From the IMG/VR virus record IMGVR_UViG_3300029319_008466, positions 18,991-82,990 of that record: a stretch of DNA of 64,000 bases. One strand, written 5' to 3'. The position numbers and the translations under genes are program-made. Below, piece by piece: positions 1-64,000 of this stretch. Numbering within the stretch: position 1 is the first letter of the stretch; the number at the start of each line of letters is the position of its first letter. Origin of the DNA: a virus. Below the pieces are notes generated by a model. That model was not told where the DNA came from. It worked only from the letters and a program-made list of their open reading frames with translations, and did no database searches.

Positions 1-282
1 GTCAGAACGGTGAAAATGTCGTTAGAAAACGGAGATATGATTGAGCTATTAAATTATAAATCACATCCAGAAAAGCCCGATATGAGCAGAAAAATAACAC
101 AAATTGGATGCTCTCATGTTGCCCTAACTGTTCCCGATTTGGATGAATTATATAATAACTTAAAACGACAGCACGTTGTCTTTAATAGTCCTCCGCAGTA
201 TTCTCCTGATGGATATGCAAAGGTTACTTTCTGTAAAGATCCAGATGGGTCGCTTGTTGAATTAGTGGAGGTGCTGGTTTGA
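1..282 (+). CDS. VOC/glyoxalase-family protein (5'-truncated)
   Basis: Frame open from position 1; HVALTVPDLD and DPDGSLVELVE motifs typical of the C-terminal half of a VOC protein. Confidence 0.75.
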   Translation, partial: VRTVKMSLENGDMIELLNYKSHPEKPDMSRKITQIGCSHVALTVPDLDELYNNLKRQHVVFNSPPQYSPDGYAKVTFCKDPDGSLVELVEVLV

Positions 283-1019
283 GCTTTATAGAAAACTTGT
301 TTTCGTTGCAGGGGAAAGTCGCAATTGTAACCGGCTCGGCTCGTGGCAATGGTAAAGCAATTGCAGAAGGTCTGCTTTCGGCTGGTGCTACGGTTGTTGC
401 AGTTGATATAATAGAACAAGAGATTGGTTGCAAAAAAGTTTTATGTGATATTACGGACACAAAACAATTAAACAATTTGGTACAAAACACGATAGAAGAG
501 TATGGGAAAATTGATATATTAGTAAACAATGCCGGAGTTAGTCTTGGAAGTGAGGATGAAGAGTACCCAGATCATCTTTGGGAAAAAACATTAGATGTCA
601 ATATTACGGCACCATTTAGGCTGACAAAGCTTGTTTCCGAACACATGAAAGGTCAAAATAGCGGATCGATAATAAACATAACAAGCTTAAATGCCGAGCT
701 TGCATTTCCAAACAACCCTGCTTATATGGCATCTAAGGGTGCGTTAAAACAATTTACAAAATCACTGGCATATGATTTGGGGTCTTACGGAATTCGTGCC
801 AATAATGTTGGTCCCGGTTATATCAAAACTGATATGACTAAAAAAAGCTGGAAAGATCCAGAAATGAATAAAATAAGAAAAAATAGAACTTTATTAGGTA
901 GATGGGGATATCCAGAGGATTTGGTGGGAACAGTTGTATTTTTATCTTCTAATGCTTCGCGTTTTGTAACTGGTCAGGATTTATATGTGGATGGCGGCTG
1001 GCTCATGAAGGGATTATAA
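279..1019 (+). CDS. Classical SDR oxidoreductase (gluconate 5-dehydrogenase/FabG-like)
   Basis: TGSARGNG, LVNNAG, YMASK and VDGG motifs; TTG start after GGAGG. Confidence 0.9.
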   Translation: MSFIENLFSLQGKVAIVTGSARGNGKAIAEGLLSAGATVVAVDIIEQEIGCKKVLCDITDTKQLNNLVQNTIEEYGKIDILVNNAGVSLGSEDEEYPDHLWEKTLDVNITAPFRLTKLVSEHMKGQNSGSIINITSLNAELAFPNNPAYMASKGALKQFTKSLAYDLGSYGIRANNVGPGYIKTDMTKKSWKDPEMNKIRKNRTLLGRWGYPEDLVGTVVFLSSNASRFVTGQDLYVDGGWLMKGL

Positions 1020-1020
1020 A

Positions 1021-1812
1021 ATGCACTATAATTTTACAGCTTTTGATGAATTTGAGATATTTTCTTCCAAGAGCAATATAGAGCAATATAGAGAGTTTAA
1101 GCTCAACGAAGTTCAGAAAAATGTTTCTTTTATAAAAAGGCATTTTAAAAACAAAATAGATGTTTTAGAGATTGGCTCTGGAAATTCAAAGTTCTTATAT
1201 GCTTTGGAGCAACACAATCTTTTGAATTTTGGATATGGCGTAGATGTCAGCAAGAGCAGAGTGGACTTTGCTGACGAATGGAAGAGGGATTTAAGATTAA
1301 ATAATATACACAACATGCACAAAAATATATTAGATTCAGATATGAGTGAGTTCCCACAAGTTGATTTAATATATTGTGTCGATATGGCCTTTCAACTTTT
1401 CGATCCAGCGTCTCAAGGCAGTGATATAAAATTTTTAAATAGTTGCTATAAAAAACTAAAGAAGGGGGGTAAAATAATATTAGAACTGGACAACAATAGT
1501 AAAATATTAAAAAGCCTTGAAAACAACGAGGCCAAGTTATGGCAGGAGTTTGACAGCTCAGATCCCTGGAGGTATCTGTTGTGGGATTGCAACTATGAAC
1601 CAAAAAGATCGTATTTACATATCAAAAAAACTTTTATAAAAAGAGATCTATCTGAAATTTCTAGAAATAACATATGTTTAAGAGTTTATACACACAACGA
1701 CATAATTAATATACTAGACAAACTTTCTTTTAAAAAAATGCAAATATATAACCACTGGGATAAGAAAGGCGACATGTCTGATGATGAATTTATAATTATA
1801 GGAGAAAAATAA
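1021..1812 (+). CDS. Class I SAM-dependent methyltransferase
   Basis: Motif I VLEIGSGNS, GVDVS, LKKGGKIIL. Confidence 0.8.
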   Translation: MHYNFTAFDEFEIFSSKSNIEQYREFKLNEVQKNVSFIKRHFKNKIDVLEIGSGNSKFLYALEQHNLLNFGYGVDVSKSRVDFADEWKRDLRLNNIHNMHKNILDSDMSEFPQVDLIYCVDMAFQLFDPASQGSDIKFLNSCYKKLKKGGKIILELDNNSKILKSLENNEAKLWQEFDSSDPWRYLLWDCNYEPKRSYLHIKKTFIKRDLSEISRNNICLRVYTHNDIINILDKLSFKKMQIYNHWDKKGDMSDDEFIIIGEK

Positions 1813-3422
1813 TGGCAAAACAAGATAAGGTTCGTAAAACACCACAAATTAAGCCACCAGTTTTTTCGGCAAATGTGGATTTCAAACCAAAAAAAAATAA
1901 AGGATATCAAAACAGGGTACTTTTATTAAATCCTCCGACCGATAGAACTCAATTTGTGGGATCTGACAATTATTTCCCTCTTGGGCTCATAATGCTTGCA
2001 ACAGTTCTTCGAGGAAATGATGATGTAGCAGAAATTATGGATATTAATAATGATTTCTTTCATCGTGATTTGGATGATGATCTTTTTATACAATATATGA
2101 ATGAGGTTGTACTACCATATGTTGAAGAATTCAAGCCCGATATGGTTGGCATTGGCGGCACTTTTTCTGGAGCATTTAAATATACGAAAATTATTGCAAG
2201 AATGGTGAAAAATAAGTTTCCAACCATCCCCACTATCGTAGGTGGAAATCATGCTAGCACATTTAAGGGAATGGTACTGGAAAGGTTTAGGTATATAGAT
2301 TATGTTATGATTGGGGAGGGAGAATATACTTTTCCTGAATTTTTACACTCAGTTATACACAAAAACAACGAAGGGCTTGAGCTTGTTGATGGCATATGTT
2401 ATAGAAAAGGCGGACACAGAGCGGTGCCCTATGATGTATCACTTCAGGACGACCACACACCGGCAGCCGAAATTATTACACAACAAAAGAAATTTTATAT
2501 TAATAATTTAGATGAATTGCCAAAACCGGATTTTGACATTGTTGGTGTTGATAAATATTATATGGATACATCAGATTGGTATAATCCTCACAATATAGAA
2601 GTTGGACAACCATTTCCCATTATATCCAGTAGAAGTTGTCCCATGAGATGCACATTTTGTAATATGTGGCACGTCCATGGTCCAAAAATAAGATATAGAA
2701 GCGCAGAAGATGTTGTTGACGAAATAGAATATTTATATCACACACACAATGCAAGATATTTCCAATTTATGGATGATAACTTTACATTTGATAAAAAACG
2801 TGTTATTAAAATGATGACCGAGATTAAAAGAAGAGGATTGAAAATCTCATATGATACTCCGAACGGTATTGCAATTAATCGACTGGACGAGGATGTTATT
2901 CGAGCAATGGTAGAAGGTGGTTTGATTAGAATAAGCATTGCAATTGAGAGCGGTTCACAAAAAATAAGAGAGATTATGATGAAAGGCCTCAAACAAGACA
3001 AGATTTATGAAGCGGCGAATGAATTGGCAAAGTATCCACACGTATTTGTAAAAGCATTTTTTATTGTTGGAATGCCCGAGGAAACAGAAGAGACCTTAGA
3101 AGAAACAAGAAGTATGATTAAAACTCTTCCAATAGATAAATTCTCTATCAATTACGCTACGCCATTTCCTGGTACTGCATTGTTTAATCAATGTAAAGCA
3201 AAGGGAATGTTGCGCTATGAAGTAGAAGACTATGTTGAGATTGATGGTCATCAATTAAGATCAGATAGACCTCATTTTAAGCCATACGAATTAACCGAAC
3301 AGCAATTGATGGATTTTATTGAGTGGGGTGATGAGTATATTAAAACACTCCCAGATAAGACCGGAAAATATGACCCACGAGGTGCTGGCGACATTGCCTC
3401 CTATGGTAGTGTATTTAACTGA
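1812..3422 (+). CDS. Cobalamin-binding radical SAM protein (class B methyltransferase-like)
   Basis: N-terminal B12-binding domain (PLGL, VGGNHAS, GEGE); SRSCPMRCTFC (CxxxCxxC); DDNF, IESGS and FIVGMP motifs. Confidence 0.9.
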   Translation: MAKQDKVRKTPQIKPPVFSANVDFKPKKNKGYQNRVLLLNPPTDRTQFVGSDNYFPLGLIMLATVLRGNDDVAEIMDINNDFFHRDLDDDLFIQYMNEVVLPYVEEFKPDMVGIGGTFSGAFKYTKIIARMVKNKFPTIPTIVGGNHASTFKGMVLERFRYIDYVMIGEGEYTFPEFLHSVIHKNNEGLELVDGICYRKGGHRAVPYDVSLQDDHTPAAEIITQQKKFYINNLDELPKPDFDIVGVDKYYMDTSDWYNPHNIEVGQPFPIISSRSCPMRCTFCNMWHVHGPKIRYRSAEDVVDEIEYLYHTHNARYFQFMDDNFTFDKKRVIKMMTEIKRRGLKISYDTPNGIAINRLDEDVIRAMVEGGLIRISIAIESGSQKIREIMMKGLKQDKIYEAANELAKYPHVFVKAFFIVGMPEETEETLEETRSMIKTLPIDKFSINYATPFPGTALFNQCKAKGMLRYEVEDYVEIDGHQLRSDRPHFKPYELTEQQLMDFIEWGDEYIKTLPDKTGKYDPRGAGDIASYGSVFN

Positions 3423-3433
3423 CAGAGGTGTAA

Positions 3434-3790
3434 GTGTCAAGTTTGAAAATGAATTATGTCCCTAAAGGGTGGGGATTTGAGAAGTGGATTGTAAATTGCG
3501 ATGAATATTGTGGAAAATTACTTTATTTTGTTAAAGGCAAACGATGTTCTTGGCACTACCACGAACTAAAAGATGAAGTTTTCTATATTCAGTCTGGGAA
3601 AATGTTGGTAAAATATTCTGATGATGACGATATTGAAAATGCAAAAGAACTAATATTAGAAAAAGGCGATAACTTTCACGTTTATCGAGGGTTGCGCCAT
3701 CAAATGATTGCTCTGCAAGATACAGAATTGTTTGAGTTTTCAACCCAACACTTTGATAGTGATAGCTATAGGATTCAAAAAGGTGATTGA
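3434..3790 (+). CDS. Cupin-fold sugar isomerase-like protein
   Basis: PKGWG-E, SWHYHELKDEVFYI and LRHQM cupin motifs; start may be ATG 3449. Confidence 0.8.
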   Translation: MSSLKMNYVPKGWGFEKWIVNCDEYCGKLLYFVKGKRCSWHYHELKDEVFYIQSGKMLVKYSDDDDIENAKELILEKGDNFHVYRGLRHQMIALQDTELFEFSTQHFDSDSYRIQKGD

Positions 3791-4095
3791 TGATTTATTA
3801 CATCGATATAGATGAGACAATCTGCTATTATGACGGAGACAGACATTATCCAGATGCTCTGCCAAATCAGGAAAGGATAAGCAAGATTAACGCCCTATAC
3901 GATGAAGGGCATAAAGTTGTTTATTGGACTGCCCGAGGCGGAACCACCGGAATTGACTGGACAGACACAACACGCGAACAGTTAATCAAATGGGGTGCAA
4001 AACACGACGAACTAAAAATGTGGAAGCCAGCATATGATGTTTTTATATGTGATAAGGCAATAAATTCAGAGAGGTTTTTCAATGAAGAAGGTTAA
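3787..4095 (+). CDS. Small HAD-superfamily phosphatase (capsule-biosynthesis phosphatase-like)
   Basis: DIDETI motif I, WTARG motif II, KP..DVFICDKA motifs III/IV. Confidence 0.8.
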   Translation: MMIYYIDIDETICYYDGDRHYPDALPNQERISKINALYDEGHKVVYWTARGGTTGIDWTDTTREQLIKWGAKHDELKMWKPAYDVFICDKAINSERFFNEEG

Positions 4096-4996
4096 GGTTA
4101 ATTTATTTGACAGCCTGGGTCCAGACAATTATTATGAGTATTGGCAAAGCCACAATTTTTCTAGTGAATTCGAGCCCAAGAAAGTTCAATGGGTTTATGA
4201 AAGCCGTGGTAAGGGGTATGAAAAATATGATGGTGTCACAGTTTTTACAGACAAAGATATACTGTCTCCGTGGGTTGATCGGGTTGATACAAAATATAAA
4301 ATAGCATGGCTCGTAGAGTGCAAAGCGATTCATCCTTTTTCATATAAACAAGTTGTACAATTTGAAGATAAGTTTGATTATATTTTTACCTTCGACGAAG
4401 AGTTGTTAAAAAGGGGTGACAAGTATATTAAAAACCTTATAGGGACTTCCCGAGTTTCAAATGAAGATGCGGGTGTACACCCTAAAACAAAGCTTCTGTC
4501 ACTAATCGCATCAAAAAAACAATGGACAAAAGGGCACAAACTTAGACATATTGTAGCGGAATCTATCAAGGATAAATATCCTGTGGACCTCTGGGGCACT
4601 GCGTATAAGCCATTTGGACTAAACAATCAGGGTCTTTCCGCCGCTGCAATCCGAGAGGGTAAAAGCGAGCCATTAAGAGATTATAATTTTAGCATTACAA
4701 TAATGAACTCGAAAGAAAATAATTATTTTACCGAAACTTTAGTCGATGTTTTCAGACATGGAACAATACCGATTTTTTGGGGTTGTGAAAACATTGGAGA
4801 ATACTTTAATGAAAAGGGAATTTTAAAATTTAATAGTGCCTCTGAATTAATAACGATACTTGACAACTTAACTCCAGAGTTGTATAATGAAAAAATAGAA
4901 TACGTTAAAGAAAATTATGAATTAGCAAAAAAGTATGTTTCTATGGACGATACTTTTGCAACCAATTTAATTGAAAGGGTATTGAAAAATGAGTAG
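4082..4996 (+). CDS. Glycosyltransferase, GT10 (alpha-1,3-fucosyltransferase)-like
   Basis: YNFSITIMNSKENNYFTETLVDVFRHGTIPIFWG resembles the GT10 donor-binding motif, with substitutions. Confidence 0.7.
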   Translation: MKKVKVNLFDSLGPDNYYEYWQSHNFSSEFEPKKVQWVYESRGKGYEKYDGVTVFTDKDILSPWVDRVDTKYKIAWLVECKAIHPFSYKQVVQFEDKFDYIFTFDEELLKRGDKYIKNLIGTSRVSNEDAGVHPKTKLLSLIASKKQWTKGHKLRHIVAESIKDKYPVDLWGTAYKPFGLNNQGLSAAAIREGKSEPLRDYNFSITIMNSKENNYFTETLVDVFRHGTIPIFWGCENIGEYFNEKGILKFNSASELITILDNLTPELYNEKIEYVKENYELAKKYVSMDDTFATNLIERVLKNE

Positions 4997-5399
4997 TAGA
5001 AAATATTTACCAACACTATCAGAACTGGTGGATAGGCTTTCAATTGTACAGTTAAAAGAAGTTTTTATTACAGAACACAAGGAAGAATATGCACAAGAGA
5101 TATCTGATATATGTCACGATATTGAAATAATATTGGAAAATTCGGATAGTATTACTGCCGATACGGTGCGTGCAATTGTGGTTTTATCACAAATGAACTT
5201 GCATATTTGGCATAATGAATCAAACTATCGAAAGGGAATTAAAGATGGCAACAACCTTGAGCTTACCCATGGGTTAAATGGAATTCGCAATACGGCAAAA
5301 AACAAGATACAAGAAATTGTTGGTGGTCGTAAAGATTACAAAATAGATTGTCTAGCGGCTGAGTTTAAGGATTGGGAAGTTAGTTGGAAAAATGATTAA
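4989..5399 (+). CDS. Conserved helical hypothetical protein of glycan clusters (DUF4254/DUF6165-like)
   Basis: ELVDRLSIVQLK, NLHIWHNE and NGIRN..KNKI pattern; coupled overlaps on both sides. Confidence 0.5.
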   Translation: MSSRKYLPTLSELVDRLSIVQLKEVFITEHKEEYAQEISDICHDIEIILENSDSITADTVRAIVVLSQMNLHIWHNESNYRKGIKDGNNLELTHGLNGIRNTAKNKIQEIVGGRKDYKIDCLAAEFKDWEVSWKND

Positions 5400-5865
5400 G
5401 GATGTGAAGTATTACGAGCCCGATGCTTATACAGATTATAGAGGTGATCTGTGGACTCTGTGGCAATCAGGAGATTGTGATTTAAGCTTTAATCATGATA
5501 AGGTTTCCACTTCTCGTAAGAATGTGCTTCGCGGAATTCATGGCGATTTTAAATCTTGGAAATTAGTAACTTGTTTACATGGAGAACTGTACTTTGTAAT
5601 GGTTGACAATCGCAAAAATTCTGAAACCTATAAAATGTGGAATTGGACAATACTAAGCCCCCACAACAAGAAACAAGTTCTTTTACCACCTGGCGTCGGC
5701 AATGGTTTTTTGGTTTTAAGTGATCATTCTGTTTTTCATTATAAGTGGGCATATGAAGGAAAATACCCAGATGTACAAGATCAGTTTACTATTAAATGGA
5801 ATGATTCGTCCATAAATATTGATTGGCCAATTACAAACCCTATTTTACAACCAAGAGATAAATAA
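5392..5865 (+). CDS. rmlC: NDP-4-keto-6-deoxyhexose 3,5-epimerase (RmlC family)
   Basis: DYRG, NVLRGIHG, LPPGVGNGF and IKWND..INIDWP motifs. Confidence 0.85.
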   Translation: MIKDVKYYEPDAYTDYRGDLWTLWQSGDCDLSFNHDKVSTSRKNVLRGIHGDFKSWKLVTCLHGELYFVMVDNRKNSETYKMWNWTILSPHNKKQVLLPPGVGNGFLVLSDHSVFHYKWAYEGKYPDVQDQFTIKWNDSSINIDWPITNPILQPRDK

Positions 5866-6497
5866 TGAATGTAAAAATACCACCTCATTTGCGGAAAGTG
5901 AGGGATGTAAGTTTAACTCCGCAAGAACTAATTGATTTTGAAGCAAAGGTCAGAGACTATTATGAAGCTGGTAAAATTAAAGGACCAATTCATTTAGCTA
6001 AAAACAATGAAAATGAACTAATACATATTTTTCAATATATCAGCAAAGATGATTGGGTTTTTGTGCCATGGAGAAATCATTATCAGGCGCTTTTGCACGG
6101 AGTGAATCCAGACAAACTATTAAATTGGATCATAGAGGGCAGGAGTATGGGCACTAATAATGTAAATCCAAATTTTTATGCATCATCTATTGTGGGAGGT
6201 ATTATTCCTATCGCTGTGGGTGCCGCTGTAGCCCTTAAGAGAAAAGAAACGACTCGTCGTGTGTGGTGTTTTGTGGGAGACATGACAATGGAAACTGGCG
6301 TGTTTCATGAGGCATATAAATATGTTAAGAACTTTGATCTACCATTACAGTGGGTTATAGAGGATAATAATATGAGCGTTCACACTCCTACCGAAATGGC
6401 GTGGAATAATAAACAAAGAGTTCCTGAAGATGTAATCTATTATGAGTATGAAATGGGCTATCCTCATCACGGAACTGGCAAGTGGGTGAATTTTTAA
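5865..6497 (+). CDS. ThDP-dependent enzyme, E1-alpha-like subunit (short, 210 aa)
   Basis: GPIHL, WRNHY, SSIVGG; ThDP motif GDM-x-EDNN; YPHHG. Confidence 0.85.
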   Translation: MNVKIPPHLRKVRDVSLTPQELIDFEAKVRDYYEAGKIKGPIHLAKNNENELIHIFQYISKDDWVFVPWRNHYQALLHGVNPDKLLNWIIEGRSMGTNNVNPNFYASSIVGGIIPIAVGAAVALKRKETTRRVWCFVGDMTMETGVFHEAYKYVKNFDLPLQWVIEDNNMSVHTPTEMAWNNKQRVPEDVIYYEYEMGYPHHGTGKWVNF

Positions 6498-6498
6498 A

Positions 6499-7035
6499 AT
6501 GCGCTATAAAGAAGAAATTATTAGAGCAATGAATTGGCTTGCAGAGAAAGAAGATACCGTATTTTTGGGACAAGCTTGCAAGGTCAGTGGCCACGCTATA
6601 TCAAGTACTATTACAGACGTTCCACAAGAAAAACGTATTGAGCTTCCTGTATTTGAAGAAACACAACTCGGAATATCTACAGGCATGGCTTTAGAGGGTT
6701 ATGTGCCCATCACCATGTACCCCAGATTTGATTTTTTTATTTTAGCAATGAATCAGTTGGTCAATCATTTGGATAAAATGAGAGACATGTCAAAAAATGA
6801 CATGAAACCAAAAGTAATTATCCGTGTCGCTGTTGGGGCAAAAACACCAATTGATGCCGGACCACAACACACTCAAAACCATACTGATGCGTTGAGGTTA
6901 ATGCTTACTGATGTCAATGTTGTCGAACTTACAGAGCCAGAGCAAGTATTTCCATCTTTCAAAGAGGCATATGAAAGAGAAGACGGGCGAGCAACCTTGT
7001 TGGTAGAACATGGAGAGTTTTATGTCTCAAAATAA
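6499..7035 (+). CDS. ThDP-dependent enzyme, E1-beta/transketolase pyrimidine-binding subunit (no C-terminal domain)
   Basis: ELPVFEETQLG, GMALEG, NQLVNH and GPQHTQ motifs; only 178 aa. Confidence 0.85.
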   Translation: MRYKEEIIRAMNWLAEKEDTVFLGQACKVSGHAISSTITDVPQEKRIELPVFEETQLGISTGMALEGYVPITMYPRFDFFILAMNQLVNHLDKMRDMSKNDMKPKVIIRVAVGAKTPIDAGPQHTQNHTDALRLMLTDVNVVELTEPEQVFPSFKEAYEREDGRATLLVEHGEFYVSK

Positions 7036-8203
7036 ATTTAACTGGTCGTTAATTAATGACAACATCACCATTGAAGATAAGCTGGCAATGGTTTCGTTTA
7101 TATCTGCACCAAATGTGAGATTTACAAATGGAGCCAAGGTCAGAGAATTCGAATCAGCATGGTCGGAATGGGAGGGTGTTAAAAATACCACATTTGTAAA
7201 CTCTGGAGCCAGCGCCAATTATATTATGATGTCTGTCGTTAAAGAGTTGAAAGGCGCAGGCGAGGTTGTTGTTCCCCCTCTCGGCTGGGTTTCTGATATC
7301 TCTCCTGTTGTTAATTTAGGAATGACCCCTGTGTTTGTTGACATTGACCCTAAAACACTTTGCATCAGTTATGAAAACATAGTACAAGCAGTTACTGAAG
7401 AAACAGTGGCTATTGTTATTGTGCATGCTTTGGGGTTTAATGGTATTGATCAACGAATTATTGATTTTGCAAAAGAAAGACAAATCATACTTATTGAGGA
7501 TTGTTGTGAAGCCCACGGCGCGACATATAATGGACAAAGAGTAGGTAGCTTTGGAGATATGTCTAATTTTTCGTTTTATTTTGGACATCATATTACTACA
7601 ATTGAGGGCGGCGTTGTTTGTACAAACAACGACACGCTTCATGAGTATGTGAGACTTTTTCGTTCGCATGGCATGACGAGAGAAACATCAGCACAATTTC
7701 AAAAAGAATATCAAGAAAAGTATCCTAATTTAAATCCGTTATTCACTTTTGCCGTACCGGGATATAATATGAGAAATGCAGAAATTAATGCAGTTTTAGG
7801 TCTGCAACAAATGAAAAGACTTGATTACAATATCCAAAGAAGAATTGATAATATGAAATTATGGAATTCGAGTTTGAATTCTGCAATTTATTATACTGAT
7901 TTTATTTTGGAAGGTAATAGCAACTTTGCATTGCCGCTTGTTTTGAGGCAACCTAATAAAGAAAGATTTAATAATATTTGCTCCATTTTGGAACAAGAGA
8001 GGGTAGAATATCGAACGGGCACAGCGGGTGGTGGTAATCAAACGTTGCAACCTTATTTGGTGGAAGGTAAGTACGATTATAGAGTAGTCGGCGATCTAGA
8101 TTATGTAAACCACATCCACCACTATTCTTTATATATTGGGAACCACCCAGAATTAAAAGATAAACAAATTATTGAATTATGTAATAGGATTAACAATGTT
8201 TAA
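7022..8203 (+). CDS. PLP/PMP-dependent NDP-4-keto-6-deoxyhexose 3-dehydratase (ColD-like; DegT/DnrJ fold)
   Basis: NSGASAN and IEDCCEAHGA; FSFYFGHHITTIEGG has His at the position of the aminotransferase Lys; no RfbH-type Cys cluster; start placed at ATG 7022 after GGAG. Confidence 0.8.
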   Translation: MSQNKFNWSLINDNITIEDKLAMVSFISAPNVRFTNGAKVREFESAWSEWEGVKNTTFVNSGASANYIMMSVVKELKGAGEVVVPPLGWVSDISPVVNLGMTPVFVDIDPKTLCISYENIVQAVTEETVAIVIVHALGFNGIDQRIIDFAKERQIILIEDCCEAHGATYNGQRVGSFGDMSNFSFYFGHHITTIEGGVVCTNNDTLHEYVRLFRSHGMTRETSAQFQKEYQEKYPNLNPLFTFAVPGYNMRNAEINAVLGLQQMKRLDYNIQRRIDNMKLWNSSLNSAIYYTDFILEGNSNFALPLVLRQPNKERFNNICSILEQERVEYRTGTAGGGNQTLQPYLVEGKYDYRVVGDLDYVNHIHHYSLYIGNHPELKDKQIIELCNRINNV

Positions 8204-9155
8204 AAATAAAAGAGTGCTTGTAACCGGCGGCCACGGCATGATTGGTCGTGAGTTGGTGAAATTGTTGGTTGACCTTGGCGCACTTGTAACAGTCGCAGAT
8301 ATTAGTGAAAACACAAATCTTGAAGGAGTTGAATATAAACAAGTCGATTTATGCTTTTTTGACCAATGTATGGAAGTTTGTAAGGACCAGGAGATTGTTT
8401 TTAATTTAGCGGGCATTAAAGGTTCTCCAAAAATGTGCGCAGAACAACCCGCAGATTTTATGGTACCCATGCTTCAATTCAACACAAACATGATGGAAGC
8501 CGCCATGAAGCACGAAGTCGAGTGGTATTTATATACAAGCTCAGTCGGTGTATACAAGCCCGCAGAAGTCTTAAAAGAAGACGATGTTTGGTCCACGTTC
8601 CCATCGCCAAATGACAGATTTGCCGGATGGGCAAAAAGAATTGGAGAATTGCAAGCTGAAGCATATGCGATCCAACATGGTAAAAGCAATATATCAATTG
8701 TTAGACCTGCAAATGTGTATGGAAATAATGACAACTTTAATCCAGCAAACGCCATGGTTATTCCTTCGTTAATTAGAAAGGCTCATGAAAATGATGTTCT
8801 TGAGGTATGGGGTGATGGAACGGCAATCCGTGATTTTATTCATGCCAAAGATGTTGCACTGGGAATGCTCCACGTTGTTGAAAACGGAATTACAAAGCCC
8901 GTTAACTTAGGTAGTGGAGATGGCGTTGCGATTAAAACTATTGCTGAAATTGTTGCAAAGAGATTTGGTAAGGAAATAAAGTGGCTAACTGACAAGCCCA
9001 CAGGAGACGCCAGAAGAGTTTTTGATATGAGCAGGGCGTATGATTGTGGATTTAAACCAAGTGTTAGTGTTGAGAATGGCATTAATGATACAATTGATTG
9101 GTTTTTAGAAAATAAGGAAATAATCGACAAGAGATATAATGCCTTTACAAAATGA
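8196..9155 (+). CDS. Extended SDR, GDP-L-fucose synthase/epimerase-like (atypical)
   Basis: GGHGMIG, RPANVYG..DNF and VWGDGTAIRDFIH; the YxxxK position reads AGWAK; start placed at ATG 8196. Confidence 0.8.
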   Translation: MFKNKRVLVTGGHGMIGRELVKLLVDLGALVTVADISENTNLEGVEYKQVDLCFFDQCMEVCKDQEIVFNLAGIKGSPKMCAEQPADFMVPMLQFNTNMMEAAMKHEVEWYLYTSSVGVYKPAEVLKEDDVWSTFPSPNDRFAGWAKRIGELQAEAYAIQHGKSNISIVRPANVYGNNDNFNPANAMVIPSLIRKAHENDVLEVWGDGTAIRDFIHAKDVALGMLHVVENGITKPVNLGSGDGVAIKTIAEIVAKRFGKEIKWLTDKPTGDARRVFDMSRAYDCGFKPSVSVENGINDTIDWFLENKEIIDKRYNAFTK

Positions 9156-9879
9156 TAAAGTTTTAATCACCGGCACTAAAAGCGGACTCGGTAAGTATTT
9201 GTCAAAGCAGTTTACTGAGTGTTTTTGCCTCAACAGGGAAAACAAACAAGATGTTATAGATAAGGCGCTACAAGTACAATTAATTGTTCATTGTGCCTTT
9301 AACACAAAGCAAGACGCCAACACATATCAATTGTTAAAAGATAATATATTTTTAACAGAACAGTTGTGCAATTTAAGTTTAAGCCGCTTCTTTGACAACA
9401 AGTTTGTATATATTTCTTCCGTTGATGTGCATAATAAGAAAAAAACAAATTATAACACCATGAAGCTTTATGCAGAGTCTATTGTTAAAAATCATTGTAA
9501 TAATTATTTGATCCTAAGATGTCCCGCACTGTTGGGTGCCGACATGAGAAAAAACAATTTTCTCAAAATTGTTGAAGATAAAAATCCTAAACTATCTTTG
9601 ACAAAAGAATCAAGCTTTAATTTTATAACACACCATGATATACTTAAAATCATAAGATATGCTTATAATAACAACATAAGCGGCACCTATGATGTTGTTT
9701 CGCATGGAGATATTACTTTAGAACAAGTTGCCTCGATGTGTAAAAAATCTTGTTCATTTGGTGATTACACATACAATACACCAAACGTCACTAATCAAAA
9801 ACTTCTTGCTGATTTTGATTTTATGAATAAAAGTTCTGTGCAAGTGGTACAAAAATTTATAAAGGAACACTATGGCTGA
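9139..9879 (+). CDS. NAD-dependent epimerase/reductase (extended SDR, short)
   Basis: ITGTKSGLG, YISSVDV, YNTMK (YxxxK). Confidence 0.75.
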   Translation: MPLQNDKVLITGTKSGLGKYLSKQFTECFCLNRENKQDVIDKALQVQLIVHCAFNTKQDANTYQLLKDNIFLTEQLCNLSLSRFFDNKFVYISSVDVHNKKKTNYNTMKLYAESIVKNHCNNYLILRCPALLGADMRKNNFLKIVEDKNPKLSLTKESSFNFITHHDILKIIRYAYNNNISGTYDVVSHGDITLEQVASMCKKSCSFGDYTYNTPNVTNQKLLADFDFMNKSSVQVVQKFIKEHYG

Positions 9880-10843
9880 AAAACAAAAAATGTTAATCTG
9901 CGGTGCTACAGGGTTTATAGGGAGAAATTTACTTGAAAGGTATTGCTATGACGAAAAATATTCAGTTCGAGCAGTTTATAACATAAAACCAGCGCTGGAA
10001 CAATACAATGTAGAGTGGGTTCATGCTGATTTAAACAATATTAAAGATGTAAGGCGCGTTTTGCAGGATATCGATATTGTGTTACAGTTTGCGGCAACAA
10101 CATCTGGGGCGAACGATATTATTAATCGTCCGCACATACATGTTACAGATAATGCTGTCATGAATAGTTTGATTTTAAGAGAATGTTACGAACAGCATAT
10201 AAAACACGTTGTTTTTCCAAGCTGTACGGTCATGTACCAACCAGCAGATTATGCTCAAAAAGAATCTGATTGGAATGCACAGGATGAAATATTTCACACC
10301 TATTTTGGAGTTGGAAATACAAAAGTATATATTGAGAAAATGTGTGATTTCTTTTCTAGATTAGGCAGGACTAAACACACAGTGATGAGACATTCAAACA
10401 TGTATGGACCTTATGATAAATATGACTTGGAGCGCTCACATGTTTTTGGCGCAACAGTAACAAAGGTTATGACAAACACAAGTGGCATTCTTAATGTTTG
10501 GGGCACCGGGGAAGGCGCAAGAGACCTGTTGCATGTAGATGATTTAGTTAACTTTATTGATTGCGCTATAGAGAAGCAAGAATCTAATTATGAACTCTTT
10601 AATGTTGGGCTGGGCAAAGCTACAAAAATAATAGATTTAATCAAAAGCATTATTCATCATTCAGGAAAAAACCTGCAAATAGAATATGATTTATCTAAAC
10701 CTACAATACCCACTTCTTTGTTTCTTGATTGTACAAAGGCAAAAGAACTTCTCGGGTGGGAGCCACAAATCTCTATAGATAAGGGAATTGTTAGAACATT
10801 ACAGTGGTATAAAAATAACATTATGGATAAAACAAATGAGTAA
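9872..10843 (+). CDS. Extended SDR, GDP-L-fucose synthase/epimerase-like (atypical)
   Basis: GATGFIG, RHSNMYGPYDKY..SHV and VWGTGEGARDLLHVDD; the YxxxK position reads VGNTK. Confidence 0.8.
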   Translation: MAEKQKMLICGATGFIGRNLLERYCYDEKYSVRAVYNIKPALEQYNVEWVHADLNNIKDVRRVLQDIDIVLQFAATTSGANDIINRPHIHVTDNAVMNSLILRECYEQHIKHVVFPSCTVMYQPADYAQKESDWNAQDEIFHTYFGVGNTKVYIEKMCDFFSRLGRTKHTVMRHSNMYGPYDKYDLERSHVFGATVTKVMTNTSGILNVWGTGEGARDLLHVDDLVNFIDCAIEKQESNYELFNVGLGKATKIIDLIKSIIHHSGKNLQIEYDLSKPTIPTSLFLDCTKAKELLGWEPQISIDKGIVRTLQWYKNNIMDKTNE

Positions 10844-11849
10844 AAAAGTTGCGCTAATTACTGGAATAACGGGAATGGTTGGTTCCCATCTGGTTGATTA
10901 TTTGCTTGACAATACCGATTGGCAAATCCATGGATTTCTAAGATGGAATGATAGGCTTGATAATATAGAACATTTAATTCCCTTAATCAACAAAGAAGAA
11001 AGAATAAAATTATTTTATGGAGATCTTAACGATCTAAGTTCTTTGCTTACTTTGGTCCAGAGTTCTAATCCAGATTATGTTTTTCACTTGGCAGCGCAAA
11101 GTTACCCTCGAACAAGTTTTGATGCACCTTTAGAAACATTAGAAACAAACATCTTAGGTACGGCAAAGTTGTTAGACGCAATTAGAACCCTGGGTAAGAA
11201 TCCGATAATTCACGTCTGTGCCTCATCCGAGGTTTTTGGGCGCGTACCAAAAGAGTTTTTGCCAATTCACGAAGATGTAACTTTCCACCCAGCTTCTCCT
11301 TACGCTATATCTAAAGTTGGAACTGATTTAGTTGGAAGATTTTATGCCGAAGCTTATGATATGACAGTAATGACAACTCGCATGTTTACACATACCGGCC
11401 CACGCCGTGGGGATGTGTTTGCAGAATCAACTTTTGCGAAACAAATAGCCTTAATTGAAAGCGGACTGCTTCCCCCGGTCGTACAAGTTGGCAATTTAGA
11501 TTCAATGAGAACATGGGCTGATGTCAGAGATGCGGTTAGAGCTTATCATCTGCTTGTTACTAAAAATCCAATCCCAGGTGAATACTATAATATTGGCGGT
11601 ACATTTTCTTGCACCATAGGCGATATGTTAAAGTACTTAATAAGCTTGTCCACCGTAGAGCATATAAGGATTAAAACAGACCCTAATCGACTTCGACCAA
11701 TCGATGCAGATCTGCAAATACCTGATACACAAAAATTTACAAACCACACTGGGTGGGTTCCTGAGATTTCTTTTCAAAAAACAATGGAAGACTTGTTAAA
11801 CTACTGGAGAAAGCAGGTAAAAAGCGGGAGAGGGTTCCTTAAGCGATAA
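10836..11849 (+). CDS. gmd: GDP-mannose 4,6-dehydratase family protein
   Basis: ALITGITGMVGSHL, HLAAQS, SSEVFG, PASPYAISK, HTGPRRG and GNLDSMR motifs; start placed at ATG 10836. Confidence 0.8.
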   Translation: MSKKVALITGITGMVGSHLVDYLLDNTDWQIHGFLRWNDRLDNIEHLIPLINKEERIKLFYGDLNDLSSLLTLVQSSNPDYVFHLAAQSYPRTSFDAPLETLETNILGTAKLLDAIRTLGKNPIIHVCASSEVFGRVPKEFLPIHEDVTFHPASPYAISKVGTDLVGRFYAEAYDMTVMTTRMFTHTGPRRGDVFAESTFAKQIALIESGLLPPVVQVGNLDSMRTWADVRDAVRAYHLLVTKNPIPGEYYNIGGTFSCTIGDMLKYLISLSTVEHIRIKTDPNRLRPIDADLQIPDTQKFTNHTGWVPEISFQKTMEDLLNYWRKQVKSGRGFLKR

Positions 11850-12593
11850 ATGAAACAATCAAAGAAAATACTTGTAATTGGTGAAAGCTGTAGAGACATC
11901 TTTAACTACGGTACGTGCAAAAGACTATGCCCAGAGGCACCTGCTCCTATTTTTAATCCACAAAATACAATTGAAAATGGCGGCATGGCTCTAAATGTGT
12001 ACAACAATGTGGCATCCCTATCAGTCGAAGTCGATATTCAGACTAACAAAAATTGGGCAGATATTACAAAAACTAGATTTATAGAAACATCATCAAATCA
12101 TATGTTTATGAGGGTCGATGTTGGTGATCACACATACACTTTAAGTGATATAAAAAATATTAAATATGATGAATACCATGCAATTATTATTTCAGATTAC
12201 AATAAGGGGTATATCAGTGAAGAGCAAATACAAGAAATATCATTAAACCACAATCGTGTTTTCTTAGACACAAAAAAGATTTTAGGAGCTTGGTGTAAAG
12301 ACGTACATTTTATTAAAATTAATGAACAAGAGTATTTAAAAAACAAATATTTCATAACAGAAAACCTTCTTGATAAAACAATAATCACCCTTGGGCCCAA
12401 AGGGGCAAGCTTTAAAAATATTGTGTATCCTGTTGCAAAAGTCGAAATTAGAGACGTTGCTGGCGCAGGAGATTCTTTTATTGCCGGTCTGGTTGTTAAA
12501 TACATTCAAGATGAAAATATAATAGATGCAATAAAATTTGCTAATTCTTGTGCAACCAGGGTGGTTCAAAAACGAGGCGTGAGCATTGTATGA
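11850..12593 (+). CDS. PfkB-family sugar-phosphate kinase (HldE/RfaE domain I-like)
   Basis: RLCPEAPAP, GGMALNV, ISDYNKG and DVAGAGDSF motifs. Confidence 0.85.
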   Translation: MKQSKKILVIGESCRDIFNYGTCKRLCPEAPAPIFNPQNTIENGGMALNVYNNVASLSVEVDIQTNKNWADITKTRFIETSSNHMFMRVDVGDHTYTLSDIKNIKYDEYHAIIISDYNKGYISEEQIQEISLNHNRVFLDTKKILGAWCKDVHFIKINEQEYLKNKYFITENLLDKTIITLGPKGASFKNIVYPVAKVEIRDVAGAGDSFIAGLVVKYIQDENIIDAIKFANSCATRVVQKRGVSIV

Positions 12594-13000
12594 CAACAAT
12601 ATGGACAAACGGCTGTTTTGATGTGTTACATAGGGGGCATATAGAACTATTTAAATATGCAAAATCTTTGGGAACCAAATTGGTCGTCGGTATCGATTCC
12701 GACGATAAAGTGGCAAAAGATAAAGGCAGCAATAGACCTATAAATTACGCTAAAGATAGAAAGTTTATTTTAGAATCTATAAAATATATTGATGAAGTAT
12801 TGATCTTTAAATCAGCCCATGAATTAGAAAATTTAATTAAAAACACAAAACCGGATATAATGATAGTGGGATCCGATTGGAAAAACAAGAACGTTGTGGG
12901 TGAGCAATTTGCTGGAAAACTGCTGTTCTTTGATCGAGTCGGAAATTATTCAACTACAAATATTCTAAAACAAAAAGGAAACAACAACAATGACAAATAA
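12590..13000 (+). CDS. Sugar-phosphate nucleotidyltransferase (HldE/RfaE domain II-like)
   Basis: TNGCFDVLHRGH (HxGH), KG..RPIN, GSDW and STT motifs; ATG 12590 overlaps the upstream stop. Confidence 0.85.
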   Translation: MTTIWTNGCFDVLHRGHIELFKYAKSLGTKLVVGIDSDDKVAKDKGSNRPINYAKDRKFILESIKYIDEVLIFKSAHELENLIKNTKPDIMIVGSDWKNKNVVGEQFAGKLLFFDRVGNYSTTNILKQKGNNNNDK

Positions 13001-13271
13001 TACATTTAAATTATCAGATCAAGCTTTGGGAGCAATTATGATGGCCCTCCAGCATTCTTTGATGAACCAGACAGATATTGTTCCAGTTTTAAAAGATTTT
13101 GATCTTGTAAATACAGCAGACGGCTTGATTGTTCAAGCACCGCCTTCAGTAGTATTTAATGATCCAGACTGTGAAGTTCCAGGTCTTATAGGCGATGGCA
13201 CAGAGGAGAGAAAATCAGGAGGCGAAGTGTTTGCAAACTATCTTAAAGAATTAGAAAAGAGTGGAGTGTAA
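12990..13271 (+). CDS. Hypothetical protein
   Basis: 93 aa ORF with AAGGA SD, overlapping the upstream gene. Confidence 0.6.
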   Translation: MTNNTFKLSDQALGAIMMALQHSLMNQTDIVPVLKDFDLVNTADGLIVQAPPSVVFNDPDCEVPGLIGDGTEERKSGGEVFANYLKELEKSGV

Positions 13272-13281
13272 TTAAAAAAAG

Positions 13282-13557
13282 ATGCCAAAATACATATATA
13301 GATGTATTGAGTGCGATCAGGTATATGAGATCGTCCATGGCTTTAATGAGACTATTGAGTCATGTGGGCAAATCAATGATGAGAGCAAGTGCGATATCGA
13401 ATCACCACTTGAAAGAATACCTCAGAATATAAACTATGCAAAGAAAATAGAACGAAAACCACAAGCAGGTCAAGTGGTTAATGAATTTATAAAGAATACA
13501 AAAAAAGATATTCGAGAGTATAAGAAAGAAATGAAAGACTGGAAGCCCAAAAAATGA
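13282..13557 (+). CDS. FmdB-like zinc-ribbon protein
   Basis: MPKYIYRCIECDQVYE N-terminus plus two later Cys. Confidence 0.65.
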   Translation: MPKYIYRCIECDQVYEIVHGFNETIESCGQINDESKCDIESPLERIPQNINYAKKIERKPQAGQVVNEFIKNTKKDIREYKKEMKDWKPKK

Positions 13558-13871
13558 ATTTTTTATTTTTTACAATTTTGATATTTTCAATAGTACTTAA
13601 CGCTATGCTGATTTGGTATACCAAGAAGTTACTACAAAAATTATCATTTGTATATGACAACATAGAGGCAATGAAAACTTTAAATACGCCTTTCTTAGAA
13701 CATATTCAAGGTCTTAACGAAATGGAGATGTACTATGGAGATCCAACGCTACAAGGGTTATTGGATCATGCAAGTTATATAACAGAGCAATATAGCATAT
13801 TTAGTGAAATATTTGATGAGTTGCAATTTGGGGTAGAAGAAATACAGCAGGAACAGGAAAAAGATGCCTAG
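13554..13871 (+). CDS. Hypothetical membrane-anchored protein
   Basis: N-terminal hydrophobic helix; ATGA overlap with the upstream gene. Confidence 0.6.
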   Translation: MNFLFFTILIFSIVLNAMLIWYTKKLLQKLSFVYDNIEAMKTLNTPFLEHIQGLNEMEMYYGDPTLQGLLDHASYITEQYSIFSEIFDELQFGVEEIQQEQEKDA

Positions 13872-14553
13872 AAAAAAGAAGTCAGGTAGACACTATTTTA
13901 CCAAAGACCACGAAAATGCAATCATACAGTATGTTGCAACAGATGATCAGAAACTAAGAACACAACTTTATATTGACTACATTGGACCAGCATTTAATGA
14001 AATGGTTGATAAGATAGTTTATACATACAAGTTTACCACCCTTCCAAACATAGATGCTCTTAAAGATGAGTGTAAAGTTTGGCTCACAACAATTTTGGAC
14101 AAGTATGACCCAAGCAAGGGGTCTAAAGCATTTTCTTATTTTAGCGTGATTACAAAAAATTGGTTTATTCACAAAGTTAAGAAAAATGCCAAAAGAGCTA
14201 GAGTTGAGGTTCTGTATGACGAGCTACCAAAAGAGATAGAAAATGAGCACATTGTATCTAATAACAAATATCACGAAACCCGCGAGGAGCGAGAGTTTTG
14301 GAAGTTTCTTTGGGTAGAGATGGAAAGCTGGGACACTGGTAACTTAAAAGAAAATGAAAAAAAAGTATTAGAGGCTATTAAAATACTTCTTGACTCAATC
14401 GACGAAGAGGGGATGATTTATAATAAAAAAGCAATATATCTTTATCTACGAGAAATTACCGGTCTTAACACAAAACAGATTGTCAACAATCTTAATAAAC
14501 TTCGTATAAAGTATCGTATATTTAAGAAAAATTGGGTTAATGGCAAAATATAA
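13864..14553 (+). CDS. Phage sigma factor (T4 gp55-like late sigma)
   Basis: HYFT N-terminus and a sigma region-2-like segment LDKYDPSKGSKAFSYFSVITKNWFI; sits at the head of the structural module. Confidence 0.7.
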   Translation: MPRKKKSGRHYFTKDHENAIIQYVATDDQKLRTQLYIDYIGPAFNEMVDKIVYTYKFTTLPNIDALKDECKVWLTTILDKYDPSKGSKAFSYFSVITKNWFIHKVKKNAKRARVEVLYDELPKEIENEHIVSNNKYHETREEREFWKFLWVEMESWDTGNLKENEKKVLEAIKILLDSIDEEGMIYNKKAIYLYLREITGLNTKQIVNNLNKLRIKYRIFKKNWVNGKI

Positions 14554-14565
14554 ACTTCGTCGCTT

Positions 14566-14572
14566 CTAATTA
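14566..14572 (+). promoter_or_regulatory. Putative late promoter motif CTAATTA
   Basis: One copy of the CTA(T/A)TTA motif that recurs in intergenic gaps. Confidence 0.55.
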
Positions 14573-14590
14573 TTATGGAGCACGAATATC

Positions 14591-14878
14591 ATGAAAAAAA
14601 CAGACAACTATCTTGATGAAGCTATTGAAAACATTCGCAAAGATCGCGAGATTACAAAAGAACTGTTAAACGATTTAATAATATATCTAAGCAAAGACGA
14701 AGCACGCCACACGGAAGTCGGCACCGTTGCTGCTAAATATGTTGAAACACTTCAACGATCCAATGAACAGCTTGTAAAAGTTGTTACACTGTTAGAGAAA
14801 AAAAAGAGTACGTCCGTTGGTTTAACTGATGATGATAAGTCGGAAATATTCGACTTGCTAAACGGGGATGCAAACTAA
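14591..14878 (+). CDS. Hypothetical coiled-coil protein
   Basis: 95 aa helical ORF with GGAG SD. Confidence 0.65.
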   Translation: MKKTDNYLDEAIENIRKDREITKELLNDLIIYLSKDEARHTEVGTVAAKYVETLQRSNEQLVKVVTLLEKKKSTSVGLTDDDKSEIFDLLNGDAN

Positions 14879-16212
14879 TGGCAACGTGGCCGACAAAAGC
14901 TTTAATTTTTGAAGATATTATTGATACAATACTTTCGGAACTTGAGCACAATTCCCCACGAACTACATCAAGACATTATGGTTTTCAAGCCAACGAAAGC
15001 ACAGCTTTGCGCGGCTTGGTTAATGAGGTTGAGAGAATAAAAATAAATTCCCGCGCGAGTACAGAATACACCGGAATTGTCTTAGAATATGTAAACAGAG
15101 GACCAGATGGACCAACTCCCTCACGAAGTGCAACAAATTCATCGAAAAACAATCTAAGACCCACTGCTATTCCTTATCGTGTTGCAGCAAGTAATGAAGG
15201 AGACGACAGTTTGGTAGCTAATGCACTATTAAATACTCGTCCGAAATATCCTGAATTTAGAGTATATGTACCCTATTTTGATTTGAAGGTTTCCGGGGCT
15301 CCACCTCAAATAAGAAACAATGTTCTTGTAAATTCTGCAAACTATCGAACATGTGTGATTTTAGATGAAAATTTAATTGGAAAAGCCCCGCCTGTTGGGT
15401 CTCTTGTTAAAGTAAAATATACAAATCCAACCGAACAACAAGGGTTATATCTTTCTTCAATAATTACATCAGACCAGCGTTTTGTGAAAGCAATAACAGC
15501 CCAAATGACAGTCGAAAACACTGCACAAGAAGCATTTGAATGTGAAGGCGCATGCGATGAAGTGCAGCATGCAACCGGTGATCCAATTGGCTCAGAAGCC
15601 GGGTATCCAGAAGAGTTTTATATTAATGGGCACCTTCTTTATCCATTTAGAGAAAACGAGCAAGTTAATTTAATAGTGTTTTATCATGGTATTGGCTATG
15701 GCAACCAAGCCTATGTTTTAAAAAAAATACAAGAAATTGAAGAAGCAAACCCCGACGTTTTTGCCAATAGTATGTTCTTGGTTCCAAATGGATATGCCAC
15801 AAGCCTCAAAGTTGTTAATGGGGTAATTGATACGTTGTCCGAAACTCATAACGTAACAATAAACAATAAAAGCTTAGGGGGCTGGAGCGCCGGTTCGATT
15901 GGCTTTATGACTGCGTATAGTGAAGATGGAAGCTTAGAGGGCACTTGGGATAGGACAATGTTAGCCGATCCATCTCCAGACATAGCTGCTTTTGGTGAAA
16001 ATCAAGAGATTATTCCAAAAAATGTATATATGCTCTATAATCCAGACAACTGGGGTGAGACTGAAAATATGCCCGATCTTTCAAATAGGCAAGAAAAACT
16101 AGCAGAAAACATTAAACAAGCCGGAGGTACAGCCGAGCTTTCGAATGACAGTCATGGCAAAATTTTAACAACTGTATTAAAACAAATTGGACCCACCACT
16201 TCATGGAATTAA
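14878..16212 (+). CDS. Putative baseplate hub protein: gp5/VgrG OB-fold-like N-terminal half fused to an alpha/beta-hydrolase domain
   Basis: FRVYVP and PPVGSLVKVKY (OB-fold-like); C-terminal VFYHGIG, GGWSAGS (GxSxG), LADPS and DSHG. Confidence 0.55.
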   Translation: MATWPTKALIFEDIIDTILSELEHNSPRTTSRHYGFQANESTALRGLVNEVERIKINSRASTEYTGIVLEYVNRGPDGPTPSRSATNSSKNNLRPTAIPYRVAASNEGDDSLVANALLNTRPKYPEFRVYVPYFDLKVSGAPPQIRNNVLVNSANYRTCVILDENLIGKAPPVGSLVKVKYTNPTEQQGLYLSSIITSDQRFVKAITAQMTVENTAQEAFECEGACDEVQHATGDPIGSEAGYPEEFYINGHLLYPFRENEQVNLIVFYHGIGYGNQAYVLKKIQEIEEANPDVFANSMFLVPNGYATSLKVVNGVIDTLSETHNVTINNKSLGGWSAGSIGFMTAYSEDGSLEGTWDRTMLADPSPDIAAFGENQEIIPKNVYMLYNPDNWGETENMPDLSNRQEKLAENIKQAGGTAELSNDSHGKILTTVLKQIGPTTSWN

Positions 16213-16224
16213 AAGGAGAAAAAA

Positions 16225-17181
16225 ATGGGAAACGACCCTAGACCACTAAATCAGCAAGCAACTCCATTGGTGCAAAACTGTCAATCTGGCGAAACACCGG
16301 GACCACAAGCACTGGGCCCTCAAGACGAGATGGCGGCGATGTCTCTGTCACCGGCAGAACATGGGCGCTGGGAGTTGTGGTACAACAAAAGACTAATTGG
16401 GCACACCAATAGAATAATAACAGTCGATGAAAGCACCGGAGCGAAACTTCCTGAAGAAACAGCCGGATTTTTTGATGAAATGAGATTCGCCGCAGCGCAA
16501 GATGGTATCACACTCGGGCTTAAAGATGGCTGGAGAACGATTGGGGCACAAAAATATTATTACAAGGGCTGGACAGCCAAACAAGCTGCCAAAGCAGACG
16601 GTAGTTTTCAATCACGCCAAAACGAAATAATTTCGTATTTCGACCCAGAAGAAAATAGACACTATAGTGGCAAACTAAAGGGATTTAACCCCGCAGCATC
16701 TCCCGGCAGATCAAATCATCATTGGGGCGGCGCAGTCGATATTAAAGCAGGTACGTGGAGAGATACAGGGGGGCATGTATACCAGTGGTTGGTATATAAT
16801 GCTCATAAATATGGCTGGGTACGAACCGTGTGGAACGAAAGGTGGCACTGGGAATATTGGGGAAACTGGGCAGGAGAGCAGGCTAGACCTGAATGGGCAA
16901 AAGGATGGCACACACCCGCTACGATGTTCCAATACGTCCCAGCCGATCACACGTTATATGACGGCGGAGGTAGTACCAAATCACCAATTACCACTGGAAG
17001 ATGGGGTGATCACAGCGACAACCCTTTGGGAGCTAATCACCCAGATAACGCATCCAAGGGAAAAACAAATACTTGGATTGGATATGATGGGAGAAATTTA
17101 GCTGAAGATGTTTTATCTCACCGTTCCGACATGGCGATCTGGGAAGATGGCAGAGTCTATGTTCCCTCGCCTTTTCAATAG
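16225..17181 (+). CDS. M15-family Zn peptidase (VanY-like peptidoglycan hydrolase)
   Basis: GWRT..Q, PGRSNHHWGGAVDI (SxHxxGxAxD) and ERWHWEY (ExWH); AGGAG SD. Confidence 0.85.
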   Translation: MGNDPRPLNQQATPLVQNCQSGETPGPQALGPQDEMAAMSLSPAEHGRWELWYNKRLIGHTNRIITVDESTGAKLPEETAGFFDEMRFAAAQDGITLGLKDGWRTIGAQKYYYKGWTAKQAAKADGSFQSRQNEIISYFDPEENRHYSGKLKGFNPAASPGRSNHHWGGAVDIKAGTWRDTGGHVYQWLVYNAHKYGWVRTVWNERWHWEYWGNWAGEQARPEWAKGWHTPATMFQYVPADHTLYDGGGSTKSPITTGRWGDHSDNPLGANHPDNASKGKTNTWIGYDGRNLAEDVLSHRSDMAIWEDGRVYVPSPFQ

Positions 17182-17197
17182 ATAATCACATTAGCAA

Positions 17198-17204
17198 CTA
17201 TTTA
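17198..17204 (+). promoter_or_regulatory. Putative late promoter motif CTATTTA (5 nt before ATG)
   Basis: Recurrent intergenic motif; no SD between the motif and the start. Confidence 0.55.
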
Positions 17205-17209
17205 AAGAT

Positions 17210-18169
17210 ATGGCAAATACTACAAAAAGTGTGTGTTTAGATGGCTTAGATGAAAGCACTATAAAGGCAGCGGAGCAAAACGAAGAATATCAAAGTGGCA
17301 ACAGGGGAAGAGGTGTCAACGGCGACACTATACTTGAAGCAATTCCCGAACATGATCAAACACCTTGTGAAAAAGTATATAACCACCATAATTCATGGAT
17401 TGTTCTTGGAAGAGATCGCAATGGTGGCAAAAGTAGTGGATATGGTGGAAAAGGGCATACACAAGCACACTCAATCGACATAGTAGTGGGCAAAGGTGGT
17501 CATTGCGGAGATTTTGACGATGGTCAGTTACTTCCTCCAAATTTTGTTGCTGATACTGCTAGAATTTATATAAGCCAAAAGACAGATATTGATGAATACT
17601 TTGGAATCAATGCTGGTCAAATGGGACAGTCTGTTGCCAAGTCCGGCATAGGAATTAAAGCAGATGCTGTTCGAATTGTCGGCACCGAGGGTATAAAACT
17701 TGTTACAAGAACTGAATCTCAAAATTCAAAAAATGGATTTGCTCCATATAATGGAATAGAAATTATTGCGGGCAACGATGACTCTTCGTTACAGTCCATG
17801 GTTAAGGGCGATGACTTGCTCGAATGTCTAAAGGAACTAGAACAAAGAATAAATGATATATCCGATTATCTTACGCAATTCGCAGATGCACAAATAGAAT
17901 TTAATGCTAAAGTAAAAGATCACACTCATCCCTTAAACGGATCCGCAATAGACCCCCTTTCTGGGCTAATTCCTATCGATCCAACATCTACTGCAAAATC
18001 TTCTTTAAATCTTAGAACGCCTGCCGCAATTGCGAACTCAAAAATAAACAATATGTCACTCGATCTATATAATGCTCATCGACCAAATTTAAACGTGTTT
18101 TGGCGCAACAAATATTTAAGCTCTGCCGGAGATAATTATATACTAAGCCGATACAATAAGGTGAATTAA
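17210..18169 (+). CDS. Putative baseplate central spike protein (gp5 C-terminal-like)
   Basis: Short beta-strand repeats (WIVLGRDR, IDIVVG, RIYISQ, IGIKADAVRIVG) and a C-terminal DHTHP HxH metal-tip motif; located upstream of gp25/gp6. Confidence 0.55.
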   Translation: MANTTKSVCLDGLDESTIKAAEQNEEYQSGNRGRGVNGDTILEAIPEHDQTPCEKVYNHHNSWIVLGRDRNGGKSSGYGGKGHTQAHSIDIVVGKGGHCGDFDDGQLLPPNFVADTARIYISQKTDIDEYFGINAGQMGQSVAKSGIGIKADAVRIVGTEGIKLVTRTESQNSKNGFAPYNGIEIIAGNDDSSLQSMVKGDDLLECLKELEQRINDISDYLTQFADAQIEFNAKVKDHTHPLNGSAIDPLSGLIPIDPTSTAKSSLNLRTPAAIANSKINNMSLDLYNAHRPNLNVFWRNKYLSSAGDNYILSRYNKVN

Positions 18170-18170
18170 G

Positions 18171-21100
18171 ATGTCAATTTGGGGTAACAAACCATCGTCT
18201 GAATCTTTTCCATTTATAGAGATTGATGATTGGCAATATAAAGATGAGTGTCATCCATACACCGATGGAGAAGGTTTTTTATATATTGTTGTGGAAAGTG
18301 AGTATTTGTCACCCGGAAACGATAAAGAAAACCGATTAGCTGAAGCAAGAAGATATGGCGTAGAAAAATTACTTCAATTTTATGGAAAAATGCAAGACGA
18401 GGCGACAGTTGACCAACTTGATTCTGTTGCAGAAACTCCCGATTATCTTGTAAATTATAGACCATGCGGCAACATGATAGTTCTCGTAAGGGTACCAGTT
18501 GAAACTTTTGAAGCTATAGCTGATGATGACACTGAATGTGATGTAGCACAAAGACTGCCAAACCAAGTATCTGCTTTTTTATCCGTTGAAAATTATAGGC
18601 AACAAATTGAATATGTTGTCAACGTAGTTGAATCTTTTATTCCTTTTATTGCGGCATCGGACCAATTTATTACAAATATTAATATAATCAAGGAAATGCG
18701 AAGACTGAGAAGAACCGCTGATGTTATAGAAAGATACTTTAATTTAAACAATATTTCTGCTTCAAACACAACAGAGTGCCCTCCGAACCTTGAAGATGTT
18801 TTAGAAATTGTTTATTCAGTGGAATACGACGTAATGTTTGCACTAATTGAAGGCAAGCAATACACAATTGGATATAACTGTTTTGTTGAAAACCCTTTAT
18901 TAAATCACCTAACAACGGCTCATCTTTTGGCCAACTTAGGAGCAATGGAGGGTGAGCTTATATATGCATATAATGACTCTTTTAACATATTTGATTTTTT
19001 AGAAAAATATCTTTTGCCAACTCCTATAATAATGCCAAAAGAAAAAGCAACAGATGGTCTTGCAAAATATGATGAAAACGGATTACCGCTTTCTCTGGCA
19101 GATATTGCAAAAATAATTACTTTAGATTTAGATGTTAACCTGTGCCCTACTGAAGAAGAGCGACTACAGCGTGAAAGAGTAATCTTGAGTCCCGTAACAA
19201 GAGCAAGCATCGCTCGCGCAGCAACTCAAGCAGAAGAATTTGTTGGAGACAATAAGCTTTCCTCAAAAGGAGTGCAGGATCTTGTCGAACAAATGAGCGC
19301 CATAAAAGGTTCTTTTACTTCAAAACAGGGTGCCGAGGAAGCGCTTGATCAACTTTATAACAACACAATGGCAAAAATAAACATTGGTTGTGTGCTGAAT
19401 GAAACACTTCAGTGTCTTTTGGAAAAATCTATAACGCTCTTGGGTGAAGAACTTTTTGATGACCCGGATCTAGAAAAAATTATTAATATCAGAAAAGGCA
19501 CTTTGGGACAGTTTGTGGATGGTGAGTGCAATCTTAAAAAATGTGATGGAACTCCAATGATAAATGCAGATATTGGGTTTCCTGTATTCCAGGGAATCAC
19601 AATACCTGATAATTTTCCAACGCTTAATTTCCTTGGCTCAACTTTTGAGAATGCTTTAGAGCAGTTGTATCTTGAACTTATCAATGCTTTGTCATCGTTA
19701 GTTTTGGGCGTGTTACAAAATTCTTGCGAATTGTTGTACAAAACTGCAACAGAAGGGATTGATGTTTCCTATGGAATGTTGGAAGATAATCTTCAAGATT
19801 GGATATCTAAATCAATAGGTGTAAACTATGAAGACTTAAACGATCCAGAAGCTTGGAGTGATGCTCTTCAAAAATCAGGCGGTACTGGTTTTTTGGGAAC
19901 TGTGGGAAATTACGTTTCCAGAATGGAGGACTCTTTTGAATCGGTAATTTCAGGTACCGGAATTAGTATGAATTTGCCAATACCCGATCCAAACAATGCA
20001 TGGAATTTTAATACTGAAGAAGTGTTTATTTCTCCGCAAGTGCTATCTCAATTTTTCTCTGATACAAAAGATGCCGCAGAAAATGTTCAATCAATATTAT
20101 CTCCAGCGGAGTCGAGAGATGTATATAAGGGTATTGCGAATGATGAAACTCTCACATTGATGTACAAGTGTGTGAACAAAGCTAATCCTAGTTTTGGTGC
20201 CCTTTTTAAAAACAAACATGAAATGGGTGATTTGTTTTCTGGATTGGGAAAGCTTGTTGATAATGAATTTCTTGATAGCCCGCTTCCCCTTGCCACAACG
20301 GTACCCACGGATCTTTGCAATATTACCAACTCTGATAGTGCCGCCACAATAAGAGAGATACTGCTTAGTGAAAAAGATGATGAATTAACGACAGAAGAGA
20401 TTAATGAAATATTAGATAAAGAAAAAAAACGCACTAAACAGAAATTAATACAAACATTTGAAATTTTGGAATTATATCAAAACGGAAATATTATATCAGG
20501 TTTCCCAAAACTTTACGGCGGAGAAGGCGCTTTAATACCCGAAGCCCCTCCAATTATTAGTAATATAATAAAAAATTCAGTAGATGGGCTATTTGGCAGC
20601 GCAATATCTGATTTTTCAACAAATATTGCCAACTATCAAGATTATTGGTTTGAAGACCCCGAGTTGGGACTTCCAAAAATAAAATTTGTATCAGTCCAAA
20701 CAACCCCCACGACAGTGTATTACAATGAAGATGGAAAGTTATTGGGGTATGATTTCGCGGATGCGTATTTATCTAAAGATGGACCCATATACGAGATCAT
20801 AAAATATGTAAAAGATACTCCGACACAAGAAGGCACCACCGCCTATGTTTATAGCTACCCTGCAAAGTTCAGAGTGAGTCCATTTAGAGCGCTTTATAAA
20901 AACACAATTAATCCATTAACATCTGGGCAAAACTCAGAGCGAATATTGTTAGATGATCAATTGAAAAATATATCATTTTTTAGCAAAGCAGAATTGAATA
21001 AGCGCCCAACGCAAACCAGTGAGTATGAGGAAAACGCAGTTAAATACGATACTACTGATTATGATATTGGAAACAAAACCAATACCTTGGGTCAGACTAG

Positions 21101-23501
21101 TTTCAGAAACCAATATGAGTATAAAAAAGAGTATAATTTTGAAATTAACTATCCTTTTCGTTGGTTGTCGGAATACGGTCTTAATAGAGAGGAAATAGGA
21201 AATGCGGATATTTTCAAACAAATAATAAGGAACTCTTTAAACAAATATTTCACCTACTCACAAGATGCTACGCACATTGATGCAATTGTAGATGCACTTG
21301 GTGTGTCCACTATTAATGAAAACATGTGGCTTGGATCCTCTAATTATGCCAACTTATTACAAAATATATTAAAAAGGTCAATAGAGCACGTCGCGCCTCT
21401 TGGTGAATATCGGGCCCCGTCCTCAAGAGGTACGCCAGAATGGTCCATCCAAAGAGATAATGCGACGGCATGGAATACAAAGCTTGGTGAAATAGACTTA
21501 ACATACAACAGTTCAGATATTTTTGGCTATAATACTCTCAAACAACAATCTGCCGATTTTTTAAACAACATCCTTAATATTGATAAAGCTGTTTTTTGTG
21601 ACCCCCTTACACCTTTGAATAGAACAGGTGTAACATATGCAATAAAGATGCTAATAAGATCTTTTTTCGTTGAGCAGTCATATACAACAGTCCAAGTTTT
21701 TAATGCATTCGATGTATCATCTTATGGCGAATCACAATTATTTATTGACTATTTGTATAGCAAAATGGAAATTTATTTAGACAAAGTTTACGCTAATTTT
21801 GAAACCCTTGATGGTCGGTTGTGGCAAGCTTTATTAGACGAGTGTCAAAATATATATGATATTCGAATAGCACTCGGAGAAGAGTTGCCGACAGTTAACA
21901 GTTCCGAGGGCATTTTTAAATACTTTATTCAAGAAGAACTAATAGAGATTCATGCAAATATAGAAAATGCCATAGATACACTGTATCCAGATTATGAGAC
22001 ATTTAACCATTTTATAATTGATAAATTGTTTCCAAGTTTGGCTGCCAGCACCAACGCTGTTGAACAAAAATACGAGGCTTCGATTCCATCGAAACAGTCA
22101 GGAACTTTTACACAAAATGTAGTGGTAGGAACTCCTGATTTCCGCTCTGGAAAGATGCTTCCACCTGACGCTTCAGATGCTTGGTTTGAGGCATTGGCAA
22201 ATACATCAGATATAATAGAAAAACCAAAGTGGGAGGATGTGAACTTTAGTTTTCCAGCATATTTTGATGAATCTCACAAAGAACAGATGAAGCAAGATTT
22301 TGAAGAAATTATAAATACATATTGGGATGCACTTCGCGAAGCCCGAGAAAGCGCCTCCAATAATACTGCCGACGACATCTACCCTGAAATACCTCAAGAT
22401 TTAAGAGATCTCAACAGGAAAACCTTTGATAAAAACACATTAGAACAGGTCGTTATTGATGATTCCAAAGATATACAAGAAACAAAAATTTCTTCTTATC
22501 AGTTTGAAAACGTAGGCTTTGGCGAGGAATCATACCAATACCCAAACGTTGCCACAGTAACTATTGGAATTAACTTTAATATAGACATTACTGCTGATGT
22601 ACAAGTAGAATATGACGCAACAAGTGAGTATTTAGCAGGACAAGAAGACTCTCCAATCTACAATTCATTCGAGATTTATAATCGAGTCAGCGATGATCCA
22701 GATTCTGTGGAGAAAGAAGGGACAATCGACATTCAAGACAGTGAAGTAGAAATAAACGTTGGCGGGCCTCTTATTGAATCTTATGTAGAGTACAAAAAGA
22801 AGGGTGGAGACACCAACGTGATGGGAGTTAACGCTTTTGTAAGGGAGCAATTATCAAATGAAAAATTAGATGCAAAGTTTAAAGATGTGTATGAATATAT
22901 AATATTTGGTAGAAGAGTGTGTCTTATCTCTGAGCCTTCTTTCTCAGACACAACCGCCAACTCAACCCCATCGCAACGGAAGACTGGAACAGTTAAAGAC
23001 GAAGTTGGCAAATTAACAAACGTTACCTCGGTATCAGAAAAATATAAAGTGTTTGAAATGAAAAAACAAGAAAGAAGAATTAATGGACGACAAACAGCAT
23101 ATGATTATATTTCAATACCCCTTGTCTCTGTTGAGTGCGAATACAGCCCATCTGATCTAACTTCAGATACGACGATTGAACAGGTGTTAAAAACATTCGA
23201 AGACGAATATCACCAAAAAGTAAAAAATGATCTTAAAGCGCGATTGTTCGAAACAGATGAATTTAAGCTCTTGTTCGAACACTTGTTTCCTATGCGAGAT
23301 ATAGTGTCTTTGTTGTCCATATTCGAAGACGCTTATTTATCTGATTCTGATTTAAGACCAAAAACTGCGGCATCGCCGATTCAACAGATTATGGATGATA
23401 CAAAATTATCAATATTACAAGTATTTGTAGCATCTTTATATGGAAATGGGAAAATATCTTACCCTGATCCATTTATTGAAAAAGCCGGTGGCTTCTTATA
23501 A
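18171..23501 (+). CDS. Very large hypothetical virion-associated protein (1776 aa)
   Basis: Long acidic ORF inside the baseplate module; no family recognised. Confidence 0.6.
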   Translation: MSIWGNKPSSESFPFIEIDDWQYKDECHPYTDGEGFLYIVVESEYLSPGNDKENRLAEARRYGVEKLLQFYGKMQDEATVDQLDSVAETPDYLVNYRPCGNMIVLVRVPVETFEAIADDDTECDVAQRLPNQVSAFLSVENYRQQIEYVVNVVESFIPFIAASDQFITNINIIKEMRRLRRTADVIERYFNLNNISASNTTECPPNLEDVLEIVYSVEYDVMFALIEGKQYTIGYNCFVENPLLNHLTTAHLLANLGAMEGELIYAYNDSFNIFDFLEKYLLPTPIIMPKEKATDGLAKYDENGLPLSLADIAKIITLDLDVNLCPTEEERLQRERVILSPVTRASIARAATQAEEFVGDNKLSSKGVQDLVEQMSAIKGSFTSKQGAEEALDQLYNNTMAKINIGCVLNETLQCLLEKSITLLGEELFDDPDLEKIINIRKGTLGQFVDGECNLKKCDGTPMINADIGFPVFQGITIPDNFPTLNFLGSTFENALEQLYLELINALSSLVLGVLQNSCELLYKTATEGIDVSYGMLEDNLQDWISKSIGVNYEDLNDPEAWSDALQKSGGTGFLGTVGNYVSRMEDSFESVISGTGISMNLPIPDPNNAWNFNTEEVFISPQVLSQFFSDTKDAAENVQSILSPAESRDVYKGIANDETLTLMYKCVNKANPSFGALFKNKHEMGDLFSGLGKLVDNEFLDSPLPLATTVPTDLCNITNSDSAATIREILLSEKDDELTTEEINEILDKEKKRTKQKLIQTFEILELYQNGNIISGFPKLYGGEGALIPEAPPIISNIIKNSVDGLFGSAISDFSTNIANYQDYWFEDPELGLPKIKFVSVQTTPTTVYYNEDGKLLGYDFADAYLSKDGPIYEIIKYVKDTPTQEGTTAYVYSYPAKFRVSPFRALYKNTINPLTSGQNSERILLDDQLKNISFFSKAELNKRPTQTSEYEENAVKYDTTDYDIGNKTNTLGQTSFRNQYEYKKEYNFEINYPFRWLSEYGLNREEIGNADIFKQIIRNSLNKYFTYSQDATHIDAIVDALGVSTINENMWLGSSNYANLLQNILKRSIEHVAPLGEYRAPSSRGTPEWSIQRDNATAWNTKLGEIDLTYNSSDIFGYNTLKQQSADFLNNILNIDKAVFCDPLTPLNRTGVTYAIKMLIRSFFVEQSYTTVQVFNAFDVSSYGESQLFIDYLYSKMEIYLDKVYANFETLDGRLWQALLDECQNIYDIRIALGEELPTVNSSEGIFKYFIQEELIEIHANIENAIDTLYPDYETFNHFIIDKLFPSLAASTNAVEQKYEASIPSKQSGTFTQNVVVGTPDFRSGKMLPPDASDAWFEALANTSDIIEKPKWEDVNFSFPAYFDESHKEQMKQDFEEIINTYWDALREARESASNNTADDIYPEIPQDLRDLNRKTFDKNTLEQVVIDDSKDIQETKISSYQFENVGFGEESYQYPNVATVTIGINFNIDITADVQVEYDATSEYLAGQEDSPIYNSFEIYNRVSDDPDSVEKEGTIDIQDSEVEINVGGPLIESYVEYKKKGGDTNVMGVNAFVREQLSNEKLDAKFKDVYEYIIFGRRVCLISEPSFSDTTANSTPSQRKTGTVKDEVGKLTNVTSVSEKYKVFEMKKQERRINGRQTAYDYISIPLVSVECEYSPSDLTSDTTIEQVLKTFEDEYHQKVKNDLKARLFETDEFKLLFEHLFPMRDIVSLLSIFEDAYLSDSDLRPKTAASPIQQIMDDTKLSILQVFVASLYGNGKISYPDPFIEKAGGFL

Positions 23502-23508
23502 GATAAAA

Positions 23509-23515
23509 CTATTTA
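23509..23515 (+). promoter_or_regulatory. Putative late promoter motif CTATTTA
   Basis: Recurrent intergenic motif followed by GAGG SD. Confidence 0.55.
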
Positions 23516-23533
23516 CATAACAGAGGTGCGCTT

Positions 23534-23935
23534 ATGCCTGGAATATCTCCAAAATTACCATTATCTTTAGATCCGGTTGACGGCTATAGATTAAACAAAA
23601 ATCTTAAACAAGTAATACAGCAAAATTTAAAAATGTTAGTTTTAACTGCACCAGGAGAAAGAATTATGATTCCTGAATTTGGTGTCGGGTTAAGAAATTA
23701 TTTATTTAGAAACGCAACCAATCACACATTCATGGAAATCGAAAATCGGATAATGCAACAAGCCAGTTACTATATGCCAGGAATCAATATTAACAAAGTT
23801 GAGTTTCGCACGGAACGTCGCGACGAAGCATCAATGGTGATTGAAGGCACATCCCCCACAAACTACCTACAGATTAGAATAATATATGATGTGCCATCGC
23901 TGTTTATTTCTAATGCTTTGACAATTAATTTATGA
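23534..23935 (+). CDS. Baseplate wedge subunit, gp25/GPW-like
   Basis: QNLKMLVLTAPGERIMIPEFGVGLRNYLF gp25 signature. Confidence 0.85.
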   Translation: MPGISPKLPLSLDPVDGYRLNKNLKQVIQQNLKMLVLTAPGERIMIPEFGVGLRNYLFRNATNHTFMEIENRIMQQASYYMPGININKVEFRTERRDEASMVIEGTSPTNYLQIRIIYDVPSLFISNALTINL

Positions 23936-23967
23936 GTTGTTGATATTTACTATAAGAGGAATTTTTT

Positions 23968-25770
23968 GTGCCAAAAAGAAGAGAAAACATCGATATAAAT
24001 TATCTTAGCAGAGACTTTCAATCAATAAAAGATGATTTGACCGAATATGCTAGAAGATATTATCCTGACACATTCAGAGATTTTAGCGATGCTGGCTTTG
24101 GCGCTCTAATGCTTGATATGGTCTCATATGTTGGCGATGTTATGTCTTTTTACTTAGACTATCAAGCGAATGAAAGTTTTCTTTCAACTGCTGTCGAATA
24201 TGAGAACGTTTTAAAACACGGTCAATCGATGGGGTATAAGCACCAAGGCGCTAATTCTACTTATGGTACCGTAACACTTTACATTACAGTTCCCTCGGCA
24301 GACAACGGAGTTGGGCCCAACGATGCTGCAATACCAATATTGAAAGCAGGAACACAGTTTATGTCTGAAAACAATTCTATTTTTACACTAATGGAAGATG
24401 TGAATTTTGCTGATTCTGTAAATGATATGGTAGTTGCCAACACAAGCACATCTACCGGAATGCCGTCTCAATATGCTATAAGAGCCACCGGACAAGTCGT
24501 GTCTGGAGAAAATAGATTTAAACGATTTACGGTCGGATCTTTTCAAAAATTTAGAGTTTTAAATCTTGGCGGCAATAATGTTACAGAAATCTTATCTGTT
24601 TATGATAGCAACGGAAATAGCTATTATGAGGTAGAACACCTTTCCCAAGATACAATTTATTTGCCAATTACAAACACGGATACAACGACCAACGTGCAAA
24701 CACCAACTATAATCAAACCAGTTGTTGTGCCCAGGAGATTTATTGTTGGTAAAAATCGATTTTCGACAAACTTAATTTTTGGATATGGTTCTGATACAGA
24801 GCTAAATGCATCATCTTTAGTAGATCCCGCTAGTATTGTCATGGACTTGCATGCAAAAAACTATGTTACCGACCGTGCGCTTGATCCTTCAAATCTTGTC
24901 AAAACTGATAAATTTGGCGTAGGTCCATCAAATACTGACATATTAGTTACTTACCGCACAAACACAAACGAAAATTCAAATGCATCATCCAACACAATAA
25001 CAAGAGTTGTCAGCGCGGATATGCAATTTAAAGATCCGGTTATGCTTAATACAGGAATAATGAATTCTGTGCAATATAGTTTAGAGGTTAACAACGAAGA
25101 ACCAATTCAAGGCGATGTATCGCCGCCAAACCTAATTGAACTAAGAGAATTAATCCAAGGATCATTCTCAGCACATAACAGGGCGGTTACGGCAGAAGAT
25201 TATAAGGCATTAATTTATACCATACCATCTCGTTTTGGAACTGTATATAGGTGTTCTGTTGTGCAAGATGTTGATTCAAATTTAAGAAATATTAATATTT
25301 ATACAATTTGTCGCTCAAACAATGGGTACTTAGAAGTCACAAACAATGTTTTGAAAGAAAATATTAAGACATGGTTAAATACTAAAAGAATGATAAATGA
25401 TTCAATTGATATTTTAGACGCAAAAATTGTAAATCTTGGAATAGAATTTGAATTATTATCAGAGCTTTCAGTAAATAAAACAGTTGTTCTAAACAATGCT
25501 ATATCCGCATTGAGTCGGTATCTTTTAGACCCTGGCGAAGTTGGAGAACATTTTGGAATTACGGATATATATTCTATCTTAAATGATGTTCCGGGTGTAG
25601 CAGACGCAACTTATGTGAGTGTTTATCAAAAAAGAGGCACTGGATATTCCAGCGTTAGTATGGATGTTAAGAGTCAAATGACTGCTGATGGTAGATTTAT
25701 AAAAGCTCCTAAAAATGTTATATTTGAGGTTAAATATCCAAGCTCTGATATTCAAGGGACAATCAAATAA
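23968..25770 (+). CDS. Baseplate wedge subunit, gp6/baseplate J-like
   Basis: SRDFQSIKDDL, DMVSYVGDVMSFYLD..ANESFL and RAVTAEDY motifs; GTG start after GAGGA. Confidence 0.85.
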   Translation: MPKRRENIDINYLSRDFQSIKDDLTEYARRYYPDTFRDFSDAGFGALMLDMVSYVGDVMSFYLDYQANESFLSTAVEYENVLKHGQSMGYKHQGANSTYGTVTLYITVPSADNGVGPNDAAIPILKAGTQFMSENNSIFTLMEDVNFADSVNDMVVANTSTSTGMPSQYAIRATGQVVSGENRFKRFTVGSFQKFRVLNLGGNNVTEILSVYDSNGNSYYEVEHLSQDTIYLPITNTDTTTNVQTPTIIKPVVVPRRFIVGKNRFSTNLIFGYGSDTELNASSLVDPASIVMDLHAKNYVTDRALDPSNLVKTDKFGVGPSNTDILVTYRTNTNENSNASSNTITRVVSADMQFKDPVMLNTGIMNSVQYSLEVNNEEPIQGDVSPPNLIELRELIQGSFSAHNRAVTAEDYKALIYTIPSRFGTVYRCSVVQDVDSNLRNINIYTICRSNNGYLEVTNNVLKENIKTWLNTKRMINDSIDILDAKIVNLGIEFELLSELSVNKTVVLNNAISALSRYLLDPGEVGEHFGITDIYSILNDVPGVADATYVSVYQKRGTGYSSVSMDVKSQMTADGRFIKAPKNVIFEVKYPSSDIQGTIK

Positions 25771-27341
25771 TGGGTATTAAAAGATATACGGCGACAGAAG
25801 ATACAACAATTACCAACGCTTATAAGCCAAACTTAACAAGTCGTGCCACAGGTTCAAATATGGGTTTGTCTGATTCGCTAGAGGTGTTTAGGATTTATGG
25901 TCAAGAATCTTCTGGCTCAAGCGAACTGTCAAGGATACTTGTTAAATTTCCTGTCACGGGAAGCAATTCAATTAAATCAGATCGTGCAGCAGGCACTATT
26001 CCAGAAAGTGGTAGTGTCAATTTTTACCTTCGCATGTTCAATGCTGAACACCCCTTTACATTGCCGCGAAATTTTAGTTTAACTGTAGCTGCTATTTCTC
26101 GTTCTTGGAATGAAGGTACTGGAATGGACATGGATGCATATTCCGATTTGGGTGCGACCAACTGGCTATCCGCCTCCAGTGGTTCCGCTGGCGCTGTTTT
26201 ATGGACTTCTCAAGGAGGCGATCTTCATGCCTCTCCAACGTACACAGTAGACTTTGATAAGGGCACTGAAGATATTGAACTGGATATTACCGCATTAGTT
26301 GAGCAGTGGATATCTGGTTCGGCAGCAGGCGGTAGTGGAATGGGGCCAGGACCGGGAACCACAAAAGGAAAACAAAATTATGGTGCAGCTATATATTTAA
26401 CAAACGAAACGGCATATTCTTCTTCATATACAAAAAAGTTTTTTGCCAGAGGATCTGAGTATTTTTTCAAACGCCCAATAATTGAAGCAAGGTGGGATTC
26501 TGCAAGAAAAGATAACAGAGGCAATTTCTTTTACAGTAGCTCTTTGGCTCCAGCGGTTGATAACTTAAACACATTATACTTGTACAACTATGTTCGTGGA
26601 AGATTGGTGGATATTCCTGGTCTTGGTAGCACCAACAAAATATATGTAAGCCTTTTTTCTGGCACAGCCGACAATACAACGACTTCCGGCTCTGCGCTTA
26701 ATTTGTCAGCCGGTGGCGGGGTTGTCACAACTGGTCACATTAATGCCACAGGAAGTAAAATCGCTACAGGAATATATTCGTGCTCACTGGCGTTGACTGC
26801 TGCGAATCCTAATAATGTTGGTCACTACCCTGGTACAAATTTAACAAAAATATTTGACGTGTGGCACACAAAGAGCGACGGTGCATCTATTGGTAGCATT
26901 GTGTATCATACTGGAAGTTTTAAGCCACAAGTGTTAGATTCCTCTGTTCCAAACCCTTATTCAAAATATGTTCTAAATATAACCAATTTAAGAGATGTAT
27001 ATTACACAGACGAAACTGTGCAATTTAGGGTGTATACGCGGCAAAAAGACTGGAACCCTACAATTTGGACTAAGGCAAGTATAGATCCCGAGCTTGAAAT
27101 TATAGAAAGTGGCGCTTATAAAGTTGTTAGAATTATTGATAATTTTGACGCCATTCCGTTTGGAACGGGCAGTGACTTGCAGACCCAAGTTTCATATGAT
27201 GTAAGTGGAAGCTATTTTACGTTAGACATGAACATGTTAGAGACGGGATACGCATATGGAATTAAGTTTGCTTTTTATGATGGTGTAGCAGCAACATGGA
27301 ATGAGTATCCTGACGTATTTAAATTTAGAGTAGAGGATTGA
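25770..27341 (+). CDS. Structural protein (baseplate-associated, beta-rich, S/G/T-rich)
   Basis: TAATG-coupled to gp6; SRSWNEGTG and IELDITALVEQW resemble a DNRLRE/CBM96-type domain. Confidence 0.55.
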   Translation: MGIKRYTATEDTTITNAYKPNLTSRATGSNMGLSDSLEVFRIYGQESSGSSELSRILVKFPVTGSNSIKSDRAAGTIPESGSVNFYLRMFNAEHPFTLPRNFSLTVAAISRSWNEGTGMDMDAYSDLGATNWLSASSGSAGAVLWTSQGGDLHASPTYTVDFDKGTEDIELDITALVEQWISGSAAGGSGMGPGPGTTKGKQNYGAAIYLTNETAYSSSYTKKFFARGSEYFFKRPIIEARWDSARKDNRGNFFYSSSLAPAVDNLNTLYLYNYVRGRLVDIPGLGSTNKIYVSLFSGTADNTTTSGSALNLSAGGGVVTTGHINATGSKIATGIYSCSLALTAANPNNVGHYPGTNLTKIFDVWHTKSDGASIGSIVYHTGSFKPQVLDSSVPNPYSKYVLNITNLRDVYYTDETVQFRVYTRQKDWNPTIWTKASIDPELEIIESGAYKVVRIIDNFDAIPFGTGSDLQTQVSYDVSGSYFTLDMNMLETGYAYGIKFAFYDGVAATWNEYPDVFKFRVED

Positions 27342-27342
27342 T

Positions 27343-30300
27343 ATGGCAATAAAAGATCTTTTTAATCAAAGAAGTTCTAACGTTGTCGTCTCCTCTAGTG
27401 CGTTAATTTTGGGAGAGGATGTAGAGTCATTAGGATATATCTCTGCTTTTGTTGAAGACGAGCAGCGGGTAGAACCACATGTTAATTTTACAAAGCCTGA
27501 AAATTTTGCCAAATATGGTTCCGCAGAACAGTATTATGACCAATCTATTAAATGGATCTATGGAGAATATCCGTATGATGGATCGTTAAAAGAAAAATAT
27601 GAATGGCAAAATAATTCTACATTATTAGATTTATACATTTATGATAATAGGTATCCAAAAACAACAGGATATGCTAACTTTTCAAGCGATGGTTGGGGCA
27701 CACTAACTGCCTCTATGGTTATTGGCTATGGCGCACCAGCGACCACTAACTATGAATATATTAATTTTAAAGGCGGACCTAATTCGGAGTTTGGTTCGTC
27801 ACTGGGTACTTCATCTTTAAAAGATGTTTTTGATTCAAAGTCAAATATTTGGGATAGTACTGTAACTGGGGCAGCCGGACCCATTACGGCAACAAGAGAA
27901 TCAAATCTTAAAACTGATCTCGCCGAGGGCGTCACGGTTGAGTTCTGGCTAAAGACGGGCTCCCTGAGCAATGCACTAACAGAGAAACAAGTTGTTTTTG
28001 ATCTTTGGAATGGACAGGGTTCTTCGAGCGCTGATTATGGTCGTTTAAGAATTGAAATTGACCCTCTTTTAAGTGCATCATCACCTTTCAGGGTTACTGT
28101 ATTATCTGGCGCTGTAGGACTTAGCACCTCGTCTTTGGAAATTGGCTCCAGTCTTGATTTAAATTCTTTTTCCGACTGGAATCATTATGCTTTTAGTTTT
28201 GTCAACAATGGCGACAACATTACAACCAAGCTGTATGTTAATGGAGATTTGGATGAAACCATAACTACCGGCTCCAGTATTGGTGAGGTTAGAAAAGATT
28301 TACAGGCCAATATAGGCGCTCTTTTGACTGGTACGTTTAACATGAGGGCAACCCCTACTGGTCCGAATCTTGGCTGGGGTAAGCTCTCTGGGTCGATGGA
28401 TGAGTTTAGGTTCTGGAAAACAAAAAGAAGCTCAAAAGATATTGGTCGATACTGGTTCACTAGCAACTTAGGAGGAGGCACTAACACTGACAATGCTAAT
28501 TTAGATTTAGGTGTATATTATAAATTTAATGAGGGCATTGTAGACGATAGCGGAATAGACAGTATAGTTTTAGATTATTCAGGAAGAGTTACAAATGGTA
28601 CATGGACTGGCTATCCAAGCTCAAATGCACGAAATACAGGATCCGCTATTGTCTCCGCTAGTGCAGGAGTTGAGGATTTAGATCCAATTATATACCCGAC
28701 ACACGCCGACGTGAGCAGTCTTAGCACAGAATTGCTTGCTTCTGGAACGCTTTGGGATTATGAGAACAACTCATCTTTATATTATTCAATGCCAGCTTGG
28801 ATTATTGAAGAAGATGAGGGAAATGGTGGAAGCACAGGAAATTTAAAAAAATTAACCCAAATAATGGGCACCTATTTAGATAATTTAGATCTTTTAATAG
28901 GAGAGCTTCCTAAGTTAAATGTTGCATCTTATCCAAGCAGCAGTGTGCGCGGAAAACTTAATAAACCATATCCATACATGCAAACCGCAGTCGGGTCACT
29001 TGGAATGCATGCGCCTGAATTATTTTCAAATAGTGATCTTATTGAATATTTTGGAAACAGAAACGAAACGGTAGAATTTGAAGAAGAGATTCATGATGTA
29101 AAGAATTTAATTTATAATAACATCTACAACAACTTGCCCGACATATACAAAGCCAAAGGAACCGACAAGGCTTTTAGAAACTTAATTCGTTGTTTCGGCG
29201 TCGGTGACGACTTAATAAGACTAAACATATACTCAAATAACGATACTTATAAGTTTGAAACCAAAAGAAGGCAAGCATCTTACAAAACAAAAGCTGCAAA
29301 TTTTAACAATGTAGACAGATTTAATAGCACAGTTTATCAATATGCAGATTCCACTAATCCAAATAGTGTTTCTTATATCTCGGGTAGTTCGACAGACAGC
29401 AAAACATATGAAGATTCTTTTCCAATTACATTAGAGACGGAAATAATTTTCCCACAAAAAATACCAGCAACAGAAGACAATGCTGGATCTCAAGAATTTA
29501 GGCATATTACGGCATCTCTTTTTGGAATGCACACAGCAATAGCATCTCAGTCTATGGCTGGAACAGAAACCGACACAACATGGCATACAACTGATAATGC
29601 CAACCTTCAAGTTTATGCAATAAGAAGTGGCACCCTTACTAAAAATGTCAAATTCATGTTGACATCTTCAGCCCCTGCACACATTCCAGAATTGACAAGC
29701 AATTTCTTTTTTAACGTCTATGAAAATCAAAAATGGAATTTTGCTGTCAGATTAAAGCCTCATGGATACCCACAAGCATTTGCTAGCGGAGCACTGGACA
29801 ACAACTATATAGTTGAATTTTATGGTGTAAGTTACATTGGTGATAGAAAAGTTGATGAATTTATCGTAAGCGGAACAGTTGCAAAAGATGCAGCAGAAAC
29901 TTTTCTAACTTCTCCAAAAAGAATATACGCTGGCGCACACCGAACTAACTTTACAGGCGCTGTGTTGCAGCGAACAGATGTAAAAATAACATCTTGTAGA
30001 TATTGGTTTGATTATTTGAATAATGAAGCAATTCAAAATCACGCTATGGATCCAGGCAATTTTGGAAACCCAAATCCATCAAGAGATGCTTTTTTTCTGG
30101 AAACAGATTTATCCAACGTCGAGGTGCCAGAAATTGAATCTCTGGCACTGTCTTGGAATTTCGAATCACTAACCGGATCTAATGCATCTGGTCAATTCAC
30201 TGTTCAGGATGTTTCGTCTGGGTCTGTGGCCGAAGTGGGTAGATACAATTGGTTAGGAAAAATTCTTAAGTATCAACACACTGGTCGAGGCGATTTATTT

Positions 30301-33300
30301 CCTGCAAATTCTACTGGATCAATTGAAACACAGTATTTGCACGCAGCCCGACAACAGTTACCAGAAACAGTATTTGGCGACGACAATATACGTGTTCTTT
30401 CTCAAGCTGAAACAGAAGTTTTTACGAAAGAAACAAGACCGTATAAAACATATTACGCTTTTGAAAAAAGTATGTATCAAGTAATTTCTGATGAAATAAT
30501 ACGATATTTTGGATCAATAGTTGACTTTAACAATTTAATTGGTGAGCCAGTTAATCGATATAGACCCGAATATAAAAGCTTAAAATATCTACGTCAGTTT
30601 TTCTTTGAAAGAATTGGCAACACTCCAGATTTAGATAAATTTGTAGAATATTATAAATGGATTGATTCAACACTTGAAGCCATGTTGATGGAGCTTGTGC
30701 CAGCTTCTGCACAGACTAGTGATGGTATTGATAACATTGTTGAGAGTCACGTATTAGAAAGAAACAAGTATCAAAATAAATTTCCAACACTTGAGTTTGT
30801 TAGACCCGACCCAGAGGGCGCAACTATTACAATCAATAAACTTCTTTATAGTTGGAAAACCAATCATCACCCATTAACCGGATCTGATAAAAATAAAGAA
30901 CTTAATCCAAATGTTGGACTACAAGCAACAAACTGTGGCTGGTGGAAAGGTAGAGCAGAGAGAGATGTAACCCCTCTTAATAGCGGAGATACGGGAATTG
31001 ATTCGGATAGAAACAGGGTTTTAAGTGCATCACTTCAGGCTCTTGAAAGAAACTGGTCTACAGTACAGAGATATGTCGTTGAAAAAACAAAAGTTATTCA
31101 TGGTGGGGTTAACTATTCTGACAACAAAAAACAACATTTTTATCGCGGTATTAATTTTCCACACGGTTCTGTGACAAGCATAGGTATACCACAAAACGTG
31201 TTAAAAGCCGATCAAGTCGAGCTTATACCTTTAAAAGATTGTGATGATGTCGGATCTGTTTTTGGTTTTGGTAGCATTGCAGATGCGGCTCGCTCTGGTA
31301 GCGATGGAAGTTACGAAGTTTACCCCAAAAGAAAATATAGCTATGGCACCAGAATTGGTAGAAAAACATTTGATTCTGGTTCTTTTGATGGTATTAAAGC
31401 TGAAATCGCAATGCCCTTTAATATTATGAGTGCGTCAACAGCCATGAAGGGATACAACAAGGGTATTCACGAGGGCTTTCACTCTGGAACTCAGCTCACC
31501 AACCTTCATAATGATGGATATGGTCAACTAAATGAAGTTCCAATGCAAGGACCATTTACTGAAAAATATGTGGGAGGTCATCAAGCTCGACATGTTAGAC
31601 TTAATTATTCTTCTTCAACACGGGTTGCGGGTGATAGAGCAGCAACTGTCAACAACTTGGATGGACAATATACACGACCAGAAGCATATCGTATTTTGCT
31701 CGGCGGCGGAGCCGGGAGTTCGGGTTCGATTGGAATTACCGGACCTGATTATGGTGGTCCATACCCCGACGTTGAAAGATACAGAGCGTGGTTTTTCCGA
31801 GAAGAAACAGCAAAGCGTCCCGTAAATATTAGAAACATTTTACAAACAACCGCATCAGTTGATACGGTTTTATCCGGTGTGCTTCAGCATGGTCCAATTG
31901 GCAACTACGAAAAAACTTATCAAGTTGTACAAACTTCTGGTCGCAGTACAAACAATTTTTGGTTTAATGATAATGGCGCTACACTTCCTACAATGTATAT
32001 TTCCGACAAACCAAAGACAACCAATGTTCATACGCTTGTAGGAGTGCGTATTAACGCAACACAGGTCGAACGCCGAGGTAACACTTTCATACCAGGAACT
32101 TACTACGAAGCGGGGGTTAGCGAATTTATTATGGGTCTTCATAAAAATTCAAACCTTTATGCTCCACAAGACGGCACGATTCCTGCTGCAAGAAGAGCCG
32201 ACAGAACGGTTTATCAACTTCCAAGTAGAACCAAACAAGACGCTGTTATTGTTGAAAGATTTTCCGCTCCTGGTGGTCCAGAAATCAGCTCTCTTGGCTT
32301 CTTAGATATTATGGCAGCCGAGAAGTCGGTATATAATGCGCTGCCCTTTAGAAACCTTACAGTGAGGGGTTCTGGATCTGGCGAACCTTCAATCTCTGGC
32401 ACCATGAGGATAGTTGATCACACCGGACACAGACGAGGTTTACGAACACTGCTTTCTCTCCACTGCGGACCCTTTGGTACAGATGGGACATTTGGTAAAA
32501 TTAATCAATATACATCTGAAGAGCGCCTTGCACAAGGTGATGCGGTTTCTGCCTCATTCCATAAAACTAATAGAAACGCACGACTTGTAATTAAAACCGA
32601 TGTTAATACAAGTTTTGATTCTAAGTTTCAGTATGGCACTGGCTCTGTTTACGACAACTGGTATGTGCAGCACCCCATACCACAAAATGATTTTCAATAT
32701 TCATGGATTAGTGGTTCTTTCTTGTCTGGAAATGCACCGTTTGCTCATGCCCCAAGATCAGGATTCGGCTCTGGATCTTCGGGATTTTTTAGTGCAATAA
32801 CATTTATGTCATCTAGTTTGCCCAACTATGCTGCGGGAGTATATTCGAATGGACAGGCTGCACCACGCTTAACACCTGTGGATTTTGTTGGATTAAATAC
32901 TTTATTCTATGAGGCATCGGACACTGATACAAGAATTTTTGGCGGCACTGAAGGGGCAGGCGGGACAATCACTCTCCAGTTGCAAGCCTCGGCATCGGAA
33001 TATTTAAATACAAGCATTGCCGCCTTGGACCACACTGCCTCAACGAACGGCATATTGAACAATAGAAATGGTCCATTCGGCTTCAATTCTTGGAAACAAG
33101 TTCGAGTTGGCAACAGTGCTATGGCGCGTGCCATGAGAAAAGACAACATAGTCAGCACTATTGATCCCGCAACGTTGTCCGAAAACCAACCAGGGTTACA
33201 TTATTATAATTGGTTGCCAAGTCCTTCAACTAATGCTCAAATTTTTGGACCACCGTTATCCGGTCCATCTAAAACCACTCCTGTTTCTAATGTACTTAAA

Positions 33301-36300
33301 TCAGTTTTACAGTATCATGAGCCAAACTTGTTGCAAAAATATTATCCCTTTTCTATAAACGCAACTTTAGATCCATCTTTTTGGCCAAGCAGTGGATTCA
33401 AAAAAGAAGTTAAAGTAGATGCATATGCAGCTTATGGAAATAAAAAACATCATTTTTCTAATTCTAAATTAAACAATGCGCTTTTAATATCCGATGATGT
33501 GCTAACCCCTGCCGATGAATTGTTTGATGAAGTTACAGACGATCTAAAAGGCACCCTCAATAGTGTTAAATATTCTGAAGCACTTTACCCCAAGGAGCTA
33601 AATGTTTATCGCCCACATATTCGCAAAAGAACAACATTTAAATCATTTTGGAGAAATGTGCGGCAAGATCGAACTGAAAAAGATGAAACTTCGCCACTCG
33701 CCAGTAGTGTAAAGAATTCGCAAGGCATACCAATGGCAACGCAAAGTATCTGGCCATTGGACGGAAGATTAAGTATTGATCCACAAGTTACAACTGATGC
33801 TTTTGTTAATGTTGCCGCCAACGCCTTGACCAGAGGCGGCGGCGAAGGAGAACTTCAAAACTCAGTCAACACAGTTCACAGCCCTTATCACTCCGAAGGG
33901 TTTTCGTGTAGTGATGCTGGTGGCGACAGGGACATTACTGGATCTGCGACTTATAATAGGCGACACTTGAACATAACCGGGTCAAGCGCATGGTCTTATT
34001 CTAGCAATGCTGCCAACGCTATCACTTATAGAGGCGACTTAGTTCCTTTTTCGGGCGATGCTCCATGGGATGCGGCCGCTCAATCAGGCAAATATCCATT
34101 TTATGATTCATATTCAGACTATGTTCACCAAATGAGGTTGATTGGAAAAGATTATTCAATTATTCCAGAATATAGAATGAGCGAAAGAATGGATGATGTT
34201 ATAGAGGAGGGGATAGATCCTTTCAACGATGCATCGTTATTTTCTTTAACTGGTGCAGTCGCAACTGCTCGCTCAAGTGAACAGACAGAATTTTATAAAA
34301 CGTATAGCCATTCAGATTTTATGAAATATTTTGATGTTGTTCAAAATGATCTTTACACTTCAGAATGGTCATATTCAGCGGAAGAAGGAATTCCTGGTCC
34401 CACATCGCTCACAGTTCGTTGTAAAGCATTGCTAAAATTGTTGCCGTATGAGGGTTTTTATCCTGCCCAGAGAACGTTACAATTAGCAAGTCTTTTTTCA
34501 AAATCGTATGGTGAATATGTTGATTTAACTGGATCTACGCCTGCGATTAGCTATAACCCCCGTGAATCCCGCTGGAGGGCTTTCTTGGCACCAATGTTTG
34601 CTCCGGGTATTATGTTTAACACAATTAAATCGGGTATTGCTGTTGATTATCCTGTTATGACTGGCGGCTGTGTTTTGGATTTCGCCCCTTCTGCTGATAG
34701 GAAAAACTATGCACTCGCGGAGCCAGTTTATTTTTCTTTCCGTGTGCCCTTTGAAGCGCTCGTCGAACCAGAAAATTATATCGCCAATCACGAAATTATA
34801 GATCTTGAAGTTCACCCTTCTGCTGCTATTAATGCAACCGCTTCATGGAATGGTGAGGGTGACAGTCGATATAAACTTGCCATGCACAACTTTTTAGCAG
34901 AGACGCCAGATTTTTTCTTGGAAAATCAAACATTTACGTCTTTCTTTTCAAATCCCTCTTCTAAGTGGAAAAGTTTTGATCGCTCTAAAAGTTATAAAAT
35001 GAGGGTAAAAATTCGCAAGTCATATGCATCAAACTGGAGTGGCGACCCTTTGTTGGAGATGCCCGGTGGACCTCCTCAAATTGTTTCGGGCTCTGAAACC
35101 ATAGTTATGTATAGTCGCCCATCTGCTTTTGGTCCTCCCACTATGGGAAGCCCAACCGGCAGCAAACCAGAGCAACATGGCGCAGGCGGCGGATCTTTTG
35201 AGGGATACAACGCTCCGTTTACGCCTCCCTATTATGACGGTTCAGCCTGGGTTGATTTAGAATATAATCCAAGCCTACATGCTGATCCCAACCCCTCTAG
35301 TGTTAATGATTTGCTTACCAAAATTACTGCTTCTTATTTAAGATACGAAAACTGGGCAGGAGATGTCGAAGGCTTGGGAGGGCCCCAATATGGAGAATAT
35401 ATTAACCACAATGCGGTGCAAATATCCTCATCAGTAAATCTTTTTGGCACCACTAATGGTCTCAAAGATTTACTCAAATATAGCGGAGTTGATGCATCAG
35501 GAGAAGAACAGTGGGTTATACAAACAAAGTTTGAAACTCCAATACTTAATTTTATCGGTGCCCGCGACACGGCAACTTCGATTGCATCGCTTTCTTTTGC
35601 TGCGGCGGCCTCATATTGCTCAGGAGGTGCGTACACAAGACCGATTGGAATGTGGCACCAGTATGGTAGATTACCCGAAGGATCCGAGGGAATTTATTTA
35701 GGCATACAAGACTTTCCAAAACCCATACTGAGCCAACATAACTCCAGTGGATCATTAGCAGATGCTGTTGGTTTTAATAAAAAAGATGAAAAACTCGGAA
35801 AAGTCGCGGCATCCAAAACAATTCGAGAAGCTGTTGTTGCTGTTCCGTTTGTTGAAAGAACAAATAACAGGAAATTCTTTGAAATTGATCGACATAAGAT
35901 TGATACAATATTACAAAATCCAACTGCCACGTCATACACACCAGATGATTCAATCAAACATATGGTTGATGCAATGCAAAGATATGTATTTCCACCAAGT
36001 ATGGATTTTATAAATTATCCAAACGAAGTCGGAGCATGTTTTTCAATGTATATTTTTGAATTCGAGCACCAATTGAACCAACAAGATCTTGTTGATATAT
36101 GGCAAAACTTACCACCTCGCATCGGAAGAGCATTTGATCCAGATGCACCATTGGACACGGATGAAATAATGCAGACCAAAGAGGTTACACACGTATTGAA
36201 CAATAAAGAATTATTAGAAGATGTAGACTCTAAGCTTCAGTGGATGGTGTTTAAAGTAAAACAACGTGCCCAAACAAATTATTGGAAAAAAACCGTAGCA

Positions 36301-36648
36301 AACAATCCCGATCTTTCGTTACCTTCGGATGTTGCAAATGCATTTACAGAACTTGAATTGCAAGAATCCGCCTTTTCTACTGGACCCTCTTCACTTGGTT
36401 TGCAAGAACAAATTGCCAAAACAATAAACGAGCCAATAACTAAATACGCCGCAGGCGGCGCTGGACAAGGCGGAATACTCAAAATTGATAAACAAATAGT
36501 GAACTATAATTGGCCATACGATTTCTTTTCTTTAGTTGAGCTTGTAAAGCTTGAACAGGATGTGATATTCGAACAACAAGAAATGGCAGGATCTGGTGGA
36601 TCCCAGGTGCCCACCACTGGTGAAGAACAGCAAGAGGAGGACGCATAA
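27343..36648 (+). CDS. Giant baseplate/tail protein (3101 aa) with a LamG/concanavalin-like domain and a gp7/P2-gpI-like segment
   Basis: TVEFWLK, WNHYAFS, LYVNG and GSMDEFRFW (LamG); IYKAKGTDKAFRNLIRCFG (KGT wedge motif). Confidence 0.7.
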   Translation: MAIKDLFNQRSSNVVVSSSALILGEDVESLGYISAFVEDEQRVEPHVNFTKPENFAKYGSAEQYYDQSIKWIYGEYPYDGSLKEKYEWQNNSTLLDLYIYDNRYPKTTGYANFSSDGWGTLTASMVIGYGAPATTNYEYINFKGGPNSEFGSSLGTSSLKDVFDSKSNIWDSTVTGAAGPITATRESNLKTDLAEGVTVEFWLKTGSLSNALTEKQVVFDLWNGQGSSSADYGRLRIEIDPLLSASSPFRVTVLSGAVGLSTSSLEIGSSLDLNSFSDWNHYAFSFVNNGDNITTKLYVNGDLDETITTGSSIGEVRKDLQANIGALLTGTFNMRATPTGPNLGWGKLSGSMDEFRFWKTKRSSKDIGRYWFTSNLGGGTNTDNANLDLGVYYKFNEGIVDDSGIDSIVLDYSGRVTNGTWTGYPSSNARNTGSAIVSASAGVEDLDPIIYPTHADVSSLSTELLASGTLWDYENNSSLYYSMPAWIIEEDEGNGGSTGNLKKLTQIMGTYLDNLDLLIGELPKLNVASYPSSSVRGKLNKPYPYMQTAVGSLGMHAPELFSNSDLIEYFGNRNETVEFEEEIHDVKNLIYNNIYNNLPDIYKAKGTDKAFRNLIRCFGVGDDLIRLNIYSNNDTYKFETKRRQASYKTKAANFNNVDRFNSTVYQYADSTNPNSVSYISGSSTDSKTYEDSFPITLETEIIFPQKIPATEDNAGSQEFRHITASLFGMHTAIASQSMAGTETDTTWHTTDNANLQVYAIRSGTLTKNVKFMLTSSAPAHIPELTSNFFFNVYENQKWNFAVRLKPHGYPQAFASGALDNNYIVEFYGVSYIGDRKVDEFIVSGTVAKDAAETFLTSPKRIYAGAHRTNFTGAVLQRTDVKITSCRYWFDYLNNEAIQNHAMDPGNFGNPNPSRDAFFLETDLSNVEVPEIESLALSWNFESLTGSNASGQFTVQDVSSGSVAEVGRYNWLGKILKYQHTGRGDLFPANSTGSIETQYLHAARQQLPETVFGDDNIRVLSQAETEVFTKETRPYKTYYAFEKSMYQVISDEIIRYFGSIVDFNNLIGEPVNRYRPEYKSLKYLRQFFFERIGNTPDLDKFVEYYKWIDSTLEAMLMELVPASAQTSDGIDNIVESHVLERNKYQNKFPTLEFVRPDPEGATITINKLLYSWKTNHHPLTGSDKNKELNPNVGLQATNCGWWKGRAERDVTPLNSGDTGIDSDRNRVLSASLQALERNWSTVQRYVVEKTKVIHGGVNYSDNKKQHFYRGINFPHGSVTSIGIPQNVLKADQVELIPLKDCDDVGSVFGFGSIADAARSGSDGSYEVYPKRKYSYGTRIGRKTFDSGSFDGIKAEIAMPFNIMSASTAMKGYNKGIHEGFHSGTQLTNLHNDGYGQLNEVPMQGPFTEKYVGGHQARHVRLNYSSSTRVAGDRAATVNNLDGQYTRPEAYRILLGGGAGSSGSIGITGPDYGGPYPDVERYRAWFFREETAKRPVNIRNILQTTASVDTVLSGVLQHGPIGNYEKTYQVVQTSGRSTNNFWFNDNGATLPTMYISDKPKTTNVHTLVGVRINATQVERRGNTFIPGTYYEAGVSEFIMGLHKNSNLYAPQDGTIPAARRADRTVYQLPSRTKQDAVIVERFSAPGGPEISSLGFLDIMAAEKSVYNALPFRNLTVRGSGSGEPSISGTMRIVDHTGHRRGLRTLLSLHCGPFGTDGTFGKINQYTSEERLAQGDAVSASFHKTNRNARLVIKTDVNTSFDSKFQYGTGSVYDNWYVQHPIPQNDFQYSWISGSFLSGNAPFAHAPRSGFGSGSSGFFSAITFMSSSLPNYAAGVYSNGQAAPRLTPVDFVGLNTLFYEASDTDTRIFGGTEGAGGTITLQLQASASEYLNTSIAALDHTASTNGILNNRNGPFGFNSWKQVRVGNSAMARAMRKDNIVSTIDPATLSENQPGLHYYNWLPSPSTNAQIFGPPLSGPSKTTPVSNVLKSVLQYHEPNLLQKYYPFSINATLDPSFWPSSGFKKEVKVDAYAAYGNKKHHFSNSKLNNALLISDDVLTPADELFDEVTDDLKGTLNSVKYSEALYPKELNVYRPHIRKRTTFKSFWRNVRQDRTEKDETSPLASSVKNSQGIPMATQSIWPLDGRLSIDPQVTTDAFVNVAANALTRGGGEGELQNSVNTVHSPYHSEGFSCSDAGGDRDITGSATYNRRHLNITGSSAWSYSSNAANAITYRGDLVPFSGDAPWDAAAQSGKYPFYDSYSDYVHQMRLIGKDYSIIPEYRMSERMDDVIEEGIDPFNDASLFSLTGAVATARSSEQTEFYKTYSHSDFMKYFDVVQNDLYTSEWSYSAEEGIPGPTSLTVRCKALLKLLPYEGFYPAQRTLQLASLFSKSYGEYVDLTGSTPAISYNPRESRWRAFLAPMFAPGIMFNTIKSGIAVDYPVMTGGCVLDFAPSADRKNYALAEPVYFSFRVPFEALVEPENYIANHEIIDLEVHPSAAINATASWNGEGDSRYKLAMHNFLAETPDFFLENQTFTSFFSNPSSKWKSFDRSKSYKMRVKIRKSYASNWSGDPLLEMPGGPPQIVSGSETIVMYSRPSAFGPPTMGSPTGSKPEQHGAGGGSFEGYNAPFTPPYYDGSAWVDLEYNPSLHADPNPSSVNDLLTKITASYLRYENWAGDVEGLGGPQYGEYINHNAVQISSSVNLFGTTNGLKDLLKYSGVDASGEEQWVIQTKFETPILNFIGARDTATSIASLSFAAAASYCSGGAYTRPIGMWHQYGRLPEGSEGIYLGIQDFPKPILSQHNSSGSLADAVGFNKKDEKLGKVAASKTIREAVVAVPFVERTNNRKFFEIDRHKIDTILQNPTATSYTPDDSIKHMVDAMQRYVFPPSMDFINYPNEVGACFSMYIFEFEHQLNQQDLVDIWQNLPPRIGRAFDPDAPLDTDEIMQTKEVTHVLNNKELLEDVDSKLQWMVFKVKQRAQTNYWKKTVANNPDLSLPSDVANAFTELELQESAFSTGPSSLGLQEQIAKTINEPITKYAAGGAGQGGILKIDKQIVNYNWPYDFFSLVELVKLEQDVIFEQQEMAGSGGSQVPTTGEEQQEEDA

Positions 36649-36734
36649 TGCTTGATGTCCCAATCGAAATAGAAAGAGAGGAATCAGGTGGCGGCATGTC
36701 AATGCAAACTACTTCTGGTGAAGAAGACAGCTAA
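36648..36734 (+). CDS. Small acidic ORF (28 aa, MLDVPIEIEREESGGGMSMQTTSGEEDS), not in the ORF track
   Basis: GAGGAGG SD and TAATG coupling to the upstream gene; resembles the C-terminus of the upstream protein. Confidence 0.4.
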   Translation: MLDVPIEIEREESGGGMSMQTTSGEEDS

Positions 36735-36737
36735 CGC

Positions 36738-36744
36738 CTAATTA
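36738..36744 (+). promoter_or_regulatory. Putative late promoter motif CTAATTA (7 nt before ATG)
   Basis: Recurrent intergenic motif; no SD. Confidence 0.55.
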
Positions 36745-36751
36745 ATAGTAT

Positions 36752-37867
36752 ATGGAGTTTTTTAATAAAAAAGAAGAAGTAATTGATCTAAAACTTACAC
36801 AATATGGTAGATACCTTTTGTCACTGGGTCAGTTTAAGCCCACTTATTACGCATTTTATGATGAAGAGATATTATATGACTCCAATTACGGCGGAATTTC
36901 GGAGGATCAAAATAGTTCAGAACCAAGGATTCAAGAAAACACTCCAAGTTTAAAATTGCAACATCTTTATCACAGCATTGATGATGAAATGTTGAGAGCC
37001 TCACAGGTTCAAGAACTGGGCTATGAAAAAGTTGCTGCAAAAATAATTCAACCAACTCCAGAAAAAACACAAACTTTGCAAAAACCTTTAGGGCACTCAC
37101 GCTTAGGTTCAAATAAAGTTCCCGCTTGGCAGATAACCGCGCTTGGTGGAAAAATTTTAACAGCAAGCACTGAAGCAACTTTAACACTTAGTGGCTCCGA
37201 GACTATTTTGGAAATTCCACAAATTGAGGCAGAAATAAAATATACTGTATCAATTGAACAACATCAGCTTGATTTAATCGAGTCAATAAATGAAGGAATT
37301 TTGTCTGGAGAATTGGACGATGAAAATCATAGCATGATGCGCGATCTTATAGAGCAATCTGGTGGCGAAAATTTTGATGAATTGTCGTATGAGATTAAAG
37401 TATACGAAGATGGAAGTTACTTCGCAATTGATGCAGACCAGTTAATATTGGAAATAGTCGAAGAACATGCCCCAATGGGCAACAAGAATTTCGAAATAGA
37501 AGTTTTTGAAAGAGAAGATAAAAAAACAAACAAAACAGCAAACACAACAACCGTTACAAAATTAAATCAACTTAGTTTTATTTCAAAACCCGAACTTGTT
37601 GTTAATGATATATTGTTAGATGAAGATGAATCATACACTGGTGAAGAACCAGCAATTGATACAAGTTGTGTTGATTATTACTTTGATGTTGAAGTGGATG
37701 GTGAAATTGATCCATTAATAATTTGTAACAAGCTACAGAACGCAGATCTAGATGAGTACAAGTTCGCATTTAAAGATTTTAGATGTGAAGATTTCACACA
37801 ATCAGCTTATAAATTTCTTAGCCCTTATGCGGAAAAAGATGATGAAACAGGGTGTGGGGAGACGTAA
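36752..37867 (+). CDS. Structural protein (baseplate/tail-associated)
   Basis: N-terminal DLKLTQYGRYLL..YAFYDEEILY is paralogous to the 43608 protein. Confidence 0.6.
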   Translation: MEFFNKKEEVIDLKLTQYGRYLLSLGQFKPTYYAFYDEEILYDSNYGGISEDQNSSEPRIQENTPSLKLQHLYHSIDDEMLRASQVQELGYEKVAAKIIQPTPEKTQTLQKPLGHSRLGSNKVPAWQITALGGKILTASTEATLTLSGSETILEIPQIEAEIKYTVSIEQHQLDLIESINEGILSGELDDENHSMMRDLIEQSGGENFDELSYEIKVYEDGSYFAIDADQLILEIVEEHAPMGNKNFEIEVFEREDKKTNKTANTTTVTKLNQLSFISKPELVVNDILLDEDESYTGEEPAIDTSCVDYYFDVEVDGEIDPLIICNKLQNADLDEYKFAFKDFRCEDFTQSAYKFLSPYAEKDDETGCGET

Positions 37868-37872
37868 TCTAA

Positions 37873-40767
37873 ATGGCTGAAAAATGTGAAATATTCGGAG
37901 ATCTTGTTCCCAATGTATACATTGATAAAATATTTTTGCAAGAAGATCGTGTTAATGTGACATTAAAATTGGTGGACCGCCCTCAAGACGGAGGATTGAC
38001 CGCTATTTTGGGACAAGTAGATTTAAACAAATACCTTAAGATACATTGTATATTAGCAACTGGTGCTGGTGCAGGTTCAGACGCAGAAGCCGTCGAAAAC
38101 GGACTAGATAACAAAGACCACATATCTCAAGGGCCCCACACACTTCCTGGGCTTTGGCGTCAGCGAGGGCTAGACACATTTAGTTCTTATGTGATCGACC
38201 AACAAGGCAATATAAATTTGGTAAAAGATTTTGAATTTTTCGCCCCTTACACTTCAAATACCGATTTTGAAAATCTTTCTGTTTTTGCATTTGCCCAACT
38301 TGACACGAAACAACTGGAATCCGATTTAAATACCTCGGCTAAAATTCCTGTGGTTTTGCCAGAAAGTTTGATTAATCTATCTAGCCCCTATATTCATGAA
38401 ATTGTAATTAAAGATTTTAAAATTGTGTCACTAATGAAGGCTTACGAGATACAAGGTACCACTTCAATTTATGTGCCGAAGACCGGATTGGGACAACATG
38501 ATCACACTTATCAAATCGACTCATCTGGAAACGGATATACAGAATATGCAGTCTCCCCCGCAGATCCCCAAATTAGACACAGGCATCGTGTTATAGCGGG
38601 TATTGTACAGGAAGCACAAAGTGCAGGCGTAGGATCTCACATTCATGAGTTAGTAGAGACATTTATTAATGTTTACAATGTTCACGATTTTAGAATCAGA
38701 AATACAATAAATGCACTTATTGCCGAATTCGATGAAATAATTGATCTTGCAACGACTAACTTTCCAGAACAAACAAAAATTTTAAATAGCGCAATTTCAC
38801 AAGATTCATATTTTACACAATTTTATGTAACCAAAGATGCAACAAAAACAGCAAGATTTTTGTTTGCATTTGATAGAGCCCGATACATTTTTGAAAACTC
38901 AGCATATTCTAAATTGATTAAAGCTATGAGTGATAATATGAAACAAAAAATATTGTCAGAATCAAAAATAACACAGTTTAAACTTGTGCGACAACAAGTA
39001 AAAGAAAACATCTCCCACAATCGATTGGGCACACCTCTTAGAGATTATAGATTTTTTGGAAATGGAACGTTTGATAAGATAGTCGTAGATTCATTAAACA
39101 ATTCTAATATAACAGAAATAGACGTATTGTTACCTGATCAAGTGGACACATCGAATTCTGATATTAGATTTTATACTGGCGAGGATATATCTATAAAATC
39201 CGAAACTGATGGAAAATTTCGTTACGCCTTGGACATGGAAATAAATGATGCATTTATATCAATTGTAAAAGAACAGCTACAGCTATTATCAAACGCAGCA
39301 GGCACTTATGCAGAATATACAACAAAGGCTCAGATACCCAATTATTACGATCATATGACAAGAACATTTTTAGTAACTAATTTTTTTGACATACCTGCTT
39401 CTTTCAGCTTTAATAAAGCGACACTGTTCGTTCCAGAGCTAACAAGGTTGACTGAAATTGTTGATGCCTACTTAAATACTTTGGGGCTTTTTGTTAATAT
39501 CTCTTCGAGACAATCAGATTTTCAACTCGCTATATTAAACTTTATACGTTCAGACATAGGCACAATTGATGGTGTATTGTTGTTCAGTGATATGCTTAAT
39601 GATTTAATCGCAGAAGTTAACAAAATTTTAAAAATCTCACACTCAGTGGGAAGCGTTGAGAGCGCATCTGCTGTAGAAAAGACAAATAAAATATTTGCGT
39701 TTGGAGGCAAAACACATACTCCCGCAATGTACCACAGACATGTATTCAAAAACGTTGTAGATGCCAGGTATTATAACGAAAAATGGGTCGATAATATTAG
39801 TAAAGAATTCGTGTCCACAGCAGCAGGTCCATTTGGTGCAATTCCCACACCAAGGTTTGCGGCTTTTGGCAGATTGAATATTTATACGGAGGATGATCTT
39901 ATAGCAGCCACTTCGACGTATTCAAAAACCGCTGAAACTACAGAGGAGCAAGCATATTACGTTTCTCCAAAATACAAGACAACACAATCGTTAAAAAAAC
40001 TGTCTGAGATTATTGCAGAATCGCCAGGCTTTTCTGAAAACCTGTTGATAGACGAGTTAAGTGCAGCAGATTTAAGTGATAAAAAGTTTGATGAAACAAT
40101 ATTATCAAGCGTTATTCCTCCGGTTGATGAGCCACCTAGTTTTGAAGTTTTGACCAATTTTCTTGTTCCAACCGTAAGCACTCCGATCCCCTGGCCAGGT
40201 CCATTCTCACCAAGTTTCAGTATATCTATGAACAAAATTTTATTAAGAGACGCCACGTTTATAGATTATGAAAAAGTTAATTTAGAACGAATGCAAACCA
40301 CTGGTCAATACTTTTTTTGTCGGCAAAGAAAGCGCTCAGACATGGAAGTCTTTGATAGCTATTTTTTATTAACGCCCTCAAGCCCTGTACCATTTGAACA
40401 AATGGAGCCAGAAGATCCGTCAACAATGGGCGAAGAAAAGCCAAGCGAGACTAAAGCAGGTCCGGTTGCTCAAGTAGCTGTACCGGGACTGGGCCCCGAT
40501 ATAACGGTTTTTGAAGATCAACAAAACAGTCAATCATATTACATTGGACCAAGAGAGTCAAAATTTCAAATTGAGCGCGATGTGCAATTGACCATCGAAG
40601 AGGAAGAAAATCCTCAAATTTACATTGGGTCGCGAGGCGGAGGCGTAGATCTCGTCGATGCTGCTGCAACAATTACTACGCTAACAAAAGAACAGAATAA
40701 AACAAAAGAAAAGAAGACAGTAAGAAAAGATGTTGTCGATGTGATCAAAGGTGGGGGGTATAACTAA
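37873..40767 (+). CDS. Large hypothetical structural protein with a His-rich insert
   Basis: 964 aa ORF in the tail module; HDH..HRH..HIH cluster. Confidence 0.55.
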   Translation: MAEKCEIFGDLVPNVYIDKIFLQEDRVNVTLKLVDRPQDGGLTAILGQVDLNKYLKIHCILATGAGAGSDAEAVENGLDNKDHISQGPHTLPGLWRQRGLDTFSSYVIDQQGNINLVKDFEFFAPYTSNTDFENLSVFAFAQLDTKQLESDLNTSAKIPVVLPESLINLSSPYIHEIVIKDFKIVSLMKAYEIQGTTSIYVPKTGLGQHDHTYQIDSSGNGYTEYAVSPADPQIRHRHRVIAGIVQEAQSAGVGSHIHELVETFINVYNVHDFRIRNTINALIAEFDEIIDLATTNFPEQTKILNSAISQDSYFTQFYVTKDATKTARFLFAFDRARYIFENSAYSKLIKAMSDNMKQKILSESKITQFKLVRQQVKENISHNRLGTPLRDYRFFGNGTFDKIVVDSLNNSNITEIDVLLPDQVDTSNSDIRFYTGEDISIKSETDGKFRYALDMEINDAFISIVKEQLQLLSNAAGTYAEYTTKAQIPNYYDHMTRTFLVTNFFDIPASFSFNKATLFVPELTRLTEIVDAYLNTLGLFVNISSRQSDFQLAILNFIRSDIGTIDGVLLFSDMLNDLIAEVNKILKISHSVGSVESASAVEKTNKIFAFGGKTHTPAMYHRHVFKNVVDARYYNEKWVDNISKEFVSTAAGPFGAIPTPRFAAFGRLNIYTEDDLIAATSTYSKTAETTEEQAYYVSPKYKTTQSLKKLSEIIAESPGFSENLLIDELSAADLSDKKFDETILSSVIPPVDEPPSFEVLTNFLVPTVSTPIPWPGPFSPSFSISMNKILLRDATFIDYEKVNLERMQTTGQYFFCRQRKRSDMEVFDSYFLLTPSSPVPFEQMEPEDPSTMGEEKPSETKAGPVAQVAVPGLGPDITVFEDQQNSQSYYIGPRESKFQIERDVQLTIEEEENPQIYIGSRGGGVDLVDAAATITTLTKEQNKTKEKKTVRKDVVDVIKGGGYN

Positions 40768-43527
40768 ATGGCTGTAAAAAAATGCGAAGACTTGGAAGTC
40801 TTTGCCGTAGAAGGAACCCGAGAAGGAGAAAACGGTAGCGGACAAGGAAAGGCTCCAAAGAAAAAGAAAAAAGTGCTTTTACCTTCTGCTCTTGGAAAAA
40901 CATTTCAAGCAGTTGAGAATGCAAATTTTAGTAATCCCGCTGATTCAAAACCTGCGGTGTTACAGGCAACAAAATACAATAAATTTATATTTTTCGACCC
41001 AAGTGGAGTTTTAGATCGATTTAGAGGACAGCATGGAAAATTCTGGACTTTTAATGAGGGGTTGGTTTATGTTAATCCAACTTTAGAAGCGCTTTATACA
41101 CCACCGGAAAACGCAGCGGGAAATTATGGCAGCAAGATTGGCATTTTTTCTATAGATCTCAGCCAACCGATTACCGAAATACCTCCTTCAAAATCTTCGT
41201 TGATAAGCACATATCAACAGAACATGGTAATACAAATTGCACCAGAAGTTGTTGACTCTATGGTAGATGACAACGGCAATCAAGGCACTTATAACCACGT
41301 AGCTGCCGTCTGGAACACATTCGTCAACGGTGGTACCTATAACGATTATACAGCAAAACCTTTGTTTGACGTGGACACACAGTTTACAGATCATTATTTT
41401 ACTTTAAATTTGCCATTTTCTAAAAATGAATTGGAAAGATATGTAAATCTTTTAAATCACCCCGCACAAGTTTCGGTTGAACCAGATTATGATTTTTATA
41501 TAAATTATTATGAAAACTTAATTAAAAGAAAAACAATCAAAGAAACAATGTTGCCAAACATGTATTCTCAAATTACGAGAACAAAAAACTATGAACAAAA
41601 CTTGCACGACCAGGGTGTGTTGATTACTCCAAACACTTACAGAAGAGATTATTTTAATAGGTGGGCAAAAAGAGTCCTTAACAATCCGAAACAAGCACTT
41701 GCCAGCGGAAACAAATATAAGAACATTGCAATTGGCAGTGGTGAAATTGATGTTATTTTGGGATACAAAGAGCAAGAAAATTTATACCCCATGAACATTA
41801 ATATCAATCTCCAAACTGAGCGAACTGGACATATGCTTATCGCCTGTGACGAAGCGGGCATGACCAATGACGTTATGAAGTTTGCAATGAATGAAATCAT
41901 GGAAGGTGTATCCCCAGCCGCTGGGCCTCCCAGATATGTGAACTTGTCCACGAATATAAACTTTGCACAGTCTAAACAAAAAATCGTTGTTACAGATATA
42001 GAAGACTTTACTAAAAGTAAATGGTGGATGATGCCATCAACTACAATTGAGTCTACTTCTAAAATGCAGGCAACATTAGAACAGTCTGATGTTCAGGTTA
42101 TGGATTTGGGCACTTGGTTGACAATTAATTTAGATGCAGAATCAGAAGGGACAGAATACCTTAAGAAAACCAATTTTGATCGCGATCATATTTTCTTAGG
42201 CATTAGTACAGATAAGTCTCAACAACCAAACGAGTGCAACAGTTTTGAGCAAGCATTAAAATCAATAATATTAACTGGAAAGATAAATTCAATACTGCAA
42301 GATAAATTTAGAACATTTGAAGAACTGCTGGCTGGCGAAGAGGCATATAATGAAACTCTCATTTATGAAATTGTACAATATTCTGCAAACGATACAACAA
42401 CACCACTCCAAAGAATATTTGTACCAAATACGGAAAAGCTATCCCTTTTAACTTATATCGACACACAAGTCAAATACGATAAGCAATATACATATGAAAT
42501 ATATGCACACCAATTTATTGTTGGTACAAAATATCAATATAGTGATCTTAAAATGCAAAGCCAATCGCAGTCCAATTCCAGCGCTGCCTCGATGTCAACG
42601 CAATCTTATGTCACAGATCCAGATGTTTTTTCATATGATAACCGTGTAGGTATCAAAGTTAACTTTGAGCCATCCCTTGCAATTGCTAGAGTACAAATTT
42701 ATAAACAAAATGTTAGAGTGTTAGATGATGCACCTATTGCTCCGAATGTAGATATTGTGCCATACAAAGGTGTCAATAATAATATCTTAGTCAATCTTAG
42801 CGGAAATTCAGGGAGATATATGTTGCGACCAATAATCATCAATGCAAGGGACGCAAAGTTTGTACGAAAATATAAACAATCAAGACATATTTTGCCTCAC
42901 GAAAGAATACAATTTAGTTCAGATGATCCGGTAGGCAGGTTTGAAGCTTATAGGGTTGATGAACCACCAAAGAATTATAAATCTTTTGCTGGAAAAATAT
43001 TAACAATTGTTGGCAACAACAAGGCTAGTTCTGCATCTTTTGTAGACACAATGCAACCAAACAAAAAATATTATTATACGTTTAGGGGGATTGACATTCA
43101 TGGAAATCGTTCTAATCCTACACCAGTTTACCAAGTTGAGCTAGTTGATCAAAACGGCGTAATTTTCTTTAATACCAGTATTTATGAGTTTCCAACTGAA
43201 TCGGGTCGAAAAACGCCAACAAAAATTGGCAGAAGATATCTAAAAATAAATCCAAATTTAGTGCAATCACTAATTAACTATGATATATTTCTTTCTAATT
43301 TGTCATCTGCTTATGATGCAAACAATGTAATGTTGGGGCATGCCAATAAGCCTGTTTGGAAAAAAAGGTTTAAAATTAGGGTAACGTCAAAACATTCTGG
43401 AAAGAAATTCGATATTAACTTAACCTGTAAAGTTCAATTTGATAAAAAAGACAAGAATAAAAAAACAGCATCCCAAGCTAACAGCACAAAGGGAGGCGGA
43501 ATGTCCCCTTGGTGGAACACTTCTTAA
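40768..43527 (+). CDS. Large structural protein with Fn3/Ig-like C-terminal domains
   Basis: YIDTQVKYDKQYTYEIYA and FVDTMQPNKKYYYTFRGIDIHGNRSNP resemble Fn3 strands. Confidence 0.55.
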   Translation: MAVKKCEDLEVFAVEGTREGENGSGQGKAPKKKKKVLLPSALGKTFQAVENANFSNPADSKPAVLQATKYNKFIFFDPSGVLDRFRGQHGKFWTFNEGLVYVNPTLEALYTPPENAAGNYGSKIGIFSIDLSQPITEIPPSKSSLISTYQQNMVIQIAPEVVDSMVDDNGNQGTYNHVAAVWNTFVNGGTYNDYTAKPLFDVDTQFTDHYFTLNLPFSKNELERYVNLLNHPAQVSVEPDYDFYINYYENLIKRKTIKETMLPNMYSQITRTKNYEQNLHDQGVLITPNTYRRDYFNRWAKRVLNNPKQALASGNKYKNIAIGSGEIDVILGYKEQENLYPMNININLQTERTGHMLIACDEAGMTNDVMKFAMNEIMEGVSPAAGPPRYVNLSTNINFAQSKQKIVVTDIEDFTKSKWWMMPSTTIESTSKMQATLEQSDVQVMDLGTWLTINLDAESEGTEYLKKTNFDRDHIFLGISTDKSQQPNECNSFEQALKSIILTGKINSILQDKFRTFEELLAGEEAYNETLIYEIVQYSANDTTTPLQRIFVPNTEKLSLLTYIDTQVKYDKQYTYEIYAHQFIVGTKYQYSDLKMQSQSQSNSSAASMSTQSYVTDPDVFSYDNRVGIKVNFEPSLAIARVQIYKQNVRVLDDAPIAPNVDIVPYKGVNNNILVNLSGNSGRYMLRPIIINARDAKFVRKYKQSRHILPHERIQFSSDDPVGRFEAYRVDEPPKNYKSFAGKILTIVGNNKASSASFVDTMQPNKKYYYTFRGIDIHGNRSNPTPVYQVELVDQNGVIFFNTSIYEFPTESGRKTPTKIGRRYLKINPNLVQSLINYDIFLSNLSSAYDANNVMLGHANKPVWKKRFKIRVTSKHSGKKFDINLTCKVQFDKKDKNKKTASQANSTKGGGMSPWWNTS

Positions 43528-43539
43528 ACATGTGAGCTT

Positions 43540-43568
43540 TTAAACGCCTTAAATTTTTGGCAGTTTAA
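43540..43568 (+). terminator. Possible hairpin/terminator in the intergenic gap
   Basis: TTAAACGCC (43540-48) pairs with GGC-A-GTTTAA (43559-68) with one bulge; no clean U-tract. Confidence 0.3.
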
Positions 43569-43580
43569 TATAATCTAATA

Positions 43581-43587
43581 CTAATTA
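43581..43587 (+). promoter_or_regulatory. Putative late promoter motif CTAATTA
   Basis: Recurrent intergenic motif followed by GGAG SD. Confidence 0.55.
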
Positions 43588-43607
43588 ATAATACGGAGAA
43601 TACATAA

Positions 43608-44510
43608 ATGGCATTTCTTGACAACTCGGGAGACATTATACTCGATGCAGTCCTAACAGATACGGGAAGAATGAGACTAGCAAAGGGTGATGGCTCTTTT
43701 AATATTGTGAAATTCGCTTTAGGCGATGATGAAATCAACTACGAACTTTACGATAAAAATCACACAAGTGGTTCCGCATATTATGATGTGGAGATTTTAC
43801 AAACACCCGTGTTGGAAGCGTTTACAAACAATGCCTCATCGATGAAGTCGAAGTTAATGACAATTTCGAGAACTAATCTTCTTTATTTGCCAGTTATGCT
43901 TAGAAATACAACTGCTGGACTTGGAAATGCTAACACAATTAATGTGCTTTCTGTTGTTGTCGATGCTGCTACTTCTGGTGACACTGGAGATAATGACATA
44001 ATTAATTATTTGGGGGCCGGTCAGTATATTGATGGATACACATTGACCAACAATACTACACCAGTTGTAATTGATCAAGGTATTCAATCTACCGATATTG
44101 GACCTGCTGCTTCCCAGACCATAGATCCAGATTTAAAAGAGACACAGTTTATTATTGAAATGGATAATCGTTTGGGCATACTGATTGATCAAAACGGAAC
44201 TGACGCAACTCCATCATTTATTGACGATGATAATATTGCTTCTTATTATCTTACAGATACAACTAATACAACTTTCTTCGATGCTCCTAATTTCTCCACA
44301 GAGCAAATTAAAGGACCGCAAGGAAATAGACTTAAATTCCTTGTCCGTCCGACCGGAGATTTGCAGGCAAGCACCTATTTGTTTACTCAAATTGGATCAA
44401 CTGACACATATACAGATGCTGTCTATATAATTGATACAACTATTAGAATTTCCGGCGCAACAACAGGATATTATGTGGATATCCCAATTAGATATATCAA
44501 GAAGCAATAA
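43608..44510 (+). CDS. Structural protein (baseplate/tail-fibre attachment-like)
   Basis: MAFLDNSGDIILDAVLTDTGRMRLAKG..KFALGDDEINY N-terminus; tail-module context. Confidence 0.6.
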   Translation: MAFLDNSGDIILDAVLTDTGRMRLAKGDGSFNIVKFALGDDEINYELYDKNHTSGSAYYDVEILQTPVLEAFTNNASSMKSKLMTISRTNLLYLPVMLRNTTAGLGNANTINVLSVVVDAATSGDTGDNDIINYLGAGQYIDGYTLTNNTTPVVIDQGIQSTDIGPAASQTIDPDLKETQFIIEMDNRLGILIDQNGTDATPSFIDDDNIASYYLTDTTNTTFFDAPNFSTEQIKGPQGNRLKFLVRPTGDLQASTYLFTQIGSTDTYTDAVYIIDTTIRISGATTGYYVDIPIRYIKKQ

Positions 44511-44522
44511 CAGGATTTAAAT

Positions 44523-45623
44523 ATGGCTACAACATTTAAGACATTAACCGCAAACGACATTACAAATACAAGAACTTTGCTTCACGAGGCCATTCCCTTG
44601 ACCGGAACAATCTCTTCTGGTACTTATAATGCGGAGGGATCTGATGAAAACATTAAAACGTTTTCTCATGGAATGTTTGAGTCCGTATTTGACTATCCTT
44701 ATTTAAGCTCCTCTGCTAATCATATTTACGATATTAGTTACGGAATTTCAACTGGTTCCGTTTTTTCTGCGTCTACAACAATCCAAGGCGCAAAGAAGGT
44801 AAATATTTATAATCAAATGGCATCTGTGCTTGTTGGACATGATTCTGTCGGCAAAATCCAACGATTTGATCAAGATGGTGATTTAGCCGGTGGCGGCTTC
44901 AAGATCAATGACGCTGTGTTTTTCAATTTCTCAAGACTTTTAGTAAAAGATGAGATTAAAAAAGGCAGCTTCTCTCTGCAATTTTTAACAGGTGCAACTC
45001 CACTTCCTCTTGCACGCACACACCCTGTAACAATCAGTGATTATCAGGCTTCAAGTAGCTATCTTGTTAACTCACCCGCAGGTGAATATGGACTGCTTTA
45101 TACATCATCTTCACCAGATAATACATTTCCTGTTGGTTTAGTATATTATCAAGCAGGCGTAGCAGTACTCACGGGCGCTTGTTTTTCTGCATCCTCCAAT
45201 GCAGGGAATGACTCCAAAGACGGAGGTGGGCTACCCCTTCAACACACTGTAATACGCATGGGCCCCGGATATGATAGCTCAAGCTATCAAGGGCTGGCTA
45301 CTGGTTCAACTATTGAAACTATGGCAGATTCAGTTCGAAATAGAATTGTCAATGTTTCTTTCAATAATACTGTTGAATTGAATTCTACTATATATTTCTG
45401 CCGAGCCAATCATGACGAATTTAATTATAGCTCAAACCCAACTTATCTTACCGCAAGCCAGATACGTGTAAAGAATACTACAACAGATAATCCAGTTGCA
45501 TATATTACAACAGTTGGACTATATTCTTCTGATAATGAGTTAATGGCGGTTGCTAAATTAAGTGAGCCACTTAAGAAAGATCCGAGCACCGAATTAACTC
45601 TTCGTGTTAGGCTAGATTATTAA
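44523..45623 (+). CDS. Structural protein (tail/baseplate)
   Basis: C-terminal EFNYSSNPT..YITTVGLY..ELMAVAKLSEPLKK..RLDY shared with the next gene. Confidence 0.6.
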   Translation: MATTFKTLTANDITNTRTLLHEAIPLTGTISSGTYNAEGSDENIKTFSHGMFESVFDYPYLSSSANHIYDISYGISTGSVFSASTTIQGAKKVNIYNQMASVLVGHDSVGKIQRFDQDGDLAGGGFKINDAVFFNFSRLLVKDEIKKGSFSLQFLTGATPLPLARTHPVTISDYQASSSYLVNSPAGEYGLLYTSSSPDNTFPVGLVYYQAGVAVLTGACFSASSNAGNDSKDGGGLPLQHTVIRMGPGYDSSSYQGLATGSTIETMADSVRNRIVNVSFNNTVELNSTIYFCRANHDEFNYSSNPTYLTASQIRVKNTTTDNPVAYITTVGLYSSDNELMAVAKLSEPLKKDPSTELTLRVRLDY

Positions 45624-45631
45624 GATAAAAG

Positions 45632-45638
45632 CTATTTA
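45632..45638 (+). promoter_or_regulatory. Putative late promoter motif CTATTTA (5 nt before ATG)
   Basis: Recurrent intergenic motif; no SD. Confidence 0.55.
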
Positions 45639-45643
45639 GTATA

Positions 45644-46843
45644 ATGGCTTATAAAAAATTCAAAAACAATGATATATTTTATAATACTCTGGAAATGCAT
45701 CCAAAGTATGATTTTGTCATATATGACAGTAAAATTTATCTAAACAATCGCGGCGCAGTGTCTGGCGTACTTGTATCAAATGCCGGGGATGTTCCAACAG
45801 GTCATGTAAGCTTATACGAGTTGAATGTTGATAGGGCATCTGGAAATAAAATATACCCTTTTGTTAGTAAAGATGGAACACTCACTAATTTTAAAACAAT
45901 ATCTACTTCAAGTTTTAAATCTGATTATGCTTACGGAGACTCAATTACTGGATCATATCCAATGTCTTCTAGTATAGTGCGGGAGTTTTTTGCTTTTACT
46001 CCAACTTCTCGCACTGGGTCTGTTAGTCATTTATCAACACTAAAAAACACTTTAAATTTTTACAAGCCAATGAGCAACCATTATGCATTCGATGGACCTC
46101 TTGGCGATAAGGGCAAACAAAATGTCAATCTTATAAGTATTCCATCAATTATTTTTGGCTCCAAACTTAAAAAAGGTTCGGTAGATTTAAAATTTTATGT
46201 AAGCGGTACTGTAGTGGGGCAGCTTCAAGACTTAAATCGAGATGGCGAGTTAATCCAAGTGGGACCACCAGGAAGCACAGAGTCGGGGAGTGTAGCTGGA
46301 GTTGTGTTATATAATGAAGGGTTTATATTATTAACAGGAAGTTGGGAAATGAATACCGGACCTTATGCTGGTCCTTTTGCTGGTGAAAAATACACAGGCG
46401 GGAATGTCTTGGCTCCTAAATGGATTTATTTCGGAGCAGGGGCAAACGATGGAATTGCAACACCAAATGTAATTTCTTCTAGTTTTGGATTATCTTTTAA
46501 AAGCACGACAAAAACTCAAACTATTACAATGTTGGCACATGCGCTCAAAGGCGAATATAATCATTCAAATAATCCAACCTTTAGGATATCGGGTTCCAAT
46601 CCACATCGCCTTACCCCTTTTACAAGCAGCGTGGCCTATAAAGAACCAAAAAACCTTTTTATAAAAAACATTGTTTCTTCGTCTTACCCAGACCCAACAG
46701 CGAGCTTTCAAAAGACAACATATATTTCTTCAATTGGAATTTACGACGAAAACAGAAATTTAATTGGTATTGCAAAGGTGGCAACACCAGTTAAAAAAAC
46801 AGAGAATAGAGAATTTACATTCAAACTCAAACTTGATATATAA
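45644..46843 (+). CDS. Structural protein (tail/baseplate), paralog of the 44523 protein
   Basis: C-terminal EYNHSNNPT..YISSIGIY..LIGIAKVATPVKK..KLDI. Confidence 0.6.
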   Translation: MAYKKFKNNDIFYNTLEMHPKYDFVIYDSKIYLNNRGAVSGVLVSNAGDVPTGHVSLYELNVDRASGNKIYPFVSKDGTLTNFKTISTSSFKSDYAYGDSITGSYPMSSSIVREFFAFTPTSRTGSVSHLSTLKNTLNFYKPMSNHYAFDGPLGDKGKQNVNLISIPSIIFGSKLKKGSVDLKFYVSGTVVGQLQDLNRDGELIQVGPPGSTESGSVAGVVLYNEGFILLTGSWEMNTGPYAGPFAGEKYTGGNVLAPKWIYFGAGANDGIATPNVISSSFGLSFKSTTKTQTITMLAHALKGEYNHSNNPTFRISGSNPHRLTPFTSSVAYKEPKNLFIKNIVSSSYPDPTASFQKTTYISSIGIYDENRNLIGIAKVATPVKKTENREFTFKLKLDI

Positions 46844-47373
46844 TGAAAATACTGGGACTTGACATAAGTTCCTCTAAGATCGGCATTGCACTTCTCAATG
46901 GAGAAGAAATTATTATTAGCGAAGTGCTGAAGTTTAAGCCAAAAACATCCTTAGAGGAGCGTGCTGAAATATTTGAACGTCGAATGCGACAAATAAACAA
47001 ACAACACGTTGTTTACGATGTGTTTGTGGAACAACCTGCTATGATGTTTAAAGGCGGCAAAACCACTGCATTTACTATGGCAACATTACAAAGATTCAAT
47101 GGAATGTGTTGCTATATTGTAAATATTGTTTTTGAAATGGAGGCGGAACTTATCAACCCCAACTCTGCTCGATCAACTCTTGGTATAAAAACTCCAAGAG
47201 GTATACCCCCAAGGGCAAAGAAAAATTTTATTATCGAAAGAATGTCCGAAAGATTCGGAGATAACTTTACATATAATATGACTCGCCAAGGAAATCCACA
47301 ACCAGGAACTGACGACAGAGCCGATGCACTCGTTGTTGCCTTAGCAGGACCATTAATAGTTGACAGCAAATAA
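46843..47373 (+). CDS. RuvC-like Holliday junction resolvase
   Basis: MKILGLDIS (catalytic D), VFVEQP (E), DDRADALVVA (DxxD). Confidence 0.8.
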   Translation: MKILGLDISSSKIGIALLNGEEIIISEVLKFKPKTSLEERAEIFERRMRQINKQHVVYDVFVEQPAMMFKGGKTTAFTMATLQRFNGMCCYIVNIVFEMEAELINPNSARSTLGIKTPRGIPPRAKKNFIIERMSERFGDNFTYNMTRQGNPQPGTDDRADALVVALAGPLIVDSK

Positions 47374-47388
47374 GCTTCGTGTTATAAT
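47360..47388 (+). promoter_or_regulatory. Consensus sigma70-type promoter TTGACA-N17-TATAAT with an extended -10 TG
   Basis: TTGACA 47360-65, TG 47380-81, TATAAT 47383-88; primase ATG at 47395. Confidence 0.85.
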
Positions 47389-47394
47389 ATATCT

Positions 47395-48330
47395 ATGCAG
47401 AAAAAGTTTAAGATTATATCCGCGATTCTCGGAGATAGCTACCGCTCAAATGATGAATATCTTTTTGCGTGTCCGTATTGTAAACATCATAAAAAAAAGC
47501 TTTCAGTAAATATTGAAAAAAATGTCTATAAGTGTTGGATATGTGAAACTCTTGGAAGAGATTTACGTCGCCTTGTTCGTCGCTTTGGAGACTTTAGTCA
47601 GCTACAAGAGTGGGATAAATTAACAAACCGCATTAATATTAATGAATTTGATGATTTGTTTATGGATACAGGAAAAGAGCCAGACACCCCAGTTTATCTC
47701 GGCATGCCTCATGGTTTTTCTTCATTAAATAACGAATGTTCACTATCTGCCACTCCTGCTTTGAACTATCTTAAGAAACGTGATATAATAGAAGAAGATA
47801 TCTTGTACTGGAAGATGGGGTATTGTATTGATGGCAGGTATGCCAAACGTATTATTATTCCATCTTTTGATAAGAACGGGGATTTAAATTATTTTGTGGC
47901 AAGAAGTTTTTCTTCTGATTCTCGCAAATACCTTAATCCTCCCTGCTCAAAAGATGTCATATTTAACGAACTTTATCTTGAGTGGGATACAGATTTGGTT
48001 ATAACCGAGGGTGTGTTTGATGCAATTGTCGCAGGCCCAAATGCTGTGCCACTACTCGGCTCAACATTGCGTCCTAACTCAAAGTTGTTTATGAAAATTG
48101 TTCAAAATGACACACCAGTTTTTCTTGCACTGGATCCAGATGCGGAAAAGAAAGAACAAAGAATTATAAAACTTTTTTTGACATATGGTCTGGAAGTATA
48201 TAAAGTAGATATAAGCGGATATGAAGACGTATCCGAGATGGGCAGAGAAGAGTTTATTAGAAGAAAGGAAAACGCTATTGCTGTTATGGAAGGTGATTAT
48301 CTTTTAGAACAAGCAATTGCTAATATTTAA
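47395..48330 (+). CDS. DNA primase (zinc finger plus TOPRIM)
   Basis: CPYC..CWIC; RIIIPSFD; KYLNP; TEGVFDA; LDPDA. Confidence 0.9.
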   Translation: MQKKFKIISAILGDSYRSNDEYLFACPYCKHHKKKLSVNIEKNVYKCWICETLGRDLRRLVRRFGDFSQLQEWDKLTNRININEFDDLFMDTGKEPDTPVYLGMPHGFSSLNNECSLSATPALNYLKKRDIIEEDILYWKMGYCIDGRYAKRIIIPSFDKNGDLNYFVARSFSSDSRKYLNPPCSKDVIFNELYLEWDTDLVITEGVFDAIVAGPNAVPLLGSTLRPNSKLFMKIVQNDTPVFLALDPDAEKKEQRIIKLFLTYGLEVYKVDISGYEDVSEMGREEFIRRKENAIAVMEGDYLLEQAIANI

Positions 48331-48339
48331 TGGGGTTAC

Positions 48340-51300
48340 ATGTATAAAATTGCACATATTGCGGACACGCATATTAAAAATCTGAAGTATCATTACGAGT
48401 ATCGTATTATCTTCAAGGAACTATACGAAAAGTTAGACAAAGAAGCTCCTGACTTTATCGTCCATTGTGGTGATCTTGCACACACAAAGACACAGCTATC
48501 ACCAGAATATTTTGAACTTGCAACAGAGTTTATAAAGAATGTGGCGGACATCGCGCCATTAGTAATCATTCCAGGCAATCATGATGGCAACTTAAAAAAC
48601 AGCAACCGTCAGGATGCTATTACGCCCATTATTCAAGCCCTGGAGCATCCGAACATTTTCTTTTTCAAGAACTCGGGAGAATTCCATGCCACGCCCGAGC
48701 TTTGTTTCAACATTCTTTCAGTATTTGACGAGGACAACTGGATTGACCCAACCGATACTAGTAAAATTAATATTGCCCTATATCACGGATCTATCTCAAA
48801 TTGTAAAACCGATATTGGTTGGGTGATGGAACACGGTGAGCACGAACTTTCTATCTTTAAGAAGTTTGATTATGGTATGCTCGGTGATATCCACAAAGCG
48901 CAAGCTCTTGATTTTCAAGGTCGTGTGCGCTATTGCGGCTCCACGGTTCAGCAAAACCATGGCGAAACAAATGATAAGGGTTTTGGCATCTGGGAAATTC
49001 AAGATAAGAGAAAGTTCACTTATCGACATGTCGAGCTTATCAATCCCAAGCCCTTTATAACCATCGAGCTTACCCCCAAGGGCAAGATGCCTAAAGGTAT
49101 CGATGTCCCTGAAGGGTCGCGAATTCGCCTTGTGTCTAACAACAATCTGCCTTTAGACAAAATGAAACGCGCTGTTGATGTTGCAAGGCACAGATTTAAA
49201 CCAGAAAATATTACATTCCTTAATCGCGCCCTGGGTAAAAGATCTGACTTTGCTCTTTCGAATGATGACTTTATGAAAGAAAATCTTCGTGACATTTCAG
49301 TTCAAAAAAGATTAATTCGAGAGTTCTTGAAAGAGTATGAAGTTGAGGAAGAAGTTTTAAATCGAATCTTGGATCTTAACGTTAAATATAATACCGTTAT
49401 CGAAGAAAGTGAGGAAGTTGCTCGAAATATTAACTGGGAACTAAATTCTTTTGAGTTTGATAATTTGTTTAATTATGGCGAGAGTAACAGTATTAATTTT
49501 GAAAAACTCACAGGTATTGTCGGCATATTCGGAAAAAACTATTCAGGCAAGTCCAGCATCATTGATGCTGCCCTATATACGCTGTTCAACTCCACCTCGA
49601 AAAATGAACGTAAAAATCTTAACGTAATTAATCAAAACAAAGACAGAGGCTCTGGGCGGCTCAATATTTCTATTGGTGATCGACAGTTTCTTGTCGAAAG
49701 GGAGAGTGAAAAATATATCAAAAAACTAAAAGGGGATGAGACAGTTGAGGCGAAAACAGATGTCAATTTTACAGAATTCGATGCCATTATGGACGAGGCT
49801 GTAAGTCACAATGGGTTGTCAAGAAATGATACCGACAAGAACATTCGTAAAATGTTTGGAACACTTGATGATTTCTTGTTAACCTCAATGGCGTCTCAAT
49901 TGGATTCTCTCACATTTATCAAAGAAGGATCCACGAAACGTAAAGAGATTCTTGCCAAATTTCTTGATCTTGAAATCTTTGACAAAAAATATAAAATGGC
50001 CAAGGAAGACGCATCTGATCTACGCGGAGCATTAAAGAGGTTAGAGGGTAGAGAATTTGACGAAGACATCGAAGCGGCAAAAGAAGAGATAGAACAGAGT
50101 GAATTCAGCATTGAGGAACACAAACAAAGATGTAAACAATATCAACAACAAATGGAAGATACAAGAACATTGCTGACGGAGGTAGAAAATAAGATAACCT
50201 CTATTCCTATAGATGTAATTGATATCGAGGCAGCAAGAAATACTCTAAAAGGCAAGAAAAATAATGTTCACACGTTATTAAAAAGAAATGAAGAACTTAC
50301 TAATAAAAATAATGAAAATAATCAAATTTCCATAAAACTGGCAAGTTTCTTAAAAGAGTACAATGTTGATAGCCTATATGATAAAAAGCAAGAAGTTGAC
50401 AATAAAACAAGTGAATACGAGGAGCTACTTGCTGTTTTAAAAATTAAAAATAAAGATGTTGACACTTACAAGAAAAAAGTTAAATTGTTGGAAAATCATG
50501 AGTACGATCCTGATTGTAAATTCTGTTGCGAAAATAAGTTCGTTAAAGAAGCACACAAAGCAAAACAGAAGTTACCCGACATGCTTTCTGAAATTACAGA
50601 TCTTCGTAAACAAAGTGTGGATCTGTTAGAGCAGATTGATGAGCTTGATGTTGATAAGTTGGCTGATTATATTGAAAAGTATGATAAGCTGGTTGAGCGC
50701 AAAAAAGAAGTGGCTCAACAGATATCTGTTTCTGATTTGGAAATACAGAATAACGTATCAAAGCTTGAAATTTTTAAACATGAGATAGACAATGTAGCAA
50801 AGCAAATATCACTATATGAAGACAATAGAGAGTCAATTGAAAACCTTGAGCAACTTGTTGTAAAAAGGAATGAATATGCCACACTCCTTGCCCGAACCGA
50901 AGAACGCTGCAATGAATGCAAACAACAATTAAACGATCTATACATTAGTCATGGATCGTATGAGCAGAAATTGCAAAACTTAATCGAACAAAAGAAGGAA
51001 CTTTCAGAATTACGAGAAGAGTATTCCGCCTATGACTTGTTTATGCGATGCATGCATACCAGTGGCATTTCTTATGATATTATAAAAAAGAAGCTACCAG
51101 CAGTTAATCAGGAAATCGCAAAAGTCTTGGCCAATATAGTAAATTTTGAAGCGTTTTTTGAAGACGAAGGCAGAAAACTAAATGTGTATATTAAACACCC
51201 CAGCCATGAACCGCGACCAATTGAGATGGGATCTGGTGCTGAAAAAACAATTGCCTCGATGGCTATACGACTCGCACTTCTTCACGTAAGTAATTTGCCA

Positions 51301-51501
51301 ACACCGAACGTCTTTATTATGGACGAGCCAGGCACCGCACTCGATGCTGAAAACATGGAAGGATTCGTTCGTATTTTGGACATGGTTAAAAATTATTATA
51401 AAACTGTTGTATTAATATCACACGTTGATGCCTTGAAAGACTGTGTGGATCATGTTATTAATGTTGAAAAGGAAAATGGTTATGCAAAAGTCAATGTTTG
51501 A
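48340..51501 (+). CDS. Fused SbcD/Mre11 nuclease-SbcC/Rad50 ATPase (T4 gp47+gp46-like)
   Basis: HIADTH, GDLAH, PGNHD and GDIHK (phosphoesterase); Walker A GKNYSGKSS; coiled coil with a CKFC zinc hook; GSGAE signature; Walker B FIMDEP; ISH. Confidence 0.9.
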   Translation: MYKIAHIADTHIKNLKYHYEYRIIFKELYEKLDKEAPDFIVHCGDLAHTKTQLSPEYFELATEFIKNVADIAPLVIIPGNHDGNLKNSNRQDAITPIIQALEHPNIFFFKNSGEFHATPELCFNILSVFDEDNWIDPTDTSKINIALYHGSISNCKTDIGWVMEHGEHELSIFKKFDYGMLGDIHKAQALDFQGRVRYCGSTVQQNHGETNDKGFGIWEIQDKRKFTYRHVELINPKPFITIELTPKGKMPKGIDVPEGSRIRLVSNNNLPLDKMKRAVDVARHRFKPENITFLNRALGKRSDFALSNDDFMKENLRDISVQKRLIREFLKEYEVEEEVLNRILDLNVKYNTVIEESEEVARNINWELNSFEFDNLFNYGESNSINFEKLTGIVGIFGKNYSGKSSIIDAALYTLFNSTSKNERKNLNVINQNKDRGSGRLNISIGDRQFLVERESEKYIKKLKGDETVEAKTDVNFTEFDAIMDEAVSHNGLSRNDTDKNIRKMFGTLDDFLLTSMASQLDSLTFIKEGSTKRKEILAKFLDLEIFDKKYKMAKEDASDLRGALKRLEGREFDEDIEAAKEEIEQSEFSIEEHKQRCKQYQQQMEDTRTLLTEVENKITSIPIDVIDIEAARNTLKGKKNNVHTLLKRNEELTNKNNENNQISIKLASFLKEYNVDSLYDKKQEVDNKTSEYEELLAVLKIKNKDVDTYKKKVKLLENHEYDPDCKFCCENKFVKEAHKAKQKLPDMLSEITDLRKQSVDLLEQIDELDVDKLADYIEKYDKLVERKKEVAQQISVSDLEIQNNVSKLEIFKHEIDNVAKQISLYEDNRESIENLEQLVVKRNEYATLLARTEERCNECKQQLNDLYISHGSYEQKLQNLIEQKKELSELREEYSAYDLFMRCMHTSGISYDIIKKKLPAVNQEIAKVLANIVNFEAFFEDEGRKLNVYIKHPSHEPRPIEMGSGAEKTIASMAIRLALLHVSNLPTPNVFIMDEPGTALDAENMEGFVRILDMVKNYYKTVVLISHVDALKDCVDHVINVEKENGYAKVNV

Positions 51502-51503
51502 AA

Positions 51504-51510
51504 CTATTTA
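51504..51510 (+). promoter_or_regulatory. Putative late promoter motif CTATTTA
   Basis: Recurrent intergenic motif followed by AGGAGG SD. Confidence 0.55.
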
Positions 51511-51536
51511 TCTTATAGCCAAAGGAGGGCTATATT

Positions 51537-51725
51537 ATGAGTAGACATGCAATTTTAGACAAGATAATGGCAAAAGCCATCTCACGAAAATTATTTACCT
51601 TTTTAACAGCAACGGGATTGATGTTGTGGAGTGACCTATCATCAGACACCTGGGGCATGATCGCTATGGTTTATATTGGCACACAAGGCGCTATTGACGC
51701 TATGAAGGAATACAGGCACGGATAA
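51537..51725 (+). CDS. Putative holin (62 aa, two hydrophobic segments)
   Basis: SRK followed by two short hydrophobic helices and a charged tail; strong SD. Confidence 0.5.
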   Translation: MSRHAILDKIMAKAISRKLFTFLTATGLMLWSDLSSDTWGMIAMVYIGTQGAIDAMKEYRHG

Positions 51726-52129
51726 TGACTTGGTTAACATTTGTTTTATATTCTAAAAAGATTTGGGTTTGGTGTAAGCACCACTGGAAGATTCTTGCAA
51801 TTGCCCTATGGACTCTTGTTGTATTTCTAGTCGCTCGAAAAAATGTAAGAGCATATAAAAAGGTCTTAGATACTACAATCCAGAACTACAAGAAAGAGGT
51901 TGATGTTTTGGAAAACTCTCACAGACAAGAAATTGAAAAGAGAAATAAAGCGATTAAAAAACATAACGATGATATCAAAAAACTTGAAGAAAAGTACGCT
52001 GGCGATAAACATCAACTTGATGTTCAAAAGCGCTCTCGATATCTCGAACTAGTAAAAATGTACGATGTTGACCCAGAGAATATTAATAAAATTTTACAGG
52101 AAGAATTTGGATTTAAATATGAAGAATAA
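51725..52129 (+). CDS. Membrane-anchored coiled-coil protein (i-spanin-like)
   Basis: N-terminal TM helix followed by a long coiled coil; follows the holin-like gene. Confidence 0.45.
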   Translation: MTWLTFVLYSKKIWVWCKHHWKILAIALWTLVVFLVARKNVRAYKKVLDTTIQNYKKEVDVLENSHRQEIEKRNKAIKKHNDDIKKLEEKYAGDKHQLDVQKRSRYLELVKMYDVDPENINKILQEEFGFKYEE

Positions 52130-52574
52130 AATTATTGCCAATATGTTAGCTTTTGGGCTAGTGTTTCCTGCCCCTATTTTTGCACAGGACATTGAAGAGG
52201 CAAAATATACACATCTTGATGCCGGGGAAACAGCGCCATTTGCAGGTATATTGTTTAATCCCGCAGCCCTTGCGGAGCTTTTGTCAGAAAAAACATTTTC
52301 TGATGAGGAGTGTGATTTAGAAGTTGAATATCAAGTGTCAAGGGCAAGGACCGAAATGCAATTAAAACTTGACTCTCTACAAATAAGTTACGATGCGTTA
52401 GAAGAAAAGCATCAACTTTTGATGGATATCAAAAATAGCGAGATAGATACTTATAGAGAGATGGCTCTTGACCAGCCAAATAAAAACAATCAATGGTGGT
52501 TAGCAGGAGGAGTGGTTGTTGGTATAGGGTTGTCCCTTGGAACGTTTTATGCCGTAACAGAAATCAATGAGTAA
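52119..52574 (+). CDS. Exported coiled-coil protein with a C-terminal TM segment (spanin-like?)
   Basis: Signal-peptide-like MKNKIIANMLAFGLVFPAPIFA; C-terminal WWLAGGVVVGIGLSLG; start placed at ATG 52119. Confidence 0.45.
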   Translation: MKNKIIANMLAFGLVFPAPIFAQDIEEAKYTHLDAGETAPFAGILFNPAALAELLSEKTFSDEECDLEVEYQVSRARTEMQLKLDSLQISYDALEEKHQLLMDIKNSEIDTYREMALDQPNKNNQWWLAGGVVVGIGLSLGTFYAVTEINE

Positions 52575-52965
52575 ACCAAAAAAAGATCCAAATTATGCGC
52601 TAAGAGTTGAAAAAGCGATTGCTGATAAGTACGGAGCAGAAACCGTACAGCATCCGGCAAAGAATTGGAACTCGGATAAGGAACAAGAATACGCGGAACA
52701 ACTTAAGCTTTTGACTCAAAAGCTTGATAAAATGTCTGAAAAGATTGAAAAAGTAGAAGTTCAGGGAGTTTTGATATCAAAAAAACTACTTAATAAAGAT
52801 AGCAATAGGGTTTGTCACATATGCACTGTTTATTCGTTTGATGCGAGAGATGATGTATACATGAATAAATACGAATGCTGTTTCAAGTGTTATATTCAAT
52901 GGGTTGATGGGAGAGAAGAACGTTGGGCAACCGGATGGAGACCCAACAAAGGAGAAAATAAATAA
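52567..52965 (+). CDS. Hypothetical zinc-finger protein
   Basis: CHIC and CCFKC motifs. Confidence 0.6.
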   Translation: MSKPKKDPNYALRVEKAIADKYGAETVQHPAKNWNSDKEQEYAEQLKLLTQKLDKMSEKIEKVEVQGVLISKKLLNKDSNRVCHICTVYSFDARDDVYMNKYECCFKCYIQWVDGREERWATGWRPNKGENK

Positions 52966-53477
52966 TGGCAACAGTTTTAGATATCGTAAGGGGCATTTCG
53001 CAAGCAGCGGCAAACGCTTACGATGGTTCACAATATGACAATTACTCTCTTGATGGAGAAGCAAGAAAAATTGGTCTCAAAAGAGAAGAGGGGGATCCAA
53101 TTCTTGATTCCCGAGTCGTCGATGGATTTTCTGTTAAATTTCATGGCAACCTTCTGTGCATCAGTTATCAAAGCGATATCAGGCTTAAAGATGTGTACGC
53201 GGGTGATATTGAGGCAGACGTAGAAGAGATGATTCAAAATGTTGCGAACTTTCTCAAGAAAGAATATAAAAAGATCACTGGGGATTCTCTCTCTCTATCT
53301 CCAGAAAGCGAGGTCGATGTGTTAGTCCAAAACACTTCCAAGGTTCGCGTGTTCGTCACTGGAAAACGATTTTATAAAGTAGGAAACCTTGATGGTGTCC
53401 TTCCAGAAACCATCCCATCTGAAGATAGGTTGGATAAGTCTATTCGTGACTTTCTTGCTCTTGGTAAAAACAAATAA
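52965..53477 (+). CDS. Hypothetical protein
   Basis: 170 aa ORF; AGGAG SD; coupled to the upstream gene. Confidence 0.65.
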   Translation: MATVLDIVRGISQAAANAYDGSQYDNYSLDGEARKIGLKREEGDPILDSRVVDGFSVKFHGNLLCISYQSDIRLKDVYAGDIEADVEEMIQNVANFLKKEYKKITGDSLSLSPESEVDVLVQNTSKVRVFVTGKRFYKVGNLDGVLPETIPSEDRLDKSIRDFLALGKNK

Positions 53478-53484
53478 TGCTTAG

Positions 53485-55074
53485 ATGTCGTTTGAACTCA
53501 CAAAAAATGAAATATTAAAAGAAATATTAAAAAGCGGGAAAGACCCCGTTTATTTCATTAACAACTACGCAAGAATTGCCCACCCTCTCGACGGACTGAT
53601 TCCGTTTAAATTATATCCTTTTCAGGAAAAATTATTATACGACTTCAATGACCACCGTTTTAATGTAATTCTTAAGGCGCGTCAATTGGGAATTTCTACC
53701 ACAACGGCTGCTTATGTCGCGTGGATGATGTTGTTCCATCGTAATAAAAATATTTTGGTTATTGCCACTAAGTTTCAGACGGCAGGAAATCTCGTAAAAA
53801 AAGTTAAACACATTATTAAGAACCTGCCTCCTTGGTTGCAAATAGCCAACATTGATATTGACAACCGTGCATCGTTCGTGTTGTCAAACGGATCTGAGAT
53901 TAAAGCTTCTTCCACATCGGGTGATGCTGGTCGTTCAGAGGCGTTATCTCTTCTCGTAATCGATGAGGCTGCTCACGTCGAAGGTCTCGATGAACTGTGG
54001 ACAGGCTTATATCCTACGCTATCAACAGGTGGTCGCTGTATTGCTCTTTCCACTCCCAACGGTGTTGGTAATTGGTTTCATCAAGTTTATGTGGACGCTG
54101 AACAAGAACAAAATGATTTCTTTCCGACAGTTTTGCCTTGGGATGTTCACCCCGATAGAGACCTTGAGTGGTTTGATAAGGAAACGCGCAACATGTCCCG
54201 GCGTCAAATTGCACAAGAGTTGGAGTGCAATTTCAATATGTCTGGCGAGACGGTTATACACCCCGATGATCTAACTTGGATTGAAAGTACAGTTAAAGAA
54301 CCTCAGTATCGAACTGGGTTTGACAGAAACTTGTGGATTTGGGAAAAATCTATAGATGGCTGCAACTATCTTCTTTCGGCAGATGTGGCCCGAGGTGATG
54401 GAAAAGATAGCTCCACACTGCATGTCTTAAAACTTGAAACAATGGAAATTGTTGCAGAATACCAAGGAAAGCCGACACCAGATGTTTATGCGGATATGTT
54501 AAACAGTATCGGGCGAGAATATAACAACGGAATGATAGTTGTAGAAAATAACTCGGTTGGCTTTGCTGTATTATCAAAATTAAAAGAACTGGGTTATAAT
54601 AACATATATTTCTCTATTAAGTCCACTCATCAATATGTTGAACAAATTCAAGGAGAACATATGTCAAATGCTATCGCTGGTTTTTCTACCACCTCTAAGA
54701 CCCGGCCTCTTATCATAGCAAAAATGGAGGAATTCATTAGAAATAAACTAATTACCATATATTCTTCGCGAACTCTAAATGAGTTCAAGACTTTTATCTG
54801 GAACAACGGTCGTCCCGAGGCAATGAGGAGTTATAATGATGACTTAACAATGGCTCTTGCGATTGGTTGCTGGGTAAGAGACACAGCATTTGAAGCAGGT
54901 AAATTGGAGCAGCAATATAGAGATGCCTTTGTCAACTCAATGTTTGTTGCCTCTACAAAAATGAATACACAAATTAAAGGACAAGAAGGATACAGGGCAA
55001 ACGAAAATACTCTTGAACAAAAGCAGAAAGCAATACAAGATATGAAACAGTTTGGCTGGCTTTATAAAGGATAA
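53485..55074 (+). CDS. terL: Terminase large subunit (T4 gp17-like)
   Basis: LYPFQ Q-motif, KARQLGISTT Walker A, LVIDEAAH Walker B and STPNG; nuclease ADVARGDGKD and DDLTMA. Confidence 0.95.
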   Translation: MSFELTKNEILKEILKSGKDPVYFINNYARIAHPLDGLIPFKLYPFQEKLLYDFNDHRFNVILKARQLGISTTTAAYVAWMMLFHRNKNILVIATKFQTAGNLVKKVKHIIKNLPPWLQIANIDIDNRASFVLSNGSEIKASSTSGDAGRSEALSLLVIDEAAHVEGLDELWTGLYPTLSTGGRCIALSTPNGVGNWFHQVYVDAEQEQNDFFPTVLPWDVHPDRDLEWFDKETRNMSRRQIAQELECNFNMSGETVIHPDDLTWIESTVKEPQYRTGFDRNLWIWEKSIDGCNYLLSADVARGDGKDSSTLHVLKLETMEIVAEYQGKPTPDVYADMLNSIGREYNNGMIVVENNSVGFAVLSKLKELGYNNIYFSIKSTHQYVEQIQGEHMSNAIAGFSTTSKTRPLIIAKMEEFIRNKLITIYSSRTLNEFKTFIWNNGRPEAMRSYNDDLTMALAIGCWVRDTAFEAGKLEQQYRDAFVNSMFVASTKMNTQIKGQEGYRANENTLEQKQKAIQDMKQFGWLYKG

Positions 55075-55078
55075 ATAA

Positions 55079-57007
55079 ATGGCAAACAAGAAAAACCCGA
55101 AAAACCCAGAATCACCTTTGTTTAGGCAATTGACACGCCTATTGTCTGGACCCCTTGTAAATTATCGCACACAAACCAGCCGCAAGCTTTCTCGTGTTCA
55201 GCTTGATAAGTTTAAGTTTCAATCTGCCGCAGGTTTAAATTTTAAAAAATCTTCGTACAATCCTTTCGAACAACTTAGCACCGCAATTATGTCTAATCAA
55301 ATGCGTGCTGAGAGATACCAAGACTTTGAGCAAATGGAGTATACACCTGAGATTGCATCAGCCCTTGATATTTATGCCGACGAAATGACCACTTCGTCAG
55401 ACCTTCAGCCCCTTCTTACCATTAAGTGCCACAACGAAGAGATTAAAGCGGTACTTAATGAACTTTATCATACTGTTCTTAATATTGATTTTAATTTATT
55501 TGGATGGAGTCGCACAATGTGTAAGTATGGCGACTTCTTTTTATATCTTGATATTGATGAGCGCCTTGGAATACAATCTGTCGTTGGCTTACCAACACAC
55601 GAGATCGAGCGCCTTGAAGGTGAAGATAAGAGCAACCCCAAGTATGTCCAATTTCAGTGGAACTCTGGTGGGCTTACTTTTGAAAATTGGCAAGTTGCAC
55701 ACTTTCGTATTCTTGGGAATGATAAGTATGCCCCTTATGGCACTTCTGTATTAGAATCGGCACGCAGAATTTTCCGTCAATTAATTCTTTTAGAAGATGC
55801 AATGATGGCTTATCGGATTGTTCGCTCTCCAGAGCGTCGTGTATTTTATATCGATGTTGGAAACGTTGCTCCTAATGATGTTGAGCAATATATGCAAAAA
55901 GTTATGACACAGATGAAGCGAAACCAAGTTGTTGATGCTAACACTGGTCGTGTTGACTTGCGCTATAATCCAATGAGTACTGAAGAAGATTACTTTATTC
56001 CCGTTCGCGGCGGTGTATCTTCTCGTGTTGAAAGTTTACCAGGCGGGTCTTTTACGGGCGATATCGACGATGTAAAATATCTTCGTGATAAATTATTTTC
56101 TGCATTAAAGGTTCCCCAATCGTATCTTACGAATCTTGAGGGTGCCGATGAAGACAAAACCACATTAGCACAAAAGGACATTCGTTTTGCAAGAACAATT
56201 CAAAGACTCCAGCGCTCGATTATTACGGAGTTAGAAAAGATTGGAATTATTCACCTTTATACTCTTGGGTATAAAGGCGCTGATCTTATTAGTTTTAAAC
56301 TGTCCCTCAATAATCCATCGAAACTTGCAGAACTTCAAGAACTTGAACATTGGAAAACCAAGTTTGATATCGCCGCCTCTGCTACAGAGGGCTATTTCTC
56401 ACGTCGCTGGGTTGCTGATCACATCTTTAACCTTTCTGAAGAAGAGTTCATTCGTAACCAACGAGAGATGTTTTTTGATCGCCGCCTTGATGCAGAACTT
56501 GAAGGCGTTGCCACTGCTGTTGAGGGCGAGGCGGGCGGCCCGCTTGGTGGGGAAACTGAAGACCTCGGCGGTGATGACGTGGACGATCTGCTTGGCGGGG
56601 AGCCAGCCGATGAAGAAGGTGGCGGACCTCTCACAGAGCCAGGTGGCGAAGAGCCAGCAGTCGAACCAGAGGAGGACACTCTTCTCGCAGCACCTGGCAA
56701 AAGAGATGATCAAAGGCGCGTTGGCAAGAGTGGTCCAAATAAACGTCGCATGCGCTCAAAAGCACGCAGTGTTGAGATCAACACTGCACGTACAAACTTC
56801 CCAGGAGGGAAAGGTTTTGAGTCATTGGGGCACCTTGGGGGTCTTTCTGGCGAGTTTAGAAAAGCCGGATTATATGAGGAAGATCACAAGCCTACTGATA
56901 ATTTAGAAGAAAGACAATTATTTGAGGTAAAACAGGAGATAAAGAAACTAATTACGGAGTTAGATAACAGCAAGTTAGGTGACAAAAATGAAAAAAACAA
57001 AACATAA
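55079..57007 (+). CDS. Portal protein (T4 gp20-like) with a long acidic C-terminal tail
   Basis: EIASALDIYADE, LLEDAMMAYRIVRSPERRVFYIDVGN, EDYFIP and DDVKYLRDKLFSALKVP. Confidence 0.92.
   Translation: MANKKNPKNPESPLFRQLTRLLSGPLVNYRTQTSRKLSRVQLDKFKFQSAAGLNFKKSSYNPFEQLSTAIMSNQMRAERYQDFEQMEYTPEIASALDIYADEMTTSSDLQPLLTIKCHNEEIKAVLNELYHTVLNIDFNLFGWSRTMCKYGDFFLYLDIDERLGIQSVVGLPTHEIERLEGEDKSNPKYVQFQWNSGGLTFENWQVAHFRILGNDKYAPYGTSVLESARRIFRQLILLEDAMMAYRIVRSPERRVFYIDVGNVAPNDVEQYMQKVMTQMKRNQVVDANTGRVDLRYNPMSTEEDYFIPVRGGVSSRVESLPGGSFTGDIDDVKYLRDKLFSALKVPQSYLTNLEGADEDKTTLAQKDIRFARTIQRLQRSIITELEKIGIIHLYTLGYKGADLISFKLSLNNPSKLAELQELEHWKTKFDIAASATEGYFSRRWVADHIFNLSEEEFIRNQREMFFDRRLDAELEGVATAVEGEAGGPLGGETEDLGGDDVDDLLGGEPADEEGGGPLTEPGGEEPAVEPEEDTLLAAPGKRDDQRRVGKSGPNKRRMRSKARSVEINTARTNFPGGKGFESLGHLGGLSGEFRKAGLYEEDHKPTDNLEERQLFEVKQEIKKLITELDNSKLGDKNEKNKT
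56948..56954 (+). promoter_or_regulatory. Possible late promoter motif CTAATTA inside the 3' end of the portal gene
   Basis: Same motif, 33 nt upstream of the next gene's ATG (56988). Confidence 0.35.
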
Positions 57008-57821
57008 TAAAAAAAGAAATACTGCTTTTTTATACGAAGCTCTCATTAGGGAGATGACAAAAGCAGTTGTTTCAAATGATACTGAAAGAAAAAATAAAAT
57101 TGTAGATATTTTAAAAGAATCTTTTTCATCTAACAAAACTTTGGGAAAAGAGTTGGGTTTGTATCGAGCGCTCCTTGATAGCTCTGAGTTAGATCCTATT
57201 ACAGCAGAAAAGCTTCTTTATCAAATCCGTGAAGCGTATTCTAATTTAAATTCGCAAGAGGTGTATGATGCACAAAGTCATGTTATTAATAGAATTAATA
57301 AAGAGGTTGGCTTAGGGGTGTATAATAATTTTGTCCCAAATTATAAGAGCATTGCCACCGTTTCACAGCTTTTTGGTGTCAAGACCGGTGCATCCGATAT
57401 TAAAAAGGGCGTCATTTTAGAACAGCAAGTTTTACAGACCATTACAAGAAAAAATAGTGACAAAACTAAAAAGCAAATGAAGCCAATTGACAATATTGTT
57501 TTTAAAACGTTCTCTGGAAAATTTAATGACGTTTATTCCGAAGGGCTTTTATCAGAGCAAAAAGAATTGCTCAATCGTTATATTCTTTCGTTTGACAGTG
57601 ACACAGATATTAAAATATATCTTAACGAAGAACTTGCCAGACTTCACACGGCACTTAAGGATGCTTTGAGTTCGAGCGATATTAAAGCAGATAAAAACAT
57701 GACCGAATCAACCAACTCAGTTATTAAAATGATTGAAGAGTTTAAAACTCAGCCGGTTGATAAAAGCCTTGTAGAAAAGGTTCTTAAAATTCAGAACTTA
57801 GTTCACGAGATTTCAGTATAA
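56988..57821 (+). CDS. Hypothetical head-module protein
   Basis: KHNKKRNTAFLYEALI N-terminus; lies between portal and protease; start is ATG 56988 or GTG 56979. Confidence 0.65.
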   Translation: MKKTKHNKKRNTAFLYEALIREMTKAVVSNDTERKNKIVDILKESFSSNKTLGKELGLYRALLDSSELDPITAEKLLYQIREAYSNLNSQEVYDAQSHVINRINKEVGLGVYNNFVPNYKSIATVSQLFGVKTGASDIKKGVILEQQVLQTITRKNSDKTKKQMKPIDNIVFKTFSGKFNDVYSEGLLSEQKELLNRYILSFDSDTDIKIYLNEELARLHTALKDALSSSDIKADKNMTESTNSVIKMIEEFKTQPVDKSLVEKVLKIQNLVHEISV

Positions 57822-58360
57822 TGAGTATTACAGTCAAAATTCCAAAACAACCGGAGAAACTTGGTATTAAAGAAGATATCAAGTTAAAGGTTCGCAAGAC
57901 ACTTGGAAACCAACTTGTTGTTGAAGATCATCCCGATGTTGATATCGTTATCTACCCAGATAGTAAAAAGATTTTGGCTCTTGCAAAACACGTTAACAAC
58001 GAAGAGGTATATGACACACAAGATCGCCTTTTTCTTAAATTAAGGAACGAAGGGTTGATTAAACCAGATAGTGTGCGTGCCGGATATGTTTATGGCTCGA
58101 TGGAAGCACAAATGTTCATAAACGAAGATTACGATATGGTCCAAGCAGCGCTTTATGGAATTAATAAATTTATTGTTGACGAGAAACCATATTTCGAACA
58201 TATTGAAGAATTTGAAAGAGCAGTCGATGACTATCTTACTGAGCCTACACCAGAAGATAGCACGGCACTTGGAGAAGTTCCACAAGAGCCGGTAAAGGGA
58301 ACTATTAGACCAGGGTGGATCCGAGGTCCATACGGCATGAGTATAATGAATAGGACATAA
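57821..58360 (+). CDS. Hypothetical protein
   Basis: 179 aa, TAATG-coupled to the upstream gene. Confidence 0.65.
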   Translation: MSITVKIPKQPEKLGIKEDIKLKVRKTLGNQLVVEDHPDVDIVIYPDSKKILALAKHVNNEEVYDTQDRLFLKLRNEGLIKPDSVRAGYVYGSMEAQMFINEDYDMVQAALYGINKFIVDEKPYFEHIEEFERAVDDYLTEPTPEDSTALGEVPQEPVKGTIRPGWIRGPYGMSIMNRT

Positions 58361-58361
58361 A

Positions 58362-58676
58362 ATGGAGCTTTTATATTTTGTGTTAGCGGCCTATGGGTTG
58401 ACACAAATACTTGTTTACGGAACCATTTTTAATAAAGTTCGCCCAACCAAAGGTTGGTTTGGCGAGCTTTTGTCGTGCCCAATGTGTACAGGCTTTTGGG
58501 TAGGTGCTCTTTTGTTTGGAATAAATGGTTGGACAGAACTATTTACATACGAGTATAATCTCGCCAACCTTTTAATATTGGGTTGGGTGTCATCAGGAAC
58601 ATCATATATCTTAAATGTTATATTTTGTGACAATGGTATACAAATAGGAGCTAACAATGGACAACTGGACAAATAA
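58362..58676 (+). CDS. Small membrane protein with a CxxC motif (DUF1360-like)
   Basis: Three hydrophobic segments; GELLSCPMCTGFWVG. Confidence 0.65.
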   Translation: MELLYFVLAAYGLTQILVYGTIFNKVRPTKGWFGELLSCPMCTGFWVGALLFGINGWTELFTYEYNLANLLILGWVSSGTSYILNVIFCDNGIQIGANNGQLDK

Positions 58677-58719
58677 GTGGATGTTACAACCCGTCAGACG
58701 CTGCTGCAAAGGATCCTAA
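58657..58719 (+). CDS. Unannotated 20-aa peptide MDNWTNKWMLQPVRRCCKGS
   Basis: AGGAG SD (58646-50) 6 nt before ATG 58657; TAA 58717-19; fills the apparent gap before the protease. Confidence 0.55.
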   Translation: MDNWTNKWMLQPVRRCCKGS

Positions 58720-58723
58720 CTCG

Positions 58724-58740
58724 TGCAGGTAGCGCCTGCA
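58724..58740 (+). promoter_or_regulatory. GC-rich RNA hairpin TGCAGG-TAGCG-CCTGCA (SECIS-like)
   Basis: Perfect 6-bp stem in an AT-rich context, with no U-tract. Confidence 0.5.
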
Positions 58741-58753
58741 ACTGGAATAGAAA

Positions 58754-59356
58754 ATGAACAAGTATTTATTAACAGAGTATTATGAACTATGTCCAAATGG
58801 GACATGTGATGATTTATTGACTGAAGATGAAAAACGCATGGTCCGTGAGGAAAATGCAATGTTTTTGACAGGAGTTATGCAGCGTGCCAATCATTTAAAT
58901 GGTAATCGTCGTGTCTATAGTCGTCCAATTTTAGAACGCGAAGTCGAGAATTACAACAAGTTAGTTCGCGAAAGGCGAGCACTTGGTGAATTAGATCACC
59001 CAGACTCAGCAGTTATCAACCTTGCCAATGCAGCACATCTTGTCACAGAAATTTGGTGGGATGGCGATGCTGTTATGGGTAAGGTACAAATTTTGAACAC
59101 ACCATCCGGTCAAATTTTGCGCTCTCTTGTGGAGTCAGGTATCAAGCTCGGCATTTCATCACGAGGCATGGGCTCGGTTCAGGAGCAAAATGGACAAACA
59201 ATTGTTGAAGACGATTTCCAATTGATTTGTTTTGACTTTGTATCCGAGCCTTCTACTACTGGCGCTTTTATGATGCAAGAAAACAAACAACCAAATATCA
59301 TTACAAAAGCGGATCGAATCAATCGAGCATTAAATGATGTACTGAGGAATAAATGA
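58754..59356 (+). CDS. Prohead core protease (T4 gp21-like)
   Basis: NGNRRVY, ALGELDHP, TPSGQIL, GISSRGMGS and DFVSEPST motifs. Confidence 0.93.
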   Translation: MNKYLLTEYYELCPNGTCDDLLTEDEKRMVREENAMFLTGVMQRANHLNGNRRVYSRPILEREVENYNKLVRERRALGELDHPDSAVINLANAAHLVTEIWWDGDAVMGKVQILNTPSGQILRSLVESGIKLGISSRGMGSVQEQNGQTIVEDDFQLICFDFVSEPSTTGAFMMQENKQPNIITKADRINRALNDVLRNK

Positions 59357-59766
59357 AAAAATCAGAATTAAAACAAGTTCTCAGACCTCTTATTAAAGAA
59401 TGTATTAAAGAGGTGATATTTGAAGAAGGTGTTTTATCTAATATTGTTTCCGAGGTGGCACAAGGATTGGGAGGGCAGACTATCGTAGAGACGAAACAAG
59501 CACAGCCCGTTCAAAAAAGAGACTATGCAAAAGAAAATCTAGCCGCCACGCAAAAGCTTCAAGAAACAAGAAAACGAATGTTGGACGCAATTGGGGCAGA
59601 CTCTTATAACGGGGTCGATTTATTTGCTGGTACTACGCCCACAAGAGCCCCTGTTGAGAGCAAACAAGGTGATCCTCTTTCTGGTGTAGATCCTAGAGAT
59701 GCTGGGGTCGATCTCGAAAAACTTTTTGGAGGGGCTAGTAAAAACTGGTCACATATAATTAAATGA
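59353..59766 (+). CDS. Hypothetical head-module protein
   Basis: MKKSELKQVLRPLIKECIKEVIFEEG N-terminus; ATGA coupling on both sides. Confidence 0.65.
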   Translation: MKKSELKQVLRPLIKECIKEVIFEEGVLSNIVSEVAQGLGGQTIVETKQAQPVQKRDYAKENLAATQKLQETRKRMLDAIGADSYNGVDLFAGTTPTRAPVESKQGDPLSGVDPRDAGVDLEKLFGGASKNWSHIIK

Positions 59767-59990
59767 GCAGAGCAGTCAATCTAACCATAAAACCGTTAAA
59801 AAATAGAAAGGGAAGGTCGCCAGATTCTCCCGAAAGTATGATTCGTAGATTTATTAGGAAGTCTAAAAAGGCAGGAATTCTTGATGAAGCCAAGAAAAGA
59901 AAATATTATAAAAAGCCATCTCAAATAAAAAGAGAGAAGGCTATTCGTAGAAAAAGAGAATTAGCAAAATTAGAGAGAAAAAAGAGATAA
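59763..59990 (+). CDS. rpsU: Phage-encoded ribosomal protein bS21
   Basis: 75 aa basic protein; ESMIRRFIRKSKKAGILDEAKKRKYYKKPSQIKR matches the bS21 pattern (LRRFKR..KAG...E.R.R.FYEKP). Confidence 0.88.
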   Translation: MSRAVNLTIKPLKNRKGRSPDSPESMIRRFIRKSKKAGILDEAKKRKYYKKPSQIKREKAIRRKRELAKLERKKR

Positions 59991-59997
59991 TTAGATA

Positions 59998-60004
59998 CTA
60001 ATTA
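59998..60004 (+). promoter_or_regulatory. Putative late promoter motif CTAATTA
   Basis: Recurrent intergenic motif followed by GGGAG SD. Confidence 0.55.
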
Positions 60005-60031
60005 TAGAGAAAAAGTGGGAGTTTAGTACAT

Positions 60032-60463
60032 ATGGGACAAGATCCTTTTAACAGATATAAAGCAGGCATACACAACGTTGGCTCTTATCAGGTAGCGGGA
60101 ATTCCGTGGATTACTGGATCAGCAGCGTTAAAAAGAGGTCAAGAGGTTAAATATAGATTTCCTAAAGTTACAAAATCTATAACAGTTATTAATCGAAGCG
60201 CGGCAGATATTAGAGTTCATTTTCATACTACCGGCGCTGTTCATCCTTCTGGAGTGATGACTGGCTCTCATTTTGTTCTTATGGATTCTAAAGAAGATTC
60301 TTATACTTTTAATGTAAAAGCGAGTGAAATTTACGTTACTGCGCCCCATGATAATGCCAGCGACGACGCCAGTTTTACAATTATAGCCGAATTGACTGGA
60401 ATTGAAATCCCCACCGGATTTAACCTAACTGGCTCTGGTATTTCATCGCTGGATGGAACATAG
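60032..60463 (+). CDS. Hypothetical virion protein (beta-rich)
   Basis: GIHNVGSYQVAGIPWITGS N-terminus; follows a late motif. Confidence 0.55.
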   Translation: MGQDPFNRYKAGIHNVGSYQVAGIPWITGSAALKRGQEVKYRFPKVTKSITVINRSAADIRVHFHTTGAVHPSGVMTGSHFVLMDSKEDSYTFNVKASEIYVTAPHDNASDDASFTIIAELTGIEIPTGFNLTGSGISSLDGT

Positions 60464-60475
60464 GGGCTAGTAATA

Positions 60476-62239
60476 ATGGGCTATCAAGGAAGCAATTTTG
60501 AACCAGGAATGGTGCCAGAAAGTGGCACTATCGCAGGCCCTGGAAGCTATGTCGCACTCAATGACGGTGACGAATTTATTTTAACCTCCGCTGGCGGTGG
60601 TGACACCGATCCAGGCGGCTCAAACACACAAGTTCAATTTAATGACAGCGATGAGTTTGGTGGCGACAGCGGCTTTACATACAACAAAACATCAAACACT
60701 GTGATGATTACAGGCAGCCTTCGCCTAACTGGTTCAGAGGCACCAATATTAGTAATTGAAAAAGCACCGGGAGACACTACTAAAGAAATTGTTTTTGTAG
60801 AAGAGGGAGTAGAACAGGGCGGCATTTACTTTAATAATAGCGATCATCTTTTTGTAAGAAATGAAAATAACGCCAAAGATATTATTCTTCGAATAGAGAA
60901 CTCTTCAAATGCTGGAAGAAACTTGGTTCGACTTGATGGTGAGAGTGAAGCTGTTATCGTGGGTTTTGCAAATGCTAAAACCGCAGCGACAAACAATTGT
61001 ATTCTTGATGTTGATGGAAACACTATAATAACTGGTTCATTACAAACAACCGACTTTGTTTCTGCTTCTACTGAGGTCTTTGGAGGAGATTTAAGAACAA
61101 GCGGCAATGCTTCTATAACTGGAAGTATGACATCTAATAACATTGTTGTTAATGGCGGCGGTGTTACAAACGGTGCAACAGTTTCGGTTACAGCAAACGA
61201 TACGCTCACTACCGGACAAGCTTTATATATTGACCACGATGACGCTGCTACTACTGCGGTTGGTCCCGCCAGCATCAGAGTTGATTTTGATAAAGATGGC
61301 GTCATGGGTAATAGCCAAGCTGCTACCTATAAGGGTATAGCCGTTGATATGGCAGATGCTGCGACCAATCACGCAGGATCAACAGTAAACATGCTTGGTG
61401 TGGATATTGGACTTTCGTCAGATAACCCCCAAGGCACTCTTACAAATATTGCTGCTAATCTTTCAAGTTCGGGAGCAGATAACAACTTTGGTCTTAGGAT
61501 TATAACCGATGATGCGGAAGGCAGTGCGGATATTAAAATGGACTCCTCACTAGACGGTAATGACTATGCGACTATTGCCGTTCAAGAGCATGGTGCTTTA
61601 TCAATAACCACTGTAGATGGCGGCGCTGCGGCAGCGAATATTGAAATTGAAGCAGATGGCAATATTGAAATGGAGACAGTGGCAGGCGGCCAATTCGATT
61701 TAGAGTCCAACAACGCTAACGGTCCTGGCACCGGATGGAATACTTCGGGCATGGTCTCATCTAAGGTTGCAAACATCAATGGCGAGATAGTGACCACTAT
61801 CCTTGTAGACATACAAGGGACCAGGGGTTATGATGGTACCAATGCTGACGGTCGCGTTATCGGAAGAGACGGGCAAAGCAATGCCTACTTAACCAGAGTC
61901 CAACAGGCTATAAATGGCTATGTTTACAGAATTGAATTTAGTTGCATAGAAGAGCCAAATGCCTCCTCTAATCCGCAGAAAAATATTGTTCTTTCCGCCG
62001 ACGACACAGCCCGCGCTCAAGGAGTCGATGGCAGCAGCTATGACCATCTGGTTGATTTAAATAACAACTGGGCACGAGGAACAAGCAAATCTTCTGCCGA
62101 TGGCGCTACGTTTGGAAATGGTTTAGATGATGATTATCTTTATTTAACTAATGGATCAAGCGCTGGCGACGATAATGACTACACTGCTGGAAAATTTGTC
62201 ATTAAGCTGTACGGTGCAAACTTCACTGGTCAGGGCTAA
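60476..62239 (+). CDS. Fibre/spike-like virion protein (587 aa)
   Basis: GGSNTQVQFNDSDEFGGDSGFTY fibre-type motif; G/S/T/D/N-rich beta repeats. Confidence 0.6.
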   Translation: MGYQGSNFEPGMVPESGTIAGPGSYVALNDGDEFILTSAGGGDTDPGGSNTQVQFNDSDEFGGDSGFTYNKTSNTVMITGSLRLTGSEAPILVIEKAPGDTTKEIVFVEEGVEQGGIYFNNSDHLFVRNENNAKDIILRIENSSNAGRNLVRLDGESEAVIVGFANAKTAATNNCILDVDGNTIITGSLQTTDFVSASTEVFGGDLRTSGNASITGSMTSNNIVVNGGGVTNGATVSVTANDTLTTGQALYIDHDDAATTAVGPASIRVDFDKDGVMGNSQAATYKGIAVDMADAATNHAGSTVNMLGVDIGLSSDNPQGTLTNIAANLSSSGADNNFGLRIITDDAEGSADIKMDSSLDGNDYATIAVQEHGALSITTVDGGAAAANIEIEADGNIEMETVAGGQFDLESNNANGPGTGWNTSGMVSSKVANINGEIVTTILVDIQGTRGYDGTNADGRVIGRDGQSNAYLTRVQQAINGYVYRIEFSCIEEPNASSNPQKNIVLSADDTARAQGVDGSSYDHLVDLNNNWARGTSKSSADGATFGNGLDDDYLYLTNGSSAGDDNDYTAGKFVIKLYGANFTGQG

Positions 62240-62289
62240 TAGATAACAGATAATCTTAAAATAAGACTTTCTTTATTGTTAGTTCCCTC

Positions 62290-62296
62290 CTATTTA
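62290..62296 (+). promoter_or_regulatory. Putative late promoter motif CTATTTA inside a potential SD-sequestering stem
   Basis: Motif flanked by AGTTCCCT (62281-88) and AGGGAGCT (62316-23). Confidence 0.55.
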
Positions 62297-62332
62297 TAAT
62301 GAACAACCATACTTAAGGGAGCTTGATTATAG

Positions 62333-64000
62333 ATGGGTGAATTTTCATGGGCATATGTTGAGGGCGCTGGATCTACGGCAAGCGGACCTACAGGGTCTCT
62401 TCAATTTCGGGCTGGTGACGATAGAGGGCAGCCCACGCTAACCGGTAGTTCCAGATTAATCTTTAATACGGCTTCTCAGGATCACGCCCTCACACTTACC
62501 GGCTCATTTAATATTAGTGGCAACTTAAATGTTGCTGGCAACATTACTACAATTTCTGCAAGTAATTTGTCAATACAAGATTCAATAATTGGTCTTGGGT
62601 TCGGTACGGGAAGTAACCACACAGGTGTAGCTGGTGATCGCGGGTTTGTCTTTGGAATTACCGGCAACGAAAACAAAGCGCTTTTTTGGGATCAAACATC
62701 TGGTTCTTTTGTTGTAGGGAAAGTTGTATCACAAGCCCCTCACGCTTTGTCGCTTGATGTGTCTGAGGCAAATCTTAGCACCTTTAAAGCGGGCGGTGTC
62801 ATGGTATCTGGTGCAACTGGAGTTCGCGTAGATCGTGGGCCACTTTCCGCTTCTGGTCGTGGTTATTTTACAGATGTTGTGCAAATGGCAGGCACTCTTA
62901 ATGTTTCTGGCTCCGCAAGATTCCTTTCGCAAATAACTGCTTCAAGCTTAAATGCACATGGTGATATTAAGGCTACCGGGTCTTTTTCTGGGTCCGGTGC
63001 TATCTTTACAGATGATGTGCAAATAGCAGATAGCCTACACGTCTCGGGCGCAACTTTAATCGGTCATGGTCTAGCCCCAGTTGCAGGAAGTTCACATCAA
63101 GTAACGGGCGCTATTTATGTTACCTCAAGTCAGGCAAGTCATTTTTCTGGATCACTTGATGTTGTCGGAGGCATTACAGCAACTTCTGGATTTTCTGGCT
63201 CAACCGCCATCTTTACAGATGATGTGCAAATGGCTGATGATCTTGGCGTTTCCGGTTCTTCAAAATTTGTTGGGTTTGTTTCTGCTTCTAATGAGATTTT
63301 TGGATACTCTATTAGGACAAGCGGAGACATCGCATCTTCAGGATCCATTATTTTAAATGACGGTGGTTCACTAAAAGAGGGCGGTGGCACCGCAGCATTT
63401 ACATTTGACGACAGTGGACACGTTACAAAAATTGGACAAGGCTCTCCATCAAGCAATGATGTTTTGAAATGGGATGGTTCTAAGTGGGCACCCGCAGCAG
63501 ATGCGACTACTACTATTTCAAATGATGCTGATAACAGAATTACAACCGCCAAGGGAGATGGTGACTTAAACGCTGAAGCCAATGCAACATTTGATGGAAG
63601 TGAGTTGAGAATTATTGGTCGCATGTCAGGCACGAGCTTAAATGCACATGGTGACATTAAGGCTACCGGATCTTTCTCCGGCTCAGGTGCTATCTTTACA
63701 AACAATGTACAAATGGCAAGCACTCTTAATGTTTCTGGTTCTGCAAGATTCCTTTCGCAAATAACTGCTTCAAGCTTAAATGCACATGGCGACATTAAGA
63801 CTACCGGATCTTTCTCCGGCTCAGGTGCTATCTTTACAGATGATGTTATAATGGCAGATAGCCTACACGTCTCGGGCGCAACTTTAATCGGTCATGGTCT
63901 AGCCCCAGTTGCAGGAAGCTCGCATCAAGTAACGGGCGCTATTTATGTTACCTCAAGTCAGGCAAGTCATTTTTCTGGATCACTTGATGTTGTCGGAGGT
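62333..64000 (+). CDS. Tail-fibre-like repetitive protein (3'-truncated; missing from the ORF track)
   Basis: ATG 62333 after AAGGGAG; frame MGEFSWAYVEG.. appears open to the window end; repeats of the type TGSFSGSGAIFTDDVQMA. Confidence 0.8.
   Translation, partial: MGEFSWAYVEGAGSTASGPTGSLQFRAGDDRGQPTLTGSSRLIFNTASQDHALTLTGSFNISGNLNVAGNITTISASNLSIQDSIIGLGFGTGSNHTGVAGDRGFVFGITGNENKALFWDQTSGSFVVGKVVSQAPHALSLDVSEANLSTFKAGGVMVSGATGVRVDRGPLSASGRGYFTDVVQMAGTLNVSGSARFLSQITASSLNAHGDIKATGSFSGSGAIFTDDVQIADSLHVSGATLIGHGLAPVAGSSHQVTGAIYVTSSQASHFSGSLDVVGGITATSGFSGSTAIFTDDVQMADDLGVSGSSKFVGFVSASNEIFGYSIRTSGDIASSGSIILNDGGSLKEGGGTAAFTFDDSGHVTKIGQGSPSSNDVLKWDGSKWAPAADATTTISNDADNRITTAKGDGDLNAEANATFDGSELRIIGRMSGTSLNAHGDIKATGSFSGSGAIFTNNVQMASTLNVSGSARFLSQITASSLNAHGDIKTTGSFSGSGAIFTDDVIMADSLHVSGATLIGHGLAPVAGSSHQVTGAIYVTSSQASHFSGSLDVVGG
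62893..63999 (+). repeat. In-frame direct repeat of ~280 bp (62893-63171 and 63721-63999, offset 828 bp) plus an extra 66-bp subunit at 63635-63700
   Basis: Direct comparison of the copies; differences are mostly synonymous. Confidence 0.9.

Follow-up and report, generated by a model that had tools for sequence, protein, structure and literature searches.

An uncultured T4-like marine phage, represented by an IMG/VR record of 82,990 bp, carries genes that appear to specify a self-contained pathway to a nucleotide-activated C-branched 3,6-dideoxy-heptose, a reading to which we give an even chance, with the individual steps assigned by homology or inferred. The genes span positions 3434-13000 of the 64,000-nucleotide window analysed here. 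All of those described below lie on the + strand at the coordinates given, and their starts and stops overlap or adjoin; positions 5392-13000 constitute a single same-strand operon with overlapping genes, and the full unit is wider, at about 3434-13000. The original prediction, which confined the pathway to 5865-11849, named genes that are all present where stated, but the real unit is larger. Overall, the genes that it reported were confirmed, whereas its interpretation is only partly supported, with the pathway logic holding up and the start from GDP-mannose not. The phage origin is borne out by the IMG/VR record and by the terminase, portal and baseplate genes on the same strand of the contig.

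Probable heptose-type enzymes of the operon

Two of the sugar-modifying enzymes are closest to heptose-specific proteins of known structure. The presumed GDP-mannose dehydratase (10788..11849, + strand; likely start ATG at 10836) is better described as an NDP-manno-heptose 4,6-dehydratase: it matches PDB 7us5, deposited as GDP-D-glycero-D-manno-heptose 4,6-dehydratase, with 376 bits (E 1.7e-111), compared with about 150 bits for true GDP-mannose dehydratases, and with the gmd equivalog it reaches 183 bits, well under the cut-off of 415. The RmlC-like cupin that had been noted is indeed present (5392..5865, +), but its closest solved relatives are deposited as GDP-D-glycero-4-keto-D-lyxo-heptose 3,5-epimerases (8db5, 161 bits, versus 88 bits for dTDP-sugar RmlC), and it scores under the rmlC equivalog cut-off, pointing to an RmlC-fold C3/C5 epimerase of the NDP-4-keto-heptose type.

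The flanks of the unit encode candidate activation enzymes. The PfkB-family sugar kinase (11850..12593, +) resembles HldE domain I, i.e., the heptose 7-phosphate kinase type: rfaE_dom_I is its best NCBIfam match (110 bits, under the cut-off), the sole solved match with E < 1e-8 is D-beta-D-heptose 7-phosphate kinase, and the cyanophage homologues are 49-53% identical. The overlapping gene (12548..13000, +) encodes a cytidylyltransferase-fold nucleotidyltransferase similar to HldE domain II (ADP-heptose type), with rfaE_dom_II as the best NCBIfam match (120 bits, cut-off 181.5); it is the only nucleotidyltransferase of its kind in the genome, and no NTP_transferase-family gene (ManC/HddC/RmlA-type) was found in the contig or in four related records, two of which are 92-100% complete. 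At the other end, a 118-aa metal-binding cupin (3434..3790, +; Pfam Cupin_2, E 7e-9) is a candidate sugar-phosphate isomerase that might replace GmhA; it shares 63-69% identity with a cupin of cyanophages S-SM2 and P-TIM68, the gene of which is grouped there with those for the kinase, the HAD protein and the nucleotidyltransferase, and no SIS-type isomerase was detected in the contig or in two near-complete relatives. The adjoining gene (3787..4095, +) encodes a 102-aa capless HAD-type phosphatase, a candidate heptose 1,7-bisphosphate phosphatase with a putative GmhB role. Its four HAD motifs (D7-x-D9-x-T11, T48, K80, D89) are invariant in 11 homologues, the match to HAD_PNKP is weak, and the S-SM2 homologues are annotated as 'phosphoheptose isomerase'.

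Given that the dehydratase and the epimerase are nearest to solved enzymes acting on GDP-D-glycero-D-manno-heptose derivatives, and that the operon includes the HldE-like kinase and transferase together with the mini-HAD, the pathway probably starts from a heptose and not, as had been proposed, from GDP-mannose. With heptose-type enzymes, the predicted product would be a nine-carbon branched 3,6-dideoxy-heptose (a nonose) rather than the yersiniose-like octose envisaged originally. On GDP as the carrier, another element of the original prediction, the evidence points both ways: the downstream enzymes look GDP/alpha-type, whereas the activating enzymes appear to be of the ADP/beta (HldE) type.

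The truncated ThDP-type enzyme and its partners

Between the epimerase and ColD-type genes lies a translationally coupled pair encoding a split, truncated ThDP enzyme. The mini E1-alpha (5865..6497, +; 210 aa) comprises only the diphosphate-binding (PP) domain and covers positions 7-176 of 300 in the E1_dh profile; the mini E1-beta (6499..7035, +; 178 aa), which starts 1 nt past the E1-alpha stop, comprises only the pyrimidine-binding (Pyr) domain, with Transket_pyr as the sole Pfam match. By the Pfam profiles, the former is missing its C-terminal third and the latter its whole C-terminal domain, and no 2-oxoacid_dh (E2), E3, lipoyl, Pyr_redox_dim or Transketolase_C domain was found anywhere on the 82,990-bp contig, in agreement with the initial description of the pair. 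The truncations presumably remove the E2-binding domain and the region bearing the His for reductive acylation. The E1-alpha carries the GDM...NN ThDP/Mg motif, and G138, N168, H43 and H201 are invariant, and D139 nearly so, among 38 family representatives. In the mini E1-beta, E53, the Glu that activates the cofactor, and Q123-H124 line up with residues of E1-beta proteins, and 24 homologues retain all of them. The AF2 model of the E1-alpha (pLDDT 95.9) has human PDH E1-alpha as its top structural match (Foldseek E 5e-13; TM 0.69 query, 0.41 target). The family-wide retention of the ThDP/Mg motif, the activating Glu and the Gln-His, along with the confident E1-alpha-fold model, suggests that the pair is most likely an active ThDP enzyme, and the missing domains, together with the lack of E2, E3 and lipoyl domains on the contig, argue that it is not a dehydrogenase component, as originally maintained.

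The mini proteins, of ~200 aa, form a family of their own (98 clusters at E < 1e-30) that marine phages and uncultured microbes commonly carry; we found no report of a biochemical test of this family. In cyanophages and in ~400-aa metagenome proteins, alpha and beta are fused as one chain.

The gene following the pair (7010..8203, +) encodes a 397-aa DegT-fold protein (Pfam PF01041, E 1.6e-71) with a GHHITT motif, in which His occupies the position of the aminotransferase Lys. Its top solved relative is ColD (2gms, E 3.8e-47), followed by E1 dehydrase, and its His-His aligns directly with that of ColD (HMMER). The motif is retained in 86 related loci, none of which has Lys at that site. A CxC motif is absent, the six Cys being at positions 118, 165, 166, 204, 324 and 391. 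The earlier assignment as a ColD-type protein free of an Fe-S Cys cluster is therefore upheld, and the protein is predicted to be a PLP/PMP-dependent NDP-4-keto-6-deoxy-sugar C3-dehydratase. The contig also carries a second DegT gene, the 449-aa product of which scores above the RfbH equivalog cut-off and contains C253-x-C255, and a separate module of YerE-like, PanB and RfbH genes is located upstream.

The 'several reductases' of the original prediction correspond to three SDRs, only one of which has the canonical YxxxK. This is the short RmlD-like SDR (9139..9879, +; 246 aa; Pfam Epimerase/RmlD_sub_bind; YNTMK), a candidate ketoreductase present in 19/80 loci and only in the ColD-containing operon type. 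The Fcl-like extended SDR (8172..9155, +; likely start ATG at 8196), the closest solved relative of which is E. coli GDP-fucose synthase, aligns Phe with Fcl Tyr136, Val with Cys109 and Asn with His179; its orthologues conserve GW.K, and their residue at the Tyr site is F, Y, I or H. In the third, a 323-aa extended SDR (9872..10843, +), Val replaces the catalytic Tyr of the closest solved relative and a Tyr lies 3 residues upstream (Y-x6-K), a spacing kept in orthologues; archaeal (DPANN) homologues adjoining an E1 pair are 55-56% identical.

Two further genes precede the epimerase. One (4082..4996, +) encodes a GT10-like glycosyltransferase (Pfam Glyco_transf_10, 38.2 bits, cut-off 23.9), a candidate transferase for the final sugar which accompanies the operon in 18/80 and 27/60 related loci; GT10 is a family of GDP-fucose-dependent fucosyltransferases. 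The other (4989..5399, +) encodes a 136-aa helical protein, the most conserved companion of the module, found in 57/80 loci and 74-87% identical across phages whose E1-alpha proteins are only 50-80% identical. It has 33 invariant columns, mostly polar, and an AF2 model with four helices (pLDDT 84); fold and family searches with it gave no informative match.

Proposed pathway and competing readings

We propose that sedoheptulose 7-phosphate might be isomerised by the cupin or by host GmhA, a tentative assignment. Judging from family membership and synteny, the PfkB kinase would then phosphorylate C1, the mini-HAD would dephosphorylate C7 and the HldE-II-like transferase would attach the nucleotide. 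Strong homology indicates that the 4,6-dehydratase would yield NDP-6-deoxy-4-keto-lyxo-heptose, from which the ColD-type enzyme, with PLP and glutamate, would remove the C3 hydroxyl to give NDP-3,6-dideoxy-4-keto-heptose; this C3 deoxygenation has been demonstrated in Campylobacter jejuni (PMC10440746). Following epimerisation next to the ketone by the RmlC-like enzyme, the mini E1-alpha/beta heteromer would decarboxylate pyruvate on ThDP and add the hydroxyethyl carbanion to the C4 ketone, forming a 4-C-acetyl tertiary alcohol, a step put forward by analogy with AviB1/B2, Pau11/12 and KbDH-alpha/beta and from the gene neighbourhood. The branch or ring might be processed by the short SDR with its canonical motif, by the two atypical SDRs or by all three, and the GT10-like transferase might deliver the sugar to its acceptor. 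As only the short SDR keeps the canonical Tyr, the steps after branching are guesswork.

Gene neighbourhoods support the order of dehydration, C3 deoxygenation and ThDP-dependent branching. The proposed coupling of a ThDP enzyme to the ColD-type step recurs in 54 of the 57 phage loci that encode a close orthologue of ColD: 37 have the mini pair, 16 have another, longer E1-like pair (25% and 21% identical) occupying the same place directly upstream of ColD, and one has a YerE-like enzyme and PanB. The mini pair lies right beside ColD at 25 loci in phages and 5 in prokaryotes, and the module is also found in MAGs of CPR, DPANN, SAR11 and Caulobacter. Each of the 80 phage loci retrieved with the mini pair contains one or more NDP-sugar SDR or epimerase genes, with RmlC-like and Fcl-like genes in 71 and 68 of them, respectively, and kinase plus nucleotidyltransferase genes in only 21. 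In many loci, the pair is accompanied by an RmlC-like and two SDR genes with no recognisable 4,6-dehydratase or ColD, suggesting that the acceptor is not always a 3,6-dideoxy sugar.

Homologues of all four C. jejuni enzyme types are encoded in the operon (PMC10440746), which would fit an unbranched NDP-3,6-dideoxy-heptose as in C. jejuni HS:5/HS:11, with the E1 pair serving a substituent or another sugar of the island; moreover, phage loci L150 and L161 have ColD, Fcl-like genes and the dehydratase with no ThDP gene in reach. We regard this as unlikely, given the recurrence of a ThDP enzyme beside close ColD orthologues, including the exchange for an unrelated E1-like pair at the same position, and the translational coupling of the pair between the epimerase and ColD genes; furthermore, the Fcl-like protein would have to act as the C4-reductase, yet lacks the catalytic Tyr. 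The route from GDP-mannose to a GDP-linked, yersiniose-like branched octose seems improbable to us as well. GDP-hexoses are the usual substrates of ColD, Fcl and GT10 relatives, HddA/HddC-type GDP-heptose activating enzymes are lacking and the host could supply GDP-mannose, but the dehydratase and epimerase scores, the heptose (HldE/GmhB) type of the kinase, phosphatase and nucleotidyltransferase, and the absence of a mannose-1-phosphate guanylyltransferase family gene from the near-complete relatives argue against it.

It is quite improbable that the pair acts before nucleotide activation, in the manner of a transketolase or DXP synthase, joining a C2 unit to an aldose phosphate and thus providing a ketose phosphate for the kinase, phosphatase and transferase. 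The E1-alpha has secondary matches to DXP_synthase_N and transketolase, the alpha domain occurs joined to an APH-type kinase domain in one metagenome protein, and in S-SM2 and P-TIM68 the fused pair lies among kinase, HAD, cupin and nucleotidyltransferase genes without ColD; nevertheless, the steadiest partners of the pair, the RmlC-like and Fcl-like genes, act only on NDP-4-keto sugars, kinase and transferase genes are much less frequent, and the pair sits directly beside ColD in the phage and prokaryote loci counted above. An auxiliary metabolic role as the E1 of a pyruvate or acetoin dehydrogenase working with host E2/E3 has next to no chance: although close homologues are annotated at source as 'pyruvate dehydrogenase E1 component alpha subunit' and PDH and BCKDH E1 come first in both sequence and fold comparisons, the scores fall far under the PDH equivalog cut-offs (86 vs 394 and 45 vs 321 bits), both subunits are truncated and sugar-nucleotide genes surround the pair in every locus examined. 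We favour the branched 3,6-dideoxy-heptose.

Comparison with known systems

The kinase, transferase, cupin and mini-HAD set resembles the 'LPS gene' cassette of T4-like cyanophages (T4-GC 304-308; P-SSM2, S-SM2, S-SSM7), which includes an annotated transketolase-domain protein and phosphoheptose isomerase and to which no function was assigned, the authors noting that it is uncertain if its genes work (PMC3037559). The four phage proteins share 41-69% identity with their counterparts in S-SM2 and P-TIM68, both of which carry the fused alpha-beta form; unlike the phage operon, the cyanophage cassettes lack ColD and the heptose dehydratase.

The C. jejuni HS:5/HS:11 GDP-3,6-dideoxy-heptose pathway shares the heptose 4,6-dehydratase, ColD-like PLP C3-dehydratase, RmlC-fold epimerase and Fcl-like SDR, but has no ThDP enzyme and an unbranched product (PMC10440746), whereas the phage operon carries the E1 pair. 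In addition, C. jejuni activates the heptose as GDP-alpha-heptose, whereas the phage has HldE-type genes, and the phage Fcl-like protein lacks the catalytic Tyr, in contrast to the C. jejuni pathway. The GDP-colitose pathway (Gmd, ColD, ColC) likewise combines a His-type PLP C3-dehydratase with a subsequent Fcl-like protein; in the phage, however, the 4,6-dehydratase is of the heptose type, the ColC/Fcl-like protein is devoid of the catalytic residues and the ThDP pair is inserted after the epimerase gene, upstream of ColD. In yersiniose A synthesis, 4,6-dehydration and C3-deoxygenation precede a ThDP-dependent step in which an acyl anion is added to the C4 ketone, and ketoreduction follows (PMC9306805). 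This logic, common to YerE/YerF and the YerE-like enzymes of erwiniose and caryophyllose, is the one proposed for the phage, but YerE is a single-chain acetolactate-synthase-like protein acting on a CDP-hexose from the Fe-S enzyme E1/RfbH, whereas the phage would use a split E1-type enzyme and a ColD-type dehydratase.

Close parallels are the E1-type (alpha-KADH2) C-branching pairs of actinomycete antibiotic pathways, namely, AviB1/AviB2 (avilamycin), Pau11/Pau12 (paulomycin), the aldgamycin pair and KbDH-alpha/beta (kibdelomycin), which take a C2 unit from pyruvate and attach it to a 3- or 4-keto sugar, yielding a tertiary alcohol (PMC12247030, PMC4425429, PMC4753412). KbDH-alpha/beta adds the C2 branch in vitro with pyruvate (PMC12247030), and paulomycin production is abolished in a pau11 knockout (PMC4425429). 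Like the phage pair, these are two-subunit E1-alpha/beta-like ThDP enzymes encoded amid NDP-deoxysugar genes without E2/E3. By published lengths, the antibiotic pairs are full length (Pau11, 325 aa; Pau12, 345 aa; PMC4425429), compared to 210 and 178 aa in the phage, the comparison with the antibiotic pairs, AviB1/B2 included, being one of published lengths and descriptions. Furthermore, the mini family is found in phages, CPR, DPANN and SAR11 with a predicted heptose acceptor, whereas the antibiotic pairs are from actinomycetes. Thus, E1-type sugar C-branching is already known, and what the phage most likely adds is a shorter pair, a setting in phages and uncultured microbes, and a predicted heptose acceptor.

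Phage setting and the minimal ThDP-enzyme pair

The window corresponds to bases 18991-82990 of an IMG/VR virus record with a length of 82,990 bp. Throughout the window, long ORFs lie on the plus strand, and the sugar operon is followed downstream by terminase, portal and baseplate-wedge genes. Because two relatives, at 186 and 194 kb, have completeness ratings of 92-100%, the contig belongs to a large T4-like marine phage. Public sequencing runs in which the operon occurs are metagenomes from marine or seawater samples, with no RNA runs listed among them. The operon is part of a glycan island of ~28 kb that starts upstream of the window. A megablast search of positions 5000-13000 against GenBank phages returned zero matches, no tRNAs were found in the window, and the T4 late-promoter motif TATAAATA was not enriched (8 found versus 6 expected). 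A literature search retrieved no paper describing the minimal E1 family or a branched-sugar pathway in a phage, nor any linking yersiniose-type sugars to phages.

The central feature of the operon is a pair of short proteins resembling the two E1 subunits of 2-oxoacid dehydrogenases. The E1-alpha-like protein (5865-6497; 210 aa) covers positions 7-176 of the 300 in the E1_dh profile and carries the ThDP/Mg motif, GDM...NN, in which G138 and N168 are invariant and D139 is nearly so among 38 homologues. Its AlphaFold model (pLDDT 95.9) superposes on the E1-alpha subunits of PDH and BCKDH, covering ~40% of those chains. In the E1-beta-like protein (6499-7035; 178 aa), Transket_pyr is the sole domain match, and the cofactor-activating Glu, E53, as well as Q123-H124, are invariant among 24 homologues. 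The original prediction that the pair lacks the beta C-terminal domain and has no E2 or E3 partner holds for the whole contig, from which the transketolase-C, E2, lipoyl and E3 dimerisation domains (PF02780, PF00198, PF00364 and PF02852) are absent; as a control, each of these domains was detected in 10-14 reference genomes. The alpha C-terminal third and the beta C-terminal domain are the parts of E1 used for interaction with lipoyl-E2, and their absence fits a free-standing carboligase.

Several assignments of the pair were rejected. Pyruvate or branched-chain 2-oxoacid dehydrogenase E1 is ruled against by the single Transket_pyr domain of the beta chain and the missing E2/E3 partners. The pair also scores far under the cut-offs of the PDH-type equivalogs, and there is a strong case that it is not a PDH component. 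YerE-like sugar-branching enzymes of the acetolactate-synthase fold are single chains with TPP_enzyme_N, M and C domains, whereas the phage pair is split and has the E1/transketolase domain order. Retro-acyloin (ring-cleaving) and ulosonic-acid decarboxylase roles were set aside, given that the constant partners of the pair are NDP-4-keto-sugar enzymes.

The alpha family is distinct and extensive, with ~1,900 similar proteins in metagenomes. An exhaustive profile search yielded 98 clusters at E < 1e-30, mostly proteins of ~200 aa; the few longer forms comprise fusions of alpha with beta, copies that carry inteins and a single fusion to a kinase. For instance, among the metagenomic homologues P0173, P0176 and P0196, some contain inteins (Hint or LAGLIDADG) and one is joined to a phosphotransferase domain of the APH type.

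Sugar-modifying partners and the probable heptose scaffold

Immediately downstream of the pair, the protein encoded at 7010-8203 has the DegT/aspartate-aminotransferase fold (PF01041, E 1.6e-71), and its top four PDB matches are ColD structures (E 4e-47). As noticed in the original prediction, it contains GHHITT and no Fe-S Cys cluster: in the HMMER alignment this motif falls on SHHIAT of ColD, His-His on His-His, Lys occupies the Schiff-base position in none of 109 related matches, and the cysteines (118, 165, 166, 204, 324 and 391) do not form a CxC. An RfbH-like DegT paralogue on the contig has C253-x-C255 and scores above the RfbH equivalog cut-off. Sequence comparison thus strongly supports the predicted function of 7010-8203 as a ColD-type C3-dehydratase, which would use glutamate to deoxygenate C3 of an NDP-4-keto-6-deoxy sugar.

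Three SDRs follow, of which only the 246-aa protein (9139-9879) is canonical. The Fcl-like SDR (8172-9155) has F-x4-K in place of the canonical YxxxK, and the 323-aa SDR (9872-10843) has a Y-x6-K spacing. Relative to Escherichia coli Fcl, the former carries Tyr136 to Phe, Cys109 to Val and His179 to Asn replacements; lacking both the Tyr of the Ser-Tyr-Lys triad and the Cys/His epimerisation pair, it was rejected as a GDP-L-fucose synthase of the Fcl/ColC type. Among its orthologues, the residue at the Tyr site can be F, Y, I or H, and GW.K is kept. Given that the Fcl-like and 323-aa SDRs are core partners of the mini pair even in loci without ColD and the dehydratase, their role may be central.

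Conservation within the module is highest in a 136-aa helical protein (4989-5399): phages with 50-80% identity in E1-alpha have 74-87% identity in this protein, 33 residues of which, mostly polar, are invariant. It also adjoins the dehydratase gene in a DPANN-type archaeal MAG. Searches with this protein produced sub-threshold DUF matches in Pfam, unnamed viral clusters in the ESM Atlas, nothing at E <=0.001 in Foldseek and generic helical hairpins (Z <=7.3) in VIA-align wide.

The enzymes expected to define the sugar scaffold point to a heptose. The dehydratase (10788-11849), initially read as a GDP-mannose 4,6-dehydratase, does not sustain that label: it reaches 183 bits on the Gmd equivalog TIGR01472, with a cut-off of 415, and ~150 bits with solved true GDP-mannose dehydratases, versus 376 bits (E 1.7e-111), in a comparison by score, with PDB 7us5, deposited as a GDP-D-glycero-D-manno-heptose 4,6-dehydratase. 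Likewise, the 'RmlC' designation of the epimerase (5392-5865) gave way to a heptose-type one, as this protein reaches 148-161 bits with eight chains of solved structures and only 88 bits with dTDP-sugar RmlC enzymes. Four of the eight chains are deposited as GDP-D-glycero-4-keto-D-lyxo-heptose 3- or 3,5-epimerases, and another, 7m14, is likewise labelled with GDP-heptose.

Directly after the dehydratase gene lies that of a PfkB kinase (11850-12593), the best family and structure matches of which are heptose 7-phosphate kinases (rfaE domain I, 110 bits, under the cut-off of 345). The cytidylyltransferase-fold protein at 12548-13000 is best matched by HldE domain II (rfaE domain II; 120 bits, under the cut-off of 181.5). 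An otherwise unannotatable ORF of 102 aa (3787-4095) shows the four motifs of HAD phosphatases, unchanged among 11 homologues, and adjoins a gene for a 118-aa metal-type cupin (3434-3790); the kinase, nucleotidyltransferase, mini-HAD and cupin also occur together in cyanophages S-SM2 and P-TIM68. Neither an NTP_transferase-family enzyme (ManC/HddC/RmlA type) nor a SIS-type GmhA was found in the contig or four related records. In bacteria, HldE leads to ADP-beta-heptose; in the phage, the dehydratase, epimerase, ColD, Fcl-like SDR and GT10-like protein (4082-4996) have relatives acting on GDP-sugars, and the sole activating enzyme is HldE-like. In the simplest reading of these similarities, the phage would carry a route from heptose phosphate to NDP-heptose. 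Overall, support for a heptose scaffold of the pathway is good.

Two S-SM2 segments (19998-20309 and 21639-21968) bear on the annotation of cyanophage genes. The small 'phosphoheptose isomerase' proteins of S-SM2 and P-TIM68 are mini-HAD homologues with HAD motifs and no SIS fold, and SSM2_211, a 'putative nucleotidyltransferase' encoded next to them, is a cupin. These cyanophage annotations are probably wrong.

Gene neighbourhoods and additional sugar modules

The mini E1 family is encoded on at least 186 IMG/VR contigs, from which 80 loci were fetched. The beta gene accompanies alpha in 78 of these. An RmlC-like gene is present in 71 loci and an Fcl-like one in 68; for the heptose-type dehydratase and ColD the counts are 43 and 38, and every locus contains at least one NDP-sugar gene. 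The same partners recur in 25 MAG loci from Pelagibacterales, CPR, DPANN archaea, Caulobacter and others.

The converse scan, covering 57 loci from phages whose ColD orthologue has >=55% identity, bore out the expected association, with a ThDP enzyme in 54. The mini pair is found in 37 loci; in 16 others, the place immediately upstream of ColD is taken by a different E1-like pair (277 + 304 aa), which shares 25% and 21% identity with the mini pair and is accompanied by a DJ-1/PfpI gene; and one encodes a YerE-like enzyme with PanB. Of the three loci without a ThDP enzyme, one is cut by the contig end. That an unrelated ThDP enzyme takes the place of the mini pair at this position is the best evidence available for the ColD product being passed on to a ThDP enzyme. 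In locus L141 (6715-10005), DJ-1/PfpI, a 220-aa cupin protein, a 129-aa protein and the 277 + 304-aa pair replace the mini pair directly upstream of ColD. Fifteen loci share this arrangement (L117, L123, L131, L133, L134, L138, L139, L142, L145, L146, L148, L149, L158, L159 and, in part, L143), with additional 2OG-Fe(II) oxygenase genes in L145 and L159.

Upstream of the window, the same contig (fetched as L002) encodes a second, independent branched-sugar module (L002:8332-14253). It comprises an ALS-like ThDP enzyme (L002:8332-10125; 597 aa, under the ALS cut-offs), PanB, an RmlD-like SDR, a dTDP-glucose-4,6-dehydratase-like SDR and a 449-aa RfbH-type DegT protein above the cut-off of the RfbH (Fe-S C3-dehydrase) equivalog. 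Much as aldolases furnish the donor for ErwE (PMC9306805), PanB could provide a hydroxylated 2-keto acid for use as donor. Next in the island, Maf/MptE-like, NeuB and CMP-ulosonate synthetase-like genes stand in series (L002:14222-16878), in what looks like a phage set for synthesising, activating and transferring a nonulosonic acid. Within the window, the segment ahead of the operon (279-3422) holds genes for a FabG-like SDR, a methyltransferase of class I and a radical SAM enzyme of the B12-binding type (best NCBIfam match a P-methyltransferase family, under its cut-off); several of the phage and MAG loci likewise have B12-radical SAM genes close to the E1 pair.

Proposed pathway and comparison with known systems

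In the pathway we propose, phage-encoded enzymes would convert heptose phosphate to NDP-heptose, which would undergo 4,6-dehydration, PLP-dependent C3-deoxygenation and epimerisation. As in the alpha-KADH2 pairs, the mini pair would decarboxylate pyruvate, and the hydroxyethyl-ThDP carbanion would add to C4 of the NDP-3,6-dideoxy-4-keto-heptose, giving a 4-C-acetyl nonose that a ketoreductase may reduce. We infer the C4-branching step from this analogy, and consider the chances that the branched-heptose reading is correct as a whole to be about even.

Part of the remaining probability falls to pathways that differ in product or scaffold. The ColD-type enzyme might yield an unbranched 3,6-dideoxy-heptose as the end product; with a ThDP enzyme in nearly all phage loci that have a close ColD orthologue, we regard this as unlikely. 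There is a similarly small chance for the GDP-mannose-derived octose originally predicted, a scaffold disfavoured by the dehydratase, epimerase, kinase and nucleotidyltransferase, all best matched by heptose-type proteins. A transketolase- or DXS-like role of the pair on sugar phosphates seems improbable, although the fused enzyme of cyanophages, which sits with activation genes and without ColD, leaves room for activity at the sugar-phosphate level. That the pair is a PDH auxiliary gene is scarcely credible.

Deoxysugars with C-branches have been described in a few O-antigens and in actinomycete antibiotics. If the branched-heptose pathway is correct, C-branching chemistry would be widespread in the ocean, considering the IMG/VR contigs, metagenomic alpha-like proteins and SAR11, CPR and DPANN genomes involved; the cyanophage 'LPS genes', unexplained since 2010, would gain a function; and annotations such as 'pyruvate dehydrogenase E1', 'transketolase' and 'phosphoheptose isomerase' would be corrected. 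A 388-residue, two-chain ThDP enzyme forming tertiary alcohols would be of interest to biocatalysis, and a phage-made nine-carbon sugar would add to the known building blocks of glycans and might act in protecting the virion or controlling host range. Combining all elements leads to a broader, decidedly tentative scenario: among E1-type ThDP carboligases the pair would be the smallest, and together with the atypical Fcl-like SDRs that accompany it, it would form a portable C-C bond-forming cassette, with which marine T4-like phages and CPR, DPANN and SAR11 cells make an undescribed nine-carbon 4-C-acetyl- or 4-C-(1-hydroxyethyl)-3,6-dideoxy-heptose; the phage would attach it to its own virion or the infected cell surface, and the same phage would make two C-branched sugars via two unrelated ThDP enzymes.

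The steps preceding branching have a precedent in Campylobacter jejuni HS:5, for which 4,6-dehydration, PLP-dependent C3-deoxygenation and epimerisation have been demonstrated (PMC10440746); as this work already supplies substrates as well as NMR and mass references (m/z 634.08, 616.08 and 600.08 in succession along the GDP-heptose series), the predictions are directly testable. As for the branching step, it is accepted that E1-type alpha-KADH2 pairs introduce the C2 branch of eurekanate, paulomycose, aldgarose and the kibdelomycin sugar, and in vitro KbDH-alpha/beta joins pyruvate to ketones that resemble sugars (PMC12247030, PMC4425429, PMC4753412). Like the AviB1/B2-like group, the mini pair has a counterpart (GDM...NN) of the ThDP/Mg motif GDG-X(25-30)-N and the activating Glu, and is encoded among NDP-keto-sugar genes with E2/E3 absent. 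It is set apart by the published sizes, with 210 + 178 aa versus full-length subunits of ~325 and 345 aa in Pau11/Pau12 (PMC4425429). We therefore treat the mini pair as a putative new, minimal variant of the alpha-KADH2 sugar-branching enzymes, one that departs from the group in a defining feature, full length.

Follow-up and report, generated by a model that had tools for sequence, protein, structure and literature searches.

The T4 head proteins gp67 and gp68 are 80 and 141 aa in length, respectively. Their small head-module genes occupy the interval from portal gene 20 to protease gene 21 (PMC9026906), and both serve as substrates of the gp21 protease. T4 prohead assembly begins at the inner membrane, from which the particles are freed once proteolysis has taken place; how gp21-type proteases are directed to their site and switched on has yet to be settled (PMC9026906). 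Comparisons can also be made with the smORFs of phages and microbes, which lie below gene-caller length, possess their own ribosome-binding sites, are strongly conserved and belong to no Pfam or PHROG family (PMC11364881).

A micro-gene sharing all of these smORF properties lies among the head-morphogenesis genes of T4-like marine phages that form a large uncultured clade. The locus was analyzed in a 64,000-nt stretch of the virus record IMGVR_UViG_3300029319_008466 (hereafter, the window), where the order on the plus strand is a DUF1360 membrane protein gene, the micro-ORF, a hairpin and the gene for an S77 prohead protease. A first-pass annotation of this DNA had described four features, namely a membrane protein with a CPMC motif, the micro-ORF, the hairpin and a protease containing CPNGTC, and all four are present where it had placed them. 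What sets the micro-gene apart from other smORFs is its fixed place in the head module, an unusually invariant 13-residue core with two cysteines, and a covarying hairpin at a fixed distance. Its position recalls that of the genes for gp67 and gp68, but no sequence similarity was found; the peptide has 20 aa, is basic, carries a Cys-Cys pair and, unlike the two T4 substrates of gp21, has no L-x-E site.

A conserved micro-gene in the head module

The micro-gene (58657–58719) consists of 20 codons and a TAA stop, with the product MDNWTNKWMLQPVRRCCKGS. It overlaps the last 20 nt of the DUF1360 gene in a frame shifted by +1, and the sequence contains an AGGAG Shine-Dalgarno (SD) element (58646–58650) 6 nt upstream of the ATG, so that the SD and frame overlap reported earlier are both correct. 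The part of the product kept across homologs is the 13-codon core W-M-L-Q-P-V-R-R-C-C-K-G-S (58678–58716), in which the two Cys codons (58702–58704 and 58705–58707) are both TGC. The TAA together with the C-U that follows it (58717–58721) forms a stop context that is conserved in the homolog comparison.

Within the window alone, an ORF of this kind is not beyond chance, being one of 123 ORFs of at least 20 aa in 9 kb. The comparison of homologs is far more informative. A total of 168 distinct homologous micro-ORFs keep W-x-L-Q-P-V-R-R-C-C-K/S-G-S, with the tryptophan, which was a requirement of the search pattern, found in all 168. At the conserved core positions, all six codons for Arg, Leu and Ser and all four for Pro, Val and Gly are in use, and mean entropy across the 168 homologs is 0.46 bits at the first codon position and 0.40 at the second, but 1.41 at the third. 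An in-frame start exists in 167 of the 168, preceded in 160 of these 167 by an SD-like motif, and the distance from the initiating Met to codon 13 is 16–31 aa (median 20). Because the synonymous families are all used, variation falls mainly at third positions and the ORF has its own start and SD, the region is shown by this comparison to carry a genuine and very strongly conserved protein-coding micro-gene of 16–31 codons (20 here), and the proposal that annotation had missed an ORF at this position is upheld.

The end of the gene also displays a consistent pattern. Of the 168 homologs, 122 have a stop at codon 14 (TAG in 56, TAA in 35, TGA in 31). The stop is followed by C in 102 of these 122 and by CU in 95, as compared with C in just 5 of 55 long ORFs of the window. 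In the other 46 homologs (27%), codon 14 is a sense codon and the ORF adds 2–37 unconserved codons. One subclade has C-K-N-G-C in place of C-C and lacks the hairpin, and there are exactly two Cys residues in either peptide class.

The core is nearly invariant, whereas the adjoining DUF1360 protein and protease fall to approximately 45–55% identity. Distant clades have the micro-gene separate from the DUF1360 gene, with an AGGAGG of its own. A fusion of the peptide to the membrane protein, also raised earlier, was not found, and the lack of a fused form in a search of longer proteins is weak evidence on this point. Neither the peptide nor the DUF1360 protein was matched by tblastn against 50,697 phage records; Pfam, PHROGs and the PDB contain no family for the peptide (PDB matches, at E ~0.7, are noise), and a single called homolog occurs among 5.8 billion database proteins. 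A bacterial origin, suggested by one homolog in a Saccharibacteria MAG, was rejected, as none of 85 other genomes of that family has one. Two low-depth contigs from two marine RNA libraries, whose strand and level are unreadable and which may reflect DNA carry-over, span the micro-ORF at 58489–58713 and 58597–58748. One of them stops 8 nt past the hairpin, and at most they hint weakly at expression.

The hairpin downstream of the stop codon

Beginning 4 nt past the TAA is the hairpin TGCAGG-TAGCG-CCTGCA (58724–58740), within which the conserved core, GCAGG-UAGCG-CCUGC (58725–58739), has 5 bp and a loop of the form U-N-N-Y-G. In the window alone its folding energy is not beyond chance, since 23 of 200 shuffles equal it. 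Among the homologs, however, a GC hairpin is positioned 6–9 nt past codon 13 in 101 of 168 and at no more than 16 nt in 111 of 168, and the same scan detects one in 1.3% of shuffles and in none of 168 upstream controls. Across 94 sequences, compensatory changes occur at four of the five core pairs, including column pairs 48–62 (GC 69, AU 16, GU 9), 50–60 (GC 72, AU 16, CG 6) and 52–58 (GC 87, UA 3, CG 2). The sixth pair in the window, U-A at 58724–58740, is unconserved and is unpaired in 69 of the 94. Covariation and fixed spacing, both raised in the first-pass annotation, are thus features of the family. The single sequence does not suffice for either the micro-gene or the hairpin, and the comparison of homologs settles the case for both.

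The hairpin is not universal. It is absent from 57 of the 168 homologs, which retain Cys-Cys, and in 39 others a sense codon at position 14 places it within the translated ORF. In homologs that lack the hairpin and have an ATG 2–5 nt past the stop, codon 11 is Lys with the sequence AAGG in 43 of 43 cases, where it also serves as the SD of the following gene; hairpin-bearing homologs are freer at codon 11 (K, S, R or N). In 52 of the 111 hairpin-bearing homologs, the next ATG is 14–16 nt past the hairpin.

Rfam has no match at the hairpin locus, and several ordinary roles were considered. The structure is not an intrinsic (Rho-independent) terminator: as noted earlier, no T-run follows it in the window, where the tail is AACTGGAAT, and the terminator scan does not list it. 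A T-rich tail exists in merely 16–20 of the 111 hairpin-bearing homologs, and 82% have no T-run. It is present only once in the window, and so is not a repeated intergenic element. Pairing of the Cys codons with the 5′ arm, which appears in the minimum free energy fold of the window, was not recovered by RNAalifold from 94 sequences. Conceivably, the hairpin is an intercistronic RNA element that keeps the expression of the micro-gene apart from that of its downstream neighbor, and it could act as a 3′-end stabilizer, a weak attenuator or a translational insulator.

A selenium-related role had also been suggested. In the SECIS of E. coli, the stem resides approximately 11 nt from the recoded codon. 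The hairpin resembles the fdhF SECIS in that it is a short GC stem-loop near Cys codons, and UGCAGG...CCUGCA is superficially like the fdhF upper stem. On this basis the first-pass annotation had viewed the gene as the cysteine form of a family of phage micro-selenoproteins (RRC-U-xGS in relatives) that keeps its SECIS. It was right in counting G-T at +25/+26 from the second Cys codon and in stating that the copy in the window, with TGC TGC, has no UGA. The larger proposal is largely refuted and is now very improbable. None of the copies with a linked hairpin carries TGA in place of a Cys codon, and a search of IMG/VR for in-frame TGA at these positions recovered no TGA-TGY and one real TGY-TGA, against at least 120 TGY-TGY loci. 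A scan of JGI metagenomes added one contig with the same TGY-TGA case, making two contigs in total. The paralogue that they share reads WMLQPVRRC-TGA-KGS-TAG and is followed, 11 nt past the TGA, by a weak hairpin (GCUGGC-UGGAU-GUCGGC); the two contigs differ twice in about 170 nt, both times in the 3′ arm of this hairpin and with pairing preserved. However, this TGA copy is an upstream tandem duplicate that lacks the family hairpin and sits beside an intact Cys-Cys copy, and its own hairpin is insignificant (z −1.3; 26 of 200 shuffles fold equally well). The family hairpin, for its part, begins 17 nt past the second Cys codon rather than ~11, is dispensable or translated in the Cys-Cys homologs enumerated above, is lacking in the C-K-N-G-C class, has a free stem sequence and follows stop and sense codons alike. 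Neither a tRNA-Sec nor any other tRNA gene was found within the window, the record representing ~28% of a genome. The hairpin is not a SECIS, and the selenocysteine reading, which would otherwise likely be proposed again for this locus, is closed off.

A further possibility is recoding: readthrough of the stop after Gly-Ser, or a bypass in the manner of T4 gene 60, which combines a nascent peptide, a stop and a hairpin, would extend the peptide or join it to the protease. The gene 60 nascent signal is K-Y-K-L-Q-N-N-V-R-R-S. Its contact residues are Tyr16, Arg24 and Ser28 (PMC5462505), and the micro-gene core resembles it. A stop in weak context with a hairpin 5 nt on, a sense codon in place of the stop in 27% of homologs, and an in-frame translation of the hairpin as R/Q-V-A-P-A would also fit such an event. 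Nevertheless, the gene 60 signal operates 18–32 residues from the peptidyl transferase centre (PTC), as opposed to 1–13 here, and there are no matched take-off and landing codons. Fifty stop-bearing homologs have no hairpin and only ~2 nt to the next ATG. The compensatory changes couple synonymous with non-synonymous substitutions, indicating that RNA structure and not an R-V-A-P-A peptide is constrained there. Finally, because the frame of the protease relative to the micro-gene is 0, 1 or 2 depending on the locus, and because nothing is conserved past the hairpin, where extensions terminate at variable points, fusion, frameshifting, readthrough or bypass into the protease is rejected, and recoding of any kind at this stop is most improbable.

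Comparison with regulatory leader peptides

In E. coli, termination is weakest at stop codons followed by C. The prevalence of C after the micro-gene stop, irrespective of which stop codon is used, is therefore one of the features that favor the main rival to a product acting in trans, in which the micro-gene is a cis-acting leader peptide of the TnaC/SecM type. According to this model, the 13 C-terminal residues in the exit tunnel would slow termination, and a ribosome paused at the weak stop-C-U, against the hairpin or the next start, would set the output of the downstream gene, usually the protease. The conservation pattern is in keeping with this idea: the last 13 residues alone are conserved, the N terminus varies both in sequence and in length (3–18 residues), and the distance from the tryptophan to the final residue is exactly 12 in the CC class and in the C-x3-C class alike. 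The hairpin, 5 nt past the stop, would coincide with the leading edge of a terminating ribosome, many homologs display a tight stop-CT-ATG coupling to the following gene, and the run-on seen in 27% of homologs would do no harm given a pause at codons 13–14.

TnaC itself provides the closest parallel. The spacing from Trp12 to Pro24 in that peptide is identical, and the ribosome stalls while its A site is occupied by the stop codon (PMC8429421). The two genes are of similar length (20 versus 24 codons), their invariant Trp is preceded by Lys and placed 12 residues before the end, and in both a regulatory RNA element lies close behind the stop, with another gene after it (PMC8429421). In contrast to TnaC, the micro-gene product has no equivalents of Asp16, Ile19 and Pro24, contains two invariant Cys, ends its core in G-S or G-C with no acidic residue, precedes a next gene that varies, and has a sense codon in place of the stop in 27% of cases. 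The shared spacing may be coincidental. The C-terminal Pro and other known arrest motifs are missing, the final four residues differ by class (CKGS versus KNGC), and conservation at codons 11–12 is partly explained by their use as an SD. In addition, the next gene is not the protease in ~30% of loci, and a leader offers no role for the two invariant Cys or for their distribution alongside two other Cys-pair elements. Overall, a leader function is possible but is considered unlikely.

Three Cys pairs and their possible partnership

Upstream of the micro-gene is the DUF1360 family membrane protein (58362–58676; 104 aa), which has three predicted hydrophobic helices and a CPMC motif. It satisfies the gathering cut-off of Pfam PF07098 (DUF1360; 6.7e-07, 29.7 bits versus a cut-off of 21) through a match that spans only profile positions 48–73 of 102, around CPMC. 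The motif probably faces the cytoplasm, because a basic loop precedes it (positive-inside rule). Of 60 distinct DUF1360 homologs, 56 have CPMC and the other four CSMC, and the gene lies immediately 5′ of the micro-ORF in ~113 of 132 loci that were retrieved by peptide pattern alone.

On the other side is the prohead core serine protease (58754–59356; 200 aa), a member of Peptidase S77 related to T4 gp21 (PF03420, 8.8e-33; phrog_207, 5.3e-55). Across 30 diverse homologs there is no variation at H82, S135/S136 or C159, and the His and Ser residues are probably catalytic by analogy with gp21. A weak SD-like GGA (58745–58747) occurs 6 nt upstream of its ATG, at a site that is AAGGA or TGGA in relatives. 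The Pfam match begins only at residue 33, and residues 1–24 form a clade-specific N-terminal extension (58754–58825) with the Cys pair C13-P-N-G-T-C18 (C-x4-C). This pair is bracketed by two L-x-E motifs (LLTE at 5–8 and at 21–24), and the invariant residues of the region are E8, C13, C18, L22, T23, E24, E26 and K27 (30 diverse homologs). The AF2 model of the protease has a mean pLDDT of 75.6, with ~50 for residues 1–20, and the proteases of the closest cultured phages carry no N-terminal Cys-pair extension. The L-x-E motifs agree with the cleavage logo of T4 gp21 (PMC9026906), and the extension may thus be a removable propeptide.

The three Cys-pair elements tend to be inherited together. The trio of DUF1360 gene, micro-gene and protease is intact in ~110 of 132 loci found by peptide pattern alone, although other genes may intervene on either side of the micro-gene. 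In 80 loci of the immuto clade, the micro-gene, the CPMC protein and the Cys-pair extension of the protease are jointly absent, and in Microcystis phage Mel-JY01 all three are likewise missing while synteny, including S21, is otherwise retained. This shared distribution may stem from a single ancestral gain, in which case it amounts to one phylogenetic contrast and not many. The thiol module put forward in the first-pass annotation therefore survives in part: the Cys pairs of the three proteins are conserved and travel together, and it is the selenium component that is unsupported. The redox or metal relay that was also suggested there is conjectural.

It seems conceivable, at a probability of roughly 40%, that the basic two-Cys peptide partners with the other Cys-pair elements, perhaps via a shared metal ion. 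The peptide would act in trans as the third member of a set with CPMC and the C-x4-C extension, and pairs of these elements would coordinate a common metal ion, probably Zn, or bind one another in some other way. In this way the protease zymogen could be retained at the membrane-bound site of prohead initiation, from which self-cleavage would release it. The charges of the putative partners are complementary, with K, R, R and K in the peptide and E8, D20, E24 and E26 in the extension. The extension, when modelled alone, is of low confidence (AF2), which counts in favor of the partnership. Vicinal Cys-Cys is an unusual metal ligand pair and counts against a metal site. Run-on in 46 of the 168 ORFs should not be tolerated by a peptide that needs a free C terminus, and the confinement of conservation to the last 13 residues, the fixed spacing from W to the end and the stop-C-U context are leader-like and weigh against partnership as well.

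The CD4/CD8-Lck zinc clasp is an intermolecular Zn site formed by two Cys pairs on different chains. It resembles the arrangement proposed here in having Cys-pair motifs on separate chains, one of which is membrane-anchored, but this is an analogy without homology. Two specific readings are considered unlikely: an intermolecular, metal-bridged Cys4 "clasp" of the micro-peptide, the cytoplasmic CPMC loop and the protease propeptide, tethering the zymogen to the membrane-bound prohead initiation complex until self-cleavage, or, alternatively, a nascent-chain sensor that gates protease synthesis. Were the clasp to exist, it would add to T4-type head maturation a level of control not known before, and a nascent-chain sensor would be equally new.

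Irrespective of mechanism, a near-invariant peptide has escaped annotation, has no entry in Pfam or PHROGs and is all but absent from a database of billions of proteins, and its gene is the mark of an entire clade of T4-like marine phages that are abundant and uncultured. The membrane protein, the micro-protein and the putative protease propeptide together suggest an additional layer of head assembly that is absent in T4. As a small, synthesizable peptide with two invariant Cys residues, the micro-gene product offers an easy experimental handle on the control of gp21-type proteases.

Gene content of the head block and contigs from RNA libraries

The source IMG/VR record is 82,990 nt long, with an estimated completeness of 28%, and in the window the micro-ORF (58657-58719) is surrounded by a T4-type head block. 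This block comprises a large terminase (53485-55074), a gp20-type portal (55079-57007), two proteins without a known family, a DUF1360 membrane protein (58362-58676), an S77 (gp21-type) prohead protease (58754-59356), a 137-aa protein and, two genes past the protease, a phage-encoded homolog of the ribosomal protein bS21 (59763-59990; PF01165, 5.4e-09). Among cultured phages, Flavobacterium phage immuto and Microcystis phage Mel-JY01 are the nearest, and the protease of the window is only ~50% identical to theirs, the alignment beginning at residue 36-38. An RpsU-annotated gene of Mel-JY01 (L305:3562-3789) has the same arrangement as the bS21 gene of the window.

Part of the stretch is present in twenty public runs, all of them marine. 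Two marine RNA-seq libraries each contain one low-depth contig over the micro-ORF, covering only 58489-58713 and 58597-58748, and the latter is identical to the window and terminates 8 nt past the hairpin that follows the micro-ORF. These contigs are compatible, and no more, with a transcript of the region whose 3′ end falls at the hairpin. The best sigma-70-like match of an 11-kb scan (58530-58559; TGGACA-18 nt-TATAAT, 11/12) resides within the DUF1360 gene, ~100 nt 5′ of the micro-ORF, where it overlaps conserved codons (Y-E-Y-N).

A translated-type micro-gene with a structured intercistronic RNA

All elements of the thiol module described by the first-pass annotation, including an ORF missed by gene calling, are where it placed them. 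Taken alone, this ORF is unremarkable, being one among 123 ORFs of at least 20 aa in 9 kb of the window. The DUF1360 protein, used as bait, retrieved 80 IMG/VR loci, most of which contain a short ORF ending W-x-L-Q-P-V-R-R-C-C-K/R/S-G-S; a degenerate DNA pattern for this core alone retrieved at least 120 further viral loci, along with a dozen phage contigs binned in assorted marine MAGs. Bait and pattern loci were pooled into 168 distinct sequences, in which the invariance of W, Q, P, V, C, C and G is partly by construction, as the search pattern fixed these residues. The synonymous variation is no artefact of the pattern: invariant residues are encoded by all six Arg, Leu and Ser codons and all four Pro, Val and Gly codons, and mean entropy at codon positions 1, 2 and 3 is 0.46, 0.40 and 1.41 bits. 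An in-frame start exists in 167/168 homologs, 160 of these 167 having an SD-like motif (often AGGAGG), and the length from Met to codon 13, the last of the core counted from W, is 16-31 aa (median 20). With its own starts and SDs, third-position variation and synonymous codons, the overlooked ORF is a real gene. The peptide has no relatives in Pfam, PHROG or PDB and only one called homolog among 5.8 billion database proteins.

A subclade (L030, L041, L053, L063 and L078, at about 3290-3500) has the core W-M-I/L-Q-P-V-R-R-C-K-N-G-C followed by a stop, which likewise spans 13 codons from W and contains two Cys, here spaced C-x3-C. These loci are without the hairpin, their TGA lies 2 nt ahead of the protease ATG, and an additional basic ORF of ~50 aa (MNIKISKKRAAKI...) separates the DUF1360 gene from the micro-ORF. 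A Candidatus Saccharibacteria MAG contig contains a 35-aa ORF (L213:437-544; MHTRHWMLQPVRRCCNGQ...) followed by a 12-bp terminator hairpin; its surroundings are non-phage and include an upstream sortase-like gene and, 3 kb off, smpB, and this type of ORF was found in 1/86 genomes of its Saccharibacteria family.

Downstream of the micro-ORF in the window is a single GC stem-loop (58724-58740; core 58725-58739), the only copy of the element there. Its fold is in itself unremarkable (energy equalled by 23/200 shuffles; wider region z = -0.09). Among the homologs, a hairpin containing 4 or more GC pairs starts no more than 16 nt past codon 13 in 111/168, and at 8-9 nt in 86 of these, as compared with 1.3% of shuffles and 0/168 upstream controls. 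When 94 distinct hairpin-bearing sequences are aligned without gaps, one of the 470 cells of the 5-bp core is unpaired, a percentage biased by their selection for having a hairpin; the variety of stems at a fixed position is free of this bias, and includes GUGGGGG...CCCCCAC, GCCGG...CCGGC and GCGGU...ACCGC. Double changes occur at 4/5 core pairs (GC/AU/GU, GC/AU/CG, GC/UA/CG), the covariation score of 0.261 (0.105 in shuffles) is exceeded by 0/500 shuffles, and the loop consensus is U-N-N-Y-G, while the sixth pair of the window hairpin shows no conservation. The covariation and fixed spacing anticipated by the first-pass annotation are thereby borne out, and on these alignments the hairpin is a genuine but optional RNA element. 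The reading as a standard terminator was rejected, because a T-rich tail follows in only 16-20 of the 111.

Two junction designs are accommodated downstream of the core. At codon 14, 122 homologs have a stop (TAG 56, TAA 35, TGA 31); the other 46 have a sense codon, and in these the ORF continues across the hairpin as x-x-R/Q-V-A-P-A, with variable ends and nothing further conserved. Where a stop is present and the hairpin absent, the ATG of the following gene is usually 2 nt on (e.g., TAG-CT-ATG), and codon 11 of this tight class encodes Lys, within AAGG or AGGA, in 43/43; it therefore doubles as the SD of the next gene. In the hairpin class, which has a separate SD behind the hairpin, codon 11 is relaxed to K, S, R or N. 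A C follows the stop in 102/122 (84%) and the dinucleotide CU in 95/122 (78%), in both classes and with any stop codon (58717-58721 in the window), as against C after 5/55 (9%) of long ORFs in the window.

The main rival to a peptide acting with the Cys-pair proteins is a cis-acting leader peptide, a reading that we consider only somewhat less probable. Speaking for it are conservation confined to the C-terminus, a weak stop context, a hairpin positioned at the edge of the terminating ribosome, and a fixed W-to-end spacing that is the same as Trp12-Pro24 of TnaC (PMC8429421).

Selenium and recoding

The first-pass annotation took the peptide for the Cys version of a phage micro-selenoprotein that retains its SECIS. 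This idea fails for the family because the hairpin is missing in a third of the Cys-Cys homologs, is translated in 39, lies 17 nt past the Cys codon, and gave no match in an Rfam search of the locus. As for the in-frame TGA expected in relatives, pattern matches include no TGA-TGY locus and two TGY-TGA loci, one of them an unrelated high-GC capsid gene; a metagenome scan added one further TGY-TGA contig. The sole real case arose by tandem duplication of 85 nt (L012:3297-3359, on a contig shared with L083 and L205; L204:1830-1900): an upstream copy, WMLQPVRRC-TGA-KGS-TAG, precedes a second copy in which Cys-Cys is intact and the family hairpin follows. A weak stem-loop, whose fold is not significant, begins 11 nt past the TGA. 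Its 3′ arm contains the only two differences between the contigs, both of which preserve pairing, and the coding part shows no divergence. The TGA copy is probably a decaying duplicate, with a very small chance of being a true recoded paralogue.

The reading frame of the micro-ORF relative to the protease is 0, 1 or 2 depending on the locus, which excludes readthrough, frameshifting or bypass into the latter. The micro-ORF core resembles the nascent signal of T4 gene 60. That signal, the contact residues of which have been described (PMC5462505), is spaced differently from the C-terminus, however, and the micro-ORF locus is without a take-off and landing pair.

The Cys-pair proteins and a possible role for the peptide

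Of the 132 loci obtained with the peptide pattern as sole query, ~113 have the DUF1360 gene directly upstream of the micro-gene; the protease adjoins the micro-gene in 77 and lies within 1.2 kb in 33 more. Other genes may be inserted on either side, and the hairpin travels with the micro-gene. All DUF1360 proteins compared contain CPMC or CSMC, and all proteases compared contain an N-terminal extension, L-L-x-E-Y-Y-E-L-C-x4-C-x-D-L-L-T-E-x-E-K, in which E8, C13, C18, L22, T23 and E24 are invariant. The extension resides outside the Pfam match (AF2 pLDDT ~50), and both of its L-x-E motifs match the logo for cleavage by gp21, L/I-X-E. T4 gp21 has a cleavage site of this type near its own N-terminus, its propeptides are suspected targeting signals, and T4 proheads begin at the inner membrane and depart after proteolysis (PMC9026906). 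In one protease (L005:3392-3889) the second Cys and the LLTE site are lost to a ~35-aa deletion, with micro-ORF and hairpin intact.

The DUF1360 gene, micro-ORF and Cys pair are all absent from 80 immuto-clade loci and from Mel-JY01, where gene order is otherwise kept, S21 included. This pattern would fit a single joint gain, and the outgroup absences therefore amount to one contrast only. The Mel-JY01 protease (L305:2408-3070), which lacks the N-terminal Cys pair, has a Cys-rich C-terminal tail (...KIICEIGTYCEC) that may be another solution to the same need.

Our preferred, still tentative reading, to which we assign a probability of about 0.4, is that the peptide acts together with the Cys-pair proteins. 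The basic Cys-pair peptide would have as its partner the protease's acidic Cys-pair propeptide, the CPMC loop of the DUF1360 protein, or the two together, and a metal ion may be shared between them.
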